Source: an uncultured Lentisphaerales bacterium (lineage in GTDB: Bacteria; Verrucomicrobiota; Kiritimatiellia; RFP12; UBA3636). Taken from it: a stretch of DNA of 54,125 bases. The translations under genes and the position numbers were made by a program. The stretch is from contig CAYOPG010000004.1 in assembly GCA_964405775.1 (NCBI GenBank), positions 1-54,125 of the forward strand. Reading direction: 5' to 3'. Below the pieces are notes generated by a model, which saw nothing but the letters and a program-made list of their open reading frames with translations, was not told the DNA's origin and made no database searches. This document shows, in pieces, positions 1-54,125 of the stretch; positions within the stretch are counted from its first letter, which is position 1; the number at the start of each line of letters is the position of its first letter.

Positions 1-67
1 TGTGGCGGTATATCGATGTCTCCATTTGGAGCAACATAGTCGTTTATTTAGTCAATGAAGTCAATAA

Positions 68-97
68 TTGACCTTAGGGAGTATAAGCGTGTATAAT
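68..97 (+). promoter_or_regulatory. Putative sigma70 promoter for the AsmA-like gene
   Basis: TTGACC (68-73), 18-nt spacer, TATAAT (92-97); GGAGG SD before ATG 122. Confidence 0.55.
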
Positions 98-121
98 GCA
101 AAAAGATAGAGGAGGACTGCA

Positions 122-3100
122 ATGACTGAGAAGCCAAACAAAGCCCAAAACCCAATAGACAGAGAATTGCTCGACGACGCGATACAAGAAAAACCGCGCC
201 GGCGTTCGCGGAGTTTCCTGCGCGGGTTTGTGCGTTTTCTGATTATGGCCGTTGTTGTGCTTGCGGCGCTTGTCTTAACGGCGCCCTTAATAATGTCATC
301 AGCTGCGGTACGCAACATCGTGGTCAACAAGATCAATGCAGAAATGCCGGACTCCTATGTAGAGATCGGCAACTGGCGCTGGCGCTGGCGTAGCCCTTGC
401 GGCCTTGAAAACCTAGTGGTGAAAATGCGAGACGGTTCGTTTTCGTGTGCTGTTGATTCTGTCTCGATATCCGAGGGAATTCTGTCGTGGTTGCGCCCTC
501 CTAGGCGGTTCGGCTCGATTTCGGTGAACAGCCCTGCTGTTACATTAAGCGCGTCCGCCTTGCCTGAGGGTGGCGTCAAGCGAGCCACCATACCTTCGTC
601 AGAAAGCAAACGGATTCCAGAGTCAACTTCAACCGCCCCGGCTCAACCGTCAGGGGAAGCGACCGCCAAAGAGGGTGACTATTCTTCTTTTCTGGATTTG
701 TTCGGCAAACTTGTTGTCGTCAACGGCTCTGTGGAGGCGCATGTCGAGGGTTCGCCTTCGGTGAGCATTGGTGGGATTGGAGCCGAGGTCACGTTTGACG
801 GATACGAAGGCAAACTTGATGTGTCGGTTGAAGGTGGGTTGCCTAAGATCGAGGGGGCGGAATCTGTCGGTTCTGACAAGTTTTCAGCTAAAGCGAATGT
901 CGCATCCCTCCGCAATCTTATAGATGATCCAAAGGCAGCGGCTTTCGAGACCGATATCGTGGTGCCTCCAGTCGATCTGGCCGCTCTAGACGCTTTCTTA
1001 CCCATTGACGAGGTGCGTCCCCGCATTACGACAGGTAATGCTGATTTCCGGTTGAAAGTCAATCGTGCTGATAAGTCGAATTTCAAGTTGAAGGGCACAC
1101 TGAGCACTAGTGGCGTACGATTCGAAGGCGGCGCGCTCGGTAACGACAAGCCGGAATGGGATGCCGCCACGGTTGATGTTGATATGCTGCTCGGCGCAGA
1201 CGCTGTGGAAATCAACGCATTGTCTTTGGATTCGCCTTTCGCGATAATGAAGGCGTCTGGCAAGTTGATTGGTTTGGCTCAGGGGGACTCACCGGATGGC
1301 ATGCTGGCGGCGAAAGGCGAGCTTGATATCGCGGCAGTTGCGGCGCAGCTTCCGGAGACGTTGAAGCTTCGAGAAGGAATTGAGCTGCAAAAGGCGGTAG
1401 TTTTGTTTGACGCGGAAGCGGCTGGCCAAAACGGGGGGGCAAAGTTGTTCGCGTTGCTTCGTTCCGACGGAGCCGAGGCGATGCTTAATGGCAAACCTCT
1501 AAAGATTGATTTGCCGGTTTCCCTTGGATTCACTGGAAACGTGTCTAAAGCGCGGGAGATTGAGAGTGCTGTGATTACATTCAGCTCCGAGCCTGCCACA
1601 TTGGCAGTAGAGGGCAATCTGGAGAAGGGCGATGTCAATGGCAGCGCCGATCTGGGGGCGGTGCACGCGGCTTTGGGGCAGGTGCTTGATCTCGGAGCCG
1701 AGCCGAAGGCGATAGGTAAACTCGACATGCGTGGCGGCTGGACCGGTAGCGACGGAGGCATAGCGGTAAACGTCCGTATAGACGGCAAGGATGTGAAGGT
1801 GGCGGGGGAGAAGCCGCTTGAATTCGCCACATGCTCTGTCGATGCATCGGCTCTGTTCCCGACGCTGGATTTCACCTCTGTCAAACAACTCAAAGTCGCA
1901 GCGGAAGTCCCTTTCGCAAAGGCCGCGTTCAACGCTGATGAAATACGTTGGGAGTCCATGGCGTTTAATGGCATCGCCGGAGAGGTTGACGCCGAATTGG
2001 CTCCGCTGATGAAATTGACTGGAGTCGAGGAAGAGAATGCTTTCGCTGATAGGCTCAAGGCTACGGTTTCAGGAGCGACATTTGAAAACGACGACTTGAC
2101 TGTAGACGCATTCAGCGTTGAGGCAGGCCCTGCGGCGGTGAAGGGAGCCGGAAAAGTTAAGGGGCTTCAAACCGAGCGTCAGGCAAGTGCCTCCGGCGTT
2201 TTAGATCTGGATCTGGACACTACCCAGGCATTGTTGGACAAGCGTGGTATCAAGGATGTCAGGGCGGCGGGAAAAAGTTCGCGGCCGTTCAAGGTCTTTC
2301 TGCCTCTTGGAGACGGGACGCGTTACATGCTTGCAAATATGGAGGTGGAGGCGGGATTATCAGTTAATACCCTTGAAGCCGCGGGCATGGCAATAGAGGG
2401 CGCGGATATGTCTGTGGTGGCGGGAGACGGTAAACTTGACTTGCGTGCGGCTGGTACGCTCAACGAGGGCTCCGTCAACGCTGCTCCCACTGTCGATCTG
2501 CTGGAGGAGCCGCCGATTATGACGCTCCCGATCGATTCACTGGTGTTGAAAGATGCCAAGATCACGCAGGATTTCCTTCAGCAACAGCTCTCTCGTGTAC
2601 ATCCCATACTTAGAAGCTGCGCTGTGTTGTCTGGCAGGATTTCGATTGGACTGGAAGAATTCGCGGTTCCTCTTTCAGAGAATATTGCGCAAGGGATGGA
2701 ATGGAAGGCGGCGGCCAACCTCCGGGATACGCGCCTCGCGGCGTCTGGGGTCTTGGAGGATATAGCCGGAGCATTAGGGTTAAAACACAAAGAAGTGACA
2801 ATCACCAATCAAACAATGAGAGTCGCCTGCAAAGGGGGGCGTTTATTCCCAGATCCTCTTGATCTTGTAATTGACGACGAAGAATTGCGCATATCGGGTT
2901 CGGTCGGTCTCGACGGGTCGCTAGACTATATTGTCGACGTAAAGCTAAGCGAAAAAATGGTCGGTTCATCGGCGTACAACTACTTGAAAGGACGCAGCGT
3001 CCGGCTTCCCGTATCCGGCACCGCGAAAAGCCCCAGAATCAACTCGCGCGCGCTCCGTGATGAAGTCCAGCGCCTAATTGCAGGCGTGGCGACTCAGGTC

Positions 3101-3205
3101 ACGACCGAGAAAATAACGGAAGAACTCGGAGATAAACTTAAGGGGAAGGTGAAACAAGAGGACCTTAAAAAGCTGGAGGATGCGCTGAAGAACATAAGGC
3201 TCTAA
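122..3205 (+). CDS. AsmA-like / bridge-like envelope protein with N-terminal membrane anchor (1027 aa)
   Basis: N-terminal TM segment, long beta-rich Gly/Ala/Val/Asp body, AsmA-type C-terminus (GSVGLDGSLDY...LPVSGTAKSPRI). Confidence 0.65.
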   Translation: MTEKPNKAQNPIDRELLDDAIQEKPRRRSRSFLRGFVRFLIMAVVVLAALVLTAPLIMSSAAVRNIVVNKINAEMPDSYVEIGNWRWRWRSPCGLENLVVKMRDGSFSCAVDSVSISEGILSWLRPPRRFGSISVNSPAVTLSASALPEGGVKRATIPSSESKRIPESTSTAPAQPSGEATAKEGDYSSFLDLFGKLVVVNGSVEAHVEGSPSVSIGGIGAEVTFDGYEGKLDVSVEGGLPKIEGAESVGSDKFSAKANVASLRNLIDDPKAAAFETDIVVPPVDLAALDAFLPIDEVRPRITTGNADFRLKVNRADKSNFKLKGTLSTSGVRFEGGALGNDKPEWDAATVDVDMLLGADAVEINALSLDSPFAIMKASGKLIGLAQGDSPDGMLAAKGELDIAAVAAQLPETLKLREGIELQKAVVLFDAEAAGQNGGAKLFALLRSDGAEAMLNGKPLKIDLPVSLGFTGNVSKAREIESAVITFSSEPATLAVEGNLEKGDVNGSADLGAVHAALGQVLDLGAEPKAIGKLDMRGGWTGSDGGIAVNVRIDGKDVKVAGEKPLEFATCSVDASALFPTLDFTSVKQLKVAAEVPFAKAAFNADEIRWESMAFNGIAGEVDAELAPLMKLTGVEEENAFADRLKATVSGATFENDDLTVDAFSVEAGPAAVKGAGKVKGLQTERQASASGVLDLDLDTTQALLDKRGIKDVRAAGKSSRPFKVFLPLGDGTRYMLANMEVEAGLSVNTLEAAGMAIEGADMSVVAGDGKLDLRAAGTLNEGSVNAAPTVDLLEEPPIMTLPIDSLVLKDAKITQDFLQQQLSRVHPILRSCAVLSGRISIGLEEFAVPLSENIAQGMEWKAAANLRDTRLAASGVLEDIAGALGLKHKEVTITNQTMRVACKGGRLFPDPLDLVIDDEELRISGSVGLDGSLDYIVDVKLSEKMVGSSAYNYLKGRSVRLPVSGTAKSPRINSRALRDEVQRLIAGVATQVTTEKITEELGDKLKGKVKQEDLKKLEDALKNIRL

Positions 3206-3297
3206 GCCCCGCGTAATTTGTCATATTATCACCCCTCAAACGGGGCGGTGCCGCTTGCTTAATCGGTAAGTGGAAAACAAAAACACAAGGAATACAA

Positions 3298-3708
3298 ATG
3301 GCTAATAACAAGATAGAAGAAGTTGAAGGAATTGGTTCAGTTAAAGGCGCACAGTTGCGCGAAGCCGGCATCGCGACGACCGATGCGCTTCTTGAGAGCT
3401 GCACGACTTCTTCCATGAGGAAAAAATTAGCGGAAAAATCCGGCTTATCGGAAAAAGAGATTCTCAAGTTCGCCAACATGGTTGATTTATTCCGCATAAA
3501 TGGAGTGGGGTCTGAATACGCAGAACTGCTTGAAGCGGCGGGAGTCGACACTGTCCCCGAGCTTGCTCAACGCAACGTGCAGAACCTGACAGCAGCGATG
3601 GAAAAAGTAAATGCAGAGAAGAAGCTTGTCCGCCGCGTTCCTGTCGAGAAAGAAGTTGCTAAGTGGGTGGAAGAGGCAAAGACTCTGCCACGTGTTTTAA
3701 CGTACTAG
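3298..3708 (+). CDS. DUF4332-family helix-hairpin-helix protein
   Basis: Two HhH-like motifs (IEEVEGIG, LFRINGVGSEYAELLEAAGVDTVPELAQRN). Confidence 0.8.
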   Translation: MANNKIEEVEGIGSVKGAQLREAGIATTDALLESCTTSSMRKKLAEKSGLSEKEILKFANMVDLFRINGVGSEYAELLEAAGVDTVPELAQRNVQNLTAAMEKVNAEKKLVRRVPVEKEVAKWVEEAKTLPRVLTY

Positions 3709-3750
3709 ATTTTTGTAAAGCAGATCTGAGACGGCTGTTTGTCCTGCCTC

Positions 3751-5229
3751 TTAGAATCTGGAAGAACACTTTGCGTTGCAGGTTGAACAGCCTGCGGCGC
3801 AGGATGTGTTTGGCATCCCGCGATCCTCGCCGCTGAGGCAGTAGGTGCAGAGCCCTTCCAAGCCGATGGCCGCCTTTAGGTCGTCGAGATGTTGGAAGGC
3901 GAGAGAGTCTATGCCCAAGCCTTCACGTATGCGAGCGACCATGGTTTTGTACTCATCGCTGTTAGGATCGCGGAAATCTATGGCGTTCGCGCCTTCTCCC
4001 CTCATGTCGTTTATGATACGTCGGGTGATTAGGTCTGTGATGTTGTTTGAGCGCGAGAAGTTCAGGAAATTGCACGGATACAGCAGCGGTGGGCATGCGA
4101 TGCGTATATGCACAGCCTTTGCTCCCGCGGCTCGCATCCGGCGCGTCTGGTCCCGGAGCTGTGTCCCACGTACGATAGAGTCATCGCAGAATACGATTCT
4201 CTTGTCTTTTATCAGCGAAGGGATTGGGATGAGCTTCATCTGAGCAATGCGTTTGCGGAGCGACTGCTCGGTGGGCGTGAAGCTGCGAGGCCATGTGGGC
4301 GTGTATTTTACGAATGGGCGCGTGTAGAGGATCCCCGCTTCCTGGGCGTACCCGAGAGCGTGGCCAACGCCCGAGTCAGGAATCCCTGCCACGGTGTCCG
4401 CATCGATGCCAGAGCGCCTTGCTAGAATCCTGCCGCAGTGGTAACGCGTTTCCTCGACGTTCCTGCCGTTGTACGCCGAAGCCGGGTATCCAAAGTAGAC
4501 GAACAGGAATGCGCAGAGGCGCTCGTTTTCGGCAGGCTGTGGAGGCACAACGGTCTCTATGCCGGAGGCCGTAACTTTTACGATTTCGCCGGGGCCGATA
4601 TCGCGGACTACTTCGAAGCCAAGAGTCGGCAGGCTACAGGATTCAAATGCGACGCAGTAGCCTTCATCTTTTCGTCCAATCACGATTGGCGTTCGCCCGA
4701 ACTTGTCACGAGCTGCGTAGAGGACATTGTTTTCAGCGAGCAACAGTATAGAGCAAGAACCTTCAATCGTGTCATGGACGTATTGAATGCCATCCTCTAT
4801 TGTCGCCTGGGAGTTTATGATGTTCCCGACCACCTCGGTTGGCGTTATTACGCCCGACTGCATGGCGGCGAACTGCGAGTTGTTGTTTTTCAGCAGTTTT
4901 TTTGTTATCTCTTCGATATTTGAGATGCGCCCTACAGTGCCCAGAGAGTAGCGACCGAGGTGCGATAGGAAAATCAGTGGTTGATCGTCTGTGTCGCTTA
5001 TAATCCCGATGCCGGAGCGAGGGTCGTGTTTGGCAAACTCGGCATAGTCGGAATCAAATCGAGTTCTGAATGGGGAGTTGGAGATATCGTGTATGCTCCG
5101 GTGGAACCTGTTGTCTGCCCACAGCGCCATTCCCCCGCGTACCGTGCCAAGATGTGAATGGTAGTCCGTGCCGTAGAAAAGATCTGAGGCGCAATTCTCC
5201 TTGGAGACGACGCCGAAAAAACCGCTCAT
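3751..5229 (-). CDS. purF: Amidophosphoribosyltransferase-like protein (Ser instead of catalytic Cys1)
   Basis: Ntn-type N-domain (RDKFGRTP), PRPP motif VFCDDSIVRGT, Fe-S Cys positions (CAFLFVYF, CPPLLYPC, CTYC); N-terminus MSGFFG. Confidence 0.85.
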   Translation of the reverse strand: MSGFFGVVSKENCASDLFYGTDYHSHLGTVRGGMALWADNRFHRSIHDISNSPFRTRFDSDYAEFAKHDPRSGIGIISDTDDQPLIFLSHLGRYSLGTVGRISNIEEITKKLLKNNNSQFAAMQSGVITPTEVVGNIINSQATIEDGIQYVHDTIEGSCSILLLAENNVLYAARDKFGRTPIVIGRKDEGYCVAFESCSLPTLGFEVVRDIGPGEIVKVTASGIETVVPPQPAENERLCAFLFVYFGYPASAYNGRNVEETRYHCGRILARRSGIDADTVAGIPDSGVGHALGYAQEAGILYTRPFVKYTPTWPRSFTPTEQSLRKRIAQMKLIPIPSLIKDKRIVFCDDSIVRGTQLRDQTRRMRAAGAKAVHIRIACPPLLYPCNFLNFSRSNNITDLITRRIINDMRGEGANAIDFRDPNSDEYKTMVARIREGLGIDSLAFQHLDDLKAAIGLEGLCTYCLSGEDRGMPNTSCAAGCSTCNAKCSSRF

Positions 5230-5570
5230 GGTAATGAATTCCTTTTATGGTGCAGATTAAAGCGACATTGTATCAAAAAGGTTAAGATTATAAAAGAATC
5301 AAGTTATGTGACTTCCCTTTTTTCCGTGATATTGCTCTGAATTACCTTAGAAGCATAGGCCAGCGTCTGCCTTTGTTGCGGTGTGTTGAGCCTGTGACAC
5401 ACGGGTACGCGGGGCGCATCAAAAAACCAAAGAGCAGAAATCGGGAATGTCCTCCGTGGTACGTTTTTTCGGGTGACAGGCAGAGGTTGGGTCTGGTATG
5501 ATACGAACCGTATCGAGGGGCGTTTGGCACCATCGGTTTTATAAGCCTTAATTTGGGGTGTAATAGTGTC

Positions 5571-7046
5571 ATGAAAAAAACTTTTCTTTCTGTAGATTTG
5601 GGGGCGGGTAGCGGCAGAGTGATCGCAGCGGTTTATGATGGAACAAAGATTGCCATGGAGACCGTAAACCGTTTTGAAAACGTACCGGTGAACCTGAATG
5701 GGCATTTTTACTGGAACGTTCCTTCACTGATCTCGAGTATCCGGGCGGGATTGTCAGAGGCCAAGGCGAAATACGGCGAGATCGCGGCAGTGGGCGTAGA
5801 TACATGGGGCGTCGACTACTCTCTTATGGACAAGTGCGGCCGCATGCTCTCGTTGCCGTATGCATACCGAGATGCACGTAATTCGCAGGCCAACATGGAT
5901 GAGGTATGCGGCAAGGTCGGCCGCAGCAACCTGTACAAGACAACCGGCACTCAGTTTCTGGGCTTTAACACCATCTTTCAGCTATATGCCGAGACTCGGG
6001 AGGGCGACTCGCTGATTCCAAAGGCTGACAGACTCCTGTTCATGCCGGATCTAATAAACTTTCTGCTATGCGGTGAAAAGGCTAACGAGGCTACAATTGC
6101 GAGCACGAGCCAAATGATTGACGTAAACACGCGGAGCTGGGCGTTTGATATGCTGGATCAGGTCGGCGTGCCGTCGTGTTTGCTCTCTCACCCGGTGCAA
6201 CCCGGCAAGATGCTTGGCAAAATTATGGGCGTGCCCGGACTCGAAGGCGTGCCGCTTGCAGTCGTCGGTTCACATGACACTGCATCCGCCGTGGCCTCTG
6301 TACCAGCGGATCCGGACTCATCGTGGGGGTATTTGGCGACGGGTACTTGGGCACTTCTCGGAGTAGAGACTTCCAAGCCGGTACTCTCTGATCTTTCGTA
6401 CAAACTCTCCTACACTCACGAGGGTGCTGTTAACGGCAAGTTCCGCTTTCTGAAGAACTGCACAGGAATGTGGATGGTGCAGGAACTTCGGCGCGCGTGG
6501 GGGGCGGGTGGCAACGCTCCGTCGTTCGACGATCTGATGCGCGACGCTCAGCAGGCAGAGCCTTTCCGTTCTCTGATAGATCCAGACTATCCCGAATTCC
6601 AGTCTCCAGGAAGGATGCCAGAGAAGATAGTTGCGTTCTGCAATCGGACTGGCCAGAAGGCTCCAGAAACTAAAGGCCAATTCTACCGGGCGGCACTAGA
6701 GGGTATAGTAATGCGTTATCGCGAGGTCTGGGCGGAACTCGAGAAGCTGACCGGGCGCAAACGCGATGTTCTGCACATGATAGGAGGCGCCACCAAGGAT
6801 GAAATGCACTGCCGTATGGCGACAGACGCCTTGAATGTAGATATTGCATGCGGTCCCGCGGAGGGAGCCGCCATGGGTAATGCTGTAGCACAGATGGTCG
6901 CGACCGGCGACCTTGCCTCTTTTGACGAAGGGCGCCGACTAATACGCGATTCGATAGAGCTTACACACTGGCATCCAGAAAATACGCAGTCTTGGGACGA
7001 CGCGTTCGTCAAATGGCAGGCTCGCAGAGAAATGTCCAAGGGCTGA
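5571..7046 (+). CDS. rhaB: Rhamnulokinase/fuculokinase-type FGGY sugar kinase
   Basis: VDLGAGSGR, GVDTWGVDY, YRDAR, HDTASAV, GTWALLG motifs; ATG 5571 preferred over track start 5553. Confidence 0.8.
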   Translation: MKKTFLSVDLGAGSGRVIAAVYDGTKIAMETVNRFENVPVNLNGHFYWNVPSLISSIRAGLSEAKAKYGEIAAVGVDTWGVDYSLMDKCGRMLSLPYAYRDARNSQANMDEVCGKVGRSNLYKTTGTQFLGFNTIFQLYAETREGDSLIPKADRLLFMPDLINFLLCGEKANEATIASTSQMIDVNTRSWAFDMLDQVGVPSCLLSHPVQPGKMLGKIMGVPGLEGVPLAVVGSHDTASAVASVPADPDSSWGYLATGTWALLGVETSKPVLSDLSYKLSYTHEGAVNGKFRFLKNCTGMWMVQELRRAWGAGGNAPSFDDLMRDAQQAEPFRSLIDPDYPEFQSPGRMPEKIVAFCNRTGQKAPETKGQFYRAALEGIVMRYREVWAELEKLTGRKRDVLHMIGGATKDEMHCRMATDALNVDIACGPAEGAAMGNAVAQMVATGDLASFDEGRRLIRDSIELTHWHPENTQSWDDAFVKWQARREMSKG

Positions 7047-7081
7047 GAATCTCGCACCAAAAAACACGAATCTATAAAAAT

Positions 7082-8041
7082 ATGTTGTCTATGCAAAATA
7101 AGAAAAGAAAAGTCACCATAGTTGGCGCGGGCGCGGTTGGATCCACTTTCGCGTACGCGCTTGCGCAAAGCGGGGTCGCAGATGATATCTGCCTCACCGA
7201 TATGTTTTTCAACTATGCCCTCGGTCAGGTTATGGATTTGGAGCACGGCGAGCCTTTCCTGCCTCAGGTTGATTTTCATGCCGGGAGCGATGCCGATTAC
7301 GCGGACAGCGATATCGTTGTTGTAACTGCCGGTGCTAAACAAAAAGAAGGAGAAACCCGGATAAGTTTGCTAAAAAGGAACGCTGCCATTGTCGAAGACG
7401 TTGCGAAGAAAGTCGCGGCTTCAGGCTGCAATGGCGTTATGGTTATAGTGAGCAACCCGGTGGACGTGCTTACGAAAATCGCGCTGGAGGCGTCTGGTTG
7501 GGAGCGCACGCGTGTTATCGGTTCAGGCACGGTGCTCGATACCGCGCGCTTCAGGCAGGCGCTTAGCAAAGACTGCGGAGTCGATTCCCGCAACGTGTAT
7601 GGCTACATTCTGGGAGAACACGGAGATTCGGAATTCGCCGCGTGGTCACTCACTCATGTTGCCGGTCTGAAGATTGAAGACTACTGCCGAGCGTGCGGCA
7701 AATGCAAGGACGGCGGCATGCGCAACCGCGAGTCGATCGTCCAGCAGGTGCGTGATTCCGCCTACCATATTATCAGCTACAAGGGCTCAACGTATTATGC
7801 TATAGGATTGGCCTTGACGCGTATTGCGAGTGCCATTCTGCGCGACGAGAGGAGCATCCTTTCCGTGTCAATCGCGCTTGAGGGCGAGTATGGTCTGGAC
7901 GATGTAGCTCTCAGCGTTCCCTGCGTGGTCAGGCAGGGCGGCGTAGAGAAGATACTTGTGGCAGATCTGCCGCAGGACGAACAGACAGCGCTCGAAGCTT
8001 CCGCCGCCAAGCTACGGGAAGCGCTACAGAGTATTAGGTAA
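7082..8041 (+). CDS. ldh: L-lactate dehydrogenase
   Basis: GAGAVG Rossmann motif, substrate loop AGAKQKEGETR (Gln/Arg as in L-LDH), VSNPVD, GEHGDS; start 7082 or 7091. Confidence 0.9.
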   Translation: MLSMQNKKRKVTIVGAGAVGSTFAYALAQSGVADDICLTDMFFNYALGQVMDLEHGEPFLPQVDFHAGSDADYADSDIVVVTAGAKQKEGETRISLLKRNAAIVEDVAKKVAASGCNGVMVIVSNPVDVLTKIALEASGWERTRVIGSGTVLDTARFRQALSKDCGVDSRNVYGYILGEHGDSEFAAWSLTHVAGLKIEDYCRACGKCKDGGMRNRESIVQQVRDSAYHIISYKGSTYYAIGLALTRIASAILRDERSILSVSIALEGEYGLDDVALSVPCVVRQGGVEKILVADLPQDEQTALEASAAKLREALQSIR

Positions 8042-8100
8042 AAACTCTTAAGGGCATCCTCCATAGATAATCATAAAACAGATAGTCATAAAGGTGCTAA

Positions 8101-9192
8101 ATGAATGTAGGGTTGATCGGTTGCGGCAACATAAGTGGGGCATATCTGAAAAACGCTCCGACGTTCAGTCAAATGAAAATAACGGCTTGCGCCGATTTAC
8201 GTCCAGAAGCAGCCCAAGCCTGTGTCGAGAAGTTCGGCCTTAAGGCGATGGGGGTTGACGAGTTGCTGTCCGATCCAGCAATCGATACCGTGCTTAATCT
8301 TACGCCGCCTGCTGCGCATTCCGAAATAAACATGCGTGCGCTGGAGGCTGGCAAAACGTCCACTGCGAAAAACCTTTCGGGCTCGACCGCGAAGACGCTC
8401 GCTACGTTATAGATTTTGCCAGCAAGAACAATCTGCGAGTTGGCAGTGCGCCTGACACATTTTTCGGTGGCGGGCACCAGACTTGCCGGAAGCTTGTTGA
8501 TGATGGGCTTATAGGCGATGTCGTGTCTGGAACAGCTTTCATGCTTTGCCACGGCCATGAATCGTGGCATCCATCTCCCGCCTTCTATTATCTTAAAGGC
8601 GGCGGTCCGCTCTTCGACATGGGGCCTTACTACATCACGGCGCTTGTCAATCTGCTCGGGCCAGTTGAAAAAGTCACGGCCATGGCGAACCGCTCTACCG
8701 ATGAACGCACAGGCATAAAGGCCAATGTCGGCAAGACGTTCCCTGTTGAGGTGGATACCCATGTGTCCGCCATATTAAAGTTTAAGTCGGGGGCAGTGAT
8801 TACTCTAATAACGAGTTTCGACGTGTGGAGGCACTCAGGATTTTTGCGATATAGAGTTGCACGGCACCGAGGGTAGCATGCACGTGCCTGACCCTAATTG
8901 CTTTGACGGTGATATACGCATATTTAAAGCCGGTATCACTTCGGACTGGGCTCGTGTGGACAACAACTTTATATACAATGGCAACATGCGTGGAATCGGA
9001 CTGGCCGACATGGGTGCCGCCATCGCAAGCGGTCGCAAGCACAGGTGTAGCGGCGAATTAGCGTTCCACGTGATAGACGTGATGTGTTCGATCTGCGATT
9101 CCGCCGCATCTGGCAATACCGTGCAGCTCGGTAGTACCTGTGAACGGCCAGCGCCGCTCCCCATGGGTCTCAAGTCCGGGGAACTCGATTGA
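8101..9192 (+). pseudogene. Gfo/Idh/MocA oxidoreductase split by two frameshifts (pseudogene or assembly error)
   Basis: Three pieces join into one ~363-aa protein: GLIGCGNIS...EAGK | VHCEKP...DMGPYY...SFDVWRHSG | FCDIELHGTEGS; indels at A4 8353-8356 and T5 8841-8845. Confidence 0.85.
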
Positions 9193-9222
9193 ACAAACAA
9201 GAACGCAAAGGTAGTTTTAAAA

Positions 9223-9879
9223 ATGAAAAAAACGCTTATTTTCCGAGGTGGCTGGAACGGGCCTGACCCCGTTGGAACTTCCGACATTATAGCCGGGCGT
9301 CTACGCGCACATGAAGTGCAGGTCGACATATTCGAAACGCAGGACTGCCTGCTCGACCCGGAGCTTGAAAACAAATACGCCTTGATTGTGCCCGTGTGGA
9401 CGATGGGGTCGATTTCGAGCGAAGCTGAAAAGGCACTGCTCAAGGCTGTCAAAAGCGGCGTGTCGTGCGGAGGGTGGCATGGTGGGATGGACGACGCCTT
9501 TCGCAACAACACCGAATACCAGTTCATGGTGGGCGGCCAGTGGGTGGCTCATCCAGGCGGGAAGATCGACTACACTGTCGACGTCATAGCCAAAGACGAT
9601 CCGATAATGGCTGGCATCCCGGCCAGGTTCAAGATGCAGAGTGAACAGTACTACATGCACGTCGATCCTTCCAACAATGTCCTCGCCACTACGACTTTTA
9701 CAAGCGAGCACGCCTCGTGGATAGCGGGCACGGTGATGCCGGTTGTCTGGACGCGTCGTTACGGTGAAGGGAAAATATTCTACAGTTCATTAGGACACAA
9801 TGTCGAGGATTTCAAAACCACGCCGGAGGTTCAGGAGATAGTAACCCGCGGGCTTCTTTGGGCTCTTAATTTACTTTAG
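9223..9879 (+). CDS. ThuA-like domain protein
   Basis: GGWNGPDP, GGWHGGMDDAF, GGQWVAHP, SEQYYMHVD, RRYGEGKIFYSSLGH; typical neighbour of Gfo/Idh/MocA genes. Confidence 0.85.
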   Translation: MKKTLIFRGGWNGPDPVGTSDIIAGRLRAHEVQVDIFETQDCLLDPELENKYALIVPVWTMGSISSEAEKALLKAVKSGVSCGGWHGGMDDAFRNNTEYQFMVGGQWVAHPGGKIDYTVDVIAKDDPIMAGIPARFKMQSEQYYMHVDPSNNVLATTTFTSEHASWIAGTVMPVVWTRRYGEGKIFYSSLGHNVEDFKTTPEVQEIVTRGLLWALNLL

Positions 9880-9885
9880 CACCGG

Positions 9886-11139
9886 TTACTTTGCAGATGG
9901 AAGTGAGTTCCACCGCGTAGTATAGCTCGGGGAGAGCATGCCGCGCTTCATCGCCCATTTGCGTTCGATTCCTGAAGACAGTGTGAAGACAGCGCCCCTT
10001 CCATGGTGGCTGTTTATTTCGTCTACAACTTGGTAAAGCCCGTCTCTTTTTGGTTTTGCCTTGGCGACTGTGAACAGATCCGGTTGTGGCTTTTCCTTGG
10101 GTTCCAGTCCGAAGAAGACGACTCCGGCTTTTTTATAGCGGCGACCTTCGCGGTAAATGCCACGCAACGCAGGCCGGATCGCATGGAGCATGCTTGACGT
10201 GTCGTCGGTCAGCGGTTCAAAAGCCACTGTTGTTGAGGTGAATCCCCCATCAGAAGGCGAGGTCCCATATTCAGGGTAGTACTGGAAATATACGTTCGCA
10301 CCTGCGGCTATTTGCTTTTCTTTACGCAGTTTTTCAGCGGAGCTTGCGGTGTAGAATGATACCGCCTCTTCGAGTTCACGCAAATCCTCCACCGGATATC
10401 CGAAAGATCTCGAACACGAGACGCTTTGCGACAAGTCTTCAGGATCTTCGTCTACGACAGCGGGTGTTCCGCGGAGTTCGAGCGCCGTTCGTGCTACGTT
10501 AACGCTGAAAGCGTCCTGAAGTTTTTTTATATCAGCCTGCGCGAGCTGGAGTGCCGTTCTTATGCCACGGCTGCGCAGCTTTACACCGAGTCTGGAGCCG
10601 ATGCCCCAAACTTCCTCTACGGTCAGGTCGCGCAGGACGTTAGAGGCATCGGCTGGCATGATAAACACCCCTTCCGGTCTTTTCTTGCCGATGTGGTTGG
10701 CGATTTTCGCGAGCGTCTTGGTTGGTGCGAACCCGACTCCGCACGGTATGCCGATCCACTTCAGAATTGCTGATCTTATTTCCTTTGAATATGCATAGTA
10801 GTCTAGACTAGGAATCGACAACTCGATGAAAGCCTCGTCAATGGAATACGGCTCAACCACAGGGGCGAACTCGTGCAATATCTGGACGAGGCGGCGCGAC
10901 ATATCTCCGTATAGCTCATAGTTGCTCGACTTCAGGACTATGCCACTTTTGGCCATAATGGGCTTTAATTTGAAGTACGGCGTGCCCATGGGAATGTCTA
11001 GCGCCTTGAATTCCTGCGATCGGGAGATCACACATCCGTCGTTGTTGCTTAGGACAGCCACGGGTCGGCCTTCGAGCGACAGATCGAACACCCGTTCGCA
11101 GGACACGTAGAAATTATTGCCGTCGACGAGGCCGATCAT
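9886..11139 (-). CDS. umuC: Y-family DNA polymerase V catalytic subunit
   Basis: VDGNNFYVSCE, SNNDGC, SSNYELY, YSIDEAF, C-terminal WAMKRGMLSPSYTTRW (DUF4113-like); ATGA overlap with umuD. Confidence 0.92.
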   Translation of the reverse strand: MIGLVDGNNFYVSCERVFDLSLEGRPVAVLSNNDGCVISRSQEFKALDIPMGTPYFKLKPIMAKSGIVLKSSNYELYGDMSRRLVQILHEFAPVVEPYSIDEAFIELSIPSLDYYAYSKEIRSAILKWIGIPCGVGFAPTKTLAKIANHIGKKRPEGVFIMPADASNVLRDLTVEEVWGIGSRLGVKLRSRGIRTALQLAQADIKKLQDAFSVNVARTALELRGTPAVVDEDPEDLSQSVSCSRSFGYPVEDLRELEEAVSFYTASSAEKLRKEKQIAAGANVYFQYYPEYGTSPSDGGFTSTTVAFEPLTDDTSSMLHAIRPALRGIYREGRRYKKAGVVFFGLEPKEKPQPDLFTVAKAKPKRDGLYQVVDEINSHHGRGAVFTLSSGIERKWAMKRGMLSPSYTTRWNSLPSAK

Positions 11140-11552
11140 TGAGCAGCCTCAAACTTGTGAATCACGGCTGTGACCACACCGAAAATCCGCAACTCTGCCT
11201 CGCCGTCTGGAATGATGGGCTTGTAGCGGCGGTTTGAAGCCTCGAGCCTGACTCCGGCTCCGTCGTTTCTGAAAAACTTAACCGTGAACTCTCCGTCCAA
11301 CGCAGCGATTACGACCGCGCCATCGTGTGGTTCCATGCTTCGGTCCACGACCAGAATGTCACCTGGCCGTATGCCCGCATCTATCATCGAATCCCCGGCC
11401 GCCCTTACGAAAAAAGTTGCGGCAGGGTGTTTTACTAGAAGCTCGTTCAGATCCAGCGGAGCCTCGGTGTACTGTTCCGCCGGCGACGGAAATCCGGCCA
11501 TGACCGTTGCATCCACCAGAGGCGACGTTTCCTTTGTGTTACGCTTGCTCAC
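11136..11552 (-). CDS. umuD: UmuD-like S24 autoprotease subunit
   Basis: Ala-Gly cleavage site (MAGFPSPA), Ser in GDSM, Lys in FTVK. Confidence 0.92.
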   Translation of the reverse strand: MSKRNTKETSPLVDATVMAGFPSPAEQYTEAPLDLNELLVKHPAATFFVRAAGDSMIDAGIRPGDILVVDRSMEPHDGAVVIAALDGEFTVKFFRNDGAGVRLEASNRRYKPIIPDGEAELRIFGVVTAVIHKFEAAQ

Positions 11553-11560
11553 GGCTTTGA

Positions 11561-11589
11561 ATGATATTAAAAGCGTCGCTCACAGTCAA
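11561..11589 (-). promoter_or_regulatory. Putative sigma70 promoter for umuDC
   Basis: Minus strand TTGACT (11589-11584), 17-nt spacer, TATCAT (11566-11561), 8 nt before the GTG start. Confidence 0.55.
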
Positions 11590-11646
11590 TGTCCGGGCTT
11601 TTTAATTTTTATTGTTTTGTCTTTACTTGTTTGTTAGAATTGCGGC

Positions 11647-12111
11647 ATGAAAACCTATATAGCATTGGTTCTTGGTGGCGCCTTTTTAATGACGGTCGAA
11701 ATATTTCTTCCAGGCGGTGTTCTCGGCGTGCTGGGGGTGATGGCGCTATTGGCTGCGGCGTACTTCGCGGTATCCACTTTTGGCGGCGCCACCGGGTATT
11801 TGCTGGCGGCGTTGGCCATCCTCATAGGATGCCTCATGGTCTATCTAGTGGTACGGATTTTCCCGGACACTTTCGTTGGAAGGAACCTTTCTCTCAAAAC
11901 CGATATGAAGGAATCGCGCGCCGACGATGTCGGGCTTGTGGAGCTCTTAGGATCTGAAGGCGTTGCCGTGACCATTCTGCGTCCAGCCGGTTTTGCGGAA
12001 ATTGGCGGCAAAAGGGTGGATGTGGTGACACGCGGCGAGAACATCGAACAAGGCACGAAAGTGCGTGTGGTCGAGGTCGAGGGCAACCGCGTTGTAGTAG
12101 AGAAAATTTAA
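11647..12111 (+). CDS. NfeD-family membrane protein (short, C-terminal OB fold)
   Basis: EIFLPGGVLGVLG TM hairpins; LRPAG...VDVVTRGENIEQG..VRVVEVEGNRVVV; upstream of floA. Confidence 0.88.
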   Translation: MKTYIALVLGGAFLMTVEIFLPGGVLGVLGVMALLAAAYFAVSTFGGATGYLLAALAILIGCLMVYLVVRIFPDTFVGRNLSLKTDMKESRADDVGLVELLGSEGVAVTILRPAGFAEIGGKRVDVVTRGENIEQGTKVRVVEVEGNRVVVEKI

Positions 12112-12144
12112 GATTAAACAGCAGGAAAAAAGGAGACGGATACA

Positions 12145-13197
12145 ATGAATCTGACCATAATCGCGGCGGCAAACGGGGCGCTTGGAAATGTCATAATCGG
12201 CATATTGTTCCTAGCGGCAATTATAATTCTGGGGCTTGTACTTCAGGTCATCGGTATTTGGATCCGCGCCTTGGTGTCGTCTGCCAGGGTTTCGCTCTGG
12301 TCTCTGATCGGCATGAAGTTCCGGCGCGTAAATCCGGCGTTGATTGTTGATGCCCGCATCAGGCTTGTCAAGGCGGGGCTTTCCATTAGCACCGACCTCC
12401 TCGAGAGCCATTTCCTCTCCGGCGGCGATGTCATAAACGTTGTGAACGCGCTGATCGCGGCCGACAAGGCTGGCATAAAGCTAGACTTCAAGAAGGCGAC
12501 GGCTATCGACCTGGCTGGACGCGACGTGCTTGAGGCTGTACGCACGTCAGTTAATCCGAAAGTGATAGACTGTCCGGCTCCAAAGACTGGGTCGGGCGGA
12601 TCTGGCATGCTAGACGCAGTTGCTAAGGACGGCATACGGCTTCTCGTAAAGGCTCGGGTCACAGTGCGCGCCAATATCGACCGTCTTGTGGGAGGAGCAA
12701 ACGAGGAGACTATTATCGCGCGTGTAGGTCAAGGCATAGTATCATCGATCGGATCTTGCGAGACTTACAAGCATGTGCTCGAAAATCCCGACCAGATTTC
12801 CGCCAAGGTTCTTGCAAGCGGTCTGGATTCCCAGACGGGCTTTGAAATTGTGTCAATCGATATAGCCGATATTTCCGTAGCCAGCGTAAGTGACGTTGCT
12901 AACGTCGGCGCACAACTGGAAACCGAACGTGCCAACGCGGACAAACAGCTACGTCAGGCTGAGGCGGAGGGGCGCCGCGCCATGGCCGTTGCGCTTGAGC
13001 AGGAAATGCGCGCCCGTGTTCAGGAGATGGAGGCCAAGGTTGTCGAGGCCAAAGCTGAAGTCCCAAGGGCGATGGCGCAGGCTCTGCGCGAAGGCAAACT
13101 TGGTGTAATGGATTATTACAGACTCCAGAACATCGAGTCTGATACTGAAATGCGCAACTCCATCGCAAGACCGGGTGCTCCGGAAACTCGTAAATAA
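12145..13197 (+). CDS. floA: Flotillin-like protein FloA (YqfA/UPF0365)
   Basis: [44 protein letters not shown]. Confidence 0.93.
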
Positions 13198-13700
13198 TGA
13201 TAGAACTGTTTTTTCTATTTCTGGTGTTCGGTGGTATCGCGCTCGTGAGAACGGTGCGCGAGGCCGCGAAGTTGGAGCAGAACCGGCCTCGGGCTGGCAC
13301 CACGCCTGACGAATCCAGTGTTGACGGAAAATCCATTTTCGACGTGCTCGAAGAGATTAGACGCGAAAGGGAGCCTGTCCCGGAACTCGATGACCATGAG
13401 TTCGATTCGCCGGAGGGAGTCCACCCTAAGATGCGCCGCTGGATTTATCCTGGACAGGAGGTTGTCAGAACACAGATACCCCGACCGCCACCGCCGTCAT
13501 CTCCTCCTGCACCAGTGCCGCCGATAGTCTCCAACGTGCTTGACAAGCCTGAATTCCCCCACGGAAAGTATAAGAAGGCTTATGTTAACACAGGATTGTC
13601 TCATCCTGTGTTTAAAATGGACGGATTGACTTCCGGTGAAATGGCGCAGAGGGCGATCGTGCTTCGTGAGGTTCTGGGGCCACCTGTCGGCCTAAGATGA
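13197..13700 (+). CDS. Hypothetical protein in the third position of the nfeD-floA operon (YqfB-like)
   Basis: N-terminal TM, Pro-rich linker, C-terminal AIVLREVLGPPVGLR; 1-nt overlap with floA stop. Confidence 0.65.
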   Translation: MIELFFLFLVFGGIALVRTVREAAKLEQNRPRAGTTPDESSVDGKSIFDVLEEIRREREPVPELDDHEFDSPEGVHPKMRRWIYPGQEVVRTQIPRPPPPSSPPAPVPPIVSNVLDKPEFPHGKYKKAYVNTGLSHPVFKMDGLTSGEMAQRAIVLREVLGPPVGLR

Positions 13701-13711
13701 CTTCCCGTACG

Positions 13712-14089
13712 TCACCGGGGGCGTTTTACCTTCTTGACCGTTGCGGACTTGAGCTTGTCGAGCGTCTCTGCGCTGAGGATGTGTTCCATAGAACACGCGT
13801 CCCTGTCTGCATTCTCCTCGGAAACTCCGATAGACAGTAGAAAGCTTTTTAGAATGGTGTGCCGCTCGAAAATCATTTCTGCACGGCGTTTGCCTTCATC
13901 GGTGATCTTGATTTCTCTATAGCGCTCGTACTCCACGTATCCTAGTTTTGCGAGTTCTTTTACAGCGTTATTCACCGATGGCATCTTGACTCCGAGTACG
14001 TGTGCCACATCTACGACTCGGGCGATGCCCGTTTCGGAAATCTGCCGATGTATCGCCTCAAGGTAGTCTTCAAGACTTTTCGTCATCAT
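13712..14089 (-). CDS. DtxR/MntR-family metal-dependent regulator
   Basis: SLEDYLEAI, ARVVDVA..LGVKMPSV, RHTIL..FL, DACSMEH; no SH3 domain; ATG 14089 preferred over track start 14131. Confidence 0.88.
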   Translation of the reverse strand: MMTKSLEDYLEAIHRQISETGIARVVDVAHVLGVKMPSVNNAVKELAKLGYVEYERYREIKITDEGKRRAEMIFERHTILKSFLLSIGVSEENADRDACSMEHILSAETLDKLKSATVKKVKRPR

Positions 14090-14145
14090 AACACGCCCAG
14101 TATACATCGCCGCCCCAACTCTGTTCAACAAAAAAGTGTTTTGTA

Positions 14146-14174
14146 TTTACATTACATGGGGTGTGATTTATAAT
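14146..14174 (+). promoter_or_regulatory. Putative sigma70 promoter for CoA-disulfide reductase gene
   Basis: TTTACA (14146-14151), 17-nt spacer, TATAAT (14169-14174). Confidence 0.65.
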
Positions 14175-14222
14175 TCCAACCTTAATTTCACGGATCACAC
14201 AAGTCAAATTTAGAGGGGCAGG

Positions 14223-15890
14223 ATGAAGCGGATGAAGATAGTTGTAATCGGAGGAGTGGCTGCTGGTGCCGGTGCGGCTGCGAGATTGCGCAGGCTGGAT
14301 GAGAAGGCGGAAATTGTGCTGATTGAGCGCGGGCCATATATTTCCTATGCAAATTGCGGGCTGCCTTACCATGTTGGGGAAGTTATACCAGCACGAGATT
14401 CGCTTATGGTTATGCCTCTTGAAAAATTCACGAGCTGGTTCAATGTGGATGTCCGTGTGAACAGCGAAGTCGTATCAATTGACAGAACTGGGATGAAGAT
14501 TGCTGTCCGAGGTCCGGATGGAAACTATACTGAGTCCTACGACAAGCTACTGATCGCCACTGGTTCCTCCCCGATCAAAATGCAACTGCCAGGCAGTGAT
14601 GATCCGCGTGTAACGAGTCTTTGGACTATCCCTGACATGGACAGGGTAAAAGATAAAATTAATGGCGGAGCCAAGCGCGCGCTTGTTGTTGGAGCAGGTT
14701 TCATAGGTCTTGAAGTTGCGGAGAATCTAAACGGCCGGGGCTTGGAGGTGACGGTAGTTGAGCTCATGGATCAGGTGCTGCCAACTGTGGACAAGGAGAT
14801 GACGACACCGTTGGCTCAGGAGCTTTCTGCATCAGGCATTTCACTGAGACTTGGACACAAAGTCGAGAGGTTTGAAGATGAAAACGGGGCTTTCTCCGCA
14901 GTCCTTGATGATGGTTCACGGATTCCCTCCGATTTAGTGATTATGTCCGTTGGCGTCAAGCCGAACTCCGAAATTGCAAAGGCGGCAGGGCTTGCGACGG
15001 GACCTCGAGGCCATATAGCTGTTGATGAGCATCTACAGACATCCGATCCAAATATTTTTGCGGCTGGCGATGTAATAGAAGTTGTGGATCCGGTCTTGGG
15101 CGGCAAAATCGCAATACCCTTGGCGGGGCCTGCCAACAAGCAGGCGCGAATCGTTGCGGACAACATAGCGGGACGTTCATCAAAATATGAAGGTAGCTAC
15201 GGCGCATCGATAATCAAAATCGGATCGTTGACCGCAGCCAGCGTAGGGGCAACTGAGCGCAGACTCAAACAGGCGGGGGTGGAATACCGGAAAATTTACG
15301 CACACTGTGGCTCAAACGCCTCGTACTACCCGTGCGCGGAGATGATGAAGATGAAGCTGCTTTTCGCCAAAGACGGCAAGATACTCGGTGCGCAAATCGT
15401 AGGAGTCAAGGGCGCCGACAAGCGCATAGACGTTATAGCGTCGGCGATGCGCAGCGGAGTCACTGCACCTGGGCTGGCTATGCTGGAGCTCTCTTATGCG
15501 CCACCGTTCAATTCCGCGAAGGATCCTGTGAATATGCTTGGCATGATTGCGGACGACGTCCTCAACGGGGATACGAGACCGGTGCATTCCGACGCCATTC
15601 CAGACGGAGCGCTTCTTGTTGACGTCCGCGAACCGGCGGAGTCGCAGAACAGTCCCATTCCAGGGTTCATAAACATCCCGCTGGGGAAGTTGCGTTCACG
15701 GCTTGACGAGCTAGATAAAACGAGAAAAATAGTCGTCACATGCGCGGTAGGCCAGAGGGGGTTCTTCGCTGAGAGAATCCTCAGGCAAAATGGATTTGAC
15801 GCCTATAACCTTTCCGGTGGCTGTGCTACATGGAAACTGTTCAATCCTCCTCCATTGGTGCCCTCGGAAAAAACTGAAGGTTGTGGGTGA
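14223..15890 (+). CDS. CoA-disulfide/persulfide reductase with C-terminal rhodanese domain
   Basis: GGVAAG FAD motif, SYANCGLPY redox Cys, GAGFIGLE NADH motif, ELSYAPP, rhodanese DVRE...CAVGQRG. Confidence 0.9.
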   Translation: MKRMKIVVIGGVAAGAGAAARLRRLDEKAEIVLIERGPYISYANCGLPYHVGEVIPARDSLMVMPLEKFTSWFNVDVRVNSEVVSIDRTGMKIAVRGPDGNYTESYDKLLIATGSSPIKMQLPGSDDPRVTSLWTIPDMDRVKDKINGGAKRALVVGAGFIGLEVAENLNGRGLEVTVVELMDQVLPTVDKEMTTPLAQELSASGISLRLGHKVERFEDENGAFSAVLDDGSRIPSDLVIMSVGVKPNSEIAKAAGLATGPRGHIAVDEHLQTSDPNIFAAGDVIEVVDPVLGGKIAIPLAGPANKQARIVADNIAGRSSKYEGSYGASIIKIGSLTAASVGATERRLKQAGVEYRKIYAHCGSNASYYPCAEMMKMKLLFAKDGKILGAQIVGVKGADKRIDVIASAMRSGVTAPGLAMLELSYAPPFNSAKDPVNMLGMIADDVLNGDTRPVHSDAIPDGALLVDVREPAESQNSPIPGFINIPLGKLRSRLDELDKTRKIVVTCAVGQRGFFAERILRQNGFDAYNLSGGCATWKLFNPPPLVPSEKTEGCG

Positions 15891-16028
15891 GGAACCGAAC
15901 GCTTGTAAGCATTAACAAGAGCGATCGGTGCCCCGTTGCGGTCGTGTAGAAAGCTTTGTAACAGCAACAACACTCTTCCTCATCCAGCGGCCAAGTCTGG
16001 TCGGCTGCAGAGGATGAAACACCAACTC

Positions 16029-17180
16029 TTACGAGTAGGTTCCCTTAATCACGTTTTCATCGGGCGTGAGGGTTTCCGGCAATCCTGAAATCTTGCTCAT
16101 GTACTTAAGCAGCTGGCTTACGCGCTGCATGCTCTCGTAGGCGAGCCGGACCAACTCTGCTTGAGCGGGGGGTATTTTGCCGCCTTTATCAGACTGCAGA
16201 AGCTCTAGAGATCCAATCGCCGCAGTCATTGGCTGGAGCATCTCCTGGTTAATTTCAGCGTACTGTTCGAGGAGCTCGGAGCGCGTCAAGTTGATGCCGA
16301 CGCCGCGATTGCGTGCCTGTGACTCAATCGTGGCGATTGTCAGACGATCCGCCTCCACCTGGCTCGCGAGGCGGTTGATGTGTTCTCTGGTTTCCTGCGA
16401 GGACGCTTCAACCATTTTGAGAATGCGTTCGATGGAGGACAGAATCTGCTTCTCTCCGATTCCGGGCGGTATTTGATTTTCGTTTTCGAGAAGGGCTGCC
16501 GTCGCTCGCAGCATCGATGCCATTTTGAGGGCGTCCTCACGCCGGGTGGCTCCTAGCCGTTCTGCTAGCGAGAGTTTGTTGCTGGAGTCGCCATCTCCAG
16601 CACCAATTAAGGGGGAGTTGGCATCCACCGTCTCTGCCGAGATATGGAATTCATCAAAGTTTCCGCCCAAATCCAGCGAAAAAACCCCTGTGTAGGAGCT
16701 TCCAGCATGTTTCTCTTGTTCTGTCTCCTCCAGATCCATAACGCGGCGATATTTGGATTCGGTGGATGCGACTCCCTTTAATCTTGCGTTGTTTAGGGCA
16801 TTCAGGAAGCCGCCAAGTCTCTCCAGCGAGGCAGGAGTCCCCGAAAGCAGGTTGATCGTGGTTTGGAATTCATTTTCGGTCACCTCTGGGCTGAATATGA
16901 TGCCGTGGACTTTGTGGGCCTCGAACCTTTTGAAGAAAGGCTCCATGCGTCTGGACCCGGCATCGACAGGATTGCCGTTTACGAGATATGCGTTGTCTGA
17001 AAGCGCGAGTTCGATCAGCCCGTATTTATCGACGACGGCTCTGAGCAGTCCATAAGCTTCCTGCAGCGACTGCACCGTAACTTTGTGCGCCGCTCCGTAC
17101 ATCGAGGTCTGCATTACAAGCATTCCGAAGGAATCCAGCATGGGCAAAAAATGTGTTTCAGGTATTTTTTGTGTCTTCAT
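16029..17180 (-). CDS. Hypothetical signalling protein with C-terminal DHp-like helical hairpin lacking His
   Basis: N-terminal alpha/beta domain (MYGAAHKVT), coiled region, C-terminal INQEMLQPMTAAIGSLELL; ATGA overlap with PAS gene. Confidence 0.55.
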   Translation of the reverse strand: MKTQKIPETHFLPMLDSFGMLVMQTSMYGAAHKVTVQSLQEAYGLLRAVVDKYGLIELALSDNAYLVNGNPVDAGSRRMEPFFKRFEAHKVHGIIFSPEVTENEFQTTINLLSGTPASLERLGGFLNALNNARLKGVASTESKYRRVMDLEETEQEKHAGSSYTGVFSLDLGGNFDEFHISAETVDANSPLIGAGDGDSSNKLSLAERLGATRREDALKMASMLRATAALLENENQIPPGIGEKQILSSIERILKMVEASSQETREHINRLASQVEADRLTIATIESQARNRGVGINLTRSELLEQYAEINQEMLQPMTAAIGSLELLQSDKGGKIPPAQAELVRLAYESMQRVSQLLKYMSKISGLPETLTPDENVIKGTYS

Positions 17181-18244
17181 TCAATGCTCCTTTCTTTTAC
17201 AGAAAGCCTTGCGGCGTTAATTTCCTTTAAGCATTCCCGCAACTCCAGCACGGCATTATAGCACATGTTTTCGACTTGTGCGCGCGACTCTTTGGGGAGC
17301 TCCCCTCCGTCATGGAGCAGTTCAATCCCCGTCAGAAGCACCGTCGCCGGCTGTCCTACAGAGTGGCACGCCTCGGAGAGAGCTTCCATCATAAGGTGCT
17401 CCTTCTCCAAGGTGTTCTCCGCGATTTCTGCTCGGCGCCGATCCGTAGTGTCGATAATGGATATAACCATGCCGAGCGTGTGCCCATCCTCGTTTATGTC
17501 TGGTACTGCTGATATCTGGATGTATCGGATATCTTCATGGTGTTCGACTTGCTTTTCGGTGGTCCATCGTTCCCCTTTGGATATGGCCTCTATCATCGGC
17601 TCTACAATAGTGTATTCGTCAAACCATACTCTCAGGTTCTGCCCGATAACTTTCGTGTCGTCACCGCCTCCCAGCATGGATAGCAATTTGCGGTTGCCAT
17701 ACGATATCCAGCCGTTTGTGTCCGCTATGCCTATCCCCGAGTCTGTGTTGTCCATGGCATGGTAGGCCGAAAGAAGTGTCTGCTCCGCTTCCTTGCTCTC
17801 CTGGACATCCCTTATGAGGAAACACAAAAAATCCGATTGGCCTGGCTTAGTCCCGCGCCCGATCATCTCCACGGCGACGAAAGAGCCGTCGAACCGCTTC
17901 GCGAAAGCCTGAACGCGCATGTATCTGCCTTCGTTCACAGTTTTAACAGCCTCCGACATGAAGGCGTCCGTCATGCCCGCGATGAGGGAGTGCAGGGCAA
18001 ATCCCTCCAGTGATCCGAAATCCAAATAGCCAAAGAAATCAACCGCGCGATCGTTGCTTGAGACTATGATCCCGTCTTTTTCTGTCAAAAGTATGGCGTC
18101 ATAAGAAGACTCAAACATATATTTGTAGTCGATTCCTTCGATTGGCAACATTTCCCCTGACCGTTTTTTCCGATCCGCATACGATGCATCGTACCCAAAA
18201 GACCGTATGTCTATTTTCAGGGTTTGCGCACTATTGGCTTTCAT
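17177..18244 (-). CDS. Tandem-PAS protein ending in a HisKA-like segment, no ATPase domain
   Basis: Two PAS-like repeats (FESSYDAILLTEKDGII..N; MDNTDSGIGIADTNGWISYGN), then ACHSVGQPATVLL and stop. Confidence 0.75.
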   Translation of the reverse strand: MKANSAQTLKIDIRSFGYDASYADRKKRSGEMLPIEGIDYKYMFESSYDAILLTEKDGIIVSSNDRAVDFFGYLDFGSLEGFALHSLIAGMTDAFMSEAVKTVNEGRYMRVQAFAKRFDGSFVAVEMIGRGTKPGQSDFLCFLIRDVQESKEAEQTLLSAYHAMDNTDSGIGIADTNGWISYGNRKLLSMLGGGDDTKVIGQNLRVWFDEYTIVEPMIEAISKGERWTTEKQVEHHEDIRYIQISAVPDINEDGHTLGMVISIIDTTDRRRAEIAENTLEKEHLMMEALSEACHSVGQPATVLLTGIELLHDGGELPKESRAQVENMCYNAVLELRECLKEINAARLSVKERSIE

Positions 18245-18408
18245 CGTTTCCTCTCGTTATCTAGCTTTGGTCGATCAGCACGGGCAAGCCGTTCAAGCTT
18301 CGCCACTTTGCGGTTCTCCGACAAAGAATGGATTCTGCCTTAACACGGAGTTTTTTGCAAGGGAAAAGGATAATTCTGGGAAAGTATATTGCATACTCAA
18401 ATGGTTGA

Positions 18409-19134
18409 TCACCTACTCCAATATGCCGTGTATTCGATGTTGCCTTTTGAGCCTGTGATAGGAGATTCTGCTACGCCGTTCCATACGAGCCCTATAGATT
18501 CACCGAACGATTTGATAGAGGAGATGACTTCCTGACGTACAGCTTCGTCGCGTACTACGCCGCCTTTGCCGACTTGTCCGCGCCCCGCCTCAAACTGCGG
18601 TTTGATTAGTGTGACGATTCCGCTGCCGGGAGCCAGAACTGCCGCCAAAGGCGGAAGGATTATTTTAAGAGAAATAAAAGAAACATCGCAAACGGCGAAT
18701 TCAGGTGTATATGGCAGGTCTGAGGCTTTCAAGTTGCGGGCGTTGAATTTCTCTATAACCGTGACCCTCGGGTTCTCGCGAAGTCGCGGGTGCAACTGGT
18801 CGATGCCCACATCAAGCGCGATAACATGTTCGGCGCCATTCTGGAGAAGGCAGTCGGTGAAACCTCCGGTTGAAGCGCCTACGTCGAGGCATTTTAGGCC
18901 TGTGACATCCAAGTTGAATGCTTTGAATGCGCCTTCTAGCTTTTCGCCACCACGGCTCACGAATCGGCTTTCGGCTATAAGCTCCACTTCGATGTCATCG
19001 GAGTATTTATTGCCAGATTTCGGGGACGGGTGGTCTTTTACTCGGACTTTGCCCTCCATGACCAAACGCTGAGCGGCGGTTCGACTCTCCGCTATGCCTC
19101 GGTTAACGAGGAGCTCGTCGAGGCGGATTTTCAC
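18409..19134 (-). CDS. tlyA: TlyA-family rRNA 2'-O-methyltransferase (S4 + FtsJ)
   Basis: RLDELLV, FVSRGGEKL, LDVGASTGGFTD, DVSFISL, LIKPQFEAG; GTG 19134 overlaps upstream stop (GTGA). Confidence 0.93.
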   Translation of the reverse strand: MKIRLDELLVNRGIAESRTAAQRLVMEGKVRVKDHPSPKSGNKYSDDIEVELIAESRFVSRGGEKLEGAFKAFNLDVTGLKCLDVGASTGGFTDCLLQNGAEHVIALDVGIDQLHPRLRENPRVTVIEKFNARNLKASDLPYTPEFAVCDVSFISLKIILPPLAAVLAPGSGIVTLIKPQFEAGRGQVGKGGVVRDEAVRQEVISSIKSFGESIGLVWNGVAESPITGSKGNIEYTAYWSR

Positions 19135-20252
19135 GACAGAACCTTGGTTATGCAACGGGCGATGCCGTCAATAAATTGTTCTGGCCCGAACTTCTCCGCA
19201 TGGCGCCGAATTGCAGCGGAGTCGAATTCTGTTTGTGAGCAGCGTATCACCGCGTCCTCTAAACTGTCGGATGTCTGTTCGGAGAAGAACACTCCCGAGA
19301 CGCCGTCGGCGACGGTTTCGAGTGCGCCTCCGCGGGCGTACGCCACAACGGGACGGCCGCAGGACTGAGCCTCTAATGGCACTATGCCGTAGTCTTCTTC
19401 CCCGGGGAAGACTAGAAGGCGGCAATTGCGATACAGGGCTAGGATCTCATCGTCTGAGAGGCGCCCTGTTATTTCGACCGTAGGACCTGCCATGGCAAGA
19501 AGTTTGTCGTAGCATCCTCCTGAGCCCACGACCTTCAAATTCCATCCTTTTTTTGTGTAAAGTTCGACCGCGAGATCGATGCGTTTGTAGGGGACAAGCG
19601 CAGAGACTATCAGGTCGTAGTCTGCCGATGGGCCGCCTTCGGGATTTGGTGTGCAGCGCGCCGTGTCGACTGGCGGGTACACGACCTCCGAATCACGTCC
19701 ATAAAACCGTTTTATGCGGTCTGCCACATGGTTGCTTATTGCAACAAATAGATCCACCTCGCCGGCGGTTTTGCGATCCCATCTGCGAAGTCTGGCCAAA
19801 AGCGGTTTTGCGGCGGCTGCTTTCATTTTCGAGTCGCCGAAATACTCGTCAAAAAACGTCCAGGCGTATCGCATTGGAGTGAAACAAATGCAGAGGTGTT
19901 TTGCGTTTTTTCTTTTCCGGAAGCTTTTTGCGACGCAGTGGCTCGTGGTGATTAGGAGGTCTGCGTCTTGTGGTTTTAGCGATCGCGCCGCCGCCGGCAT
20001 GATCGGCAGAGCGTTTCTGTAGTATTTGGAAATCCCGGGCAGCTTGTTAAGGAAAGACGGTCGGATTTTATGCGCGTTTATTATGTCCGACACTGCATCG
20101 CGGTTGTAAATGAGCGTCGAAACAGGCGCGTCTGGGAAAGCTAGGCACAGATATTCGAAAACGCGTTCTCCGCCGCGCATTCCGGTTAACCAGTCGTGGC
20201 CAAGTGCGACGCTATGTCCTGCCGCCGCCGCGTATAATTTATTGGTTGTCAT
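19131..20252 (-). CDS. Glycosyltransferase family 4
   Basis: HDWLTGMRGGERV, SALVPYKRIDL, EDYGIVPLEAQSCGRPVVAY. Confidence 0.92.
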   Translation of the reverse strand: MTTNKLYAAAAGHSVALGHDWLTGMRGGERVFEYLCLAFPDAPVSTLIYNRDAVSDIINAHKIRPSFLNKLPGISKYYRNALPIMPAAARSLKPQDADLLITTSHCVAKSFRKRKNAKHLCICFTPMRYAWTFFDEYFGDSKMKAAAAKPLLARLRRWDRKTAGEVDLFVAISNHVADRIKRFYGRDSEVVYPPVDTARCTPNPEGGPSADYDLIVSALVPYKRIDLAVELYTKKGWNLKVVGSGGCYDKLLAMAGPTVEITGRLSDDEILALYRNCRLLVFPGEEDYGIVPLEAQSCGRPVVAYARGGALETVADGVSGVFFSEQTSDSLEDAVIRCSQTEFDSAAIRRHAEKFGPEQFIDGIARCITKVLS

Positions 20253-20976
20253 CTGCAGCGGTGTCCTTCGCCTGCTTGCGCTGGCGCCGTGCGTCGGGCG
20301 GGACGCCTTTTATGGCGCGGATTCCTCCGATGACGAAGGCGCATATTTCGCGTGTAAAATGTTCCGCCTCCTCTTCCGTGGGTTTGTCGTTTCGGAAGAG
20401 GTTCTGCCTCGCGTTACGGTTGACTGTCAAAGCACTGAACTGGCTGTGTATCGCGAGGATGCAGCACCCGACCTGAAAGTCAGTTACATACGGGCCCATC
20501 ATTCGACGCAATCTTTTTTCGAGCTCCTGGATTCTGGGTGCCAGATGCTCCGAGAGGACTTCTGCGGAGATGGGGGATGGGTCGGTGATTTCGTTGGATA
20601 TAAGGCGGCGCAGCAGGCTTTTGGGGCCGGACTCGAAGACGGACAGCACGCATATTCTCAGGTAGTTGTAAAGCCATTCGCGGTCTTCATCCACGGTGAG
20701 ATCCAGCGAATCCGTTTCGCCTATTGCGTGTTCCACGCCGTAATCCCACACCACTTTGTAGAGTCCCTTTTTCCCTCCGAAATGGTAGTTTACGGCGGCG
20801 ATGTTGGCGTTGGCCTTTTTGCAGATATCCTGAGTGCGTGTGTTTCTGAATCCGAATTCAGCGAACTGCGTGGCGGCCACTTCGAGAAGGCGGTCTTTAG
20901 TCGATTTATCGTTACCGTGCTTTTTCCCCGGAGATTTGCCACGGCTCCCATCAGTTTTAGATAAAGTTTTTGTCAT
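20239..20976 (-). CDS. TetR-family regulator (YbiH/CecR-like, DUF1956 C-domain)
   Basis: FAEFGFRNTRTQDIC..ANANIAAVNYHFGGKKGLY. Confidence 0.88.
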   Translation of the reverse strand: MTKTLSKTDGSRGKSPGKKHGNDKSTKDRLLEVAATQFAEFGFRNTRTQDICKKANANIAAVNYHFGGKKGLYKVVWDYGVEHAIGETDSLDLTVDEDREWLYNYLRICVLSVFESGPKSLLRRLISNEITDPSPISAEVLSEHLAPRIQELEKRLRRMMGPYVTDFQVGCCILAIHSQFSALTVNRNARQNLFRNDKPTEEEAEHFTREICAFVIGGIRAIKGVPPDARRQRKQAKDTAADDNQ

Positions 20977-20998
20977 TCAAGGCCTTTTCGGTTGCCAG

Positions 20999-21502
20999 CT
21001 ACATATTGGTTATCAGGTCTACCAGTCCTTTTTCTCCGACAAATGTGTTGCCTCTTATGAAGCTCACCACAGTGAAGTAAAGCAGAGGCAGTAGGGGTGA
21101 GAGACGCAGCAGAGTGAGCCAAACTCCGACACCTTTGCTTTCCCTATGCACCTGCCTTGCGCCGGCCAGCATTGTCCAGCTCATAAGCACGACCATGGTA
21201 GCAATGAAAATTCCTATCATGGCGAGGGTCTTTAATGACTGGTCAGCTTGAGCCACGATGTTTTCCACAGGTGTGCTTATCATCCAGCTAGACCAAGCTA
21301 TGTTTGCCACAATGAGCAGAATGCATGAGCTTGAAAACCACCCCTGCTTGGTGAACGAGCGGTCTGTTTCGAAAACCAGAAATTCGATCAGGTAGCATGA
21401 AACGCACAGAACAGCGATCGGCGAAATGAATACCAATTCGCGCAGTACCTCTCCTGCCGCGACTATCACCGGAAGCCACATCTGTTCTGTTGTTGAAATC
21501 AT
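20999..21502 (-). CDS. Hypothetical integral membrane protein (~4 TM)
   Basis: Fills intergenic space, several hydrophobic segments, no recognised family. Confidence 0.5.
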   Translation of the reverse strand: MISTTEQMWLPVIVAAGEVLRELVFISPIAVLCVSCYLIEFLVFETDRSFTKQGWFSSSCILLIVANIAWSSWMISTPVENIVAQADQSLKTLAMIGIFIATMVVLMSWTMLAGARQVHRESKGVGVWLTLLRLSPLLPLLYFTVVSFIRGNTFVGEKGLVDLITNM

Positions 21503-21597
21503 GTCAAGTCTGTACGGGGGTTGAAAGCCTCAAACTAACGCCTACCATCAGGCAAGCGCAAAGATTTTTATCGGCGTCAAGTCTACACCAGAACACT

Positions 21598-22383
21598 CTA
21601 CCAAGGCAACTTTAAATCGATGAATTCGAAAGGCAATTTAAAATTCCGTTGTAAAAACTCACCTACAGCCTTGACCCCGAACCGCTCAGTGGCGTAGTGT
21701 CCAGCCGAAATTACATTTACGCTTTCGTGTTTGGCGGTATTATAGCCTTCGAGGTTCATTTCCCCTGTTATGAAGCAATCAAGCCTTTCCGCCGCCGCCT
21801 GAGAAACTTCGCCCGCGGCGCCTCCGCTGACGATGCCCACGGTTTGCACCATTTCAGAACCAAACTGCAACGCGTGATGGGTGCCGTCCGGTGTGATGGC
21901 ACGTACTCTGGCGTGAAGCTGGCTAAATGGAATAGCTTCCGGCAATCTTCCTTTGCGGCCTATTAGGTTGCCGTGGTAGTTGCAGAACCCTGCCACATCC
22001 ACCAGTCCAAGCGCGGCGGCGATCTGCGCATTATTGCCCAGCACCGGATGTGCGTCGATTGGGAGGTGGGCTGCGTACAACGCGATGTCGTTATTTATCA
22101 GGAAAGATACGATCTCGTAGTTACTGCCTGATATTTTAGCCAGAGAATCGCCCCAACTGATGCCGTGGTGCACGAGACAGAGGTCGGCACCTTTGTCCTT
22201 GGCGGCGCGAAAAAAGTCGAGCGAAGCGTCAACTCCGCAGCAAATTCTAGAGACGGCGCCGCTGTTGGAGACTTGCAGCCCGTTGTGGGAGCTGTCTGTG
22301 AAATCAGCTATGCGGAGCTCCGCGTCCAAGGCGTCGGCGACATCTCTGGTTCTGGCGATCATTGGTTTATCTTGCTTATCCAT
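21598..22383 (-). CDS. Nif3-like/YbgI dinuclear metal protein
   Basis: NGLQV, VHHG, AHLPIDAH...GNN, GHYATE. Confidence 0.92.
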   Translation of the reverse strand: MDKQDKPMIARTRDVADALDAELRIADFTDSSHNGLQVSNSGAVSRICCGVDASLDFFRAAKDKGADLCLVHHGISWGDSLAKISGSNYEIVSFLINNDIALYAAHLPIDAHPVLGNNAQIAAALGLVDVAGFCNYHGNLIGRKGRLPEAIPFSQLHARVRAITPDGTHHALQFGSEMVQTVGIVSGGAAGEVSQAAAERLDCFITGEMNLEGYNTAKHESVNVISAGHYATERFGVKAVGEFLQRNFKLPFEFIDLKLPW

Positions 22384-22835
22384 ATGCTCGTCGCCGCGGC
22401 GCTGAAGGCGATGCCGGTGAACATCCCCATAAGCACCTCGATGCGCGTGTGGCCGAGCAGCTCCTTGAGCCGCTCCTGCTTAAGGCGATGCTGGGTGAAG
22501 AGTTCGCGTATGATTTCGTTCAGCACCGCCGCCTGTTGGCCGGTTGCGCGGCGAACGGTCGAGGCGTCGAACATGGTTATTATGGCGTAAACTGCCGCAA
22601 TCGCGAAGATTGGCGATGCAAACCCCTCGGTGATCCCAAGCGAGGTTGCGAGGCCTGAAACCGTGGCTGAGTGGGCGCTGGGCATACCGCCTGTGCTGAC
22701 TAGATAATGGAGCCTTACACGGCGGGTTTTGAGGTAGGCCAGCAACATCTTTATGCATTGTGCCAGACACCACGAAAAAAAGGCGCAGAAGAACCATAGG
22801 TTCCGCGGGAATTCAGAAATGTTTTGTACTACCAT
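22359..22835 (-). CDS. Divergent PAP2 family protein (DUF212)
   Basis: GGMPSAHSA, DAS.VRR..G.QA..LN, LKELLGHT..EV. Confidence 0.9.
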   Translation of the reverse strand: MVVQNISEFPRNLWFFCAFFSWCLAQCIKMLLAYLKTRRVRLHYLVSTGGMPSAHSATVSGLATSLGITEGFASPIFAIAAVYAIITMFDASTVRRATGQQAAVLNEIIRELFTQHRLKQERLKELLGHTRIEVLMGMFTGIAFSAAATSIWISKINQ

Positions 22836-22901
22836 CAAAAGTTCTTAGTATTTAAAGTGTGAAAAATGTGGGCTTAGACGCCAGTCATACGTCATTGTCG
22901 A

Positions 22902-24317
22902 TCAATACGCATTTCGAACGGCAGAGATGGTCCGCAGCAGGATTTTAAGATCCAGCGCGATAGACCAGTTCTCGAGGTACCATAGGTCGTGCCGTAGGCG
23001 CTCCTCTATGGAGGTGTTGCCGCGCAGTCCATGAACCTGCGCCCATCCGGTGATACCGGGCAGACACACATGGCGTCGCATATAGTGGTTGATCTCAGAG
23101 GAGAACTGTTCCACGAAGTTTGGCCTCTCAGGCCGCGGCCCGACAAGGCTCATGTCTCCCTTCAGGACGTTCCAGAATTGCGGCAGTTCGTCCACATTGT
23201 GGGATCGCATCCACGCTCCGATCTTCGTCCGCCGTGGATCGTTTTCATCGGCGAACACCGCTCCGGTTTCCGCCTCGGCGTCCGGCTTCATGGAGCGTAG
23301 TTTGTACATGCGGAAAGTTTTGCCACCGTAGCCGCAGCGTTCCTGCTTATAGAAAACGGGGCCGGGTGATTCGCGCTTTATGAGGATCGCCATGACGAAG
23401 ATCAGCGGGGCGGAGAACAGGAGACCTACCGCACCACCGACGATGTCTTCGATTCGCTTTGCCACTCTGTTGCCAAATTTGTCGAGCGGGCTGCGCCTTA
23501 GTCCCAGCAGCGGGATGTCGTCAACAGTCTCTACCTCAACGGAGCATGTCATAGTTAGAAACATGTCGGGCACGATGTTGAAACGTATCAGTCTGCGTTC
23601 GCACTCGAGCGCGATTTCGGAAAGTCGTTTTCTGGGGATTTCCGGGTCGGCTACAATGACCTGTGTGATATTAGGCGTTTTTTCGAGAATACTCTCGAGA
23701 TCGCTCTGTTCGCCCAGTACGTTTCCCGGCGGTATCGACGGATGCAAAGAATCGTTTGAACCGGTCTTGAGGACTCCGCTCACCTTTACTCGCAGCCGCA
23801 CATCGCGTTCAAAACACCGCACCAAATGCGCGGCCGTGGCATCGGTGCCAATTATTACAATCAGATTTTCCGCTGTCGCCTTTCGCGCTGCTGATATTTC
23901 AGCTTTGAAAAGCAAAGCGCGTTCCAGCACCACAAGAACTGCGAAGCATGGAAAAAAAAGCAGTATCACGCCGGTAGAGACTGCGTAGTAGTTCTTTACG
24001 AGACCCGAAATGACCAGCATCCCTACCGTAGCAGTTAATGCGCCCCGCACGAGCCGAGGCAGTTTCGCCGGGAACGTTCCACGCTGTGGACGCCGGTAGA
24101 GCCGAAGTGAGCGCATGGAAGCATACACTAGAACCACCATGAGCAACACCATGGGCATGTAATGCCCGTAAAGCTCATCGGGACGGCCGAACCTGACGTC
24201 AAACCATCCGCTGTCGAACCTGATCCAGATTGCCAAGTACACCGCAACCAGAGCCGCCGCCGCATCTGCGACTACGGCTATGACCGCGTTGTATGAATCT
24301 GCTGGGTTTTTAGGCAT
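22902..24317 (-). CDS. wcaJ: Undecaprenyl-phosphate hexose-1-phosphate transferase (WcaJ-type)
   Basis: N-terminal TMs, KR..DIV, YKLRSM, DELPQFWNVLKGDMSLVGPRPERP, PGITGWAQV, DLWYLENWS. Confidence 0.9.
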   Translation of the reverse strand: MPKNPADSYNAVIAVVADAAAALVAVYLAIWIRFDSGWFDVRFGRPDELYGHYMPMVLLMVVLVYASMRSLRLYRRPQRGTFPAKLPRLVRGALTATVGMLVISGLVKNYYAVSTGVILLFFPCFAVLVVLERALLFKAEISAARKATAENLIVIIGTDATAAHLVRCFERDVRLRVKVSGVLKTGSNDSLHPSIPPGNVLGEQSDLESILEKTPNITQVIVADPEIPRKRLSEIALECERRLIRFNIVPDMFLTMTCSVEVETVDDIPLLGLRRSPLDKFGNRVAKRIEDIVGGAVGLLFSAPLIFVMAILIKRESPGPVFYKQERCGYGGKTFRMYKLRSMKPDAEAETGAVFADENDPRRTKIGAWMRSHNVDELPQFWNVLKGDMSLVGPRPERPNFVEQFSSEINHYMRRHVCLPGITGWAQVHGLRGNTSIEERLRHDLWYLENWSIALDLKILLRTISAVRNAY

Positions 24318-24409
24318 GCCTCCTCAAGGACGTTTACGGACTCCAACGTGGAGTCGGCGCGGAGTTGAGCAAACAAGTCTTACGGCCGCCGCGCATACGG
24401 CGCAAAAAA

Positions 24410-25330
24410 TCAGTTTGCAGGTGCTTCTTCCGCAACCTGTTTCTCTTCTGCAGGAGTTTCCTCCGCCGCGGGGGTATCTTGTTCCGGAGTCGCTTCAGCA
24501 ACAGGAACTTCTTCCGCTGCAGGTGCCGACTCTTGAACGGACTCCTCTTCGACTGTTGCTTCAACTACGGGAGCTCCCTCGAATGGGATCTCAACCGTCG
24601 CAGAATCTTCAGGCGGCTCGAAAAGAATTGATGACGGGGACTGCTCTGGCGAGAAGAAGGTCGATAGATCCGTCGAGGCGGGTGCGGCGGGAATAGTTAG
24701 GCGGTCTTTGGCGCGTACCAGTTCGTCGGCATAAGCCGCCCAGCGAGTTCCGGCGGTCTCGGTGATAAGCAGATCCAGAACGGCCTTGCCATCGTCCTTC
24801 TTGCCCGCGAGAATCAGCGAGCGGCCTAGCCCGAGGCGCGCCGTGGTTGTGAGGTAGCTGTCAGGATTGGCTTCAACAAAAGCGCGGAATTTCTCCGCCG
24901 CTTCGTCGACCTTCCCGTTCGCTTCGAGGCTGTGGGCGAGTCCCAACTCTGCCACCGCCAACATCTGATGCTTGGGGTGTTTCTTCAGAAATTCTTCGTA
25001 TGTTGACAGGGCGAGCGCATATTGTTCCTGTTCGAAGTACAATGCTGCAAGGCGCAGGCGGGCCAGCGGTGTTACGACTGATGACCTGTTTCCCGCGATG
25101 ATCTCCTCCAGAGCTTGTGGCGACCCAGCCTGTTGGAGCGACATGAGCGCCTCCGAAGAAGCGCTCTGCTTCATGCGTCCGTACTGCTGCACTCCGATCA
25201 CCGCCACCAAAACTACGATTGCCGCAATCGTGACAACATTGCCGTGGGTGTTCCACCACTTTTTAAGAGCTTCGAGTTCTTCAACTGTCTCAGGAGCTGC
25301 GTGCTCGAGGTTTTTCTCTGGTCTGGCCAT
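24410..25330 (-). CDS. Membrane-anchored TPR protein (YfgM-like) with acidic low-complexity tail
   Basis: LKKWW..HG + TM helix, TPR-like repeats, Glu/Ala/Pro-rich C-terminus. Confidence 0.75.
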   Translation of the reverse strand: MARPEKNLEHAAPETVEELEALKKWWNTHGNVVTIAAIVVLVAVIGVQQYGRMKQSASSEALMSLQQAGSPQALEEIIAGNRSSVVTPLARLRLAALYFEQEQYALALSTYEEFLKKHPKHQMLAVAELGLAHSLEANGKVDEAAEKFRAFVEANPDSYLTTTARLGLGRSLILAGKKDDGKAVLDLLITETAGTRWAAYADELVRAKDRLTIPAAPASTDLSTFFSPEQSPSSILFEPPEDSATVEIPFEGAPVVEATVEEESVQESAPAAEEVPVAEATPEQDTPAAEETPAEEKQVAEEAPAN

Positions 25331-25388
25331 GGATTTCAATGTCCTGCGAATCCGTTTGATGCGGATCGAAAATGTTTCTGTCTGGGAA

Positions 25389-25464
25389 TGGTGGGCCCTG
25401 AGGGATTCGAACCCCCAACCAAGGGATTATGAGTCCCCTGCTCTGACCGTTGAGCTAAGGGCCC
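25389..25464 (-). tRNA. tRNA-Ile2 (CAT anticodon, lysidine type)
   Basis: GGGCCCTTAGCTCAACGGTCAGAGCAGGGGACTCATAATCCCTTGGTTGGGGGTTCGAATCCCTCAGGGCCCACCA; cloverleaf, encoded CCA; resembles Ile2 more than Met. Confidence 0.9.
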
Positions 25465-25527
25465 AGAACAAATTTGCGAATAACGACAGAGAAGATACTA
25501 CATCCCCGACCCGAAATCAAGGCGAAT

Positions 25528-26580
25528 TTATGGCTCGTTTACATCTATGCCGAGGAGTTCCAAAATCCTGGAGAGTTCCTCGTTGTCGGCGAAATCCACT
25601 TCCAGACGGCCTTTGCCGCGTCGTCCGTTGGAAAATTTAACAGACGGGCTCAAGCGCACGCTCGTGGCGAATCTGTGGTGAAGCTTGTTGAGAAGAAGCT
25701 GAAGATATTCTTCGGGTATGTCAGACTCTGCCAGACTTGTGCGTGGTGGCGCCTTGCGGCGGGCGATACGCTGTTCCAACATGCGGACGGTTAGTCCGTC
25801 CCTTACGCTGTCCCGCGCTAGTCTGACACGCTCTTCCTCGCCATCCACTCCTAGAATGACCTTCGCATGACCCGCCGAGAGCAGTCCTGAGCCGAGCAGT
25901 TGCTTTACTTCGTCTGGCAGTTCCAGAAGCCTCATCGTGTTTGCTACGGTGGCACGCGCCTTGCCGACTCGTTCCGCTATGTCTGCTTGCGTCATGTTGA
26001 AACCGTCCGCGAGTGACTTATAGCCCTCGGCTTCCTCGACGATGTTCAAGTCTTCGCGCTGGAGATTCTCAACGAGGGCGATTTCAGCCGCGTCGCGGTC
26101 GACGGCGTCGAGTACGATTACCGGCACCTCTTTTAGTCCTGCCTTGGAAGCAGCGCGCATACGGCGTTCCCCGCCGATCAGTTCATAGCCGCCGGATGGC
26201 GACACTCTGCAGATAAGAGGCTGTATAATGCCGTGCGCGCGGATTGAATCTGTCAATTCCAGAAGGGCTTCTTCGTCGAATACTCGGCGCGGTTGCCAAG
26301 GGCTTGCGTGTATCATCTCCAGGCCTACCATGACCACGCGCTTGCCGTCTGCTGCGGGTGCTGGGGAGGCGGCCAAAGCAGGCACCTCTTGCGTGCCCGG
26401 CATGGACTGCGTTGTCTCACGTCCGATTAGCGCGTCAAGACCACGCCCGAGTCCGCCGCGGTGCGACGGCTTGGCTGCGGTGCTTGACATTACTACTTGC
26501 GGCCTTGATTTTTTTGCGGCGGCGGGTGTCTTGCGGGACGCGCCGGCCTTGATTGCTTTTTTCTTGTTCTGCGTTGCCAT
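25528..26580 (-). CDS. parB: ParB/Spo0J chromosome partitioning protein
   Basis: GLGRGLDALI, WQPRRVF, GIIQPL, GGERRMRA, ENLQREDLN, HTH; ATG 26580 preferred. Confidence 0.93.
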   Translation of the reverse strand: MATQNKKKAIKAGASRKTPAAAKKSRPQVVMSSTAAKPSHRGGLGRGLDALIGRETTQSMPGTQEVPALAASPAPAADGKRVVMVGLEMIHASPWQPRRVFDEEALLELTDSIRAHGIIQPLICRVSPSGGYELIGGERRMRAASKAGLKEVPVIVLDAVDRDAAEIALVENLQREDLNIVEEAEGYKSLADGFNMTQADIAERVGKARATVANTMRLLELPDEVKQLLGSGLLSAGHAKVILGVDGEEERVRLARDSVRDGLTVRMLEQRIARRKAPPRTSLAESDIPEEYLQLLLNKLHHRFATSVRLSPSVKFSNGRRGKGRLEVDFADNEELSRILELLGIDVNEP

Positions 26581-26653
26581 CTTCCAGTGGACTCCCTTGT
26601 AGGCGCGGATTCTATCATGCTTAAGAAGGGTTCGCAAGGGCGTATTATTTACG

Positions 26654-26683
26654 TTGACACCTCCGGCAAGTTTCTGGTAGTTT
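26654..26683 (+). promoter_or_regulatory. Putative promoter for tRNA-Pro (and possibly potABC)
   Basis: TTGACA (26654-26659), 18 nt, TGG-TAGTTT (26678-26683). Confidence 0.5.
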
Positions 26684-26729
26684 TACCCCTCGTCGTCACG
26701 CGTGGAGCGTGGCGGTTGGTCTTTTTCGT

Positions 26730-26806
<77 letters not shown>

Positions 26807-26889
26807 TTTACCAGGGGAGGGGCGGCGTTGCGCTGAATGTTGCTCACTTTTGCACAGTAAATCAGCGACGGGCCGGGGAGATAATAAAG

Positions 26890-28098
26890 TTGTCAGACTT
26901 TCTGTTTTTCGAGAATGTAACAAAGCGGTTCGGCTCCCTGACGGCCGTTGACAACGTGACACTTGGTGTGTCGAAAGGGGAGTTTTTTTCACTTCTGGGA
27001 CCCAGCGGGTGTGGCAAGACAACCCTTTTGAGGATGCTTGCCGGCTTCGAACAGCCAGATAAAGGGCGAATCTATCTCGATGGGCACGACATAACAGACT
27101 TGTCCCCCAATATGCGGCGAGTCAACACGGTATTCCAGAACTACGCTCTTTTCCCTCATCTCACGGTCCGCGACAACATCGCCTTTGGGCTAAAGATAGC
27201 AAAGCGCTCGAAAGATGAAATCGACCGCGAGGTTGACTTGATGCTCGACCTCATCCAGATGCACGGACACGAGGATAAAAAGCCGGGACAGATCAGCGGC
27301 GGGCAGAAACAACGCGTCGCAATAGCGCGCGCACTTGTCAATCACCCTCAAGTGCTGCTGCTCGACGAACCTCTGGCGGCGCTGGATCTTAAGCTTCGTC
27401 AGCACATGCAAATCGAACTCGACTTGATTCATGACGAAGTGGGCGTGACTTTCCTATATGTCACGCACGATCAGGGCGAGGCAATGTCGTTGAGCGACAG
27501 GATTGCCGTCATGAACTCGGGTCGCATCGAGCAGGTTGACATCCCCGTTAAAATCTACGAGGCTCCCCGCACGTCCTTCGTTGCGGCGTTTATTGGGGAC
27601 ACCAATTTCTTTGACGGAAACCTCTCTTCCATAATTGGCGAAGACTACTGCAAGGTGGAATCAAACGATTTCCCTCCGATTCTCTGCTACAACGACAAAC
27701 ATATACGTCCGGGAAGTCCGGTCCATCTGAGCATACGTCCCGAGAAGATGCGTGTTTCGCACTCTCAGCCGGATAATTCGTCGGGGAAAATAAATATGTA
27801 CCGCACCAAGGTCGAGGACGCGGTCTATCAGGGTTTCCAGACTCGCTACTGGGTGCGCATCGGCGAATACCGCATCTCGATCACACAGGCGCACAGCCGT
27901 TTCCTTCTCGACTTCGAACCGATAAAGTGGGGGGACGAGGTCTGGCTCTCATGGCATGCCGACGATGGCTATATGATGGAACAGTACACGGAGACAGACG
28001 AGAACCTTCTGATGCTGCCGCCGGAAAGCATAGGAGACATGGACGAACCTGTCGCCGAAGAGAAAACCGAGGAGCCAGCAGAGGAAATCGCCCAATGA
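26890..28098 (+). CDS. potA: Polyamine ABC transporter ATP-binding subunit
   Basis: GPSGCGKT, VFQNYALFPH, SGGQKQR, LLLDEP, VTHDQGEA, TOBE-like C-domain; likely TTG start 26890 after GGAG (track start lies in tRNA). Confidence 0.88.
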   Translation: MSDFLFFENVTKRFGSLTAVDNVTLGVSKGEFFSLLGPSGCGKTTLLRMLAGFEQPDKGRIYLDGHDITDLSPNMRRVNTVFQNYALFPHLTVRDNIAFGLKIAKRSKDEIDREVDLMLDLIQMHGHEDKKPGQISGGQKQRVAIARALVNHPQVLLLDEPLAALDLKLRQHMQIELDLIHDEVGVTFLYVTHDQGEAMSLSDRIAVMNSGRIEQVDIPVKIYEAPRTSFVAAFIGDTNFFDGNLSSIIGEDYCKVESNDFPPILCYNDKHIRPGSPVHLSIRPEKMRVSHSQPDNSSGKINMYRTKVEDAVYQGFQTRYWVRIGEYRISITQAHSRFLLDFEPIKWGDEVWLSWHADDGYMMEQYTETDENLLMLPPESIGDMDEPVAEEKTEEPAEEIAQ

Positions 28099-29006
28099 AG
28101 AAATCGAAGGCGCGCGAGATTCTCCTCACTCTTCCGTCGTTTGGTTGGATGGTTGTCTTTTTTCTTCTGCCGTCGATTTTGCTCTTCACTCTCTCTTTCC
28201 GTCCTACCGCCCTTGGCGGCGAGATTGGGAGTGGCTGGACGCTCGAGACGTGGAAATCCATCTCCAACCCCAGTTATCCTGCAATAGTCTGGCGCACTGT
28301 GTGGCTGAGCGTTCTCTCAACCGCGATTTGCATCGTAGTCTCGGTGCCATGCGCTTTTGCGGTCGCCCGTGCCAGCGAACGGCGCCGCCCGTTCATGGTT
28401 GGACTTGTGATCCTCCCGTTCTGGACTAGTTTTCTCGTGCGCGTCTTCGCATGGAAAATCCTCCTGCACCCAAATGGTTTCATAAAACAGGTGCTGCTTA
28501 CGATCGGTCTGATTGAACCCACGCAGCAACTTTTATACAATCCCGTTGCGGTCATGCTTGTAATGGTTTACACGTACCTGCCGTTCTCGTTGTTGCCGCT
28601 TTTCGCAGCAGCGGAAAAATTCGACTTCAGCCTTCTCGAAGCAGCTCAGGATCTTGGCGCCGGCCCGCTGGAGGCGTTCATAAAAGTCTTTGTACCGGGG
28701 ATAAAGGATGGCATATTGTCCGCCACTCTCATGGTGCTTATCCCGGCGTTCGGGTCGTATGTGATACCCGACATGGTTGGCGGTGCCGACAGCGAGATGA
28801 TCGGCACGAAGATTGCCCAACGCGCAATAACAGACCGCAATCTTCCACATGCCAGCGCGCTTTCAGCTCTGCTTATGATTGGCGTTCTCCTCCCCCCCTT
28901 GATCGGGTGGCTTATTAGCCGACGTCGCAACGTTGGAGCCACAGAGCCGGAAGTGCTTCAGGAAATTGCGGCGACGTCCAAGACCCCGAAGGGAGGCGTT
29001 AAGTGA
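28095..29006 (+). CDS. potB: Polyamine ABC transporter permease
   Basis: LPFWTSFLVR, YTYLPF, EAAQDLGA; ATGA overlap with potA. Confidence 0.88.
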   Translation: MKKSKAREILLTLPSFGWMVVFFLLPSILLFTLSFRPTALGGEIGSGWTLETWKSISNPSYPAIVWRTVWLSVLSTAICIVVSVPCAFAVARASERRRPFMVGLVILPFWTSFLVRVFAWKILLHPNGFIKQVLLTIGLIEPTQQLLYNPVAVMLVMVYTYLPFSLLPLFAAAEKFDFSLLEAAQDLGAGPLEAFIKVFVPGIKDGILSATLMVLIPAFGSYVIPDMVGGADSEMIGTKIAQRAITDRNLPHASALSALLMIGVLLPPLIGWLISRRRNVGATEPEVLQEIAATSKTPKGGVK

Positions 29007-29782
29007 AGGCTATGGAAAAACCCTGCCGGGCTGTACTTTGGATTGTGCTGCTCTTCTTCTATATCCCGATTATAATCCTAATAATAAACTCATTCAACGT
29101 CTCCCGGTTCGGCGGTTCCTGGAAGGGTTTCACGTTCGGATGGTACAGGATGTTGTTCGAGGATCGCGTTATATGGCGCGCCGTGCTCAACACGCTTAAA
29201 ATAGCTTTTGCCTCAACCGCCATATCCACCATTCTTGGAACAACCGCGGCGTTGGCGCTTCATAAATGGAAAAAGAGCAAGATACAGGTTGCCCACTATG
29301 GACTAATATATACTCATCTGGTGCTGCCCGATATTCTGATGGGTATAAGCCTTATGCTTTTCTTCATAGCGGTCGGGCTTTCGCAAAGTCTGTTCACGAT
29401 AATTCTCGCGCACACGACGTTTTGCCTTAGCTATGTCACTATGTCGGTGCTGGGCAGTTTGCAGGATTTCGACAACAACCTTATTGAGGCCGCCAAGGAT
29501 CTCGGTGCCAACACCTGGACAACCTTCTGGCGTGTTCAATTTCCTCTTATCCTGCCGGGGATCATCGCCGGGGGATTGCTCGCCTTCACCCTGTCGATAG
29601 ATGATTTCGTCATAACATTCTTTGTCGCCGGCTCGGGTTCAGGCACGTTGCCGGTTGAAATCTACGGCATGATCAAGCGCAGTCCCAATATGCCCATGAT
29701 CAACGCCCTGTCGACCCTGATGCTGGTTTTCACCGCCTTAAGCGTCGTCATCAGCCGCATGATGCAGAAGAGGCGCAAGTAG
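29003..29782 (+). CDS. potC: Polyamine ABC transporter permease
   Basis: FTFGWY, AHTTF, EAAKDLGA, FTLSIDDFVITFF, INALST. Confidence 0.88.
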   Translation: MKAMEKPCRAVLWIVLLFFYIPIIILIINSFNVSRFGGSWKGFTFGWYRMLFEDRVIWRAVLNTLKIAFASTAISTILGTTAALALHKWKKSKIQVAHYGLIYTHLVLPDILMGISLMLFFIAVGLSQSLFTIILAHTTFCLSYVTMSVLGSLQDFDNNLIEAAKDLGANTWTTFWRVQFPLILPGIIAGGLLAFTLSIDDFVITFFVAGSGSGTLPVEIYGMIKRSPNMPMINALSTLMLVFTALSVVISRMMQKRRK

Positions 29783-29841
29783 CCGGTCATAAGCCAATAT
29801 CCCAGAGAAATGGGGAAAGTACACCTTCTGAGCGCTATTAG

Positions 29842-31635
29842 CTACGGGATGCGCGGTTCGGCTGCGAGCAGTTCTCTGGTGTATGGGTGGGTGGGTGACG
29901 AAAGCACCGTGGCTGCGGGGCCTTCTTCAACAATTCTGCCTTCGTGCATGATCGCTATGCGGTGCGCAACGTGACGCACGACGCCGATGTCGTGCGTGAT
30001 GAAGAGATACGCCGGACGCAGCTCTCTCTGCAGGTCTGAGAGGAGGTTCAACACCTGCGCCTGTACGGAGACGTCGAGAGCGCTGACGGGTTCGTCACAG
30101 ATTATGACCCGCGGACGCAGCGCCACGGCACGCGCAATGCTGACGCGCTGGCGCTGCCCTCCTGAGAATTCATGTGGATAGCGGAATGCCGCCTCGGGAG
30201 GCATGCCGACCAAGGCAAGTAGACGCTGCGCCTCCGCGATGCGTTCGGAGCGCTTGACAATCCCGTGTACCATTGCTCCTTGGGTTATTATGTCGCAAAT
30301 AGTCATGCGAGGATTGAGAGAGGAGAATGGATCCTGAAAGATAATTTGCACATCGCGCTTCATCTTGAACGGGCGTTTGTCCGGAACCGGCGCGCCATCG
30401 ATTTGTATTTCTCCGCCGGTTGGCGTCTCTAGTCCAGCCAGTATCCGGGCGAGTGTTGTTTTCCCGCACCCGGATTCGCCTACTAGTCCCAGAGTCTCCC
30501 CGGTATGAAGAGACAACGTCACGTCGTTTACGGCGTGGACTTTTTTGAACTTTTTATGCAAATTGCTCGCTGCTATAACTGGTGGCACCGAGTAGTCCGG
30601 TGTCGATAGATGTGTGGATCCGGAACCTGTCGCTGGCTCCTGATCCGATATTGTGCGTGGGCTTTTCAGCCATATTGGGCAGCGCGTGTGGTGCGAGGCG
30701 GAATCCTGCAACAACGACAATTCCGGGTGCTTTACTCCGCATTCTGGTTGTGCAAAGGCGCAGCGTTCGTGGAAGCGGCATCCCTGGGGAAAAGAAAGCG
30801 GGGAGGGAACCGAGCCGGGGATCGCGGCGAGGCGTTCGCCGGGACGCCCGTGGGAGGGCATCGCATCCAGGAGCGCCTGTGTGTATGGATGGCGCGGGGC
30901 GTGGAATACTTCGGCGACTGTGCCCGTTTCCACTATCTCTCCCGCATACATGACTGCTATGCGCGAGCAGGTGTTAGCGACTACGCCAATGTTGTGCGTG
31001 ATCAGCAGGAGAGCGGTGTCGGCGCCTTTGATGTTGCACATGAGCTCGAGAACCTGCTTTTGAATCGTTACGTCAAGGGCGGTCGTGGGTTCGTCGGCGA
31101 TTATTAGTCGAGGATTTGTCATCAGGACGGAGGCGATCATGACCCTCTGCTGCTGTCCGCCAGACAGGCGGAATGGGTATTCGGAAAGGCAGCGTTTGGG
31201 ATCTTCGATTCCGGCCTTGGCAAGCCATTCTTCACCGAGCGCCAGTGCTTTTTTTCGCGTGACATGGCGGTCGTGCAGACGGATCGCCTCGACAAGCTGG
31301 TCTCCGATCCGGTGGAGAGGGGAGAGGGCTGTCATCGGATCCTGAAATACCATGCCGATGGACGCACCGCGGATTTTGCGAAGTTCGGCGAGAGGAAGAG
31401 TCGATGTGTCGCGTCCGTCGAATTTGATCGAGCCGGCGGTTATTCTCCCGGGTGGATTTGGTATGAGGCGGAGGATGCTCATTGCGGTGACCGTTTTCCC
31501 GCAGCCTGATTCTCCGACGAGGCCAAGCCTGTCGCCGGGTTTCATGGAGAGGGATACGCCGTCGACGGCATGTACCGTTCCTTCTTGAGTGTCGAAGACC
31601 ACATGGAGGTCGTTTATGTCGAGTATGGGTTCCAT
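29842..31635 (-). CDS. Peptide/nickel ABC transporter, duplicated ATPase (YejF/OppDF-like)
   Basis: Two GESGCGKT Walker A, two SGGQ, DEP motifs, internal oligo_HPY Cys motif. Confidence 0.9.
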   Translation of the reverse strand: MEPILDINDLHVVFDTQEGTVHAVDGVSLSMKPGDRLGLVGESGCGKTVTAMSILRLIPNPPGRITAGSIKFDGRDTSTLPLAELRKIRGASIGMVFQDPMTALSPLHRIGDQLVEAIRLHDRHVTRKKALALGEEWLAKAGIEDPKRCLSEYPFRLSGGQQQRVMIASVLMTNPRLIIADEPTTALDVTIQKQVLELMCNIKGADTALLLITHNIGVVANTCSRIAVMYAGEIVETGTVAEVFHAPRHPYTQALLDAMPSHGRPGERLAAIPGSVPSPLSFPQGCRFHERCAFAQPECGVKHPELSLLQDSASHHTRCPIWLKSPRTISDQEPATGSGSTHLSTPDYSVPPVIAASNLHKKFKKVHAVNDVTLSLHTGETLGLVGESGCGKTTLARILAGLETPTGGEIQIDGAPVPDKRPFKMKRDVQIIFQDPFSSLNPRMTICDIITQGAMVHGIVKRSERIAEAQRLLALVGMPPEAAFRYPHEFSGGQRQRVSIARAVALRPRVIICDEPVSALDVSVQAQVLNLLSDLQRELRPAYLFITHDIGVVRHVAHRIAIMHEGRIVEEGPAATVLSSPTHPYTRELLAAEPRIP

Positions 31636-31648
31636 ATCGATAATTAGA

Positions 31649-33256
31649 TTACTCCATTTTAGAATATGGGTGGGGGTCTAGGGCATCGCGCATACCCTCG
31701 CCAATGAAGACTCCCAGAAGCATGACAACGAATAGCACGAGCGACGGGTACAGGATAAGCCACCACGCGGAGCGGAAAGATTGCGCCTCCTGCAACAGGG
31801 CTCCCCAGCTTGGCGTTCCCGCCGGGAGACCGAATCCGAGATAGTCTAGCACCGTTAACGAGCCGATCGCGCCTACCAGGCTAAACGGGATCAGCGTGAT
31901 CACTGGCGTCAAGGCGTTTGGCAGGATGTGCCGGAACATTATGCGCGGACCGGAGAGTCCTTGACAGCGTGCGGCGTCAACGAACGGGCGCGTCCTCAAC
32001 CGCAAAAATTCTGCGCGTGTGTATGTGGCCACGCCTATCCAGTTGAATATGGCGTAGCAGACGAGGAGCAGTCCGAAACTGCGTCCGAGAGTGTTGCCAA
32101 GCAGGATGATAATGTATAGAAACGGGAGAGCTGACCAAATTTCCGTGAGTCGCTGTCCAGTGATGTCAACCCAGCCCGCGAAGTATCCTTGAACCGCTCC
32201 GGCGGCAATGCCGATTACGCAAGTTACCAGAACGAGAGCCAGCCCGAAAGTGAGTGAGATGCGAGTTGCGTAGAATATGCGGGCAAAGACATCGCGTCCC
32301 GCCGAATCAAAGCCCATGGGGTGTCCGGGCACCGGCCGGAATGGCCACGATACTGTCTCCATAGATGCTGTGAAATCTGCGTACGCGGCCAGGTCGGCGG
32401 ATACGTTGGGTGCCTTGACTTTCAATGGTGCGATCCAGTCTCCGGACTTCGCCGCCTCGATTGTGTTCGACACGGCAAGCGCATCCTCTGGGGAGAGCCA
32501 GCTCCAGCGCGAGAGTGCCGCCGAGGCAGATTCTTCAGTTGAGAATGTCAGGCGTTCGTGCCCGATGGAGTCGCGGGTGCGAACCATTATGCGCACGCTT
32601 TTCGGTGATGTTTCACGACGCGAAAAAGGAGCAAGCGAGATTTTGAATTCACCGCCCGGAGAATCGATGTCGAGGGCCGGGGAGTTCTCGTTTGCAAGGC
32701 GAGATTCAACGGCTTTGCGAATAGTCTCGTTTGATGAGCATATGGCGGGAATCTCTGATAACAGTGATGCAAATTGGTTGGTTTCGCCAAACGAATAAAG
32801 TGGCGAGAAGTCAGGTGCTAGTTGTATAGCTGCAGCATGAGAGCGGGGGCGCATCTCCAGATGCATTCGACGGAACTCTTCTAGGTCGGCAGCCGAGAAG
32901 GTCTCATTCTGACCCGAAGTAAACAGAGGCATTATTGCCCGAACCCCAGACTTGTCGAGAATAGGCTTGTAGTTCGTAATGCGCGTGTCGACTCCGTTCC
33001 CGAGAATCTCGTGTTGCGTATAGGAAAAGAAAACCGGAAAGAAGTCTCGTCCGTCCACTCGGAGCCAGATCGGATTGTTATTGCAGAGTACGTTGGCGAA
33101 AATGCTTATCACGTATATGGCGGTTAGTATCCATAGCGACCACCATCCTCGTTTATGGGCGCGGAAACGGCTCCAGCTCTGAGCGGAACGGCCGCGAGGT
33201 TTGATCGGCTTGCCCGTTCTGACGTTTGTCGGTGATTGGATGTTGTCGGGCGTCAT
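31649..33256 (-). CDS. Peptide ABC permease (YejE/OppC-like) with long extracytoplasmic insert
   Basis: RFRAHKRGWWSL, HPMGFDSAGRDVFAR, RAEFLRLR, RHILPNALTP, LDYLGFGLP. Confidence 0.87.
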   Translation of the reverse strand: MTPDNIQSPTNVRTGKPIKPRGRSAQSWSRFRAHKRGWWSLWILTAIYVISIFANVLCNNNPIWLRVDGRDFFPVFFSYTQHEILGNGVDTRITNYKPILDKSGVRAIMPLFTSGQNETFSAADLEEFRRMHLEMRPRSHAAAIQLAPDFSPLYSFGETNQFASLLSEIPAICSSNETIRKAVESRLANENSPALDIDSPGGEFKISLAPFSRRETSPKSVRIMVRTRDSIGHERLTFSTEESASAALSRWSWLSPEDALAVSNTIEAAKSGDWIAPLKVKAPNVSADLAAYADFTASMETVSWPFRPVPGHPMGFDSAGRDVFARIFYATRISLTFGLALVLVTCVIGIAAGAVQGYFAGWVDITGQRLTEIWSALPFLYIIILLGNTLGRSFGLLLVCYAIFNWIGVATYTRAEFLRLRTRPFVDAARCQGLSGPRIMFRHILPNALTPVITLIPFSLVGAIGSLTVLDYLGFGLPAGTPSWGALLQEAQSFRSAWWLILYPSLVLFVVMLLGVFIGEGMRDALDPHPYSKME

Positions 33257-34296
33257 TTTGTGAACCGTATGCGCGGGTCGATAAGAATGTAGCAGAGGTC
33301 TGATATCAACTGCCCGAAAAGCCCGAGGATGGAAGTGAGAGAGAGGATCCCCATGAAGACGGGGTAGTCGCGCGTCTCAATGGATTCGAGTGAGAGCAGC
33401 CCCATGCCTGGGATTTCAAAAACTCGTTCGATTATGACCGAGCCGGCGAACATGACCGTCATTATGCCGCCGAAACCGGTGGCAATGGGAATGAGTGAAT
33501 TGCGCAGTGCGTGGTGCCATACTGCGTGGCTCCGCGTGGCGCCTTTTGACAGGACCGTGCGGATGTAGTCGGCGCTCATCTGGTCCAGCAGCGAGTTTTT
33601 CATGAGCAGCGTAAGCATGGCGAAGTTGCCCGCGATGTAGCAAGTCACCGGTAGCGCCATGTGCCACAAGCGGTCGGTGAACTTGCCGAACGTGCTCAGT
33701 AGCGCGTAGTTGTCAGAGGTTATGCCTCCTATCGGGAAAACATCCCAAAGCGAGTCCACCGTCCCGCAGAACAACATCTTGAGTACCATACCGAGAGCGA
33801 ATGAAGGGATCGCGTATCCTATGAACACAAGCGCTGAGGATATGGCGTCGAATCTCGTGCCGTGGCGCAGCGCCTTTGCGATACCGAGCGGTATGCACAC
33901 GATGTAGCTCAGAACAAACCCGGTTATGCCGAACCAGAGCGACACCGGAATGCGCGATGATATCAGTTGCCAGACAGTTTTGTCCGTGAACTTATACGAC
34001 TGCATCGAAAGCCCAAGATCGTCATCAATGAGCCATTTTTTGTAGCGTTCCAGAAGAGGCCTGTCGAAACCGTAGTACTCGATCAGTTCTTTTCGGACTT
34101 GCTCCGGGACGTTTGACGGCCCCGAAGCTGACACGGACGTCGCTCCACCTTCCACTCCCGCAACACCGCGCATCTTCATGAGCTGTTGCTCGACTGGACC
34201 TCCGGGCACGAACTGCGTAACTGTGAAGCAGAGAATAGTGATCCCGAGAAAAGTCGGGATCATCAACAACACTCTCTTGATCAGATAGGCAAGCAT
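33253..34296 (-). CDS. Peptide ABC permease (YejB/OppB-like)
   Basis: YLIKRVLLMIPT.LGI, VPGGPVEQ, YYGFDRP, HALRNSLIP, LIDPRI. Confidence 0.9.
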   Translation of the reverse strand: MLAYLIKRVLLMIPTFLGITILCFTVTQFVPGGPVEQQLMKMRGVAGVEGGATSVSASGPSNVPEQVRKELIEYYGFDRPLLERYKKWLIDDDLGLSMQSYKFTDKTVWQLISSRIPVSLWFGITGFVLSYIVCIPLGIAKALRHGTRFDAISSALVFIGYAIPSFALGMVLKMLFCGTVDSLWDVFPIGGITSDNYALLSTFGKFTDRLWHMALPVTCYIAGNFAMLTLLMKNSLLDQMSADYIRTVLSKGATRSHAVWHHALRNSLIPIATGFGGIMTVMFAGSVIIERVFEIPGMGLLSLESIETRDYPVFMGILSLTSILGLFGQLISDLCYILIDPRIRFTK

Positions 34297-34323
34297 CGCA
34301 TGACGGCGCGCATACAGCGCTGC

Positions 34324-35220
34324 TTACTTGCCTGTCAGGACTTTTAGGGCTTCCAGATAACGGCTACGTGTTTTGGCTACGATGTCGTCCGGCAGGACGG
34401 GAGCAGGCGGGTTGTGGTTGAAATTAACGCTGTCGAGCCAGTCGCGGACGAATTGCTTGTCAAGGCTTGGCGGGTTAGATCCCGTCTTGTATTCAGCCGC
34501 GGGCCAGAAACGCGAGGAGTCCGGGGTCAAGACCTCGTCGCCCAGCGTTAACACGCCTTCGGAGTCGAATCCGAATTCGAACTTAGTGTCCGCGATGATG
34601 ACCTTCTTCGTAGCTGCATAATCAGCGGCGCCTGTGTAGAGTTTAAGCGTCAGCGCTCCTAGCTGGTCCGCCAGATCCTTGCCGATCCGGTCTTCCAGCT
34701 CGGCGATCGAGATGTTCTCGTCATGCTCTCCGAGCTCTGCCTTGGCTGATGGAGTGAAGAGAGGCTCGTCGAGTTTCTCCGCCTTCTCGTATCCTGGGCG
34801 TATTTTCGTCCCGCACACGGTGCCGTGTTTTGTGTATTCTGCCCATCCAGAGCCGACGATGTAGCCGCGGGCGATGCATTCTGCGGAGACCATTTGGAGC
34901 TTCTTCACAATCATAGAACGGCCGTCCAAGTCGTCGTGGTAAGGCTTCAGGATGTCTGGATATCTCTTGACGTCGGCAGTGATCAAATGGTTTGGCACAT
35001 CCTTGAAATGATCGAACCAGAATAGGCTTAGCTGTGTGAGCACACGGCCCTTATCGGGTATTCCGTTTGGCATTATGCAGTCGAATGCGCTGATCCGGTC
35101 GGTTGCGACGAATAGCAGTGAATCGCCGAGGTCGTATACATCACGTACCTTTCCGCGCACCGGCGGAGCGATTTCGGGAATTGAGCTTTCTAAGAGTGCG
35201 TTGTTTTTGTCGTATTTCAT
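34324..35220 (-). CDS. purC: SAICAR synthase
   Basis: RGKVRDVY, DRISAFD, ECIARGY..GS, FTPSAKA..GEHDEN, ADTKFEFG, DEVLTPDSSRFW; ATG 35220 preferred. Confidence 0.95.
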   Translation of the reverse strand: MKYDKNNALLESSIPEIAPPVRGKVRDVYDLGDSLLFVATDRISAFDCIMPNGIPDKGRVLTQLSLFWFDHFKDVPNHLITADVKRYPDILKPYHDDLDGRSMIVKKLQMVSAECIARGYIVGSGWAEYTKHGTVCGTKIRPGYEKAEKLDEPLFTPSAKAELGEHDENISIAELEDRIGKDLADQLGALTLKLYTGAADYAATKKVIIADTKFEFGFDSEGVLTLGDEVLTPDSSRFWPAAEYKTGSNPPSLDKQFVRDWLDSVNFNHNPPAPVLPDDIVAKTRSRYLEALKVLTGK

Positions 35221-35395
35221 GTGGAACTTCTTCCGGCTGAGCGATTTTATGCCGCTTCTTTGCAGCCGGCTAACACTATACACTATTCCCGCTTTTCGGT
35301 GCAAGTTGCGAACACGGCTGGAATCCTTCGACCTTTAAGTCGAGATTTTTATGTCCCTTTTTGTGACTCCAGCACTGGTGCGCGTGATCCGCTCG

Positions 35396-37870
35396 TCAGT
35401 GTGGCCTGACGCGTCGTGTGGCGGTAGCCTGCGTCGGGTCTTCTGGCCAGTAGTGTTTTGGGTAGCGTCCGCGTAAGTCTTTGCGGACTTCCGGATATCC
35501 GTTCTTCCAGAAGCTCGCGAGGTCGGATGTGACTTGAACTGGCCGCTGTGCAGGCGATAGAAGTTTTAATAGAATCGGTATGCGTCCCCCAGCGACGCGT
35601 GGCGTTTCCATCATGCCGAAAACTTCCTGGATGCGGACTGATGCCGCGGGTTGATCTCCTGTGTAGTTTATCTTTATGTTTGATCCGCTGGGTACCGTGA
35701 GTTGTGACGGAGCGAGCGAATCTAGGCGCCGCGCCGCTGCTCCCAGCATCGCTTGCAAGGGGTGAACCAGATCGACAGCCGATGCCTGTGCGAGTGTCGT
35801 TTTGCCATTCAGATAAGGTCCGAGCCATTGCTCAAGTGTTGCTGCCAAAGCCTCGTCTGAGACGTCCGGCAGGCCTTCCTCTGGCATAGCCAAAGCAACG
35901 GTTAAGATGCGGGCCTGTAGGTTGCGTGCGGCAGGTGTCCAGTTGAGGCGCTCAATGCTTTCACGGCGTATGCCTCCGCAGAGGCATTTCAGCAGTGCCT
36001 CTGGGTCGGGGTCTTTCAGCGGGCGGTCGCGTACAGGTATTTCGCCGAAGAACTCGCGATTGGTCGCATCTATGCTTTTTGATCTTGAGTTCCATTCCAT
36101 TATCTCCTTGGAATGGAACATGTGTGAGAAGTGGCGCTCAACGTCTGCGCTGGAAAGCGGCGCTGCAAGGCGGATCGTGGCATCGGCATCTTTGTCGTCT
36201 ATGTCGGCGATTGCGATCCAGTCTGTTACGCCGAGGGGATCATTAGCAGGGAGTTTTGCGCCGCGTCCTCCGCTTAGCAGATAGCGTCCGGGATCATCGG
36301 CGTTTTTGCGCCGGTAACCTATTCTGTCCGGGTACGCCCATGCGAGCATGATGCCGATGGATTCGTGGCGGGGTGTGGACTCTGCCACGATCTGTCTGAG
36401 TTGCGATCGCCAAGCTGAGGCGAGGTCGCGAATGCGTTTGCGCACCGGTTTTGGTAGTGTTCCGTTTTCACCTTCCGCGGCGGCAACAAGATGTTCGGCA
36501 TTTGAGGAGATTCGGAAGCCGGAGTTGCCAGCTTCGGAGATAGCGGCGGCAAGTGTGCATGCTGTTTCATCGGCGGCGGAAATCATGGAATGGGCGAGGC
36601 GCGGATGGGCGCCCAGTCTTGTCATGAGTCGGCCGTGGGGTGTTATTGACCCTTGTGAATCCAGTGCGTCTAGTGCACGGAGCAGCTCAACCGCCTGCTT
36701 CCAAGTGTTGGCAGGTGGCGGGGTGAGCCAAGGAAGCGAATCGGGAGTGGAGGAGCCCCAGTCAGCGCATTGCAGGACAACGTCTGCAAGGTCAGCCGTA
36801 AGGATTTCCGGCGGGGAAGAGGGGTCGAGAGCGCGGTCTTCATCCTCCGACCAGATACGGTAGCAGGTTCCCGGACCTAGGCGCCCCGCACGCCCACGTC
36901 GTTGGTCGGCTCTGTCGCGGGTTATGCGGACCGTTTCAAGACGACTCATGCCCGTGGCGTGCGAGAAACGAGAGACGCGCACAGCACCGGAATCGACCAC
37001 GGCGGAGATGCCTTCGATTGTAAGAGACGATTCCGCGATGGAAGTGGCGAGCACTACCTTTCGGCGACCCGGTGGAGATGGAGCCAGTGCTGCATCCTGC
37101 TCCGCTTTTGGCAGGGCGGCATAAAGCGGGGCGATGTCCGTGGCAGAGTCCGCACTCTGCCACAGCGATTCGGCAGTGGCGCGTATTTCGCCTTCGCCGG
37201 GCAGGAAAGCGAGGATTGAACCGGGGTGTTCGCGGAGGGCTCGGCGGACTGTTGCGGCGGTGCGGTCGGAGACGCGTTCTTCGGCGGGGCGTGGAACGAA
37301 TATTGTTTCGACGGGATACATGCGCCCCTCAGCGCTGACGACAGGTGCGCCTCCGTGGGCGAGGTGGCGAGCTACGGCTGTGGCGTCGAGTGTGGCGGAC
37401 ATGACGAGAATGCGCATATCAGGGCGTATTGAGCGCTGGACGTCTAGCGCGAGAGCGAGGCCGAAATCAGCGTTTATCGAGCGCTCGTGGAACTCATCGA
37501 AAATCAGGAGACCTGTGTCGGAGAGTTCGGGATCGGAAAGTATTTGACGGGCGAGGATTCCCTCGGTGAGTACTACGATCTGGGTGTCGCGCGAAAAATT
37601 GCGTTCAAGACGTATGTGGTGCCCCACGGTTTTCCCCGATGGTTCGCCGAGAATATCCGACATGCGCCATGCCGCAGCGCGCGCTGCCATGCGGCGTGGT
37701 TCGAGCATGAGTATGCGTTTGCCCGCGAGCCAAGGTTCTTCCAAGAGTGCTAGCGGAACGACGGTGGTTTTGCCGGAGCCCGGTGGTGCAGTCAGAACGG
37801 CGGAGTTCCCATCGGCAAGTGCGGCTTTCAGGCGCGGGAGCGCGGAGGTGACTGGCAGGTTTGGAAGCAT
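35396..37870 (-). CDS. hrpB: ATP-dependent RNA helicase HrpB
   Basis: APPGSGKTT, EPRRMAAR, DEFHER, MSAT, ATSIAESSLTI, QRRGRAGR, HPRLA, C-terminal LLSPAQRPVQVT.DL.SFW..GY..VRK; ATG 37870 preferred. Confidence 0.95.
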   Translation of the reverse strand: MLPNLPVTSALPRLKAALADGNSAVLTAPPGSGKTTVVPLALLEEPWLAGKRILMLEPRRMAARAAAWRMSDILGEPSGKTVGHHIRLERNFSRDTQIVVLTEGILARQILSDPELSDTGLLIFDEFHERSINADFGLALALDVQRSIRPDMRILVMSATLDATAVARHLAHGGAPVVSAEGRMYPVETIFVPRPAEERVSDRTAATVRRALREHPGSILAFLPGEGEIRATAESLWQSADSATDIAPLYAALPKAEQDAALAPSPPGRRKVVLATSIAESSLTIEGISAVVDSGAVRVSRFSHATGMSRLETVRITRDRADQRRGRAGRLGPGTCYRIWSEDEDRALDPSSPPEILTADLADVVLQCADWGSSTPDSLPWLTPPPANTWKQAVELLRALDALDSQGSITPHGRLMTRLGAHPRLAHSMISAADETACTLAAAISEAGNSGFRISSNAEHLVAAAEGENGTLPKPVRKRIRDLASAWRSQLRQIVAESTPRHESIGIMLAWAYPDRIGYRRKNADDPGRYLLSGGRGAKLPANDPLGVTDWIAIADIDDKDADATIRLAAPLSSADVERHFSHMFHSKEIMEWNSRSKSIDATNREFFGEIPVRDRPLKDPDPEALLKCLCGGIRRESIERLNWTPAARNLQARILTVALAMPEEGLPDVSDEALAATLEQWLGPYLNGKTTLAQASAVDLVHPLQAMLGAAARRLDSLAPSQLTVPSGSNIKINYTGDQPAASVRIQEVFGMMETPRVAGGRIPILLKLLSPAQRPVQVTSDLASFWKNGYPEVRKDLRGRYPKHYWPEDPTQATATRRVRPH

Positions 37871-37994
37871 ATTAGCGCCAATAGATCGCGTTATTATCAT
37901 TTTGTGCCTGAATTGTACCATATCCGGGTTTTTGGCGCTAGCCGAGTGGTTGAACCTAATGCTTGCATTGTTACGGCCAGTTGGTTTACTATAG

Positions 37995-38182
37995 GCCGCA
38001 TAAACCAACCGACAGGTAGGTAGGCCGGAGCCAACGGAAGTCCGTGTAAATCGGACGCGGTGACGCCGCTGTAAGTGATAGTCCGAGGCAATATGCCACG
38101 AGAAGGTGGGGGTCTCTTTTCCCCAGCGATCGGAAGGTGCCAAGGGTGTTATTGTCACGAGCCAGAAGACGAGTTACGGCCA
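37995..38182 (+). ncRNA. Cobalamin (B12) riboswitch
   Basis: CGGAA, T-loop stem GTCCG-TGTAAAT-CGGAC, GCGG-TGACG-CCGC-TGTAA, GTGATA/TGTCAC stem, GCCACGA...TCGGAAGG B12 box, GAGCCAGAAGAC; possible promoter TTGCAT-18-TACTAT at 37963-37992. Confidence 0.88.
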
Positions 38183-38249
38183 ATTCAGGTGTGGATGGGT
38201 GTCCACTCCGCCACCGTATGGTATAAGGTCGTACAAAGAGAGATGATAA

Positions 38250-40199
38250 ATGAACAAATGTTTGCGCGTTTTGAGCGCGGCCGCGATTGCGCTGCCGTGC
38301 TGGCTTGGCTTTGCTCCTGAATTCGCCTCTGCATCAACCGGAAGCTTCACCTTCGACGATATCCACTACTGGGTGGGCGAGGGAACGAACCGGGCCGTGG
38401 TACTAATAGACTACGACTTCCGTGGACGCGCCGCCGGCGTATCGAACTCCCTCGCATACGGTTTCCGCTGGAATGGCGAGATAACGCAACTCGAGGCGTT
38501 GCGCTTGATAGGCGGGGAGGACAAACGCCTCCACTTCTCCACATATGAAAGCTGGGGAAGCACATTGCCGGAAGCCTTCGCCTATGACAGAAAAGGCAAC
38601 GGAGGTGCGTTCGCCCTTTCAGATGGCCTGAAGACCGATCCAGGGGACATAATCGAGAGCTGCAACTCGGATACGGGATGGAACTTCTACTGGGCGACCA
38701 CTGAGTTGACAAACTCGACCACTTTCACGGAAAACTTCCGGTTCATTACAAGGGGGGGAATCGCCTCGGAATATATGATCCCCGATTCTTTTTTAGGGCT
38801 GATGTTCCTACCCTGGGCAACGACTTGGAATGAGAGTATCGGGGAGTGGGACGCGGAATGGAACCCGCTGCCTTACACCTATCCTGAGACAGGCGATTAT
38901 ATAGATTTCATCCCTTCAATGCCTGTGGCAGCGGAGTCGCCATATGGGTTTAGAGTTTTTGGTTTCGAGTCGGACACCAGCGCTTATTTCGCAGGGAATT
39001 ATATCCATCCAGAAGCGGCGGTTGGACGTCCGGCGGCATCAACTCTGCCTAAGGATGCCGATCAATACGACGGGCCCGCCATTCCGTTGACTCCACTCAT
39101 GGGCGCCATGGGCACAAACCAGGTGCTAAGACTCGTCGATATTTATGATGATTTCGGAGACCTAGAAACACGCGGGTGCATCACGATTGAGTTCGACCAT
39201 CCCGTGGTGGATGATCCGAACAACCCGTGGGGTCTTGATTTCATAGTCTTTGGCAATGCCTTCTACCAGGGCAACGCCGGAAGTGAAAACATGACTGGTT
39301 TTGAAAATCCCACGAACGTTATTGTCAGAAAAGTTTCCACGAATAATCCTGAGATCCTCGTCGCCGAGCCGGGGCTTGTGGCGGTGTCGCAGGACAGGGA
39401 AACGTGGTTTACTTCAGACACGTGGTTGCACGCTGACTCTTTCGCTCCGACGCTTGGCTACAAGCTCGACCCTGCAAACGCCAATCCAGCCCTTTTTGCC
39501 GGCAACAAGTGGTGGGGCGCCAAGACCGATCCGACATATCCGGTTCCGCCGTGGGGAGAGGAGTCTATTGCGCCGGGCACAAACCTCGCGCAAATTGCCA
39601 CGTGGTACAACGGATCTGCAGGTGGCGCAGCTTTCGATATTTCAAGTCTTGACCTGCCAGCTACGCACAACGGAAGAAAGTGGTTCAAGTATGTTCGAAT
39701 TACGAACAATGCCAACCCGGACGATGGTAGTTCCTCATGCGAAATCGATGCCGTTGCGGACGTCTATCCCGACACGCCATACGGAGTTTACGCTAAAGAG
39801 CTCTACGCTTGGACTGAGCTGCCGTCGAAAGGAAGAAAAACCGCGCTTGCCGCAAACGGTCGGCCGAACTTTGTGAACTTCGCATTGGGGGAGGACCCTG
39901 CCGCTACACTTGAGATAAGCGACTTCGTCGTACGTGATGGGCGTCTATGGTTCTCTTTCCCTGTCTGGAAGGCGGACTGGAATATCAACGACATGCTTGA
40001 ATCAGGCATAGATTTCAGCGTCCGCGCCAAGAGCAAATTGACGAACGCGGGATCCGGCAACAACGTATTTGGTTTTGCCAGTTTCGAGGGGTTGACCACA
40101 AACTCGGTTGACGGCACATACACCGCGACGATTTCCGTCGACGAGCTGCCGACGGCCCAAAACGCGTTCTTCCGTCTTGGCATTTCGGCTGAAGAGTAG
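38250..40199 (+). CDS. Secreted multi-domain protein under the B12 riboswitch; candidate corrinoid-binding surface protein
   Basis: Sec signal ending ASA; domain 1 FTFDDIHYWVGEG.NRAV; domain 2 ITIEFDHP..D.PNNPWGLDFIVFGNAF...EPGLVAVSQD...GGAAFDISSL..YVRI..EIDAV; C-terminal FFRL-type end. Confidence 0.7.
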   Translation: MNKCLRVLSAAAIALPCWLGFAPEFASASTGSFTFDDIHYWVGEGTNRAVVLIDYDFRGRAAGVSNSLAYGFRWNGEITQLEALRLIGGEDKRLHFSTYESWGSTLPEAFAYDRKGNGGAFALSDGLKTDPGDIIESCNSDTGWNFYWATTELTNSTTFTENFRFITRGGIASEYMIPDSFLGLMFLPWATTWNESIGEWDAEWNPLPYTYPETGDYIDFIPSMPVAAESPYGFRVFGFESDTSAYFAGNYIHPEAAVGRPAASTLPKDADQYDGPAIPLTPLMGAMGTNQVLRLVDIYDDFGDLETRGCITIEFDHPVVDDPNNPWGLDFIVFGNAFYQGNAGSENMTGFENPTNVIVRKVSTNNPEILVAEPGLVAVSQDRETWFTSDTWLHADSFAPTLGYKLDPANANPALFAGNKWWGAKTDPTYPVPPWGEESIAPGTNLAQIATWYNGSAGGAAFDISSLDLPATHNGRKWFKYVRITNNANPDDGSSSCEIDAVADVYPDTPYGVYAKELYAWTELPSKGRKTALAANGRPNFVNFALGEDPAATLEISDFVVRDGRLWFSFPVWKADWNINDMLESGIDFSVRAKSKLTNAGSGNNVFGFASFEGLTTNSVDGTYTATISVDELPTAQNAFFRLGISAEE

Positions 40200-40204
40200 A
40201 ATGA

Positions 40205-40990
40205 GTGGTGAAAACGGTGAGAAAACCTTTCAGACAGCCAGGAGACATAATTGACCTCTCAAGCGCGGGGTTCACTCTGTTAGAGCTGTTTGTGGTTATA
40301 GCGATAGCGGGAATTCTTATGACACTTACCGTCGGCGCAGTCGGCAAAGCGAGAACTGCCTCCCAACGCGTTAAATGCGCGTCCAATCTCCGCAACATGG
40401 TTGTTGCCGCCACCGCGTATGCGGAAGACCACAACGGACGCTTCCCGTGGGCGTCGCGCAAGGTCAAGGGCTACCAATCTTGGTGCTGGGACTTTGTTAT
40501 ACCCTCTGGCGGCAAACCCCAGCCCGGAGTGATGTGGAGCGGCTACGGGATCAATTCCGTGTTGCAATGCCCGTCGTTCATAGACGGCAGAGCGAACTGG
40601 GAAGGTGACCCTTACACCGGCTACAATTACAACTCCAGCTTCATAGGGAAGGTGGAGGGGGATCCGGCCAAGCGGCAAGCGCCGGCTACGCTCGCCCAGA
40701 TAGAAGATCCTGCGCGGACGGCAATGTTTGGCGACGGCCAATACGGCGGAGGCGCCAACAAATTCATGCGCTCCCCAAAAGCGAACAGAGACAACGACTT
40801 CTCGGGTAAGTATGTGCGAGAATCTGGCACACAGGGGTTCCGCCACGGCGGCAAGACCAACGTGGCATTCGCCGACGGTCATGTAGAGGCGCTGTCGCAA
40901 CCATACCAATATGGCGGAGCCGAGGGGTTCACGGCACCCGATTGCGGTTTCATTTCTGCCGACAACAGCCTCTACTCGCTGGATAAATAA
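40205..40990 (+). CDS. Prepilin-type N-terminal cleavage protein with H-X9-DG C-terminal motif
   Basis: G/FTLLELFVVIAI class III signal (Gly-1, Phe+1, Glu+5); RHGGKTNVAFADGHV. Confidence 0.92.
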   Translation: MVKTVRKPFRQPGDIIDLSSAGFTLLELFVVIAIAGILMTLTVGAVGKARTASQRVKCASNLRNMVVAATAYAEDHNGRFPWASRKVKGYQSWCWDFVIPSGGKPQPGVMWSGYGINSVLQCPSFIDGRANWEGDPYTGYNYNSSFIGKVEGDPAKRQAPATLAQIEDPARTAMFGDGQYGGGANKFMRSPKANRDNDFSGKYVRESGTQGFRHGGKTNVAFADGHVEALSQPYQYGGAEGFTAPDCGFISADNSLYSLDK

Positions 40991-41021
40991 AAGACGTTTG
41001 TCGAATTGGTAACGTGATCAT

Positions 41022-42356
41022 TTAATTCATGGGTTCTGACGTCCATCTGCGCTTGATATACCAAGCGGTCAGACCCCCAAAAACAGCGGCTAAAAGTGCA
41101 GTTGTTAACAGGTAACTCCTGGCACCACCTGCGATTCCATGGTTTTTCACCGCGAATGCGGTTACGAGCCATCCGGGGATGATTACGGCTATGATGCCCA
41201 CCAGACAGACTGTCTGTCGCCGCATGATAATTAGGACGGATTGGAGTATGTAATATACTGCCAGCAGGGCGCCCCCGGCTATGAGGATGCACAGAGTTCC
41301 CCTGTGGTGCGTCAGATCAATTCCATAGAACAGCGTTAGGAGCTGACTTCCAAAAGCATAGGAGAAGAAAAGCGTGGGCAGCGAGAAAGCCACCACCCAA
41401 AGGATTTGGATGTAAATCTGTCTGAGGAATCCGCGCCTGTCGCCATTTTTATAGAGCCAGCTCATACTGGTCAGAGCGGGGCGCAGCACGAATCCCGATA
41501 GTAGGCTGACCAGAAATGCCAGCATGAACAGAGCGTTGTATTCGGCCATCTTGCTTTCGTCGAGATGTCGGTCAATCGCGTACTTGGACATGTTGTTGAC
41601 GTACATGAACAGGAACGCGTTCAGAGCAAGAGGCAGACATGAGATGAGAAGCGCGCGCTGCGCACTCCAGTTGGATATCCTGACATTGCGTATGAACGAC
41701 CGGATCAGAACGCCGTCGGACAATATAAAAAGACCCCAGTAAATCAGCACCATCAACGCTAATGAGACAAGCATGTCCTTTGTGAACCACAGCGCCACGC
41801 AGAACAGGATCATAGGAAGAAACGTTTTATAGAACACGCCCTTCGAGGCTATATCAAGCCTCCCAAACTGCTGGTACCGGCCTTCCAGAACGTCCGAAAA
41901 AGACTCTCCAGATCTCAGCACCATGAGTAGAATGAGTGCGGCAGCCTTGTCATTCCATCCGTCGCCGAACGCGATCAGCCCGACAGCGGCTGCCATCATT
42001 AATGCGACAGTGATGATTCTTGACACGAAATAGTCGTCAAACGAGAAGACCTCGTCGACGTCCGACACCTGATATGTGCGCATTTGAAAAAGCCCAATGG
42101 TCACCAGTTGCTGGGATATCGCCATTGCTATGCTGAACACGCCTCCCCAATAAGGCCCCCGGTCTCCAAGAATGCGCAATATGGAAACAAGCAGGATGAA
42201 CGAGCTGCCGCAGAAGCATCCGCCTGAGAAAGCGGTCCAGAAATAGGTTCGCGCTTGAAGGTTGCCTGGTTTTTCAAGTTTGAAAAAGCGCCGGACCAAA
42301 TTCCCCGCCCAAGTGGGGTTCCCCATTGGAAGTGGGAGACGAGAGTTGTTGTCCAT
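41022..42356 (-). CDS. Wzx-type polysaccharide flippase (MOP family)
   Basis: About 12 TM segments; FQMRTYQVSDV, SKYAIDRHL, YNALFM. Confidence 0.8.
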   Translation of the reverse strand: MDNNSRLPLPMGNPTWAGNLVRRFFKLEKPGNLQARTYFWTAFSGGCFCGSSFILLVSILRILGDRGPYWGGVFSIAMAISQQLVTIGLFQMRTYQVSDVDEVFSFDDYFVSRIITVALMMAAAVGLIAFGDGWNDKAAALILLMVLRSGESFSDVLEGRYQQFGRLDIASKGVFYKTFLPMILFCVALWFTKDMLVSLALMVLIYWGLFILSDGVLIRSFIRNVRISNWSAQRALLISCLPLALNAFLFMYVNNMSKYAIDRHLDESKMAEYNALFMLAFLVSLLSGFVLRPALTSMSWLYKNGDRRGFLRQIYIQILWVVAFSLPTLFFSYAFGSQLLTLFYGIDLTHHRGTLCILIAGGALLAVYYILQSVLIIMRRQTVCLVGIIAVIIPGWLVTAFAVKNHGIAGGARSYLLTTALLAAVFGGLTAWYIKRRWTSEPMN

Positions 42357-42369
42357 TCTTTTGGGTTGC

Positions 42370-43635
42370 CTAGTTGTACTTTGAAGGGTAAAGCCACTTT
42401 TCGCGGATCAAGGCATATCGTTCGTATTCCGGCGAGTATTTGAACCAGGGGAATCGTGGAAATTTGAAGACTTTGCCACGGTGGTCGGAAATGAGGTAGT
42501 CGGGGTTGTATTCACCGTTCAAGACGCGTATGCAAGCTGTCTTGGTTTCCGAGGCCGTTCCCTCGACCATTTTTAGCGCCGCTAGGAATGTGCGTCCGCT
42601 GCCCGATTCGTCGTCCACCAGCAGTATCTTTTTGCCTCGTATCGAGTCCGGGCAAGATCCACCGACCACCGGCTCGTTCCCGTACAAGGCGTCACGCAAA
42701 TAACAGCCGCCGATTATGTCGTCTGTGTCCAGATTCCCGATGCGTAGCTGCCGGTGTCTGATACTTATCGTTTCGAACGGCAGATCCAGCGCCTTGGCAA
42801 CATGAAAAGCCGGGAATAGACCGCCGCTTGCTATGCCGACCACCATGTCTGGTTTGTATCCCGATGTTTTTACATTCTCTGCGAGCTTGCGGCAAAGGTC
42901 TTCGACTTCAGCCAACGAGAAGAAGCTCCCGCCGGTAAGGCGGAAAATGGTGCGTTGCATTGCGGTGAAGCACCGTTCGGGCAGGTTAAGCGGGGAGTAC
43001 TTGCCCCAGATGGATTTGATGCGCAGGCAACCCCGGTAAAAATATGAATCGCGCTTTGCGCGTATGTTTTCCAGCTTCCAGGGGAAGTTCTCGCGCGTGG
43101 GAAGTTCGGCGAGTTTGAAAGTGGTTCTCCCGATTTCCTCCGGGAAGTGCGCGTCGGCACCGTAGAGCGCCAGTTTGCCGTGGCGTGCGCAGTCTTTGGT
43201 GGCGCGGCGGTCGTGCCGCGCGGAAAAAGTGCGGGCGTTGAAAACTTCCACGGCGTCGGTCTTCGAAAATGCGGTCTCGTATATATCAGCCTTGAGCGAA
43301 GAGGGGCGCCATGCGTCGTACGGATGTGGAAGAACCACGATCCCTCCCTGTTCCCGAATCGCCGCCATCGTCTGTTCAAGACCCTTGCCCGGCTCGATCT
43401 TTTCCTTTAGAAAGAGACCTATAACTTCGCCGGAGGTTGTCATTATCTCTTCTCCTACCACGGTGTGGAATTCAGGAAAGCGTTCGCGAAACCGGAGCGC
43501 CCCCTCAATGGTGTTATGGTCGGTAATGAAGAGTGTGTCTATTCCGGCGGCATTGGCTCGCCGCGCAAGCTCTTCGAGCGTTATGCGCCCGTCGCCGGAA
43601 TAAATCGTGTGGACATGGAAACAACATTTCTTCAT
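42370..43635 (-). CDS. PHP phosphoesterase domain fused to type I phosphoribosyltransferase domain
   Basis: FHVHT, TDHN, GEE, PHPYD, EVFNAR, DAH (PHP); VVGIASGG, ILLVDDESGSGRT (PRPP loop); ATG 43635 preferred. Confidence 0.85.
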   Translation of the reverse strand: MKKCCFHVHTIYSGDGRITLEELARRANAAGIDTLFITDHNTIEGALRFRERFPEFHTVVGEEIMTTSGEVIGLFLKEKIEPGKGLEQTMAAIREQGGIVVLPHPYDAWRPSSLKADIYETAFSKTDAVEVFNARTFSARHDRRATKDCARHGKLALYGADAHFPEEIGRTTFKLAELPTRENFPWKLENIRAKRDSYFYRGCLRIKSIWGKYSPLNLPERCFTAMQRTIFRLTGGSFFSLAEVEDLCRKLAENVKTSGYKPDMVVGIASGGLFPAFHVAKALDLPFETISIRHRQLRIGNLDTDDIIGGCYLRDALYGNEPVVGGSCPDSIRGKKILLVDDESGSGRTFLAALKMVEGTASETKTACIRVLNGEYNPDYLISDHRGKVFKFPRFPWFKYSPEYERYALIREKWLYPSKYN

Positions 43636-43658
43636 AATTTTATTGCGCTTTTGATCGT

Positions 43659-43688
43659 ATTTTAGCTTTATCCGCATTGACATGTCAA
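43659..43688 (-). promoter_or_regulatory. Putative promoter for PHP-PRTase/flippase unit
   Basis: Minus strand TTGACA (43688-43683), 18 nt, TAAAAT (43664-43659). Confidence 0.5.
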
Positions 43689-43743
43689 TTGATTGGGCAA
43701 TTTGTTATACTACTTGCTTAGATTCTTTGGTAAACTCTGAAAA

Positions 43744-44931
43744 ATGAAGACATTTGATACAGACATGCATGAAAAAACTGAAGCAGATGTAATACTAAGC
43801 GTTGTTTTGCCGTGCCTCAATGAGGCAAAGACGCTTGAAAAGGCCATCGGGACGGCAGCCGAGCTCATTTCATCAACAGGGATGAAAGGCGAAATCGTTT
43901 TATCCGACAACGGCTCGACCGACGGCTCTCGTGAAATAGCCGAAAGAGCGGGAGCCCGTGTGGTATCTGCAGAACGAAAAGGTTATGGGTTTGCCCTTAT
44001 GTCCGGCATCAGAGCCGCGCGTGGCAGCATAATAGTCATGGGCGACGCTGACGCTACGTACGATTTCCGTGAAGCCAAGCAGCTTGTCGAAGCGGTCGAC
44101 GCTGGTGCCGATCTCGCCATGGGTAGCCGGCTTCGTGGCAACATTGAGGAAGGCGCCATGCCTTACCTCCATCGTCATCTTGGTACTCCCGTGCTCACAT
44201 GGCTTATACGCCGCTTCTTTGGCTTGAGCATAACGGATTGCAATTGCGGCATGCGGGCGTTCAGCAAAAAAGCGTTCGAGAGGATGGACCTGATTTCGGG
44301 AGGCATGGAATTCGCATCTGAAATGCTGATCAAGGCGGCGTTGTGCGGCATGAAGGTTGTTGAATACCCCATATCGCTTCTGAAGGACACGCGCGACCGC
44401 GCGCCGCACCTCCATACATGGCGCGACGGCTGGCGCCACCTGCGTTTCATCCTTATTTTTGCACCGCACGTCACATTCTTCATTCCGGGAATGGTACTTT
44501 TCATACTGTTTGGTATTGAGACGCTTCTGCTCTCTTTTGGAGTTGTCACTGTGGGAGCTTTTTTGTTCGACTACCATCACCTTTTCTACTCTGTGCCGTT
44601 GTTCATAATAGGATACCAGATGCTTTGGTTCGCAAGGCTCTCTGAGCAATTCCGCAACTTCTCGGGGTATGACACGGTACAAAGACACAGGTACGGCAAG
44701 TTCAATATGGAACTATGGCTCTTGGTTGGCGTGGCTATGGCAATTGGAGGGCTGGCGATTTTCGGCATAGTTTTCGCTTCATGGATAGCCTCGGGTCACG
44801 GGGAGTTATTCGCTATCAGGAGGGGTGTTGCCGGGCTCGCCTTATTGCTCCTGGGGGTCACGACAATTATGAACTCCTTTATGATGAGCATGCTGGAGCT
44901 TAATCTGGATCGTGGGGCAGGCGGTAAATGA
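43744..44931 (+). CDS. GT2 glycosyltransferase, polyprenyl-phosphate glycosyltransferase-like, with C-terminal TMs
   Basis: PCLNE, DNGSTDGS, MGDADATYD, GSR, GMEFASEM, TWRDGWRHLRF. Confidence 0.85.
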   Translation: MKTFDTDMHEKTEADVILSVVLPCLNEAKTLEKAIGTAAELISSTGMKGEIVLSDNGSTDGSREIAERAGARVVSAERKGYGFALMSGIRAARGSIIVMGDADATYDFREAKQLVEAVDAGADLAMGSRLRGNIEEGAMPYLHRHLGTPVLTWLIRRFFGLSITDCNCGMRAFSKKAFERMDLISGGMEFASEMLIKAALCGMKVVEYPISLLKDTRDRAPHLHTWRDGWRHLRFILIFAPHVTFFIPGMVLFILFGIETLLLSFGVVTVGAFLFDYHHLFYSVPLFIIGYQMLWFARLSEQFRNFSGYDTVQRHRYGKFNMELWLLVGVAMAIGGLAIFGIVFASWIASGHGELFAIRRGVAGLALLLLGVTTIMNSFMMSMLELNLDRGAGGK

Positions 44932-45884
44932 CCGCTGAGCGCTATCCCACGATATCGGTCGTAATGCCAACGTACAACGGCGAGAGCCATCTCCGCGCCG
45001 CCCTCGATTCGTTGGAGTCTCAGAAGCCCTCCGGGGTCCCGTTCGAAGTTTTGGTGTCCGATGATGGTTCCTCGGACGCTACTCTTCATATTTTGAAGGA
45101 AGCCACGGAGCGCTTGCCGTTACGCGTTATCGACGGGCCGCGCAAACGCAACTGGGTTGCCTCCACCAACGCGCTCCTCCGCGAGGCGCGTGGCGAATAT
45201 GTTACCATGCTTCATCAGGATGACATTTATTTTCCTGAGCGGTTCGCAGAACTGGCCTCAACGGCGGCGGCATATCCAAACATTTCTGTCTTCTCGCACC
45301 CGACGCGTTTTATCAACTCGGCGGGGCGTGCCGTCGGCACATGGAAGCCACCCATGCCAACCGGCAAGCGACTGTCGCCGCACATGTGGTTTCCGCCACT
45401 GATGGTTCAGAATAATTTCGCGGTGCCAGCGATGATGTTCCGCCGCCGCCTATCCGACGAACTTGGGGATATGGACGAGACGCTGCCTTACACCGCAGAT
45501 TGGGAATACTGGCTCCGTTTTGCCGCCTCCGAGAGAATATTCATACTGCCGAAGCCGCTTGCCGGTTTCCGCATTCATGGCGCCTCTCAGACCGTGGCTT
45601 TCGCCGAAAAAGCCGACGAATACGAACGGAATCTGCGCGAAGTTGTGGTGCGCTCCGAACGTACGGCTTCGAGGTTAAACCTGAAAAAGCGCTACATTGA
45701 AATGGCTCGGTTTGGCGTCGATGTTAATCTGTGGCTCGCTGCCAAGGCCTCCGGCAGGAGCTTCCCTGTTTCGAAAGTGCTCGGAGGTGTTTTCGACGTC
45801 GGGCTTCCCGGCGCATTTTCGTATATAAGTTTATCCCGCATGATTCCCCGTTCTCTCGCTCGTTTGCGCGCGGGGAGGTCGTGA
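44928..45884 (+). CDS. GT2 glycosyltransferase (soluble)
   Basis: SVVMPTYN, DDGSSD, LHQDD, DWEYWLR. Confidence 0.88.
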   Translation: MTAERYPTISVVMPTYNGESHLRAALDSLESQKPSGVPFEVLVSDDGSSDATLHILKEATERLPLRVIDGPRKRNWVASTNALLREARGEYVTMLHQDDIYFPERFAELASTAAAYPNISVFSHPTRFINSAGRAVGTWKPPMPTGKRLSPHMWFPPLMVQNNFAVPAMMFRRRLSDELGDMDETLPYTADWEYWLRFAASERIFILPKPLAGFRIHGASQTVAFAEKADEYERNLREVVVRSERTASRLNLKKRYIEMARFGVDVNLWLAAKASGRSFPVSKVLGGVFDVGLPGAFSYISLSRMIPRSLARLRAGRS

Positions 45885-45960
45885 ATTATATTCGCATAAA
45901 CAAAACCGCCGGATCGGATACTCCCCGGGCAGTGATTTTAAGAAAAGGTAAAGATGTAAA

Positions 45961-48384
45961 ATGAACGGAAATGTGGAACGCGCGAAAAAAACCGTCGCGT
46001 GTATAGTGCCTGTGCTGTCCGTGGTAATAGCTGCGTTGCTGCTCCAGTTCCCGTTGGCCACCATGGTGCCGCTGAGCAATCACGAAGTATTGTATGCTTG
46101 GCAATCGGATCTGGTGCGCAGATTTTTCCCGGTGTTCGTATTGACTGTTGTTGCAATCTCTGTTTGCCTCTGGATTTTGAGCGGACGGGTGACACGCGCC
46201 TCACAGCCAGGTCGAGCACAACACGTTGCGAACAGCCTGCGTCCGCTTGCATGGCTCCCTCTTTGCGTGGTGCTCAGCCAGTGCTCCGTGTGGCTCGGCG
46301 CCACCGTTTCGGGGCTGATAATCGCCTTCGGTCCCGCGCTCATCCTCGCGCTGTGCGCCGAAAGGCTGGTTGGCGATTCAATCCGGCAAGACAAGTCGGC
46401 CGGTGTGCGCTACTGGGCGGTGCACTTTATTGTTTATTCTGCGTTCATCCTGGGCGTTGGCCTGTATTTCAATAATGAGGTGGGAGAGCAGATGGGCGAT
46501 GAAAAGCACTACATGATCATAGCTCAGAGCCTGTTCGAAGATGGCGACATGGATTTGGCGAGAGAGATGAAGGATTTTATTCCCTCCGCCCACCCTGACC
46601 GCCGTCAAATGCTAAACTACTCGCATCTGCGCGAGAACAAAACAGGCCAGCTGTACAGCTACCATGCGTTCGGACTCCCCATTCTCGCTTTGCCTTTTTG
46701 GTTTACGGGTTTTTTCGGGCGTCAGCTGGTGCTTGCCCTGATTGCCGGGTTCACCATTGTCGGCTGCGGAGCCGCGTGCCATGCTGCCGGGGCTTCGCGC
46801 CGGGCATCGGCCATCGTGGCTTGGGGGTTAGGCCTCACGTTTGCAGGCGCCGTGAATGCCATCCGTTTCCTGCCTGAAACTCTGGGTTGTGGACTGGTCG
46901 TTTGGGCGTTCTGGAGTATCCTCGCCCAAAAAAAACGCCCTTGGGTCTCCTCAATCGTCGCCGCAGTATGCTGCGGCTACTTGCCATACGCGCATACCCG
47001 TTTCGCTCCCGTGAGCCTTATGTTGGCGTTATTCTTTGGGCTTGAAGGACTCTTCGGCATGAGGTTGGAAAAAATGCGCGTCAAGGTTGCACGTCTGACG
47101 GTCTTTTCGTTGATTTACGCCATCTGCGGTTTTACCCTGCTTTGGTTTCACAGCTGGATGTTTTCCGGCTCTGGAGCATACGAATACGACAAAATTCTGT
47201 TTTCGTACCCGAAGGCCATGTGGGCCGTTATAGTGGAGCACCGCGGCTTGTTCAGCGTGATCACACCGCTTGTGTGGTACCTTGCCGCCGCGCCGCATGT
47301 GATAATCACGGAGCGCCAGTACCGCCGCCATGGCTTGGAGGCGCTTGCGGTTGTGCTGGTTGTCCTCGCTACTTCGTGTTCGAACTCGGCAGCGCTGGGC
47401 GGACGTTGCATACCGGGCCGCTATTTCTTAACGGCGGTCCCGCTTCTGCTCCCGTCTGCAGCGCTAGCGCTTTCAAAATGCCGATCTTCGGCTCGTTTCT
47501 GGTATTACTCCCTGTCGGCAGTTTCCACGCTCATCCTTTTCGCGGCACTCGTGCTAGTCAAACGCGGCAACTTTTTCTCTGTTCTGCCGCTAGACAGCCT
47601 GCGTGGCTATGTGGGCTTCCATCTGATATGGCAGCCCTTGTCTTCGACGTTACACTCAGTTTCCCCGGAGGCATTCACGTACACAACGGCATACGTACTG
47701 TTTCTGATCGCAGTGTCGTTTCTGTTAATGATCATACACTTGAATGGTGCAATTCTCGCCGTATCGACTATCATGCTACTTGGAGCGGCACTGGTTTCCG
47801 GTGCCAAGGTGAATGCCACTGAAAACGTAGAGCGTGATAGAATACTGGGCAGAATGACAGTATATTGGGGAAGCTTGCAAAAGGTCGGCGACTCGGGAGG
47901 TACAATTTTCGAAACACTCGGCATTGTGGAAAAACTCGGGAATCGAAATCCTTTTTACTTGCTTTCACGAGACGTGGAGGGGCTTGGCCCTGGAGGCCGA
48001 ATCAAAGTGGCTGACATCCCTCCCAACGACTGGGATGGGCGCGGCTACAGTTGGAAGGGTCTGCATACCCAAATCCGCCATAACGTTGACTCTACGATTG
48101 CCATAAGGGTCATAGGACAGACCTTGTCGGGCTCCGCTGTCTTCGCCGTGCGTCAGGGTGCGCTCACGTTGGAAGACGGCGTGAGGTGCGAACCTGGCAA
48201 AATCGACTTCACTTGGATTGTGACGACTCGGCGAGGCCGCGGCTGGGTTAATCCTGTAGTTCGGATAGAGGGTGAACACGCAGCCGTGAGAATCGATCAC
48301 GTATACGTGGTGCCGTACTCCGACCCCATGGGCAAGGGAGGGCTTCCGCTAGATCACGCCTCCACTATTCGTGATCTGCGCTGA
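45961..48384 (+). CDS. Large polytopic membrane protein, probable GT-C fold glycosyltransferase
   Basis: Many TMs; GDEKHY..IAQSL.EDGD.DL first-loop motif, PET, RY motifs; soluble C-terminal domain. Confidence 0.6.
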   Translation: MNGNVERAKKTVACIVPVLSVVIAALLLQFPLATMVPLSNHEVLYAWQSDLVRRFFPVFVLTVVAISVCLWILSGRVTRASQPGRAQHVANSLRPLAWLPLCVVLSQCSVWLGATVSGLIIAFGPALILALCAERLVGDSIRQDKSAGVRYWAVHFIVYSAFILGVGLYFNNEVGEQMGDEKHYMIIAQSLFEDGDMDLAREMKDFIPSAHPDRRQMLNYSHLRENKTGQLYSYHAFGLPILALPFWFTGFFGRQLVLALIAGFTIVGCGAACHAAGASRRASAIVAWGLGLTFAGAVNAIRFLPETLGCGLVVWAFWSILAQKKRPWVSSIVAAVCCGYLPYAHTRFAPVSLMLALFFGLEGLFGMRLEKMRVKVARLTVFSLIYAICGFTLLWFHSWMFSGSGAYEYDKILFSYPKAMWAVIVEHRGLFSVITPLVWYLAAAPHVIITERQYRRHGLEALAVVLVVLATSCSNSAALGGRCIPGRYFLTAVPLLLPSAALALSKCRSSARFWYYSLSAVSTLILFAALVLVKRGNFFSVLPLDSLRGYVGFHLIWQPLSSTLHSVSPEAFTYTTAYVLFLIAVSFLLMIIHLNGAILAVSTIMLLGAALVSGAKVNATENVERDRILGRMTVYWGSLQKVGDSGGTIFETLGIVEKLGNRNPFYLLSRDVEGLGPGGRIKVADIPPNDWDGRGYSWKGLHTQIRHNVDSTIAIRVIGQTLSGSAVFAVRQGALTLEDGVRCEPGKIDFTWIVTTRRGRGWVNPVVRIEGEHAAVRIDHVYVVPYSDPMGKGGLPLDHASTIRDLR

Positions 48385-48419
48385 ATGCGTTTGTGGACTC
48401 TGTCGTATGTGTCTAAAAG

Positions 48420-49052
48420 TTAGAACTTGATGTCTAGACCCACGTGCATCGTGTGGTAACCGGTCCAATCATCCTTGCCGCCGGTTATCTCGTAATCATC
48501 GTCGAACTGGTCGCTGACGTCCAGCACGATGTAGTCGTACCCGAGCTCAAGAGAGAGGTTGTCCGCGAGTTCTATGCTTAGACCAGCGCCAATTCCGGCG
48601 GAGAAATAAGCGTCTTCCTCTGTATTATCGATCTCATACCAGTAGCCGTGGTCGTCATATTCATAATCGGGGCCGTTGTATTCCCAGTAGTTTATGATTA
48701 CGCCGACTCGCCCGCGCACATATAGAGCCAGACTTTCATTGAGTGGCGCGTATTGTGTCAGGCCACCGAAAATGCCCCAGTTCATGGAGTCGTCAAGATA
48801 GTCCGGCAGATCAATTCCGCCCGCCACTATTGTGTCAACAAAGATCTCCGTATAATCAAGCACATATACCCCGAACCTAGCAGATATGCCAGCGAAGTCA
48901 TAATAAAGATCCGAGTCGTTCGCAAGCATGTACAAGCCGCTGATGTTTATATCAAAGGCCGAGTCGAACTGATCGGCCTGAGCAGGTGCCACAGAGAAAG
49001 CTAGAGTGATCGCAGCCGCTGTCGCTAAGATAGAGGTTCTCGATTTTTTCAT
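48420..49052 (-). CDS. Small outer-membrane beta-barrel protein
   Basis: Signal peptide ending AQA, alternating beta pattern, C-terminal Phe (VGLDIKF). Confidence 0.75.
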   Translation of the reverse strand: MKKSRTSILATAAAITLAFSVAPAQADQFDSAFDINISGLYMLANDSDLYYDFAGISARFGVYVLDYTEIFVDTIVAGGIDLPDYLDDSMNWGIFGGLTQYAPLNESLALYVRGRVGVIINYWEYNGPDYEYDDHGYWYEIDNTEEDAYFSAGIGAGLSIELADNLSLELGYDYIVLDVSDQFDDDYEITGGKDDWTGYHTMHVGLDIKF

Positions 49053-49171
49053 GCGTTTTTACTCCTTGTTTATTATTGTTTGACTGCTGCTAAGCAGCGG
49101 TTATGAGAGCATTGCACTTGTACGAGGATCAGTATATAACGATGATGGAACGGAATGCAACAAAACAAATG

Positions 49172-50599
49172 TTATTTTTTTGGTCTTGTTCTGCCTTTGC
49201 CGGACTTCGGTTTCGGAGGAGGTTTGGGGCGCGCTGGGTCTCTGGTACGCGCGCGGAACTGGAGCTTTACCACTGCTCCTTCGAGTCCGAACTCATGACG
49301 AAGCGAGTTCGTTAGGAACTGTGAATAGTGTCCGGGAAGGCGACGTGGGTCGTTCACGAAAATGCGTATCATTATGGGGTTCCACCCGACTTGAGTCGCG
49401 TAATACATACGCAGCGGACGCCCCCCCATAGCGGGGACTCCTATTGATTCGTAGGCCCTTGAAAGAACTCTGTTAAGTAGACCGGTGGGAAGGGTTGCAC
49501 GACATTGCGTTGCCACGTGCTCTATCGCAACCAGCGCGTTGTTCACGTTCATGCCAGTCTTGGCCGACATGAAAATAATGGGACAGTAAGCCATGAACTT
49601 CATTTCGAAAGCTAGTTTTTCAGAGAATTCACGCTCTGAAATTTCAGAAACATCCCATTTGTTTACGACGATAACGCAACCTTTCCCGCTTTCGCTGATG
49701 AGCCCGGCAAGCTGTTTGTCGAGAAGCCCCACGCCGCGAGTGGAGTCGAGCATTAGAACGACTACGTCTGCCCTGCTGATGCTCTCCTGCATACGATAGC
49801 GGCTGTAGCGCTCCACTGCCGTGTCTACCCGCGCCTCCCGGCGGGCGCCTGCGGTGTCGATAAGAGTGTAGTTGCGTCCCTCGACCGAGAATGGTACGTC
49901 TATGCTGTCGCGCGTGGTACCCGGCACGTCCGACACCAGTACTCGTTCTGCGCGGAGTAGCTTGTTGATGAAGGACGACTTGCCCGCGTTTGGACGTCCT
50001 ACGACAGCAACGCATAGGTCGTCTTTATCGTCGTCCGGTCCGGCGCCGAAACGCTCGACTTGGGGTGGAAGTTCTCGTAAAACGCTTTTCATCAGGTCGT
50101 CGAATCCGCGACCGTGGAGCGCTGATATAGGGAACACCGGAAAGCCAAGCGATGCGAAGTCCGCAGAGGCGTTATCCATCTCAGGCGTGTCTGACTTATT
50201 GACTGCGAGAAACACCTTTGTTCCGGACTTGCGTAAAAGCTTCGCGACTTCCTCGTCTAGCGGAGTGAGGCCGCTCTGTCCGTCGACTACGAAAATCACA
50301 GACGGGGCGTCATTGATTGCGGCTTCCGCCTGGACTCGTATGCCGGCGTCGATGCGGTCGTGAATTGTCTCGTTGTCGATGTTAAAGATGCCACCGGTAT
50401 CGATAAGCGAAAATCTTTGGTCGCCCCAATAGACCTCGCGCACGAGCCTGTCTCGCGTGACCCCGGGCTCCCCATGAACTATCGCGATGCGTTTTTTTGC
50501 GATTCGGTTGAAGACGGCGGATTTCCCGACGTTTGGTCTGCCCACTATCGCAACCGTACGACCCTTGCCGCCGGTTGTGTTCTCAAGAATATCTTCCAT
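49172..50599 (-). CDS. der: Ribosome biogenesis GTPase Der (EngA)
   Basis: Two G domains (GRPNVGKS/DTGG/NKSD; GRPNAGKSS/DTAG/NKWD) plus KH-like C-domain. Confidence 0.96.
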   Translation of the reverse strand: MEDILENTTGGKGRTVAIVGRPNVGKSAVFNRIAKKRIAIVHGEPGVTRDRLVREVYWGDQRFSLIDTGGIFNIDNETIHDRIDAGIRVQAEAAINDAPSVIFVVDGQSGLTPLDEEVAKLLRKSGTKVFLAVNKSDTPEMDNASADFASLGFPVFPISALHGRGFDDLMKSVLRELPPQVERFGAGPDDDKDDLCVAVVGRPNAGKSSFINKLLRAERVLVSDVPGTTRDSIDVPFSVEGRNYTLIDTAGARREARVDTAVERYSRYRMQESISRADVVVLMLDSTRGVGLLDKQLAGLISESGKGCVIVVNKWDVSEISEREFSEKLAFEMKFMAYCPIIFMSAKTGMNVNNALVAIEHVATQCRATLPTGLLNRVLSRAYESIGVPAMGGRPLRMYYATQVGWNPIMIRIFVNDPRRLPGHYSQFLTNSLRHEFGLEGAVVKLQFRARTRDPARPKPPPKPKSGKGRTRPKK

Positions 50600-50647
50600 T
50601 GCGTTTATATTTTGTCAAATTTGTCCGGCATCTGGCAGAGCCTTTGC

Positions 50648-51952
50648 TCAGCCCGCCATATCAGCAGCCTTGCGGCAGCGTGCGCACACGCGTTCGCGCC
50701 CGATGAGCGTGAGCAGTTCGAAAAGGCCTGGCCCTTCGCCGACTCCCGACACCGCCACTCGGAGCGGGTGGACAACGGCTCCCATGCCGCCAAGTTCCTC
50801 GCCCTTATCCTTTACAAGCTTCTCCGTAGTGTCGATTGTGAACTCGGGCAAAGCCTCGAATTTGTCAGCGAACTCCCGCAGGAGGTCTGCTACTCCTTCG
50901 CGTTTCAGGCGTTTATTGACGGCTGCCTCGGAGTAGGGGAAATCGTCGGTGAAAAGGTATATGCAGTTGTCCGGGATGTCCTTGTATGTTTTCGTGCGCG
51001 GCTGTATTGGATCCAGCACGGCGTCCAGATCGCCAATCAGAGGCTTCGTGGGCAGACCCGCCGCTTCCATTCGCGACAGAAACTCCGTCTTGAATTCCTC
51101 GCGAGGCTGTCTGGCTATATATTCGCCGTTCATCCATGTCAGCTTTTTTATGTCGAAGCGCGCGGGGCTCGATTTGCAGTGGTCCAACGAGAATGCCTCT
51201 ATCAGTTCCTCACGCGTCATTATCTCGCGGTCGTCGCCCGGAGCCCAGCCGAGAAGGACGAGGAAGTTGAACAGCGCATCGGGCAAGAACCCCTGCTCGC
51301 GGAATTCTCCAACGAAAGCGGCGCCATCGCGCTTAGAGTACGGCTTGCCCTGGTTGTTGACTATCATCGGCAGGTGCGCGTAGGCTGGCGGGACAACATC
51401 CATAGCCTTGAACATCTCGATGTGTTTGAAAGTGTTCTCGACGTGGTCGTCGCCCCGTATCACGTGAGTGATGCCCATATCTGCGTCGTCTACGACATTC
51501 GCGAGGTGGAACACAGGTGTGCCGTCTGAGCGTACTATTACGAAATCCTGCGTGTCTTCGGCCTTCTTTTTGAGGTCTCCCTTAACGAGGTCGTGGAAGC
51601 GGAGCGTGCCTTCCTTAGGCATGCGGAATACCAGGCATTCGCCTTCGCCTCCCTTGTTGTCACGGTATGCGAAGCCTTTCGCCTCAAGCTCGGAGGCCAC
51701 GGCAAGATGGCGCACCGTGTTGGCGCTTTGGTAAACGGCAGACTCATCGTAATCAAGTTTTAGCCATTCCATGCATTCAAGCAGGGTCTTTATGGCTTCT
51801 GGTGTGGAACGTTCGAGATCCGTGTCCTCCACGCGAAGCAGGAACTTGCCCCCTTCGTGGCGTGCGAAGAGCCAATTGAAAACTGCCGCGCGGATATTGC
51901 CTATGTGGACATTACCTGTGGGGCTGGGTGCGAAACGGACGCGGACGGACAT
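50648..51952 (-). CDS. gltX: Glutamate-tRNA ligase
   Basis: RFAPSPTG, HIGN, LRVEDTD, VIRGDDH, YSKR. Confidence 0.95.
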   Translation of the reverse strand: MSVRVRFAPSPTGNVHIGNIRAAVFNWLFARHEGGKFLLRVEDTDLERSTPEAIKTLLECMEWLKLDYDESAVYQSANTVRHLAVASELEAKGFAYRDNKGGEGECLVFRMPKEGTLRFHDLVKGDLKKKAEDTQDFVIVRSDGTPVFHLANVVDDADMGITHVIRGDDHVENTFKHIEMFKAMDVVPPAYAHLPMIVNNQGKPYSKRDGAAFVGEFREQGFLPDALFNFLVLLGWAPGDDREIMTREELIEAFSLDHCKSSPARFDIKKLTWMNGEYIARQPREEFKTEFLSRMEAAGLPTKPLIGDLDAVLDPIQPRTKTYKDIPDNCIYLFTDDFPYSEAAVNKRLKREGVADLLREFADKFEALPEFTIDTTEKLVKDKGEELGGMGAVVHPLRVAVSGVGEGPGLFELLTLIGRERVCARCRKAADMAG

Positions 51953-52004
51953 TGCTTGCCTTTCTTCTTGATGCTTTCTCTTATTGCTAAATCATTCATT
52001 TTAC

Positions 52005-52113
52005 AACGTCAAAGGTGACTCACGGCTGCCCGTGGCGCGACTCCTGCCCCGAGCGAAGCGAGGAAGCAGGAGGCGTGACGCGGGTAGCCGTTGAGTCCAC
52101 CGCCTTGTTGGGC
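52005..52113 (-). mobile_element. Integron attC recombination site
   Basis: GCCCAAC (R'') + 5 nt + GGTGGACTCAACGGCTACCCG ... CGGGCAGCCGTGAGTCACC + 6 nt + GTT (R'); hairpin with extrahelical G and A. Confidence 0.9.
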
Positions 52114-53048
52114 ATTTTGATTTTGTATTCGGGAGCAAACTCGCAGACTCTTGTAGTATCATCCATCCATGAAAGATTCCTTCCTATGACTAACTCTGTC
52201 ATTTCTGCATGATGGGTATTCTTCATCGGAATGGGCTTGGCTTGCAGAGAATACTTTCGTGCAAAACTCTTCACCTCATCAGAATTGTCGTAAGTCATTA
52301 TAAAATCACCCGCTAATTCTGAACATTTCTTGAAGAGCGTATCGTGGTCGACGCTAGAATGCGTGTAGAGGCGACTACCAGCGTTTTTTCCGCCCGCCGT
52401 GTAAGGAGGATCGATGAAATAGACCGCATCATGGTCTTCCTTGTGTTTATCTAATACGTCAAAAGCATCACCCTGCTCAAAACGTAGTCTTGGCAATACA
52501 TGCGTGATGTCATTGATTCGCTTTGCGAGCGTGGATGGATACCATCTTGATAAGATACCCTTTCCTGCTTCGCCGTTCTTCAAAAAGCCAGAACCGGCGG
52601 CCAAGATTCCGCCGTGGAGGGTTCTGTTCTTAATTATTGTTTGAAACGCCTTCTCTTTGCGGCTTTGGGGAATCCTCTGAGTTTCCTTAATAGCGTTCTC
52701 TTTCGACATCTCAAAATGTAGAATCTGATTGGATAGCCACTCGCCCTCTCCGGAAGTGATGGTGTCCCACACTGCTGCAATTTCATCATCTAGTTCCACC
52801 ATCAACACATTCTCCGTCAAATTCTCGAATGCTGCGGTGAGAGAGACAATGCCCCCTCCCGCAAAAGGTTCAATCAATAGGCTTGGCTTACACGGACGAC
52901 TCCGAAGCCACTCTCTGAGACGAGGTATAAACCACGTCTTGCCACCTGGATACCGAAATGGACTTCGCTGAGGGACGGAAGCAACGTTGACTGGACGGGC
53001 TTGGTCTGGCAAATCAAAGCCAAACAAATCTTTCGAAGCGTGCATCAT
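52020..53048 (-). CDS. D12-class N6-adenine DNA methyltransferase
   Basis: SPFRYPGGK, EPFAGGG (motif I), DPPY (motif IV), MTYD. Confidence 0.92.
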   Translation of the reverse strand: MMHASKDLFGFDLPDQARPVNVASVPQRSPFRYPGGKTWFIPRLREWLRSRPCKPSLLIEPFAGGGIVSLTAAFENLTENVLMVELDDEIAAVWDTITSGEGEWLSNQILHFEMSKENAIKETQRIPQSRKEKAFQTIIKNRTLHGGILAAGSGFLKNGEAGKGILSRWYPSTLAKRINDITHVLPRLRFEQGDAFDVLDKHKEDHDAVYFIDPPYTAGGKNAGSRLYTHSSVDHDTLFKKCSELAGDFIMTYDNSDEVKSFARKYSLQAKPIPMKNTHHAEMTELVIGRNLSWMDDTTRVCEFAPEYKIKMPNKAVDSTATRVTPPASSLRSGQESRHGQP

Positions 53049-53917
53049 GAACTGAACGGAGTATCAATCGTTTGGTTTGTTGGAGGCGATTCTAATTTCT
53101 CGTCAACCTTAGCTTGTAGAATCTTTAGAAAGTCATCAACTTTCCCAATTTTTGGGCGCGTAATCGTGTTCAGCGCCTCAGAAAACCTAGTATACACAGT
53201 CTTCGTCTTGCGAATCTTCAAACACCCAGAATGGTCAACGACTAGGTCATAGACAAGCCATGCGACATCTGCATCTTTTGGGGGTGTTTCCTGCAATTGA
53301 GGTAATGTATTAAAGAATGGTGAATCAAGAGCGACAGCCATCTTCTTTCCCCATGCATTTAGTATGCCTCCTTTGAACATCAATTGAGGCGCAAGACGTT
53401 TCCGCGAAGAAGACAAGAAATCAGGTCTGGGGTAATTTGGCTCGTTTCTCCAATCCATATCTTGGTGCGCCGCACAATCTGACATGTAGCGAGCAAATGG
53501 ATCACGAACATTACCTGAGATGTAAACGGCTTGAACCTCAAGTGAGCCAAAATCGATCACTTTCCCAGCGGCGTCATAAGCTACTAGCACTACATCGATG
53601 TTGCCAGCGGATTTCCCTTCTCCATCCGCCAGTCTGACCTCAGTCAAGGAGGTCCACATCGAACCATCTGGGAAGAAAAAAGCCGCAGCATCATCGGCAA
53701 TTAGCCAGTCCTCTCGAAATCTGACTGGGCAGGTAATTACAGGGGATTGTCCGTGGAATACGCTGCAAACGCCCAACGGATCTTTCGCTTTGTCTTTGGT
53801 GCAACTTGGCACCTTATTGTTGAAGGGACAAAGTTTATGCTTCCTGAAGCGTTGTGCGCGATCAGAAAAATCGGACGTGGAGTGTCCGAAAACTTCAGCT
53901 AGAGGGTGATTTGGCAT
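53045..53917 (-). CDS. NotI-family type II restriction endonuclease
   Basis: CPF...C.K...GVCS...CPVRF four-Cys motif, NIDVVL, EVQAVYISGN, RPDFLSSSRKRLAPQL..KG; ATGA overlap with MTase. Confidence 0.8.
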   Translation of the reverse strand: MPNHPLAEVFGHSTSDFSDRAQRFRKHKLCPFNNKVPSCTKDKAKDPLGVCSVFHGQSPVITCPVRFREDWLIADDAAAFFFPDGSMWTSLTEVRLADGEGKSAGNIDVVLVAYDAAGKVIDFGSLEVQAVYISGNVRDPFARYMSDCAAHQDMDWRNEPNYPRPDFLSSSRKRLAPQLMFKGGILNAWGKKMAVALDSPFFNTLPQLQETPPKDADVAWLVYDLVVDHSGCLKIRKTKTVYTRFSEALNTITRPKIGKVDDFLKILQAKVDEKLESPPTNQTIDTPFSS

Positions 53918-54024
53918 GACTTTGACAGTGAAGGGAAAGCTGATTCTCGGCGATTCTTATTTTTCGCCCAACAGTGTTATTGAGCCTACTTCGCACAATG
54001 GCTTCTTTGAGTAAAACGATGGTG

Positions 54025-54053
54025 ATTATAGGTTTCATTTCAGTTTCAGTCAA
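54025..54053 (-). promoter_or_regulatory. Near-consensus sigma70 promoter facing into the cassette
   Basis: Minus strand TTGACT (54053-54048), 17 nt, TATAAT (54030-54025). Confidence 0.8.
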
Positions 54054-54125
54054 GTCCAGAAAACGTTATTCGAGCCGATTGCGTTGTTCATGGTATGCCT
54101 GTATTCATTGGGTGAAATTCATACG

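Follow-up and report, generated by a model that had tools for sequence, protein, structure and literature searches.

A cobalamin riboswitch, a gene for a 649-aa secreted protein (gene A) and a gene for a 261-aa H-X9-DG pseudopilin (gene B) stand in this order on the forward strand of the 54,125-nucleotide stretch analysed here (the window), and this combination (a cobalamin riboswitch, a member of the gene A family and a pseudopilin of the gene B type) is conserved in Lentisphaerae, Kiritimatiellia and Planctomycetota. On balance, the cassette is best read as a B12-repressed corrinoid-scavenging system that would act on the outer envelope or the cell surface, ahead of a BtuFCD-type importer in the inner membrane, with its binder carried on a pilus. 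The parts of this reading are not equally firm: a role in corrinoid acquisition is likely, a physical or functional coupling between the central domain of gene A and the pseudopilin is fairly probable, and passage across the outer membrane by means of a pilus, with no TonB-dependent receptor, is a tentative suggestion. The features of the locus are collected in Table 1.

Table 1. Features of the riboswitch, gene A and gene B cassette (positions in the window).
Feature	Position	Strand	Basis
Cobalamin riboswitch aptamer	38023..38181	+	Rfam RF00174 core match 38036-38170 and model R1
Leader, aptamer to start codon	38182..38249	+	read from sequence
Gene A, 649-aa secreted three-domain candidate corrinoid binder	38250..40199	+	ORF
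Gene A signal peptide, aa 1-29, MNKCLRVLSAAAIALPCWLGFAPEFASAS	38250..38336	+	read from sequence
Gene A N-terminal domain, aa 28-192, predicted corrinoid-binding module	38331..38825	+	structure model
Gene A central beta-sandwich domain, aa about 205-505	38862..39764	+	conserved motifs, homolog coverage
Gene A C-terminal domain, aa 506-649, helical linker then beta-sandwich	39765..40196	+	secondary structure of model
Gene B, 261-aa H-X9-DG/DUF1559 pseudopilin	40205..40990	+	ORF, profile matches
Gene B class III (prepilin) signal and hydrophobic alpha-1 helix, cleavage G22/F23-T-L-L-E27	40268..40339	+	TIGR02532
Gene B H-X9-DG motif, H214 GGKTNVAFA D224 G225	40844..40879	+	TIGR04294, regex

An earlier note on this DNA had claimed a strong cobalamin riboswitch and proposed the Rfam cobalamin model as a check. 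That model, RF00174, scores 46.1 bits, above its gathering score of 31.5 (E 1.9e-8). A second covariance model (R1), derived from the leaders of eight orthologous loci, widens the aptamer to the limits given in Table 1 with a full-length match of 167.9 bits, compensatory changes among orthologs occur in 19 of the 34 predicted aptamer pairs, and 63 of the 63 listed R1 matches below E 0.01 lie upstream of gene A or its homolog and on the same strand. At this locus, the end of the aptamer lies 69 nt ahead of the start codon of gene A, in the same-strand 5' leader; this leader also has a hairpin at about 38189-38217 and, 8 nt ahead of the ATG, a purine-rich ribosome-binding site (AAGAGAG). The stretch from aptamer to start codon shows no intrinsic terminator and folds no better than shuffled sequence; control may therefore be translational or Rho-dependent. 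A bona fide cobalamin riboswitch heads a two-gene operon. As the same note described, gene B starts only 5 nt past the stop codon of gene A, and the unit is bounded by a convergent gene, which encodes a 444-aa membrane protein (41022-42356, - strand). The two genes are tightly coupled, and gene B is translationally coupled to gene A. The reported lack of btuB, btuFCD and ECF genes was likewise borne out in the cassette and next to it: the ABC transporters nearby are of PotA/TOBE and Opp type, and the unit holds no Peripla_BP_2, FecCD or ABC_tran genes of BtuFCD type. Nor were genes for a pilus ATPase, platform (PilM/N/O or GspL/M/F) or secretin found adjoining the cassette in the window.

Gene B was described as a class III-signal protein with an H-X9-DG motif, and profile searches agree. 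TIGR02532 (20.7 bits, cut-off 16.3) and TIGR04294 (24.7 bits, cut-off 19) both score above their cut-offs, PF07963 falls just under its own (18.7 against 21.2 bits), and PF07596 (DUF1559) reaches 29.6 against 23.3 bits over profile positions 2-43 of 268 only. The G22/FTLLE27 cleavage motif is followed by LFVVIAIAGILMTL, and solved relatives exist only for this N-terminal pilin helix, namely PilA-N geopilin helices. Residues F23, L25, E27, H214, D224, G225 and H226 are at least 90% conserved across phyla. Gene B has 1220 homologs, several of which are annotated by their sources as GspG. To our knowledge, no member of the H-X9-DG/DUF1559 pilin class has been characterised, and PVC genomes are very rich in H-X9-DG genes, with hundreds of paralogs each. 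Gene B is the single H-X9-DG/prepilin ORF in the window, and its adjacency to gene A therefore does not stem from a local pile-up of paralogs. Additionally, a profile HMM of the gene-A-linked subfamily gives adjacent copies 262-357 bits and non-adjacent pseudopilins 27-151 bits, the latter being just 5 pseudopilin-like ORFs in 1.15 Mb. Judged by these scores, gene B very probably belongs to a distinct, dedicated pseudopilin subfamily tied to gene A.

Recurrence of the pairing across PVC bacteria had been set as a test in the earlier note, and the pairing does recur. The comparative set comprised 80 loci related to gene A, each from a distinct species genome. Of the loci that could be assessed for it (about 76), 62 have a B12 riboswitch upstream of the gene A homolog and on its strand (60 by model R1, plus L054 and L032), and in about 14 none was detected; orthologous aptamers are additionally present in L081-L083, L085 and L086. 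A gene-B-type pseudopilin directly follows the gene A homolog in 66 of about 71 assessable loci, and both features are present in 55. In most loci the prepilin motif begins no more than about 200 nt after the stop codon of gene A, and it is ~1.3 kb off only in L041, L051 and L053, where a second gene A paralog lies between. Reverse sampling from gene B homologs (45-50% identity) retrieved a riboswitch and a central-domain protein in three cases out of three. The arrangement is far beyond chance.

Gene A has no Pfam, NCBIfam or PDB-sequence match. Its relatives comprise 115 homologs, and 477 among species-representative genomes; an AlphaFold2 model is available at a pLDDT of 86.7 and a pTM of 0.87. 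The signal peptide ends in FASA before a serine, the model has low pLDDT over residues 1-23, and the protein is presumably cleaved at a Sec type I site (A-S-A/S). The L-P-C of the signal peptide is not a canonical lipobox, and no surface anchor is obvious in gene A of this locus. The central domain is the most conserved part, with the motifs FDHxVxDDPxNPxGxDFxVFGN, SAGG and EIDAVADV, and Planctomycetota matches span residues about 225-507 only. It weakly resembles discoidin/jelly-roll folds (muskelin 8ttq_B, probability 0.96), and one family member has an F5_F8_type_C match (E 0.0037). This pattern of conservation marks the central domain as the apparent invariant partner of the pseudopilin. 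The C-terminal domain, in turn, varies or is missing in the homologs of Planctomycetota, where PEP-CTERM or dockerin tails take its place; Dockerin_1 is present on many gene A homologs.

The N-terminal domain bears on the ligand. Modelled alone (pLDDT 90.7), it retrieves with Foldseek, as its best 19 PDB matches, only transcobalamin, intrinsic factor, haptocorrin and 3u7z. The isolated transcobalamin beta-domain structures 5no0 and 5np4 are matched with target-normalised TM-scores of 0.77 and 0.76, respectively (rmsd 2.7-3.0 A, probability 1.00), at Foldseek E-values of 6e-3 to 0.25, none below 1e-3, and at 7-14% sequence identity to the cobalamin carriers. PF14478 (DUF4430) has no match at E up to 1 in gene A and 40 homologs. 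In a distant member of the gene A family (P0238), one N-domain repeat continues into a DUF4430 match (34.9 against 23.8 bits); because this protein passes and gene A does not, the kinship with DUF4430 is homology by a bridge rather than direct membership. The domain is thus predicted with high confidence to have the beta-domain fold of transcobalamin, intrinsic factor and haptocorrin, as a divergent DUF4430. The earlier proposal of a B12-binding secreted protein is supported by this predicted cobalamin-carrier fold. In Planctomycetota, the N-domain is a free-standing PEP-CTERM protein whose gene lies between the riboswitch and that of the central-domain protein, in one to three tandem copies in L033, L041 and L042, and in L044 a PQQ_2 propeller takes its place. 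Additionally, in Bacteroidota proteins N-domain repeats are joined to a propeller that matches PDB 9S6C, which is BtuK1 with cyanocobalamin bound (PMC13616437). From these architectures the N-domain appears to be a swappable module, which occurs fused or on its own, may be repeated, and can give way to a beta-propeller.

Related loci show with which genes the cassette is transcribed. Six loci (L008, L011, L019, L021, L047 and L048) have genes of BtuF/C/D type after the pseudopilin. In L085, the order is riboswitch, PEP-CTERM protein, N-domain protein, central-domain protein and pseudopilin, followed by CobT, CobS, CobC, BtuF, BtuD, BtuC, BtuR, CobU and CobQ; here the cassette heads a full cobamide salvage operon. 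All seven of these loci have BtuFCD-type genes and no outer-membrane receptor gene. A phmmer search with a single E. coli BtuB query, which has limited sensitivity, found no BtuB in the riboswitch unit among the ORFs of L001-L083 and the window, and its sole match, a truncated Plug fragment of 269 aa in L042, lies outside that unit. The absence of btuB first noted at the present locus thus holds in related operons too, and the cassette sits where btuB stands in classical operons. As for pilus genes, L005, alone among the loci, continues past the pseudopilin into genes for a PilN-domain protein, a 269-aa protein and a 944-aa secretin, and in L012 and L032 extra N_methyl/T2SSG pseudopilins are under the same riboswitch as the cassette.

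The cassette shares features with several known systems. Like E. coli-type btuB/btuFCD uptake, it has RF00174 in its leader and an expected repression by B12, and the seven related loci carry Peripla_BP_2, FecCD and ABC_tran genes in the same unit; unlike that system, a binder and a pseudopilin head the operon in the absence of a TonB-dependent receptor gene, and the cassette at this locus has no transporter genes at all. The surface B12-binding lipoproteins BtuG, BtuH, BtuJ (DUF4465) and BtuK of Bacteroides (PMC6143338, PMC8941943, PMC13398666, PMC13616437) are similarly riboswitch-regulated extracellular corrinoid binders, accessory to a core importer, with modular, duplicated and fused architectures in which the N-domain is even joined to BtuK-like propellers. 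However, the N-domain of gene A is DUF4430-like and not a propeller, DUF4465 jelly roll or BtuH domain (searches of Pfam and PDB sequences gave no match in gene A to DUF4465, the DUF5074 propeller or the BtuH domain, and there is no canonical lipobox), its partner is a pseudopilin and not BtuB, and the hosts are PVC phyla. Transcobalamin, intrinsic factor, haptocorrin and the DUF4430 protein 3u7z share the beta-domain fold predicted for residues 28-192, and the transcobalamin-type beta-domain interacts with cobalamin from the nucleotide face and is able to bind it by itself (title of PDB 5np4). Unlike these carriers, gene A lacks the alpha6/alpha6 alpha-domain and joins its N-domain to an unrelated beta-sandwich, in a bacterial operon. 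Finally, a class III-signal pilin beside a large secreted binding protein recalls the minor-pilin and tip-protein (PilY1/PilC) modules of type IV pili, and the PilN-domain and secretin genes of L005 recall type IV pili and T2SS. With competence pili, which bind DNA, there is a precedent for import of cargo by a retracting filament. In contrast to such modules, the proposed ligand is a 1.3-kDa vitamin, gene A is not homologous to PilY1, the assembly genes lie outside the cassette and the pilin is of the H-X9-DG/DUF1559 class.

The interpretation in the earlier note is thus supported in part, for the riboswitch, the recurrent cassette, the predicted fold of the secreted protein and the operon context; that the pseudopilin takes corrinoid through the outer membrane is a possibility beside display or secretion of the binder. 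In the favoured model, low intracellular cobamide would let the riboswitch permit expression. Gene A would be exported by Sec and its N-domain would capture corrinoid, while its conserved central domain would dock on gene B, which prepilin peptidase would process into a specialised minor pilin of a type IV pilus or T2SS-like pseudopilus. The filament would show the binder outside the cell, and retraction through a secretin would bring the loaded binder or its ligand into the periplasm, where BtuF-BtuCD would finish import.

An alternative that is possible, if clearly less probable, is that the pseudopilin imports nothing and is a cargo-specific adaptor or anchor for gene A: a T2SS-like pseudopilus could push gene A across the outer membrane, or a short surface filament could tether it. 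Gene A would then be a cobalophore or a surface binder like Bacteroides BtuG/H/J/K, and a TonB-dependent receptor or a porin, with its gene at another site, would let the corrinoid through the outer membrane. The classical role of pseudopilins is in secretion, in keeping with the GspG annotations of gene B homologs, and the PEP-CTERM or dockerin surface-anchoring tails on both binder parts in Planctomycetota fit static display. The degraded Plug fragment near the L042 cassette also favours this alternative, as TonB-type receptors therefore exist in at least one lineage. However, we know of no T2SS with a cargo-dedicated, co-regulated pseudopilin. Furthermore, classical and Bacteroides B12 operons contain btuB, unlike the seven BtuFCD-bearing operons, which have no outer-membrane receptor gene. 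In favour of the alternative, relays of surface binders that feed BtuB are established in Bacteroides (PMC13616437).

It is unlikely that gene B stays an unassembled inner-membrane protein, fixed there by its N-terminal helix, and joins a periplasmic gene A in passing corrinoid to BtuF/BtuCD as a chaperone. Pilins that are not assembled do reside in the inner membrane, the Pfam name of DUF1559 is SBP_bac_10, and gene A has no obvious surface anchor here. However, operons with the pair already encode a normal Peripla_BP_2 BtuF, and a second periplasmic binder would therefore be redundant. The tails of the Planctomycetota homologs are typical of surface proteins, secretin, PilN-domain and extra pseudopilin genes occur among L005, L012 and L032, and the prepilin cleavage motif has a strictly conserved E+5, all of which speak against a periplasmic pair.

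A function outside uptake, such as sequestration of corrinoid against competitors or a B12-repressed process other than acquisition (for instance, adhesion), is very improbable. B12 riboswitches now and then control neither transport nor synthesis genes, and no transporter adjoins the cassette at this locus, but related loci place BtuFCD and the CobT/S/C/U, BtuR and CobQ salvage genes in the same operon, and both the transcobalamin-like fold of the N-domain and its fusion with BtuK-like propellers speak against it as well. Chance placement of one of the very many H-X9-DG paralogs of PVC genomes beside a riboswitch-controlled gene (L083 has another such paralog, beside unrelated enzymes) is refuted by retention of the pair in three phyla, the distinct high-scoring subfamily, the reverse sampling and the lone gene in the window, and can be set aside.

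Under the favoured reading, the cassette points to an undescribed pilus-linked route of vitamin capture; no paper describing it was found in the literature. It would give H-X9-DG proteins their first ligand context and would be a variation on B12 uptake not previously described. Pili-like fibres of planctomycetes bind dextran, which reaches the periplasm (Boedeker et al. 2017, PMC5394234), and the molecular players of this uptake are unknown (PMC12673574). The present case is similar in being a PVC bacterium with proposed fibre-linked capture of a substrate; unlike those microscopy observations, which have no assigned genes, it offers a defined gene set and a predicted ligand. A broader conjecture, offered as a speculative one, is that PVC bacteria import cobamides without a TonB-dependent receptor, by a transcobalamin-like binder on an H-X9-DG minor pilin that is retracted through a secretin, and that the H-X9-DG/DUF1559 paralogs are cargo-specific adaptors. 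If true, these paralogs would be the adaptors of a general pilus-based machine for nutrient capture and uptake, and the cassette would offer a molecular basis for fibre-associated uptake in planctomycetes.

A scan of the whole window with Rfam returned three matches above the gathering score, namely two tRNAs and one cobalamin riboswitch, the last confirming the B12 riboswitch that an earlier note had claimed from the DNA alone. The same note had described two genes 5 nt apart, one for a secreted 649-aa protein (gene A) and one for an H-X9-DG prepilin (gene B), closed by a convergent gene and lacking a Btu-type transporter beside them. ORFs, signal peptide, motifs, family matches and neighbours are all as described, and the description is therefore accurate. 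The signal peptide of gene A is typical, and Pfam and NCBIfam searches with the window protein gave no match. Gene B carries the prepilin motif G22/FTLLE27 and passes TIGR02532, TIGR04294 (H-X9-DG), and PF07596 (DUF1559); it falls within the prepilin and the H-X9-DG/DUF1559 families and is the sole prepilin/H-X9-DG ORF in the 54-kb window. Its GTG start follows the gene A stop codon after the 5 nt, with the GAAGAG ribosome-binding site within the 3′ end of gene A. The transporters near this cassette (riboswitch, gene A, and gene B) are PotA/TOBE- and Opp-type. A terminator scan and folding of the leader revealed no terminator and no expression platform, and translational or Rho-dependent control is thus likely.

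Coordinates and order of features in the window and in related loci (L numbers, loci from other genomes)
Sequence	Feature	Coordinates	Strand	Remarks
Window	tRNA	25392-25464	-	
Window	tRNA	26730-26803	+	
Window	PotA-like ABC ATPase ORF	26758-28098		TOBE domain
Window	HrpB helicase ORF	35396-38158	-	divergent, upstream of cassette
Window	cobalamin riboswitch RF00174	38036-38170	+	46.1 bits vs cut-off 31.5, E 1.9e-8
Window	gene A	38250-40199		649-aa ORF, 3′ of riboswitch
Window	gene B	40205-40990		261-aa ORF, 3′ of gene A
Window	444-aa ORF	41022-42356		convergent, end of cassette unit
Window	PHP-domain + phosphoribosyltransferase fusion	42370-43683	-	3′ of cassette
Window	807-aa ORF	45961-48384		no Pfam match
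L005	PilN-domain protein (466 aa), 269-aa protein, 944-aa secretin	10017-15054		3′ of pseudopilin
L028	ComEC (PF03772)	13059-14696		directly 3′ of pseudopilin
L032	AdoCbl-II riboswitch RF01689	2375-2449		in place of RF00174
L035	ComEC (PF03772)	4263-5900		directly 3′ of pseudopilin
L042	269-aa Plug ORF	3667-4476		outside riboswitch unit
L044	tandem cobalamin riboswitches	7667-8116		~300 nt apart
L045	tandem cobalamin riboswitches	7082-7531		~300 nt apart
L066	ComF-like (DZR_2 + Pribosyltran)	11952-12737		directly 3′ of pseudopilin
L071, L079, L080	ComF-like (DZR_2 + Pribosyltran)			directly 3′ of pseudopilin
L083	second, generic H-X9-DG pseudopilin gene	895-1686		
L085	genes 1-4			after riboswitch: PEP-CTERM protein, N-domain protein, central-domain protein, pseudopilin
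L085	genes 5-13			CobT, CobS, CobC, BtuF, BtuD, BtuC, BtuR, CobU, CobQ

Two ORFs of the window overlap RNA features as listed. The TIGR01970 match of the HrpB ORF begins at residue 101, which places its real start near 37858, and its overlap with the riboswitch is therefore an ORF-extension artefact. Similarly, the PotA-like ORF overlaps the second tRNA, and its real start must be further downstream. The 444-aa product is a multi-pass membrane protein without a Pfam match; together with the PHP-domain fusion and two GT2 glycosyltransferases, it lies in a stretch (41022-45884) that looks like a surface-glycan locus.

A word-indexed protein search found 115 gene A homologs, none with a Pfam domain. 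A further 477 relatives emerged from a scan in which each GTDB species was represented by a single genome, and the best 80 of these make up the locus set. These 80 loci belong to Lentisphaerae, Kiritimatiellia, metagenome-assembled genomes labelled 'Verrucomicrobiota', and Planctomycetota, including Phycisphaerae, Sedimentisphaerales, and Pirellulales. In eight of the first ten loci, Rfam placed RF00174 immediately before the gene A homolog, and a covariance model made from eight such leaders and run against all loci gave 63 matches with E < 0.01 in 60 loci, all upstream of the homolog on the gene A strand. Rfam additionally identified riboswitches in L054 (RF00174) and L032 (RF01689); in the latter, additional N_methyl pseudopilin genes lie in the 3.5 kb that separate the upstream riboswitch from the gene A homolog. 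When all ORFs of the loci were searched with an HMM of the gene 3′ of gene A, a co-directional pseudopilin was located directly after gene A in 66 of the approximately 71 loci with sufficient downstream sequence. The gene A stop and the prepilin motif are at most about 200 nt apart in most loci; the spacing of about 1.3 kb in L041, L051, and L053 is due to a second gene A paralog in between. The riboswitch-prepilin pairing on which the earlier note's proposal depended thus recurs across PVC genomes, with both elements present in 55 loci. A reciprocal test started from three gene B homologs on long contigs, with only 45-50% identity; immediately upstream of each lay a protein with the gene A central domain, together with a riboswitch, the riboswitches scoring 69, 61, and 47 bits. 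The finding is real and strongly recurrent. A literature search found no paper on this cassette, which is undescribed within the searchable literature, and none in which a cobalamin riboswitch is tied to DUF1559 or to pseudopilins.

With the HMM, the pseudopilins adjacent to gene A score 262-357 bits; the 1.15 Mb of flanking sequence contains just five further pseudopilin-like ORFs, at 27-151 bits. Gene B is therefore assigned to a dedicated subfamily rather than to the generic H-X9-DG pool. Residues kept in at least 90% of subfamily members across phyla are C58, C122, TGYNYN 138-143, FGDG 175-178, N185, K186, M188, R189, and H214...D224-G225-H226. Chance adjacency of gene B is rejected, given the single H-X9-DG ORF in the window, the frequency of the pairing among loci, and this high-scoring subfamily. 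Other H-X9-DG paralogs are also embedded beside enzymes or secreted proteins; for instance, the generic pseudopilin gene of L083 lies between genes for an FAD oxidoreductase and a GH42 glycosidase. No paper giving the H-X9-DG/DUF1559 family a function was found in the literature search.

Among 40 gene A homologs, Pfam searches at E up to 1 gave no annotation, nor did a PDB profile search with gene A at E up to 10. An AlphaFold2 model built with these 40 homologs (pLDDT 86.7, pTM 0.87) comprises an N-domain (residues ~30-190), a central beta-sandwich (~205-505), and a helical linker with a further beta-sandwich (506-649). The full-length model has no global match in Foldseek; its only local matches are MHC Ig-like domains, muskelin, and transcobalamin, the last with probability 1.00. 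The transcobalamin signal became clear only once the N-domain was modelled by itself (residues 28-192, pLDDT 90.7). Transcobalamin, intrinsic factor, haptocorrin, and 3u7z account for all of its top 19 PDB matches, and the next match falls to probability 0.04. Against the isolated human transcobalamin beta-domain, target-normalised TM-scores are 0.77 (5no0, apo) and 0.76 (5np4, with cyanocobalamin) at 2.7-3.0 Å. The Foldseek E-values are modest (6e-3 to 0.25), and independent support for the fold was therefore sought.

A profile of the N-domain matched 1363 cluster representatives in 1.84 billion, many of which contain the domain in 2-7 tandem copies. In one such protein, P0238, a repeat (profile positions 5-86, residues 1163-1238) runs on into a Pfam DUF4430 match above the gathering score (residues 1248-1279). 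Judged by its sequence, P0238 is a bridge between the N-domain and the family containing the transcobalamin beta-domain fold. Additionally, the N-domain repeats of P0243 and P0296 are joined to a DUF5074 propeller with a match to PDB 9S6C (E 3e-14), which is BtuK1 bound to cyanocobalamin according to a 2026 review (PMC13616437). By fold and by this bridge, not by direct Pfam membership, the N-domain can best be regarded as a divergent DUF4430/transcobalamin-beta-like module, and the members of this bacterial family are probable corrinoid binders. P0238, P0243, P0296, and P0283 are giant proteins of Bacteroidota type that carry T9SS sorting tails (Por_Secre_tail) and 2-7 N-domain copies, some also with a BtuK1-like DUF5074 propeller and Big_2 repeats; giants of this type are probably multivalent corrinoid traps.

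The arrangement of the N-domain varies between lineages. In Planctomycetota, the tblastn match is limited to gene A residues ~225-507, and a separate gene between the riboswitch and the central-domain gene encodes a 164-280-aa protein with a signal peptide, an N-domain homolog (E 4e-13, 1e-9, and 7e-7), and a PEP-CTERM tail; the central-domain proteins themselves end in PEP-CTERM or dockerin modules. Upstream paralogs in L033, L041, and L042 have one, two, or three N-domain copies. In L044 and L045, an 887-aa protein 3′ of the tandem riboswitches has a PQQ_2 beta-propeller ahead of a central-domain copy, and also Flg_new_2, followed by the gene A homolog and then the pseudopilin; L044 additionally has a gene for the exosortase EpsH further 3′. 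As the N-domain may be fused, separate, repeated, or swapped, the constant pair is the central domain and the pseudopilin. The ligand-binding head is exchangeable, and this pattern is expected if the central domain serves as the adaptor to the pseudopilin or its machine.

In L008, L011, L019, L021, L047, and L048, the pseudopilin is followed by genes of BtuFCD type, in some cases fused (Peripla_BP_2, FecCD, and ABC_tran). The clearest combination of cassette and import genes is L085, on a 4.5-Mb contig (riboswitch 45.3 bits, pseudopilin 342 bits), where the genes form a complete operon for cobamide salvage and import, with the cassette at the usual place of btuB. Since BtuF and gene B co-occur in the same operons, gene B as a replacement for BtuF is rejected. 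A phmmer search that covered all ORFs of the window and of L001-L083, with BtuB of E. coli as query, found no receptor within the riboswitch units. The only match is the Plug ORF of L042, about 2 kb upstream of the riboswitch with an AAA_14/DUF4143 ATPase coming next; it covers only the last third of the Plug domain of a TonB-dependent receptor and looks like a degraded receptor gene.

Links between the cassette and a pilus or T2SS machine are sparser than those to B12 import. L005 is the only examined locus with assembly-machine genes contiguous with the cassette (a 128-nt gap, then 4-nt overlaps), and L012 and L032 have additional N_methyl/T2SSG pseudopilins under the same riboswitch as the cassette. 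The ComEC and ComF-like genes belong to loci of Kiritimatiellia and Phycisphaerae; as each occurs in few related genomes, they were not adopted as a link to competence-type uptake and may be simple neighbours. In L066, L071, and L079 (Phycisphaerae, Sedimentisphaerales), conserved proteins of ~760 aa and 570-620 aa without a Pfam match come after the ComF-like gene, ~1.8-6.7 kb 3′ of the gene A homolog.

In its regulatory logic and in the role of an extracellular corrinoid binder, the cassette matches known systems, namely btuB-btuFCD and the Bacteroides BtuG/H/J/K relay (PMC6143338, PMC8941943, PMC13398666, PMC13616437). Gene A is not a member of those protein families: it lacks a Pfam or PDB-sequence match and a canonical lipobox, and the cassette has no BtuB partner. 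Dextran-binding, pili-like fibres of planctomycetes have been proposed to mediate uptake (PMC5394234), and the molecular players are described as unknown (PMC12673574).

In the proposed mechanism, low cobamide would lead to expression of the cassette. Gene A would be exported and bind corrinoid through its N-domain, and its central domain would dock to gene B; after processing, gene B would become part of a type IV pilus-like or T2SS-like filament. Retraction of the filament through a secretin could then deliver the ligand to the periplasm for BtuF-BtuCD. Alternatively, the filament may only display the binder, without delivering ligand. Competence pili provide a precedent, as filament retraction can carry cargo inward; moreover, seven operons contain an inner-membrane importer without an outer-membrane receptor, unlike E. 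coli-type and Bacteroides-type operons. For these two reasons, delivery is slightly preferred to display. The cassette might represent a pilus-mediated passage of the outer membrane that is new in kind, but this is less likely than not.

Overall, this is a widespread, probable B12-acquisition cassette whose components are unknown from characterised uptake systems: a gene A relative is present in at least 477 species-level genomes, and the N-domain in 1363 clusters. It provides a first functional context, linked to a ligand and anchored in a regulon, for the very large H-X9-DG/DUF1559 prepilin family of Planctomycetes, Lentisphaerae, Kiritimatiellia, and Verrucomicrobia, and is a small, defined entry point to one of the largest uncharacterised PVC protein families. 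It also probably widens the catalogue of B12 scavenging proteins beyond BtuG/H/J/K and opens TonB-independent vitamin uptake to study. The small, defined ligand and the module of two or three genes make the old question of large-solute uptake via PVC surface fibres directly testable. Many of the carriers are rumen and gut Kiritimatiellia and Lentisphaerae, and the cassette therefore bears on cobamide competition in those microbiomes.

Follow-up and report, generated by a model that had tools for sequence, protein, structure and literature searches.

Known systems of PRPP-dependent ribofuranosylation

Bacterial glycans acquire their ribofuranose in an unusual, non-Leloir way: transfer from PRPP, then dephosphorylation. 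The route was worked out only in 2022–2024, for two enzyme types. PRPP-dependent ribofuranosyl transfer followed by the action of a phosphatase has been demonstrated for gPRT-PRP and CriT-CrpP (PMC11127046, PMC10299916, PMC11294581), represented by the T. composti enzyme (7shg), the Klebsiella prototype and Salmonella STM0726, and by Bcs3 of Hib, respectively. In gPRT and CriT the 'DD' function is split over two loops (D680/E818), helical bundles are present, and the phosphatase is of the HAD type (PMC10299916). STM0726 works with a GT-A partner (PMC11294581). The UbiA-type PPPRS-PRP works with a flippase of the MOP superfamily and a GT-C enzyme (PMC11127046). In Citrobacter youngae these are ORF15 (PPPRS-PRP), ORF14 (MATE flippase) and ORF12 (GT136 GT-C with a C-terminal CBM), and the carrier is a polyprenyl monophosphate (PMC11127046). 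The premise of the first-pass annotation of the DNA studied here, that known glycan ribofuranosyltransferases combine PRPP with a HAD phosphatase, agrees with the literature (PMC11127046, PMC10299916).

Mycobacterial DPPRS (Rv3806c) and Rv3807c place a PRPP-derived pentofuranose on polyprenyl phosphate and dephosphorylate it for the GT-C enzymes Emb and Aft. GtrB/CsbB/ArnC-type systems (GT2, flippase and GT-C) and archaeal AglJ-type Dol-P pathways have a backbone like that of the module described below, where it consists of a DPMS/ArnC-type GT2 with TM tail, a flippase and a GT-C or GT-C-like transferase; classical transmembrane glycosylation systems, however, move a single sugar and contain neither a PRPP-dependent enzyme nor an extra soluble GT2.

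The window (the whole stretch of DNA analysed, 54,125 nt) encodes a PHP-PRTase fusion that is real and undescribed. Like gPRT-PRP and CriT-CrpP, it is a transferase fused to a phosphatase, predicted to be cytoplasmic, encoded in glycan gene clusters and proposed to carry out the same two-step chemistry; the soluble GT2 that always lies next to it is comparable to the GT-A partner of STM0726. Unlike them, it combines a canonical PF00156 domain having a vicinal DD with a PHP domain, and has neither the gPRT/CriT domain nor a HAD phosphatase (no HAD family match in Pfam or NCBIfam). With the Citrobacter system the module would share a PRPP-dependent enzyme with fused phosphatase, a polyprenyl-monophosphate carrier, a MOP-superfamily flippase (by transitive homology here) and a GT-C with a CBM (here a tentatively GT-C-like protein with a CBM-like domain). 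ORF15, however, is an integral-membrane UbiA protein with HAD, whereas the fusion is soluble, with PHP; the flippase is MATE there and PST/Wzx-like here; and two conserved GT2 enzymes go beyond the Citrobacter three-component set. No UbiA-type protein was found in the module. The mycobacterial system differs from the fusion in its UbiA-type transferase and in its phosphatase, a separate protein of another family; DprE1/E2 epimerase is absent from the module in the window.

The PHP-PRTase fusion

Gene on the minus strand at 42370..43635, stop codon included, encoding 421 aa. The product has an N-terminal PHP and a C-terminal type-I PRTase domain (Pfam PHP and Pribosyltran), both above Pfam thresholds, and the single ORF with a complete PHP metal motif set reported in the first pass is borne out. 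The open frame extends over 42370..43683 (minus strand, 437 aa); the start at 43635 (MKKCC...) is favoured because homologues begin MKC.FH.H and because a sigma-70-like match on the minus strand (TTGACA-18-TAAAAT, 43688->43659, 11/12) overlaps the upstream ATG at 43683. This match reaches into the divergent intergenic region upstream of the fusion start (43636..43743, 108 bp), and a plus-strand site (ATGTCA-18-TATACT with TG) lies at 43682-43711; both are consensus matches only. In RNA-labelled runs only short contig fragments match, indicating at most low-level presence and having no bearing on operon structure.

Two separate genes, with the internal Met of FTAMQR as the second start, had been named as the alternative. 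It fails: the Met is not conserved (V, L or G in homologues), and homologues with as little as 40% identity are still fused, so this is a single protein. Split pairs of PHP and PRTase genes were not found. The catalytic motifs of both domains are invariant across homologues to 40% identity. The AF2 model (pLDDT 87.2, pTM 0.82) predicts two domains with confidence, their packing included. No TM segment was found in the protein by TM count, and it is predicted to be soluble and cytoplasmic.

PHP phosphoesterase domain at residues 1-185 (43081..43635, minus strand), delimited by translation, invariant columns, Foldseek and NCBIfam. Pfam PF02811 covers residues 6-91 (39.7 bits, cut-off 26.4), and PHP_C matches weakly at residues 143-180. 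Across 38 sequences, PHP-only relatives included, the ligands H7, H9, D15, D39-H40, E63, H104, N133, D161 and H163 do not vary; the trinuclear-site set is complete (HxH, D/H, E, H, H/N, DxH on a (beta/alpha)7 barrel). Foldseek matches are TM0559 (2anu), RNase AM (7ug9/9etk), 3e0f and 2yb1. The NCBIfam CehA/McbA-type domain scores 64.3 bits, under its 80-bit cut-off. Fold and trinuclear ligand set are held in common with TrpH/YciV-type phosphoesterases (7ug9/9etk, 2yb1, 2anu; CehA/McbA-type); these hydrolyse nucleotide or RNA 5'/3' phosphates, whereas the substrate proposed for the fusion is a 5-phosphoribosyl glycoside. The nearest PHP relatives often carry a fused GT4 glycosyltransferase. Such fusions were considered as MshA with the missing mycothiol phosphatase, and this was rejected: the MshA model gives 88 bits against a cut-off of 462, and the GT4 half is generic. 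The surroundings of 29 PHP-only relatives show mostly PmbA/TldD synteny, with sporadic sugar-epimerase, BacA and LPG_synthase_TM genes. A Clostridium locus (L069) considered as a full-length match contains PHP alone.

Linker of two conserved amphipathic helices, residues ~198-210 and 218-233 (42916..43080, minus strand; DSSP of the AF2 model). Residues R201, R205, G211, Q227 and R228 are conserved among homologues, and the second helix is common to standalone PRTase relatives. The hydrophobic-moment scan reaches the highest value of the protein at 220-233. A role as membrane anchor was considered, and the evidence is not decisive: helix 220-233 also occurs in the soluble standalone relatives, and similar helices pack on globular domains.

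Type-I phosphoribosyltransferase domain at residues 241-421 (42373..42915, minus strand; Pfam, alignment to 1vdm/4z1o, Foldseek). Pribosyltran PF00156 covers residues 243-363 (51.1 bits, cut-off 26.3). The half aligns end to end with 1vdm and 4z1o, and Foldseek gives probability 1.00 to Sulfolobus HGXPRT, 1vdm and APRT (4trb). Among the best 50 Foldseek hits classical PRTases dominate, and the known glycan PRTases 7shg and Bcs3 are absent. The PRPP-binding loop KILLVDDESGSGRT (residues 336-349, 42589..42630, minus strand; translation and alignment to 1vdm/4z1o) is canonical, as had been noted earlier: hydrophobic run, vicinal acidic pair and ..G.T pattern are present, and L338, D341, D342 and G347 are invariant. 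The PPi loop GIASGG is invariant among homologues.

The closest characterised relatives are archaeal HGXPRT/APRT, and the closest solved ones are the purine PRTases of P. horikoshii (1vdm) and S. solfataricus (HGXPRT 4z1o/4zfn, APRT 4trb). These share the fold, both loops (PPi and PRPP) and the FPW motif with the fusion. The fusion differs in an extra N-terminal helix, a C-terminal YSPEY extension, the fused PHP domain, the link to glycan genes, a flexible loop longer by ~13 residues with an invariant DTDD, and G345. The Asp of DDxxD is the catalytic Asp in 6-oxopurine PRTases (HGPRT). The fusion lacks this residue three residues after DD (DDxxD.G.T): G345 (G/T in the clade) stands where 1vdm (VDDVSDTGKT) and 4z1o (VDDVADTGET) have Asp. 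Invariant L372 aligns with the Lys of 1vdm 'AMKPW', which we take to be the O6-binding residue of 6-oxopurine PRTases; the base-stacking position is ambiguous in alignments.

Extended flexible or hood loop QLRIGNLDTDDIIGGCYLRDALYGNEP at residues 296-322 (42670..42750, minus strand), the site of the ~13-residue insertion relative to 1vdm. Its residues Q296, D303, D305, R314 and G319 are invariant in 12 fusions and unconserved in 15 standalone relatives, and the loop is a candidate for binding the acceptor or supplying the catalytic base. The fusion-specific invariants (Q296, D303, D305, R314, R370, L372, D384) probably sit, by analogy with type-I PRTases, in elements facing the acceptor. The nearest standalone relatives (27-38% identity) have the C-terminal RFPW..YSP.Y hood motif in common with the fusion and occur in DPANN archaea in housekeeping surroundings, where neither glycan genes nor a phosphatase lie close by. 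Another PRTase of the same subfamily (P0240) is independently fused to a HAD-IA phosphatase, which supports a logic of transfer followed by dephosphorylation.

The five-gene island

The locus had been called a glycan locus. Glycan genes are indeed present, and it is better termed a self-contained five-gene island, flanked by HrpB and Der (both identified by eye) and a DUF1559 pilin-like gene. An initiating phosphoglycosyltransferase was not found within the island, which fits a monophosphate-linked carrier.

Membrane protein of 444 aa with ~11 TM helices (41022..42356, minus strand), a putative divergent Wzx/PST-type (MOP superfamily) flippase by transitive homology. As stated in the first pass, 13 nt separate the fusion stop codon from its start at 42356. 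The Wzx label given there draws its support from transitive homology, since in Pfam this protein matches nothing. Polysacc_synt PF01943 is matched by 8 of 18 family members, and homologues are named O-antigen/teichoic acid export protein in the sources (Pfam PF13440/PF03023/PF01943). The TM count is from hydropathy, against ~12 for Wzx/PST flippases.

GT2-TM with four C-terminal TM helices (43744..44931, plus strand), a polyprenyl-phosphate glycosyltransferase of the DPMS/ArnC/GtrB/AglJ type. The Pfam GT2 match scores 93 bits, and GT2_TM_C is found in orthologues; NCBIfam matches are AglJ, Dol-P-hexose transferase, PpgS and ArnC; PDB matches are 5mlz (DPMS, 1.5e-12), ArnC and GtrB (9bhc, 5ekp). 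The sequence contains PxxNE, DNGSTD and DAD (GDADATY) motifs and TM helices at 236-380, the GT-A catalytic domain with DxD and the C-terminal TM domain of the DPMS/ArnC/GtrB type. The next gene (44928..45884, plus strand), whose start overlaps GT2-TM by 4 nt, encodes a soluble GT2 (GT-A Leloir glycosyltransferase) with a Pfam match and DDGSSD and QDD motifs. Its PDB matches are chondroitin synthase, SpsA and PglI (9jma, residues 9-218); the last, the longest, is an enzyme acting on lipid-linked oligosaccharide.

Protein of 807 aa (45961..48384, plus strand) with ~12-13 TM helices and a C-terminal beta-sandwich (~660-805; AF2, Foldseek), tentatively a GT-C-like transferase whose periplasmic domain resembles a CBM. 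Pfam, NCBIfam and the PDB sequences gave no match, a profile search of PDB sequences included. The AF2 model has pLDDT 71. Foldseek matches are led by EmbB (7bvf_B, 9.6e-3), AftA (8if8) and AftD (6wbx), followed by Pmt1/2 and ArnT, at E 0.01-0.2, with none at E <= 1e-3. These weak top hits echo the mycobacterial system. The C-terminal domain resembles CBM4/35/36/61 in Foldseek, and a loop motif G179-D180..H183-Y184 is invariant. Homology to the PMT-type GT-C proteins of related loci was considered and rejected (hhalign probability 0.3%). Of the GT2-GT2-GT-C genes reported as divergent from the fusion, the layout and both GT2 assignments stand, whereas the GT-C label depends on weak fold matches.

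Distribution and synteny

The fusion is seldom met: a set of 1.84 billion protein clusters contains 3 representatives, and at least 7 species genomes carry it, all of them Kiritimatiellia/Lentisphaerae-type MAGs. In a metagenome scan at least one fusion locus is present among the matches listed, a duplicate of L001. The distinct neighbourhoods examined number 13: the window, L173, L013, L091/L009, L004/L007, L008/L174-176, L002, L001, L010, L011, L012, L090 and L172. Glycan genes surround the fusion in all 13, and its partners are kept while gene order is shuffled; the first pass had named homologues outside glycan loci as evidence against its reading. GT2-TM is co-located with the fusion in 11/13 and the 807-aa family in 10/13; GT2-TM, soluble GT2 and the ~805-aa (807-aa) family occur together in 10/13, with varying order, orientation and flanks (the L013 neighbourhood ends after its GT2s). 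A Wzx-like flippase is adjacent in 8/13 and missing from the loci of 40-45% identity except L172. The latter combines the fusion with a different MOP flippase (PF13440), a 2-TM GT2, a WbuX-like amidotransferase and a PMT_2 GT-C. Genuine GT-C proteins of the PMT/PMT_2 type, together with an LPG_synthase_TM protein, are also encoded at loci of the 45%-identity clade. At L091 the fusion and flippase genes overlap by 4 nt, with no GT2-TM nearby, beside a Wzm/Wzt ABC-type O-polysaccharide cluster; the compared Citrobacter three-component system likewise lies beside an ABC-transporter-type cluster. As a pure three-component system L091 was rejected: the 927-aa protein encoded downstream carries a single TM, similar to a signal peptide, and is read as secreted, not GT-C.

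Proposed function and alternatives

The fusion is tentatively assigned, with a likelihood somewhat short of even, as a bifunctional cytoplasmic enzyme installing ribofuranosyl residues in a compact transmembrane glycosylation module based on polyprenyl phosphate. GT2-TM would form polyprenyl-phosphate-hexose from an NDP-sugar, and the soluble GT2 and the fusion would extend the lipid-linked sugar at the cytoplasmic face. With PRPP as donor, the PRTase domain would attach ribose-5-phosphate to a hydroxyl group on this sugar, and the PHP domain would strip the 5-phosphate, so that ribofuranose remains. The Wzx-like MOP protein would flip the product, and the 807-aa GT-C-like protein would pass it to an acceptor outside the cytoplasm, either a glycan or a protein. 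The donor PRPP, an acceptor that is O-linked and not a nucleobase, the PHP domain as the remover of the 5-phosphate, the sequence of the steps and the identity of the final acceptor are all putative. Synteny and motifs together suggest the chemistry of the fusion as a whole; the lipid-linked sugar as presumed acceptor is read from synteny only. Such an enzyme would be a plausible new variant of known chemistry, analogous to gPRT plus HAD and UbiA-PPPRS plus HAD with other enzyme families. Domain scores above curated thresholds, the invariance of both catalytic sites and the conservation of partner families and linkage favour the proposal. So do G345 and the fusion-specific invariants of the PRTase, the precedent of the known PRPP-dependent systems, the HAD fusion of P0240 and the GT4 fusions of PHP relatives. 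Against it, both halves most resemble nucleotide enzymes, and the standalone PRTase relatives lie outside glycan loci; we know of no canonical PF00156 PRTase with a proven ability to form an O-glycosidic bond. The absence of 7shg and Bcs3 from the best 50 Foldseek hits, the lack of a TM segment and the weak GT-C assignment of the 807-aa protein also count against it.

Taken together, the Wzx-type flippase, the additional GT2 and the fusion suggest a small oligosaccharide built on a monophosphate carrier. The fully specified form of the proposal is doubtful, though worth stating: a recruited type-I purine-PRTase-like O-ribofuranosyltransferase and a PHP phosphoribose phosphatase, with an oligosaccharide built on monophosphate, flipped by the Wzx-like protein and transferred by an unclassified GT-C-like protein. 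Read as oligosaccharide on monophosphate, the logic of the five genes is nearer to archaeal AglJ-type glycosylation than to the known bacterial three-component systems.

Ribosylation of the carrier itself is an unlikely alternative, in which the fusion would be a soluble analogue of polyprenyl-phosphoribose synthase: PRPP would react with polyprenyl phosphate, PHP would trim the product to polyprenyl-P-ribofuranose for the MOP flippase and the GT-C-like protein, and the GT2s would act in parallel or beforehand. Fusion and flippase are the tightest gene pair, with a 13-nt gap in the window and a 4-nt overlap at L091, and the latter locus, lacking a GT2-TM nearby and placed beside its ABC-type O-PS cluster, resembles the Citrobacter arrangement (PMC11127046). 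The weak top folds of the 807-aa protein are polyprenyl-P-arabinofuranose users (EmbB, AftA, AftD), and its CBM-like domain has counterparts in Emb and GT136. We know of no NDP-ribofuranose donor, so a GT2 could not make polyprenyl-P-ribofuranose. However, GT2-TM in 11/13 neighbourhoods, itself a source of polyprenyl-P-sugar, and the membrane-anchored GT2 of L172 would then be unneeded; the fusion lacks a TM helix and any established element for binding lipids, and the enzymes known to catalyse this reaction are UbiA proteins integral to the membrane. A nucleobase enzyme would be indirectly linked to glycans: the PRTase would act on a purine/pyrimidine-like base and PHP would be a nucleotidase releasing the nucleoside, or the protein would serve salvage, for example in tuning the nucleotide pool for NDP-sugar supply or in making a nucleoside-containing metabolite. 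The best PRTase sequence and fold matches are indeed archaeal purine PRTases (1vdm, 1.4e-9; 4z1o), the closest characterised PHP relatives (RNase AM, 7ug9, and pAp phosphatase) and Cv1693 (2yb1, AMP bound) act on nucleotides, and homologues are annotated as hypoxanthine PRTase or TrpH in the sources. The housekeeping contexts of the standalone hood-motif relatives point the same way, as DPANN archaea depend on salvage. This reading is nevertheless held improbable: it does not account for the conserved association with genes for GT2-TM, GT2, the GT-C-like protein and the flippase in 13 neighbourhoods of shuffled order, G345 replaces Asp and invariant L372 the Lys of 1vdm 'AMKPW', the fusion-specific DTDD loop is missing from purine PRTases, and for salvage, a route from PRPP to a nucleoside wastes energy.

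Regulatory or accessory roles, taken together, have very little probability. The PRTase-like domain would sense PRPP, (p)ppGpp or a nucleotide and tune glycan output without adding a sugar, and PHP would be a CpsB/Wzh-type protein-tyrosine phosphatase, a pyrophosphatase that draws the reaction forward, or a phosphatase acting on lipid phosphates. In Gram-positives, capsule synthesis is regulated by CpsB phosphatases of the PHP family, the PRTase fold 5vog with bound ppGpp is among the fold hits, and NCBIfam gives weak matches to the PRTase-like regulators PyrR and GfcR. However, the full catalytic PRPP and PPi loops with an invariant vicinal DD exceed the needs of a sensor, and the independent PRTase-HAD fusion argues for coupled catalysis. 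The CpsB/Wzh assignment was rejected: no BY-kinase (CpsD/Wze) occurs in or near the module, NCBIfam has no CpsB-type match, and the PHP domain is CehA/McbA/TrpH-like.

Should ribofuranosyl transfer by the fusion hold true, PRPP-dependent ribofuranosylation would have arisen from unrelated components on at least three occasions, and canonical PRTases of the nucleotide-salvage type would be able to become glycosyltransferases. The rare, unannotated ~805-aa GT-C-like family would gain its first functional handle, and the compact five-gene cassette could be useful for glycoengineering. PHP-PRTase and PRTase-HAD fusions ('RFPW..YSP.Y' subfamily) would be new markers for pentofuranose-containing glycans in uncultured PVC bacteria. 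Uncultured PVC bacteria are abundant in anaerobic digesters.

Fusion gene and domain architecture

The fusion of an N-terminal PHP phosphoesterase to a C-terminal type-I phosphoribosyltransferase (PRTase) occupies a minus-strand open frame at window 42370..43683, a single ORF as first claimed. The start at 43635 (MKKCC...), giving 421 aa, is favoured by the N-termini of homologues and by a sigma-70-like site (11/12, 43688->43659, minus strand) lying across the alternative upstream ATG. Pfam matches are PHP at residues 6–91 (39.7 bits, cut-off 26.4), a weak PHP_C at residues 143–180 and Pribosyltran at residues 243–363 (51.1 bits, cut-off 26.3). In NCBIfam the N-terminal half is nearest to the CehA/McbA, RNase RNM and pAp-phosphatase PHP groups; the C-terminal half is scattered among assorted PRTases. 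The two-domain AlphaFold2 model is confident (pLDDT 87.2, pTM 0.82). Foldseek matches of the N-terminal half are TM0559, RNase AM, BAD_1165 and Cv1693; those of the C-terminal half are Sulfolobus HGXPRT/APRT and Pyrococcus purine PRTase, in agreement with the PDB sequence search.

The same architecture is present in 17 clusters (90% identity), 45–100% identical. Only three fusion representatives (P0005, P0130, P0131) were recovered by exhaustive search of 1.84 billion representatives at 50% identity, with the linker and PRTase half as query. Invariant across the fusion homologues are the PHP ligands H7, H9, D15, D39-H40, E63, H104, N133, D161 and H163, the PPi loop GIASGG and the PRPP loop LLVDD..G.T. 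The Met in FTAMQR, suspected of being the start of a second gene, is not conserved, and no split PHP and PRTase versions were seen among the homologues.

One genome from each of 185,579 species was scanned, and full-length fusions turned up in seven MAGs, whose labels are Kiritimatiellia, Lentisphaerae/Lentisphaerales, 'Verrucomicrobia UBA1418' or unclassified. Near-identical DNA recurs in numerous metagenomes from anaerobic digesters, bioreactors, wastewater and sludge. In RNA-labelled runs the fusion and GT2 genes occur as short fragments only.

Conserved neighbourhood

The gene layout described in the first-pass annotation is borne out. The fusion is separated by 13 nt from the gene of a 444-aa membrane protein (41022–42356) and, across a 108-bp spacer, is divergent from a GT2 with a C-terminal TM domain (GT2-TM, 43744–44931); a second, soluble GT2 (44928–45884) overlaps the first by 4 nt and is followed by an 807-aa membrane protein (45961–48384). 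The spacer holds back-to-back sigma-70-like matches (43659–43711), 11/12 on the minus strand (TTGACA-18-TAAAAT) and 9/12 with an extended -10 TG on the plus strand; such matches are not in excess of the shuffled expectation across the region, so these are suggestive by position alone.

Thirteen distinct fusion neighbourhoods were compared. GT2-TM, soluble GT2 and an 807-aa family member occur together in 10 of them, in varying order and orientation: as a co-directional five-gene operon (L002, L004/L007, L008, L173, L174-176), divergent (the window, L090, L001, L010) or convergent (L011). Flanking genes are unrelated and differ from locus to locus. Linkage of the partners thus outlasts much rearrangement, which argues for a shared pathway. 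L013 is truncated and ends after the GT2s. The fusion and Wzx-like genes of L091/L009 overlap by 4 nt, with a Wzm/Wzt(Wzt_C)/methyltransferase/GT4/GT2 cluster alongside, divergent from the fusion. The L172 fusion (41% identity) sits with another MOP flippase (PF13440), a PMT_2 GT-C, an FAD oxidoreductase, a WbuX-like amidotransferase and a GT2 that has two TM helices. The 45%-identity clade likewise has GT-C proteins of bona fide PMT/PMT_2 type, and L001 an LPG_synthase_TM protein. Glycan genes surround the fusion in 13/13 neighbourhoods, as the claim of a glycan locus had it, and all of these are membrane glycosylation contexts.

L172 is the most divergent fusion locus. Its oxidoreductase (L172:5348-6640; FAD amine-oxidase-type, PRK07208-like, weak UDP-galactopyranose-mutase match) and WbuX-like N-acetyl-sugar amidotransferase (L172:3073-4023) lie between the fusion and the PMT_2 GT-C. 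A sugar-modifying, epimerisation-type step for the oxidoreductase is speculative.

Partner proteins

GT2-TM carries four TM helices at its C-terminus. In the PDB it best matches Pyrococcus DPMS, ArnC and GtrB, and in NCBIfam the models for AglJ, Dol-P-hexose transferase, PpgS and ArnC; by family it is a polyprenyl-phosphate glycosyltransferase. For the soluble GT2 the matches are to Leloir GT-A enzymes, the longest to PglI, an enzyme that adds glucose to a lipid-linked oligosaccharide. With about 11 TM helices, the 444-aa protein itself gives no direct family match; its homologues are named O-antigen or teichoic acid export proteins and 8/18 match Polysacc_synt, by which it is a putative divergent Wzx/PST flippase.

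The 807-aa family (P0121-P0129) is very rare, with nine clusters in 5.8 billion, and fast-evolving, its members being 30–61% identical. A loop motif GD..HY is invariant. No sequence match was found in Pfam, NCBIfam or PDB. The model (pLDDT 71) shows about 13 TM helices, with a beta-sandwich at the C-terminus. Top Foldseek matches are EmbB, AftA and AftD, then Pmt1/2 and ArnT, with CBMs for the C-terminal domain, none reaching E 1e-3, and hhalign gave no link between the family and the PMT-type neighbours; assignment as GT-C-like with a CBM is therefore tentative. A 1171-aa paralogue (34% identity) is encoded at L001:6330-9845.

Proposed function and alternatives

Pentofuranose is derived from PRPP in several known systems. 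Mycobacteria use DPPRS and a separate phosphatase. In gPRT-PRP enzymes a PRTase-like transferase uses PRPP to place ribofuranose on polysaccharides and a HAD domain then takes off the 5-phosphate, as in Hib Bcs3 CriT-CrpP (PMC10299916) and Salmonella STM0726, for which a GT-A partner is required (PMC11294581). Alpha-linked pentofuranoses are made by a three-component system of UbiA-type polyprenyl-phosphoribose synthase (PPPRS) fused to HAD PRP, MATE flippase and GT-C with CBM (PMC11127046). The fusion falls outside all three: it has neither HAD nor UbiA nor split-DD gPRT core, and neither 7shg nor Bcs3 is among its top Foldseek matches. Shared with these systems are the proposed functional layout and the predicted kinds of neighbours. 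Full-text literature searches found no paper on a PHP-PRTase enzyme in glycan synthesis.

The favoured reading, held with somewhat less than even confidence, is that the fusion adds ribofuranose from PRPP to a polyprenyl-phosphate-linked sugar. GT2-TM, with the soluble GT2, would make the lipid-linked sugar; the fusion would place the PRPP-derived ribofuranose on it; the Wzx-like protein would flip the product and the GT-C-like protein would transfer it. Of the initial proposal, a ribofuranosyltransferase with PHP in place of HAD, the glycan association and two-step logic are well supported by comparative evidence; the chemistry and the acceptor are predicted. If correct, the same chemistry has come from unrelated enzyme families, in a compact module that also holds a GT-C-like family outside current classification.

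The acceptor could instead be polyprenyl phosphate itself, the fusion being a soluble PPPRS analogue. Tight pairing of fusion and flippase, and L091, agree with this, but GT2-TM is nearly universal and the fusion has no membrane element; this variant is improbable. About equally improbable is a nucleobase enzyme, to which homology points. The nearest PRTase relatives beyond the fusions are standalone proteins of 200–210 aa, 27–38% identical, which resemble the fusions in their N-terminal helix, their extended hood loop and the RFPW..YSP.Y motif at the C-terminus. Their readable contexts, in DPANN-type archaea (of which one is annotated Pacearchaeota), consist of translation, tRNA and ribosomal genes, with neither phosphatase nor glycan genes nearby. 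The subfamily may ancestrally act on nucleobases, and these contexts weigh most against a glycan acceptor. A nucleobase role leaves the synteny unexplained. The Asp of DDxxD in the archaeal purine PRTases 1vdm and 4z1o, catalytic in 6-oxopurine PRTases, is absent from the whole subfamily (G345 in the fusion). Residues invariant only in fusions (Q296, D303, D305, R314, G319, R370, L372, D384) cluster in the flexible loop and, downstream of the PRPP loop, in the strand and hood, elements which by analogy with type-I PRTases would face the acceptor. P0240, a 420-aa subfamily member from a 103-kb metagenome contig, has a HAD-IA phosphatase fused at its C-terminus; its PRTase part is 30% identical over 178 aa and has the R.P..KYSPFY motif, and the best PDB matches of its HAD-IA part are sugar-phosphate and phosphoglycolate phosphatases. 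Related PRTases have thus acquired a phosphatase partner independently from each of two unrelated superfamilies, as would be expected of an enzyme that phosphoribosylates, then dephosphorylates. The missing Asp, the fusion-only invariants and P0240 all point away from a nucleobase acceptor. A regulatory or CpsB-like protein is least probable, the kinase partner being absent and the catalytic loops fully conserved.

Further observations

The standalone PRTases (P0132-P0146; loci L005, L087-L089) have a triple-acid PRPP loop, VDD[DE], and carry the putative annotation 'hypoxanthine PRTase'. The nearest PHP relatives are often fused to GT4 glycosyltransferases, a further pointer towards a glycan role: among P0046-P0118 (e.g. 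P0050, P0074, P0079, P0087) are many proteins of about 575–670 aa with N-terminal GT4 and C-terminal PHP of the same subfamily, 35–41% identical to the PHP half of the fusion, with Solirubrobacteraceae as the annotation of some examples. Their GT4 half is of a generic kind; MshA was ruled out (88 bits vs a cut-off of 462). Such proteins may be a glycoside-phosphate synthase/phosphatase pair. P0109, P0119 and P0120 (about 425 aa) join dephospho-CoA kinase (CoaE) to the same PHP subfamily. Neighbourhoods of PHP-only relatives are uninformative on role.

Convergent to the flippase gene, window 38250–40990 encodes a 649-aa secreted protein without family match and a pilin-like DUF1559/N-terminal-methylation protein, the latter consistent with a PVC-group organism. 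Its adjacency is not kept in other fusion loci. Pentofuranosylated pilins are cited for Pseudomonas in PMC11127046.

The island contains neither an initiating phosphoglycosyltransferase nor a BY-kinase. A Bac_transf gene, an initiating phosphoglycosyltransferase with a CoA_binding_3 domain (22902–24317), belongs to a separate glycan region (19131–24317) about 18 kb from the module, beyond ParB, HrpB and the genes of an Opp-type ABC transporter; a GT4 lies at 19131–20252. Ordinary genes encode flotillin-like FloA (12145–13197, 478 bits) and, at 14223–15890, a pyridine-nucleotide-disulphide oxidoreductase whose C-terminal part is a rhodanese domain, a CoA-disulfide-reductase-like architecture.

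What the first reader, a model, noticed from the sequence alone, without database searches (positions are those of the whole stretch)
52005..53972. Complete integron cassette carrying a restriction-modification system, absent from the ORF track
Seen: attC with R'' GCCCAAC, 5-nt and 6-nt spacers, L arms pairing with extrahelical G and A, R' GTT; the cassette 5' end TTGGGC completes R' exactly on circularisation. Known: this is the signature of IntI-mediated integration. No intI is in the window and only one attC was found. Inference: integron-borne phage defence in a PVC-type genome, either the first cassette of an integron just off the edge or a lone cassette.
Basis: partly seen in the sequence, partly recalled or inferred. 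Interest (0 to 1): 0.72.

Follow-up and report, generated by a model that had tools for sequence, protein, structure and literature searches.

The report
Integron cassette with restriction-modification genes
A two-gene restriction-modification (anti-phage) system sits in this Kiritimatiellia-type genome as a genuine integron gene cassette, inserted exactly at an integron attachment site that has its own promoter; this kind of unit is well known, but this integron lineage is barely described.

Summary
Window 52007-53971 (minus strand, 1965 nt) is a promoterless two-gene cassette: a NotI-family endonuclease and a D12-class N6-adenine methyltransferase. It ends in a 107-nt attC.

A covariance model built only from attC sites of related contigs, several of which carry an integron integrase, hits the 54-kb window once, at 52001-52113 (45.9 bits, E 2.7e-8; next hit 14 bits).

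This 22-mer occurs in 76 metagenome contigs. In 12 of 53 informative copies it lies within 450 nt of a divergent intI; full-length copies start 215-270 nt away. All 76 attC sites share its orientation. In 43 of 69 cassettes the first bases complement the cassette's own R'' box (3.5 expected), as in the window.

A sister species lacks the cassette. Another has the same attI core and a different cassette upstream of gltX.

Open points: no intI lies in the window, every public assembly breaks in the repeated attI/promoter unit, and most copies of that unit elsewhere are orphans. Restriction-modification cassettes in integrons are known, so the main finding is a new member of a known kind.

The parts
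54025..54053 (-). Pc-like promoter pointing into the cassette: -35 TTGACT (54053-54048), 17-nt spacer, -10 TATAAT (54030-54025)
   Evidence: 11 of 12 consensus matches, and the only promoter-like site in 51800-54125. A promoter of the same layout precedes the motif in the copies listed.
53970..53992 (-). attI core GAAGTAGGCTCAATAACACTG|TT; crossover between G53972 and T53971
   Evidence: the exact 22-mer occurs in 76 metagenome contigs; it lies 215-270 nt from the start of a divergent full-length intI (8 contigs; 12 of 53 copies have intI, whole or degraded, within 450 nt); 31 of 46 cassettes that start right after it complement their own R'' at 4 of 4 positions.
52007..53971 (-). The gene cassette, 1965 nt, from TT of the 5' junction to G of R'
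   Evidence: 87% nucleotide identity to a second copy (L095) starts at 53967, just inside the 5' edge. GC 0.43-0.50 against 0.53-0.59 in the flanks.
53045..53917 (-). NotI-family type II restriction endonuclease, 290 aa
   Evidence: PF12183, 7.4e-61; 6485 homologues, 70-92% identical in many phyla; weak PADLOC REase_II hit.
52020..53048 (-). D12-class (Dam-like) N6-adenine DNA methyltransferase. Its start overlaps the endonuclease stop (ATGA). The conserved body ends near residue 295 (about 52164). The remaining tail of about 47 aa is read-through towards and into attC.
   Evidence: PF02086. TIGR00571 below cut-off. PADLOC MTase_II and PD-Lambda-5_B. DPPY motif in the translation; the phage homologue stops 2 aa after LSWM.
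52001..52113 (+). attC; the recombining bottom strand is the window + strand. R' ..AAC 52001-52007, spacer 52008-52013, L' 52014-52019, stem and loop, extrahelical T 52091 and C 52098, L'' 52095-52101, spacer 52102-52106, R'' GTTGGGC 52107-52113
   Evidence: folds; model hit, 45.9 bits; positions 16 and 23.
51953..52006 (-). Native gltX upstream region beginning TTGTAAAATGA, the host side of the 3' junction. GTTGTAAAATG is conserved in L015 and L016.
50648..51952 (-). gltX (glutamyl-tRNA synthetase), the housekeeping neighbour; context only

Best explanation
Window 52007-53971 is an integron gene cassette. It is a promoterless, translationally coupled endonuclease-methyltransferase pair followed by an attC site. 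It sits at the crossover point of an attI core, GAAGTAGGCTCAATAACACTG|TT, that brings its own outward promoter.

Shown: all the sequence parts, their geometry, their membership of a family linked to integron integrases, and the absence or replacement of the cassette in close relatives.

Inferred mechanism: an integron integrase binds the folded bottom (+) strand of attC and cleaves between A52006 and C52007. It exchanges strands with attI between 53972 and 53971. That inserts or excises a 1965-nt circle in which G plus TTGGGC rebuilds R'. Transcription from the promoter at 54053-54025 expresses both genes. The methyltransferase protects host DNA at an adenine-containing site, and the endonuclease cuts unmodified incoming DNA. 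The pair may also act as an addiction module that stabilises the locus.

The most likely context is an 'orphan' attI/promoter unit with one cassette next to gltX, served if at all by an integrase encoded elsewhere, rather than the head of a complete integron.
For: The attC geometry matches the published rules (PMC5027507). These are RYYYAAC/GTTRRRY boxes, spacers of 5-6 nt, extrahelical bases on the L'' arm at positions 16 and 23 separated by a 6-bp stem, and length within 57-141 nt.

The bottom strand folds about 10 kcal/mol better than the top strand. An independent covariance model gives one hit in the window, E 2.7e-8. It is specific: 77 hits in 0.31 Mb of attI-motif contigs, 25 of them its own training sites, against 2 in 1.1 Mb of controls.

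Full-length integrases that pass TIGR02249 start 215-270 nt upstream of the same 22-mer that abuts the cassette. All 76 attC sites have the orientation of the motif, and 43 of 69 cassettes show perfect 5'-end/R'' complementarity against 3.5 expected. The window is one of them.

The only promoter-like site in the region is the one upstream of attI. GC drops over the cassette.

The same R-M pair, 87% identical in DNA, sits in another context with a weak attC at the same place. L015 lacks the cassette, and L016 has the same attI core with a different cassette upstream of gltX.

Orphan context: 34 of 53 informative copies of the attI unit have neither intI nor an attC upstream. The window's unit is 96% identical to that of L171, where the start of a divergent intI-type reading frame follows. 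Similarity stops abruptly at about 54070.
Against: No intI lies in the 54-kb window, and none could be tied to this genome. All 10 contigs shown, of 16 that encode the identical GltX, carry the cassette. No empty site or circle junction was seen, so there is no sign of current mobility.

The proximal extrahelical base is C, whereas published attC sites 'usually' have G. That said, C is the majority state in this family, 18 of 25.

The exact empty junction ACACTG|TTGTAA was not found in any relative. IntegronFinder's own attC model could not be run. My training set was picked with a structural filter, so its covariation statistics are partly circular. Restriction, methylation, promoter activity and defence are all untested.
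Confidence: 0.88

Rival explanations
1. This is a complete integron: intI lies just beyond the window end, divergent from the promoter, and the R-M unit is the first and only cassette of its array.
For: In 12 of 53 informative copies the same attI core has intI within 450 nt. The integrase start would fall at about 54200-54260, outside the window. L171 has a 96%-identical promoter/attI unit followed by the start of a divergent intI-type reading frame.
Against: Similarity to L171 ends at about 54070. The window's last 61 nt match none of the fetched regions between intI and attI. No AAGTAGGCT-type box occurs in the 134 nt available, while intI-linked copies have an inverted box at -130 to -142. 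Most copies elsewhere are orphans. L016, with the same gltX-side arrangement, has no intI in 4.8 kb upstream.
Confidence: 0.22
2. This is a fossil cassette. It was delivered by integron recombination but is now fixed, because the genome has no working integrase. Today it behaves as an ordinary chromosomal R-M operon driven by the captured promoter.
For: Every public assembly of this species seen here carries it in the same place with identical sequence. Degraded integrase genes are common in this lineage (L116, L121, L127, L152, L154, L174).
Against: The attC is intact: it scores as well as attC sites of live-looking arrays and its R' and R'' boxes match perfectly. L095's copy, by contrast, has a decayed attC (22.6 bits). 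Absence of polymorphism in about 14 short contigs is weak evidence.
Confidence: 0.35
3. This is not integron-related. The hairpin is a terminator, REP-like repeat or RNA element, and the R-M genes arrived by another route such as phage, homologous recombination or their own mobility.
For: An 83%-identical endonuclease with its methyltransferase sits inside a Mu-like phage without any attC. The hairpin lies between two convergently unrelated transcription units, where a terminator would be useful.
Against: No T-run follows the stem, and the terminator scan did not call it. No Rfam family matches. The window holds no second copy. The unpaired spacers, the two extrahelical bases at fixed spacing, the AAC/GTT boxes and the exact 7-nt complementarity across 1.9 kb are not properties of terminators or REPs. 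The model hit and the adjoining attI core tie it to integrons.
Confidence: 0.03

Closest known systems
attC sites of classical integrons (e.g. attC of aadA7, VCR of Vibrio cholerae), as defined in Nivina et al. 2016 (PMC5027507) and Cury et al. 2016 (PMC4889954)
   Same: R'/R'' boxes with AAC/GTT, unpaired spacers of 5 and 6 nt, extrahelical bases at positions 16 and 23 on the L'' arm with a 6-bp stem between them, a variable terminal stem, bottom-strand bias, and a cassette start that rebuilds R'.
   Different: The proximal extrahelical base is C rather than the usual G, both here and in 18 of 25 family members. AAC is followed by AA and GTT is preceded by C almost invariably in this family. 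The long terminal stem makes a 107-nt site that lies inside the methyltransferase reading frame.
Defence cassettes of sedentary chromosomal integrons (Darracq et al. 2024, bioRxiv 10.1101/2024.07.02.601686)
   Same: A compact type II R-M system as integron cargo, placed in first position next to Pc, where that paper shows defence cassettes become active. The paper states that small type II and IV restriction systems are the prevalent ones in integrons.
   Different: The host is a Kiritimatiellia-type PVC bacterium, not Vibrio or another gammaproteobacterium. There is a single cassette, not a long array, and no integrase is in view.
CALIN/SALIN elements and attG insertion (Loot et al. 2023, bioRxiv 10.1101/2022.09.11.507474; Neron et al. 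2022)
   Same: One attC with no integrase nearby, next to a housekeeping gene, with the junction at a GTT in host DNA (GTTGTAAAATGA).
   Different: A SALIN has no att partner. Here a recognisable attI core with its promoter lies at the other end, so the unit is closer to an integron platform that has lost, or never had, its integrase.
Integron platforms of PVC bacteria (integrases of Lentisphaera araneosa and Rhodopirellula baltica listed in Cambray et al. 2011, PMC3108266; NCBI-named 'integron integrase [Kiritimatiellae bacterium]')
   Same: The same superphylum, and an integrase passing TIGR02249.
   Different: In the literature I searched, no attI, Pc or attC description exists for this lineage. 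The integrase here has an unexplained N-terminal extension of 155-170 aa.
NotI-family type II R-M systems (Pfam PF12183)
   Same: Strong full-length match to the family (7.4e-61), with an adjacent methyltransferase.
   Different: The partner is a D12-class N6-adenine enzyme, so the recognition site must contain adenine and cannot be NotI's GCGGCCGC. No solved structure is detectable by sequence. The specificity is unknown.

Membership tests
Integron attC site | R' RYYYAAC and R'' GTTRRRY on the bottom strand, with conserved AAC/GTT | tested here: met
   R'' GTTGGGC at 52107-52113 fits GTTRRRY. AAC is at 52005-52007. After circularisation R' becomes GCCCAAC, which fits RYYYAAC (definition).
Integron attC site | Unpaired central spacer of 5-6 nt on each arm | tested here: met
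   GTCAAA (52008-52013) and GCCTT (52102-52106). They cannot pair with each other.
Integron attC site | Extrahelical bases on the L'' arm of the bottom strand, with first and last separated by a 6-bp stem; the first is usually G and the last is T | tested here: met
   Position 16 is C52098 and position 23 is T52091, with 6 bp between. The position and spacing rules are met. The identity of the first base is C, not the usual G. 'Usually' is the wording of PMC5027507.
Integron attC site | Length 57-141 nt with a variable terminal structure; the bottom strand folds better than the top | tested here: met
   107 nt within the cassette. The bottom strand folds at -38.4 and the top at -28.1 kcal/mol.
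Integron attC site | Match to an attC covariance model | tested here: met
   Lineage-specific model R1: 45.9 bits, E 2.7e-8, the only hit in the window. IntegronFinder's own model was not available, so that exact test was not run.
Integron attC site | Recombined by an integron integrase, bottom strand only | not testable with these tools
   This needs a conjugation or in vitro assay.
Integron gene cassette | The first bases after the upstream crossover (TTnnnn) complement the cassette's own R'' | tested here: met
   GTTGGGC against GCCCAAC, 4 of 4 variable positions. The family-wide figure is 43 of 69 against 3.5 expected.
Integron gene cassette | Promoterless cargo expressed from Pc | tested here: inconclusive
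   The scan finds no promoter-like site inside the cassette and one strong site upstream of attI. That is a consensus scan only; no expression data exist.
attI site | The cassette insertion point next to intI, with repeated integrase-binding boxes | tested here: met
   The same 22-mer lies 215-270 nt from the start of full-length intI in 8 contigs. Direct and inverted AAGTAGGCT boxes lie between them, and these co-vary as AAGTCAGCT/AAGTTAGCT in L137. Cassettes start at its G|TT. Integrase binding itself is not tested. The boxes are absent from the window's 134 nt.
Complete integron (IntegronFinder sense) | intI close to at least one attC | tested here: not met
   tblastn with a lineage integrase finds nothing in the 54-kb window. 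Sequence beyond 54125 is unavailable, so 'not met' applies to the window only.
CALIN / SALIN | attC site or sites with no integrase nearby (a CALIN needs at least 2; a SALIN has exactly 1) | tested here: met
   One attC and no intI in the window. This fits SALIN as defined, with the added attI core.
Type II restriction-modification system | Adjacent endonuclease and methyltransferase genes with the catalytic motifs of their families | tested here: met
   PF12183 and PF02086. The DPPY motif is in the translation. The stop and start overlap in ATGA. Enzyme activity is not testable here.
PD-Lambda-5 defence system | Both components A and B present | tested here: not met
   Only the methyltransferase matches (PD-Lambda-5_B, 3.3e-39). 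The endonuclease does not match component A.

The most novel reading that the evidence does not exclude
This integron lineage may work as a distributed system. The attI core with its built-in promoter could be a multi-copy, dispersed and perhaps itself mobilisable unit of about 95-230 nt whose 5' edge often reads G|TT. Copies would sit inside arrays and at many chromosomal sites without intI. Each would form a 'satellite' expression site that a single distant integrase can load with cassettes. The window's gltX-side R-M locus would be one such satellite.
Probability: 0.3. Interest if true: 0.75.

Novelty: new member of a known kind. Interest (0 to 1): 0.5.

Why it matters
The finding shows that integron-style capture of defence genes operates in Kiritimatiellia-type PVC bacteria of digesters, sludge and guts. 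These are far from the Vibrio and clinical models. It also supplies concrete, testable parts for that lineage: a 22-nt invariant attI core, its promoter, an attC family model and cognate integrases.

A first-position cassette behind a strong promoter is the configuration in which integron defence cassettes are active. The locus is therefore a natural case for testing 'integrons as defence biobanks' outside Proteobacteria.

The side observation that most attI/promoter units are orphans or lie inside arrays would, if confirmed, change how integron platforms are thought to be organised. Practically, the repeated unit breaks every short-read assembly at this point, which hides such loci from MAG-based surveys.

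Tried and rejected
1. Conserved 5'-leader RNA. I first read the 22-mer and its variable upstream hairpin as a multi-copy leader motif. I rejected this once the link to integrases, the repeated boxes and the cassette-start rule showed it is attI.

2. XerCD/dif-like site or a group II intron 5' end (GTGCG) at 53990-54000. There are no dif-like arms, and conservation stops at G|TT.

3. Terminator or REP element for the hairpin. See the third rival.

4. Rfam. Nothing relevant at gathering or E-value thresholds.

5. L016 as a clean three-cassette array. Only one attC is strong (56.7 bits), one is weak (15.9), and the third unit has none. L016 therefore supports cassette exchange at the site but not a full array.

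6. L095's copy as a second intact cassette. Its attC is degenerate (22.6 bits) and its 5' junction reads GA|TTAGC, not G|TT.

7. Extending past 54125. The native contigs all stop there. The last 61 nt match nothing fetched. Integrase-homologue look-ups returned other organisms. The species is not in the GTDB representative set: the best gltX match is 93%.

8. A first brute-force attC scan timed out and was replaced by a filtered one.

9. PDB sequence search for the endonuclease: no hit.
Full report
WHAT IS THERE

Two overlapping genes lie on the minus strand between gltX (50648-51952) and the window end. One is a 290-aa NotI-family endonuclease (53045-53917; PF12183, 7.4e-61). The other is a 342-aa D12-class N6-adenine methyltransferase (52020-53048; PF02086, 7.2e-13) whose translation contains the DPPY motif. 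The endonuclease stop and the methyltransferase start overlap in ATGA. GC falls from 0.53-0.59 in the flanks to 0.43-0.50 over the pair. The genome is a Kiritimatiellia-type PVC bacterium: the closest gltX loci are MAGs labelled Lentisphaerae (93% and 82%) and Kiritimatiellae.

THE HAIRPIN

Read on the minus strand, the region downstream of the methyltransferase body is GCCCAAC-AAGGC-GGTGGAC...GTCACC-TTTGAC-G|TT. The + strand is the bottom strand relative to the genes. It folds at -38.4 kcal/mol (z -6.4, 0 of 200 shuffles as good). The minus strand folds at -28.1 (z -2.8).

In the bottom-strand fold the stem starts after unpaired spacers of 6 and 5 nt. It has 3 bp, an extrahelical C (52098), 6 bp, an extrahelical T (52091), and then a long imperfect stem. 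Counted from the 3' end, these bases are at positions 16 and 23. Nivina et al. 2016 give the rule for attC sites: an extrahelical base within L'' at position 16, usually G; a conserved T at position 23 or 24; a 6-bp stem between the first and last; spacers of 5-6 nt; R' RYYYAAC and R'' GTTRRRY; and length 57-141 bp (PMC5027507). All of these are met except that position 16 is C.

The cassette starts TTGGGC right after ...GAAGTAGGCTCAATAACACTG. About 30 nt of this flank reappear in L016, the 82% relative, followed by a different sequence.

I scanned the JGI metagenome collection for AAGTWRGCTCAATAACACTGTT and found 76 contigs, several with two copies. Every listed copy has a TTGAC-17-TAnnnT promoter about 65 nt upstream, then a variable segment, then the invariant motif, then a different gene. 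In the window the promoter is TTGACT-17-TATAAT (54053-54025). It matches 11 of 12 consensus positions and is the only promoter-like site in 51800-54125.

I first took this for a leader RNA motif. Three results show it is an attI site:

- Full-length divergent integrase genes start 215-270 nt upstream of the motif in L108, L112, L120, L125, L130, L137, L138 and L141. Degraded copies occur in L116, L121, L127, L152 and L154. Two of the integrases score 367 and 371 bits on TIGR02249 'integron integrase' against a cut-off of 265.
- Between intI and the motif lie direct and inverted copies of the motif's first half (AAGTAGGCT). In L137 all copies change together to AAGTCAGCT/AAGTTAGCT.
- Cassettes begin exactly at the motif's G|TT, as shown in the section on cassette logic below.

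THE attC FAMILY

A structural scan of the motif contigs found dozens of sites with the same layout and similar spacers, AAGGC/AAGCG and nnTGAC. I aligned 25 of them, none from the window, and built covariance model R1. With filters off, R1 hits the window once, at 52001-52113 on the + strand (45.9 bits, E 2.7e-8). The next hit scores 14.1 bits (E 0.33).

R1 finds 77 sites in 0.31 Mb of motif contigs, 25 of them its own training sites. It finds 2 in 1.1 Mb of other PVC loci fetched through gltX, plus two phage contigs. The pair statistics of the training alignment are strong: 91% of cells are paired against 27-49% when the 3' partners are slid by 1-3 columns, and 10 of 10 L-box pairs show compensatory changes. 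They are partly circular, because I chose the sites with a structural filter. The window hit and the control counts are not circular.

CASSETTE LOGIC ACROSS THE FAMILY

All 76 attC hits lie in the same orientation as the attI motif on their contig. In 43 of 69 intervals between successive sites, the four variable bases after the upstream G|TT are the exact complement of the four variable bases of the next R''. Shuffling partners gives 3.5. Among intervals that start at the attI motif, I count 31 of 46 with a perfect match.

The window is one of these (GTTGGGC/GCCCAAC). This is the signature of units that have passed through a circular form. It fixes the crossover at 53972|53971 and 52007|52006, which makes the cassette 1965 nt long.

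RELATIVES

L015 (gltX 93% identical) lacks the R-M pair and the attI unit. A divergent glycosyltransferase gene lies 127 nt upstream of gltX, and the site reads TTTGACTCTG|TTGTAAAATGA. DNA similarity to the window begins at 52013.

L016 has the attI core and then a 2.4-kb segment. This segment holds one strong attC (56.7 bits), one weak one (15.9 bits) and no detectable attC at its end. After it comes the same GTTGTAAAATG sequence. GTTGTAAAATG is found upstream of gltX only in these three genomes. So cassette content upstream of gltX varies among close relatives.

THE CARGO MOVES

The endonuclease has 6485 homologues at E of 1e-20 or better, 70-92% identical across unrelated phyla. A copy with a 92% identical endonuclease and 87% DNA identity over 1829 bp (window 53967-52139) lies between a HIT-family gene and mazEF/hisG in L095. 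It has a weak attC at the equivalent place (22.6 bits). An 83% identical copy sits in a Mu-like phage with no attC.

The methyltransferase body ends near residue 295. The phage version stops 2 aa later. The window's extra 47 residues are read-through towards and into attC.

WHAT REMAINS OPEN

The window holds no intI. Every public contig carrying these genes stops 82-208 nt upstream of the endonuclease. The Logan (k = 31) contigs all end at 53999, which is 53970 + 29. That is the expected result if a repeat begins at the attI core.

The window's promoter/attI unit is 96% identical to that of L171, where the start of a divergent intI-type reading frame follows. The similarity stops at about 54070, and the last 61 nt match nothing fetched.

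Among 53 non-redundant motif copies with at least 450 nt of upstream sequence, 12 have intI within 450 nt, 7 follow an attC inside an array, and 34 have neither. I therefore favour an orphan attI/promoter unit here (about 0.65) over an integrase just off the edge (about 0.22). Look-ups of integrase homologues returned other organisms.

All 10 contigs shown, of 16 with the identical GltX, carry the cassette, so current mobility is not shown.

COMPARISON WITH WHAT IS KNOWN

Integrons over-represent restriction-modification and other defence genes, and small type II and IV systems are the prevalent restriction types in cassettes. Single attC sites without an integrase (SALIN), and insertion at genomic GWT sites (attG) near resident promoters, are described. 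Integron integrases of PVC bacteria have been listed since 2011, and NCBI already names 'integron integrase [Kiritimatiellae bacterium]'.

I found no paper that combines integron, attC and Kiritimatiell* and no description of this attI. The finding is therefore a new member of a known kind. Three unusual lineage traits stand out: C at the proximal extrahelical position, an N-terminal extension on the integrase, and dispersed attI/promoter units.

VERDICT

My confidence that this is an integron-type cassette is 0.88. Interest is 0.5.

Noticed in passing
window 53970-54064; L098-L173: The attI core plus its promoter is a multi-copy unit. Of 53 informative copies, 12 are next to intI, 7 lie inside arrays directly after an attC (L119, L133, L148: attC..G|TTCTGCGGACG..small ORF..promoter..core), and 34 have neither. 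The 5' edge of the unit often reads G|TT (window 54064|54063; L105).
   Followed up: partly
window 53999 and 54088-54125; L001-L014: All public assemblies of this locus break inside the attI/promoter unit. About ten Logan contigs end exactly at 53999, and three ENA contigs end at 54088, 54117 and 54125. This is consistent with a repeat of about 95 nt occurring more than once in the genome or community.
   Followed up: partly
alignment A1 (25 attC sites from L099-L173); window 52098: The proximal extrahelical base (bottom-strand position 16) is C in 18 of 25 sites, G in 6 and T in 1. Published attC sites usually have G. The distal base (alignment column 78) is T in 24 of 25. AAC is followed by AA and GTT is preceded by C almost invariably.
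   Followed up: partly
L120 1826-3274 (-); L137 3728-5143 (+): The integron integrases of this lineage are 471-482 aa long. They have an N-terminal extension of about 155-170 aa before the SAM-like domain, conserved among copies (start M..F.DWE..L..TV), with no Pfam match.
   Followed up: no
L108, L112, L120, L130, L137, L171 (300 nt upstream of the attI core): Direct and inverted AAGTAGGCTTTATG boxes lie between intI and the promoter. In L137 all boxes and the core read AAGTCAGCT/AAGTTAGCT instead. This looks like co-evolving protein-binding sites.
   Followed up: partly
L154 1725-3044 (-): intI is truncated after about residue 230 and fused in frame to a QueH-like (LLHACCGPCS) sequence. Other degraded intI copies are in L116, L121, L127, L152 and L174.
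   Followed up: no
L096 4353-6115; L097 4085-5847: The same endonuclease-methyltransferase pair (83% and 74% aa identity) sits inside a Mu-like phage, directly after a Mu-like protease gene. It has no attC.
   Followed up: no
L095 349-384 and 2608-2643; 2700-3307: In L095 the R-M pair is followed by mazE/pemK. Each module is preceded by a 36-nt repeat (CCCTTTCCCACTCCACCCTTGGCTAACATGCAGCCA, 83% identical copies) of unknown role.
   Followed up: no
window 52020-52164: The methyltransferase reading frame runs about 47 codons past the end of the conserved body, through R'' and most of attC. Its stop codon (52020-52022) is in the 3' arm. The tail is probably a by-product.
   Followed up: yes
window 38036-38170 (+); 25392-25464 (-); 26730-26803 (+): A cobalamin riboswitch sits upstream of the ORF at 38250-40199, and there are two tRNA genes. 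These are the only Rfam hits at gathering score in the window.
   Followed up: no
window 53951-53970 (-): The cassette's 5' untranslated part holds a small inverted repeat, GGCGA-AAAATAAGAA-TCGCC. It is not conserved as a palindrome in L095, and its role is unknown.
   Followed up: no
L059 11878-11940; L056 2867-2944: These are the only two attC-model hits (about 40 bits) in 1.1 Mb of control loci. They may be lone cassettes in other PVC genomes.
   Followed up: no
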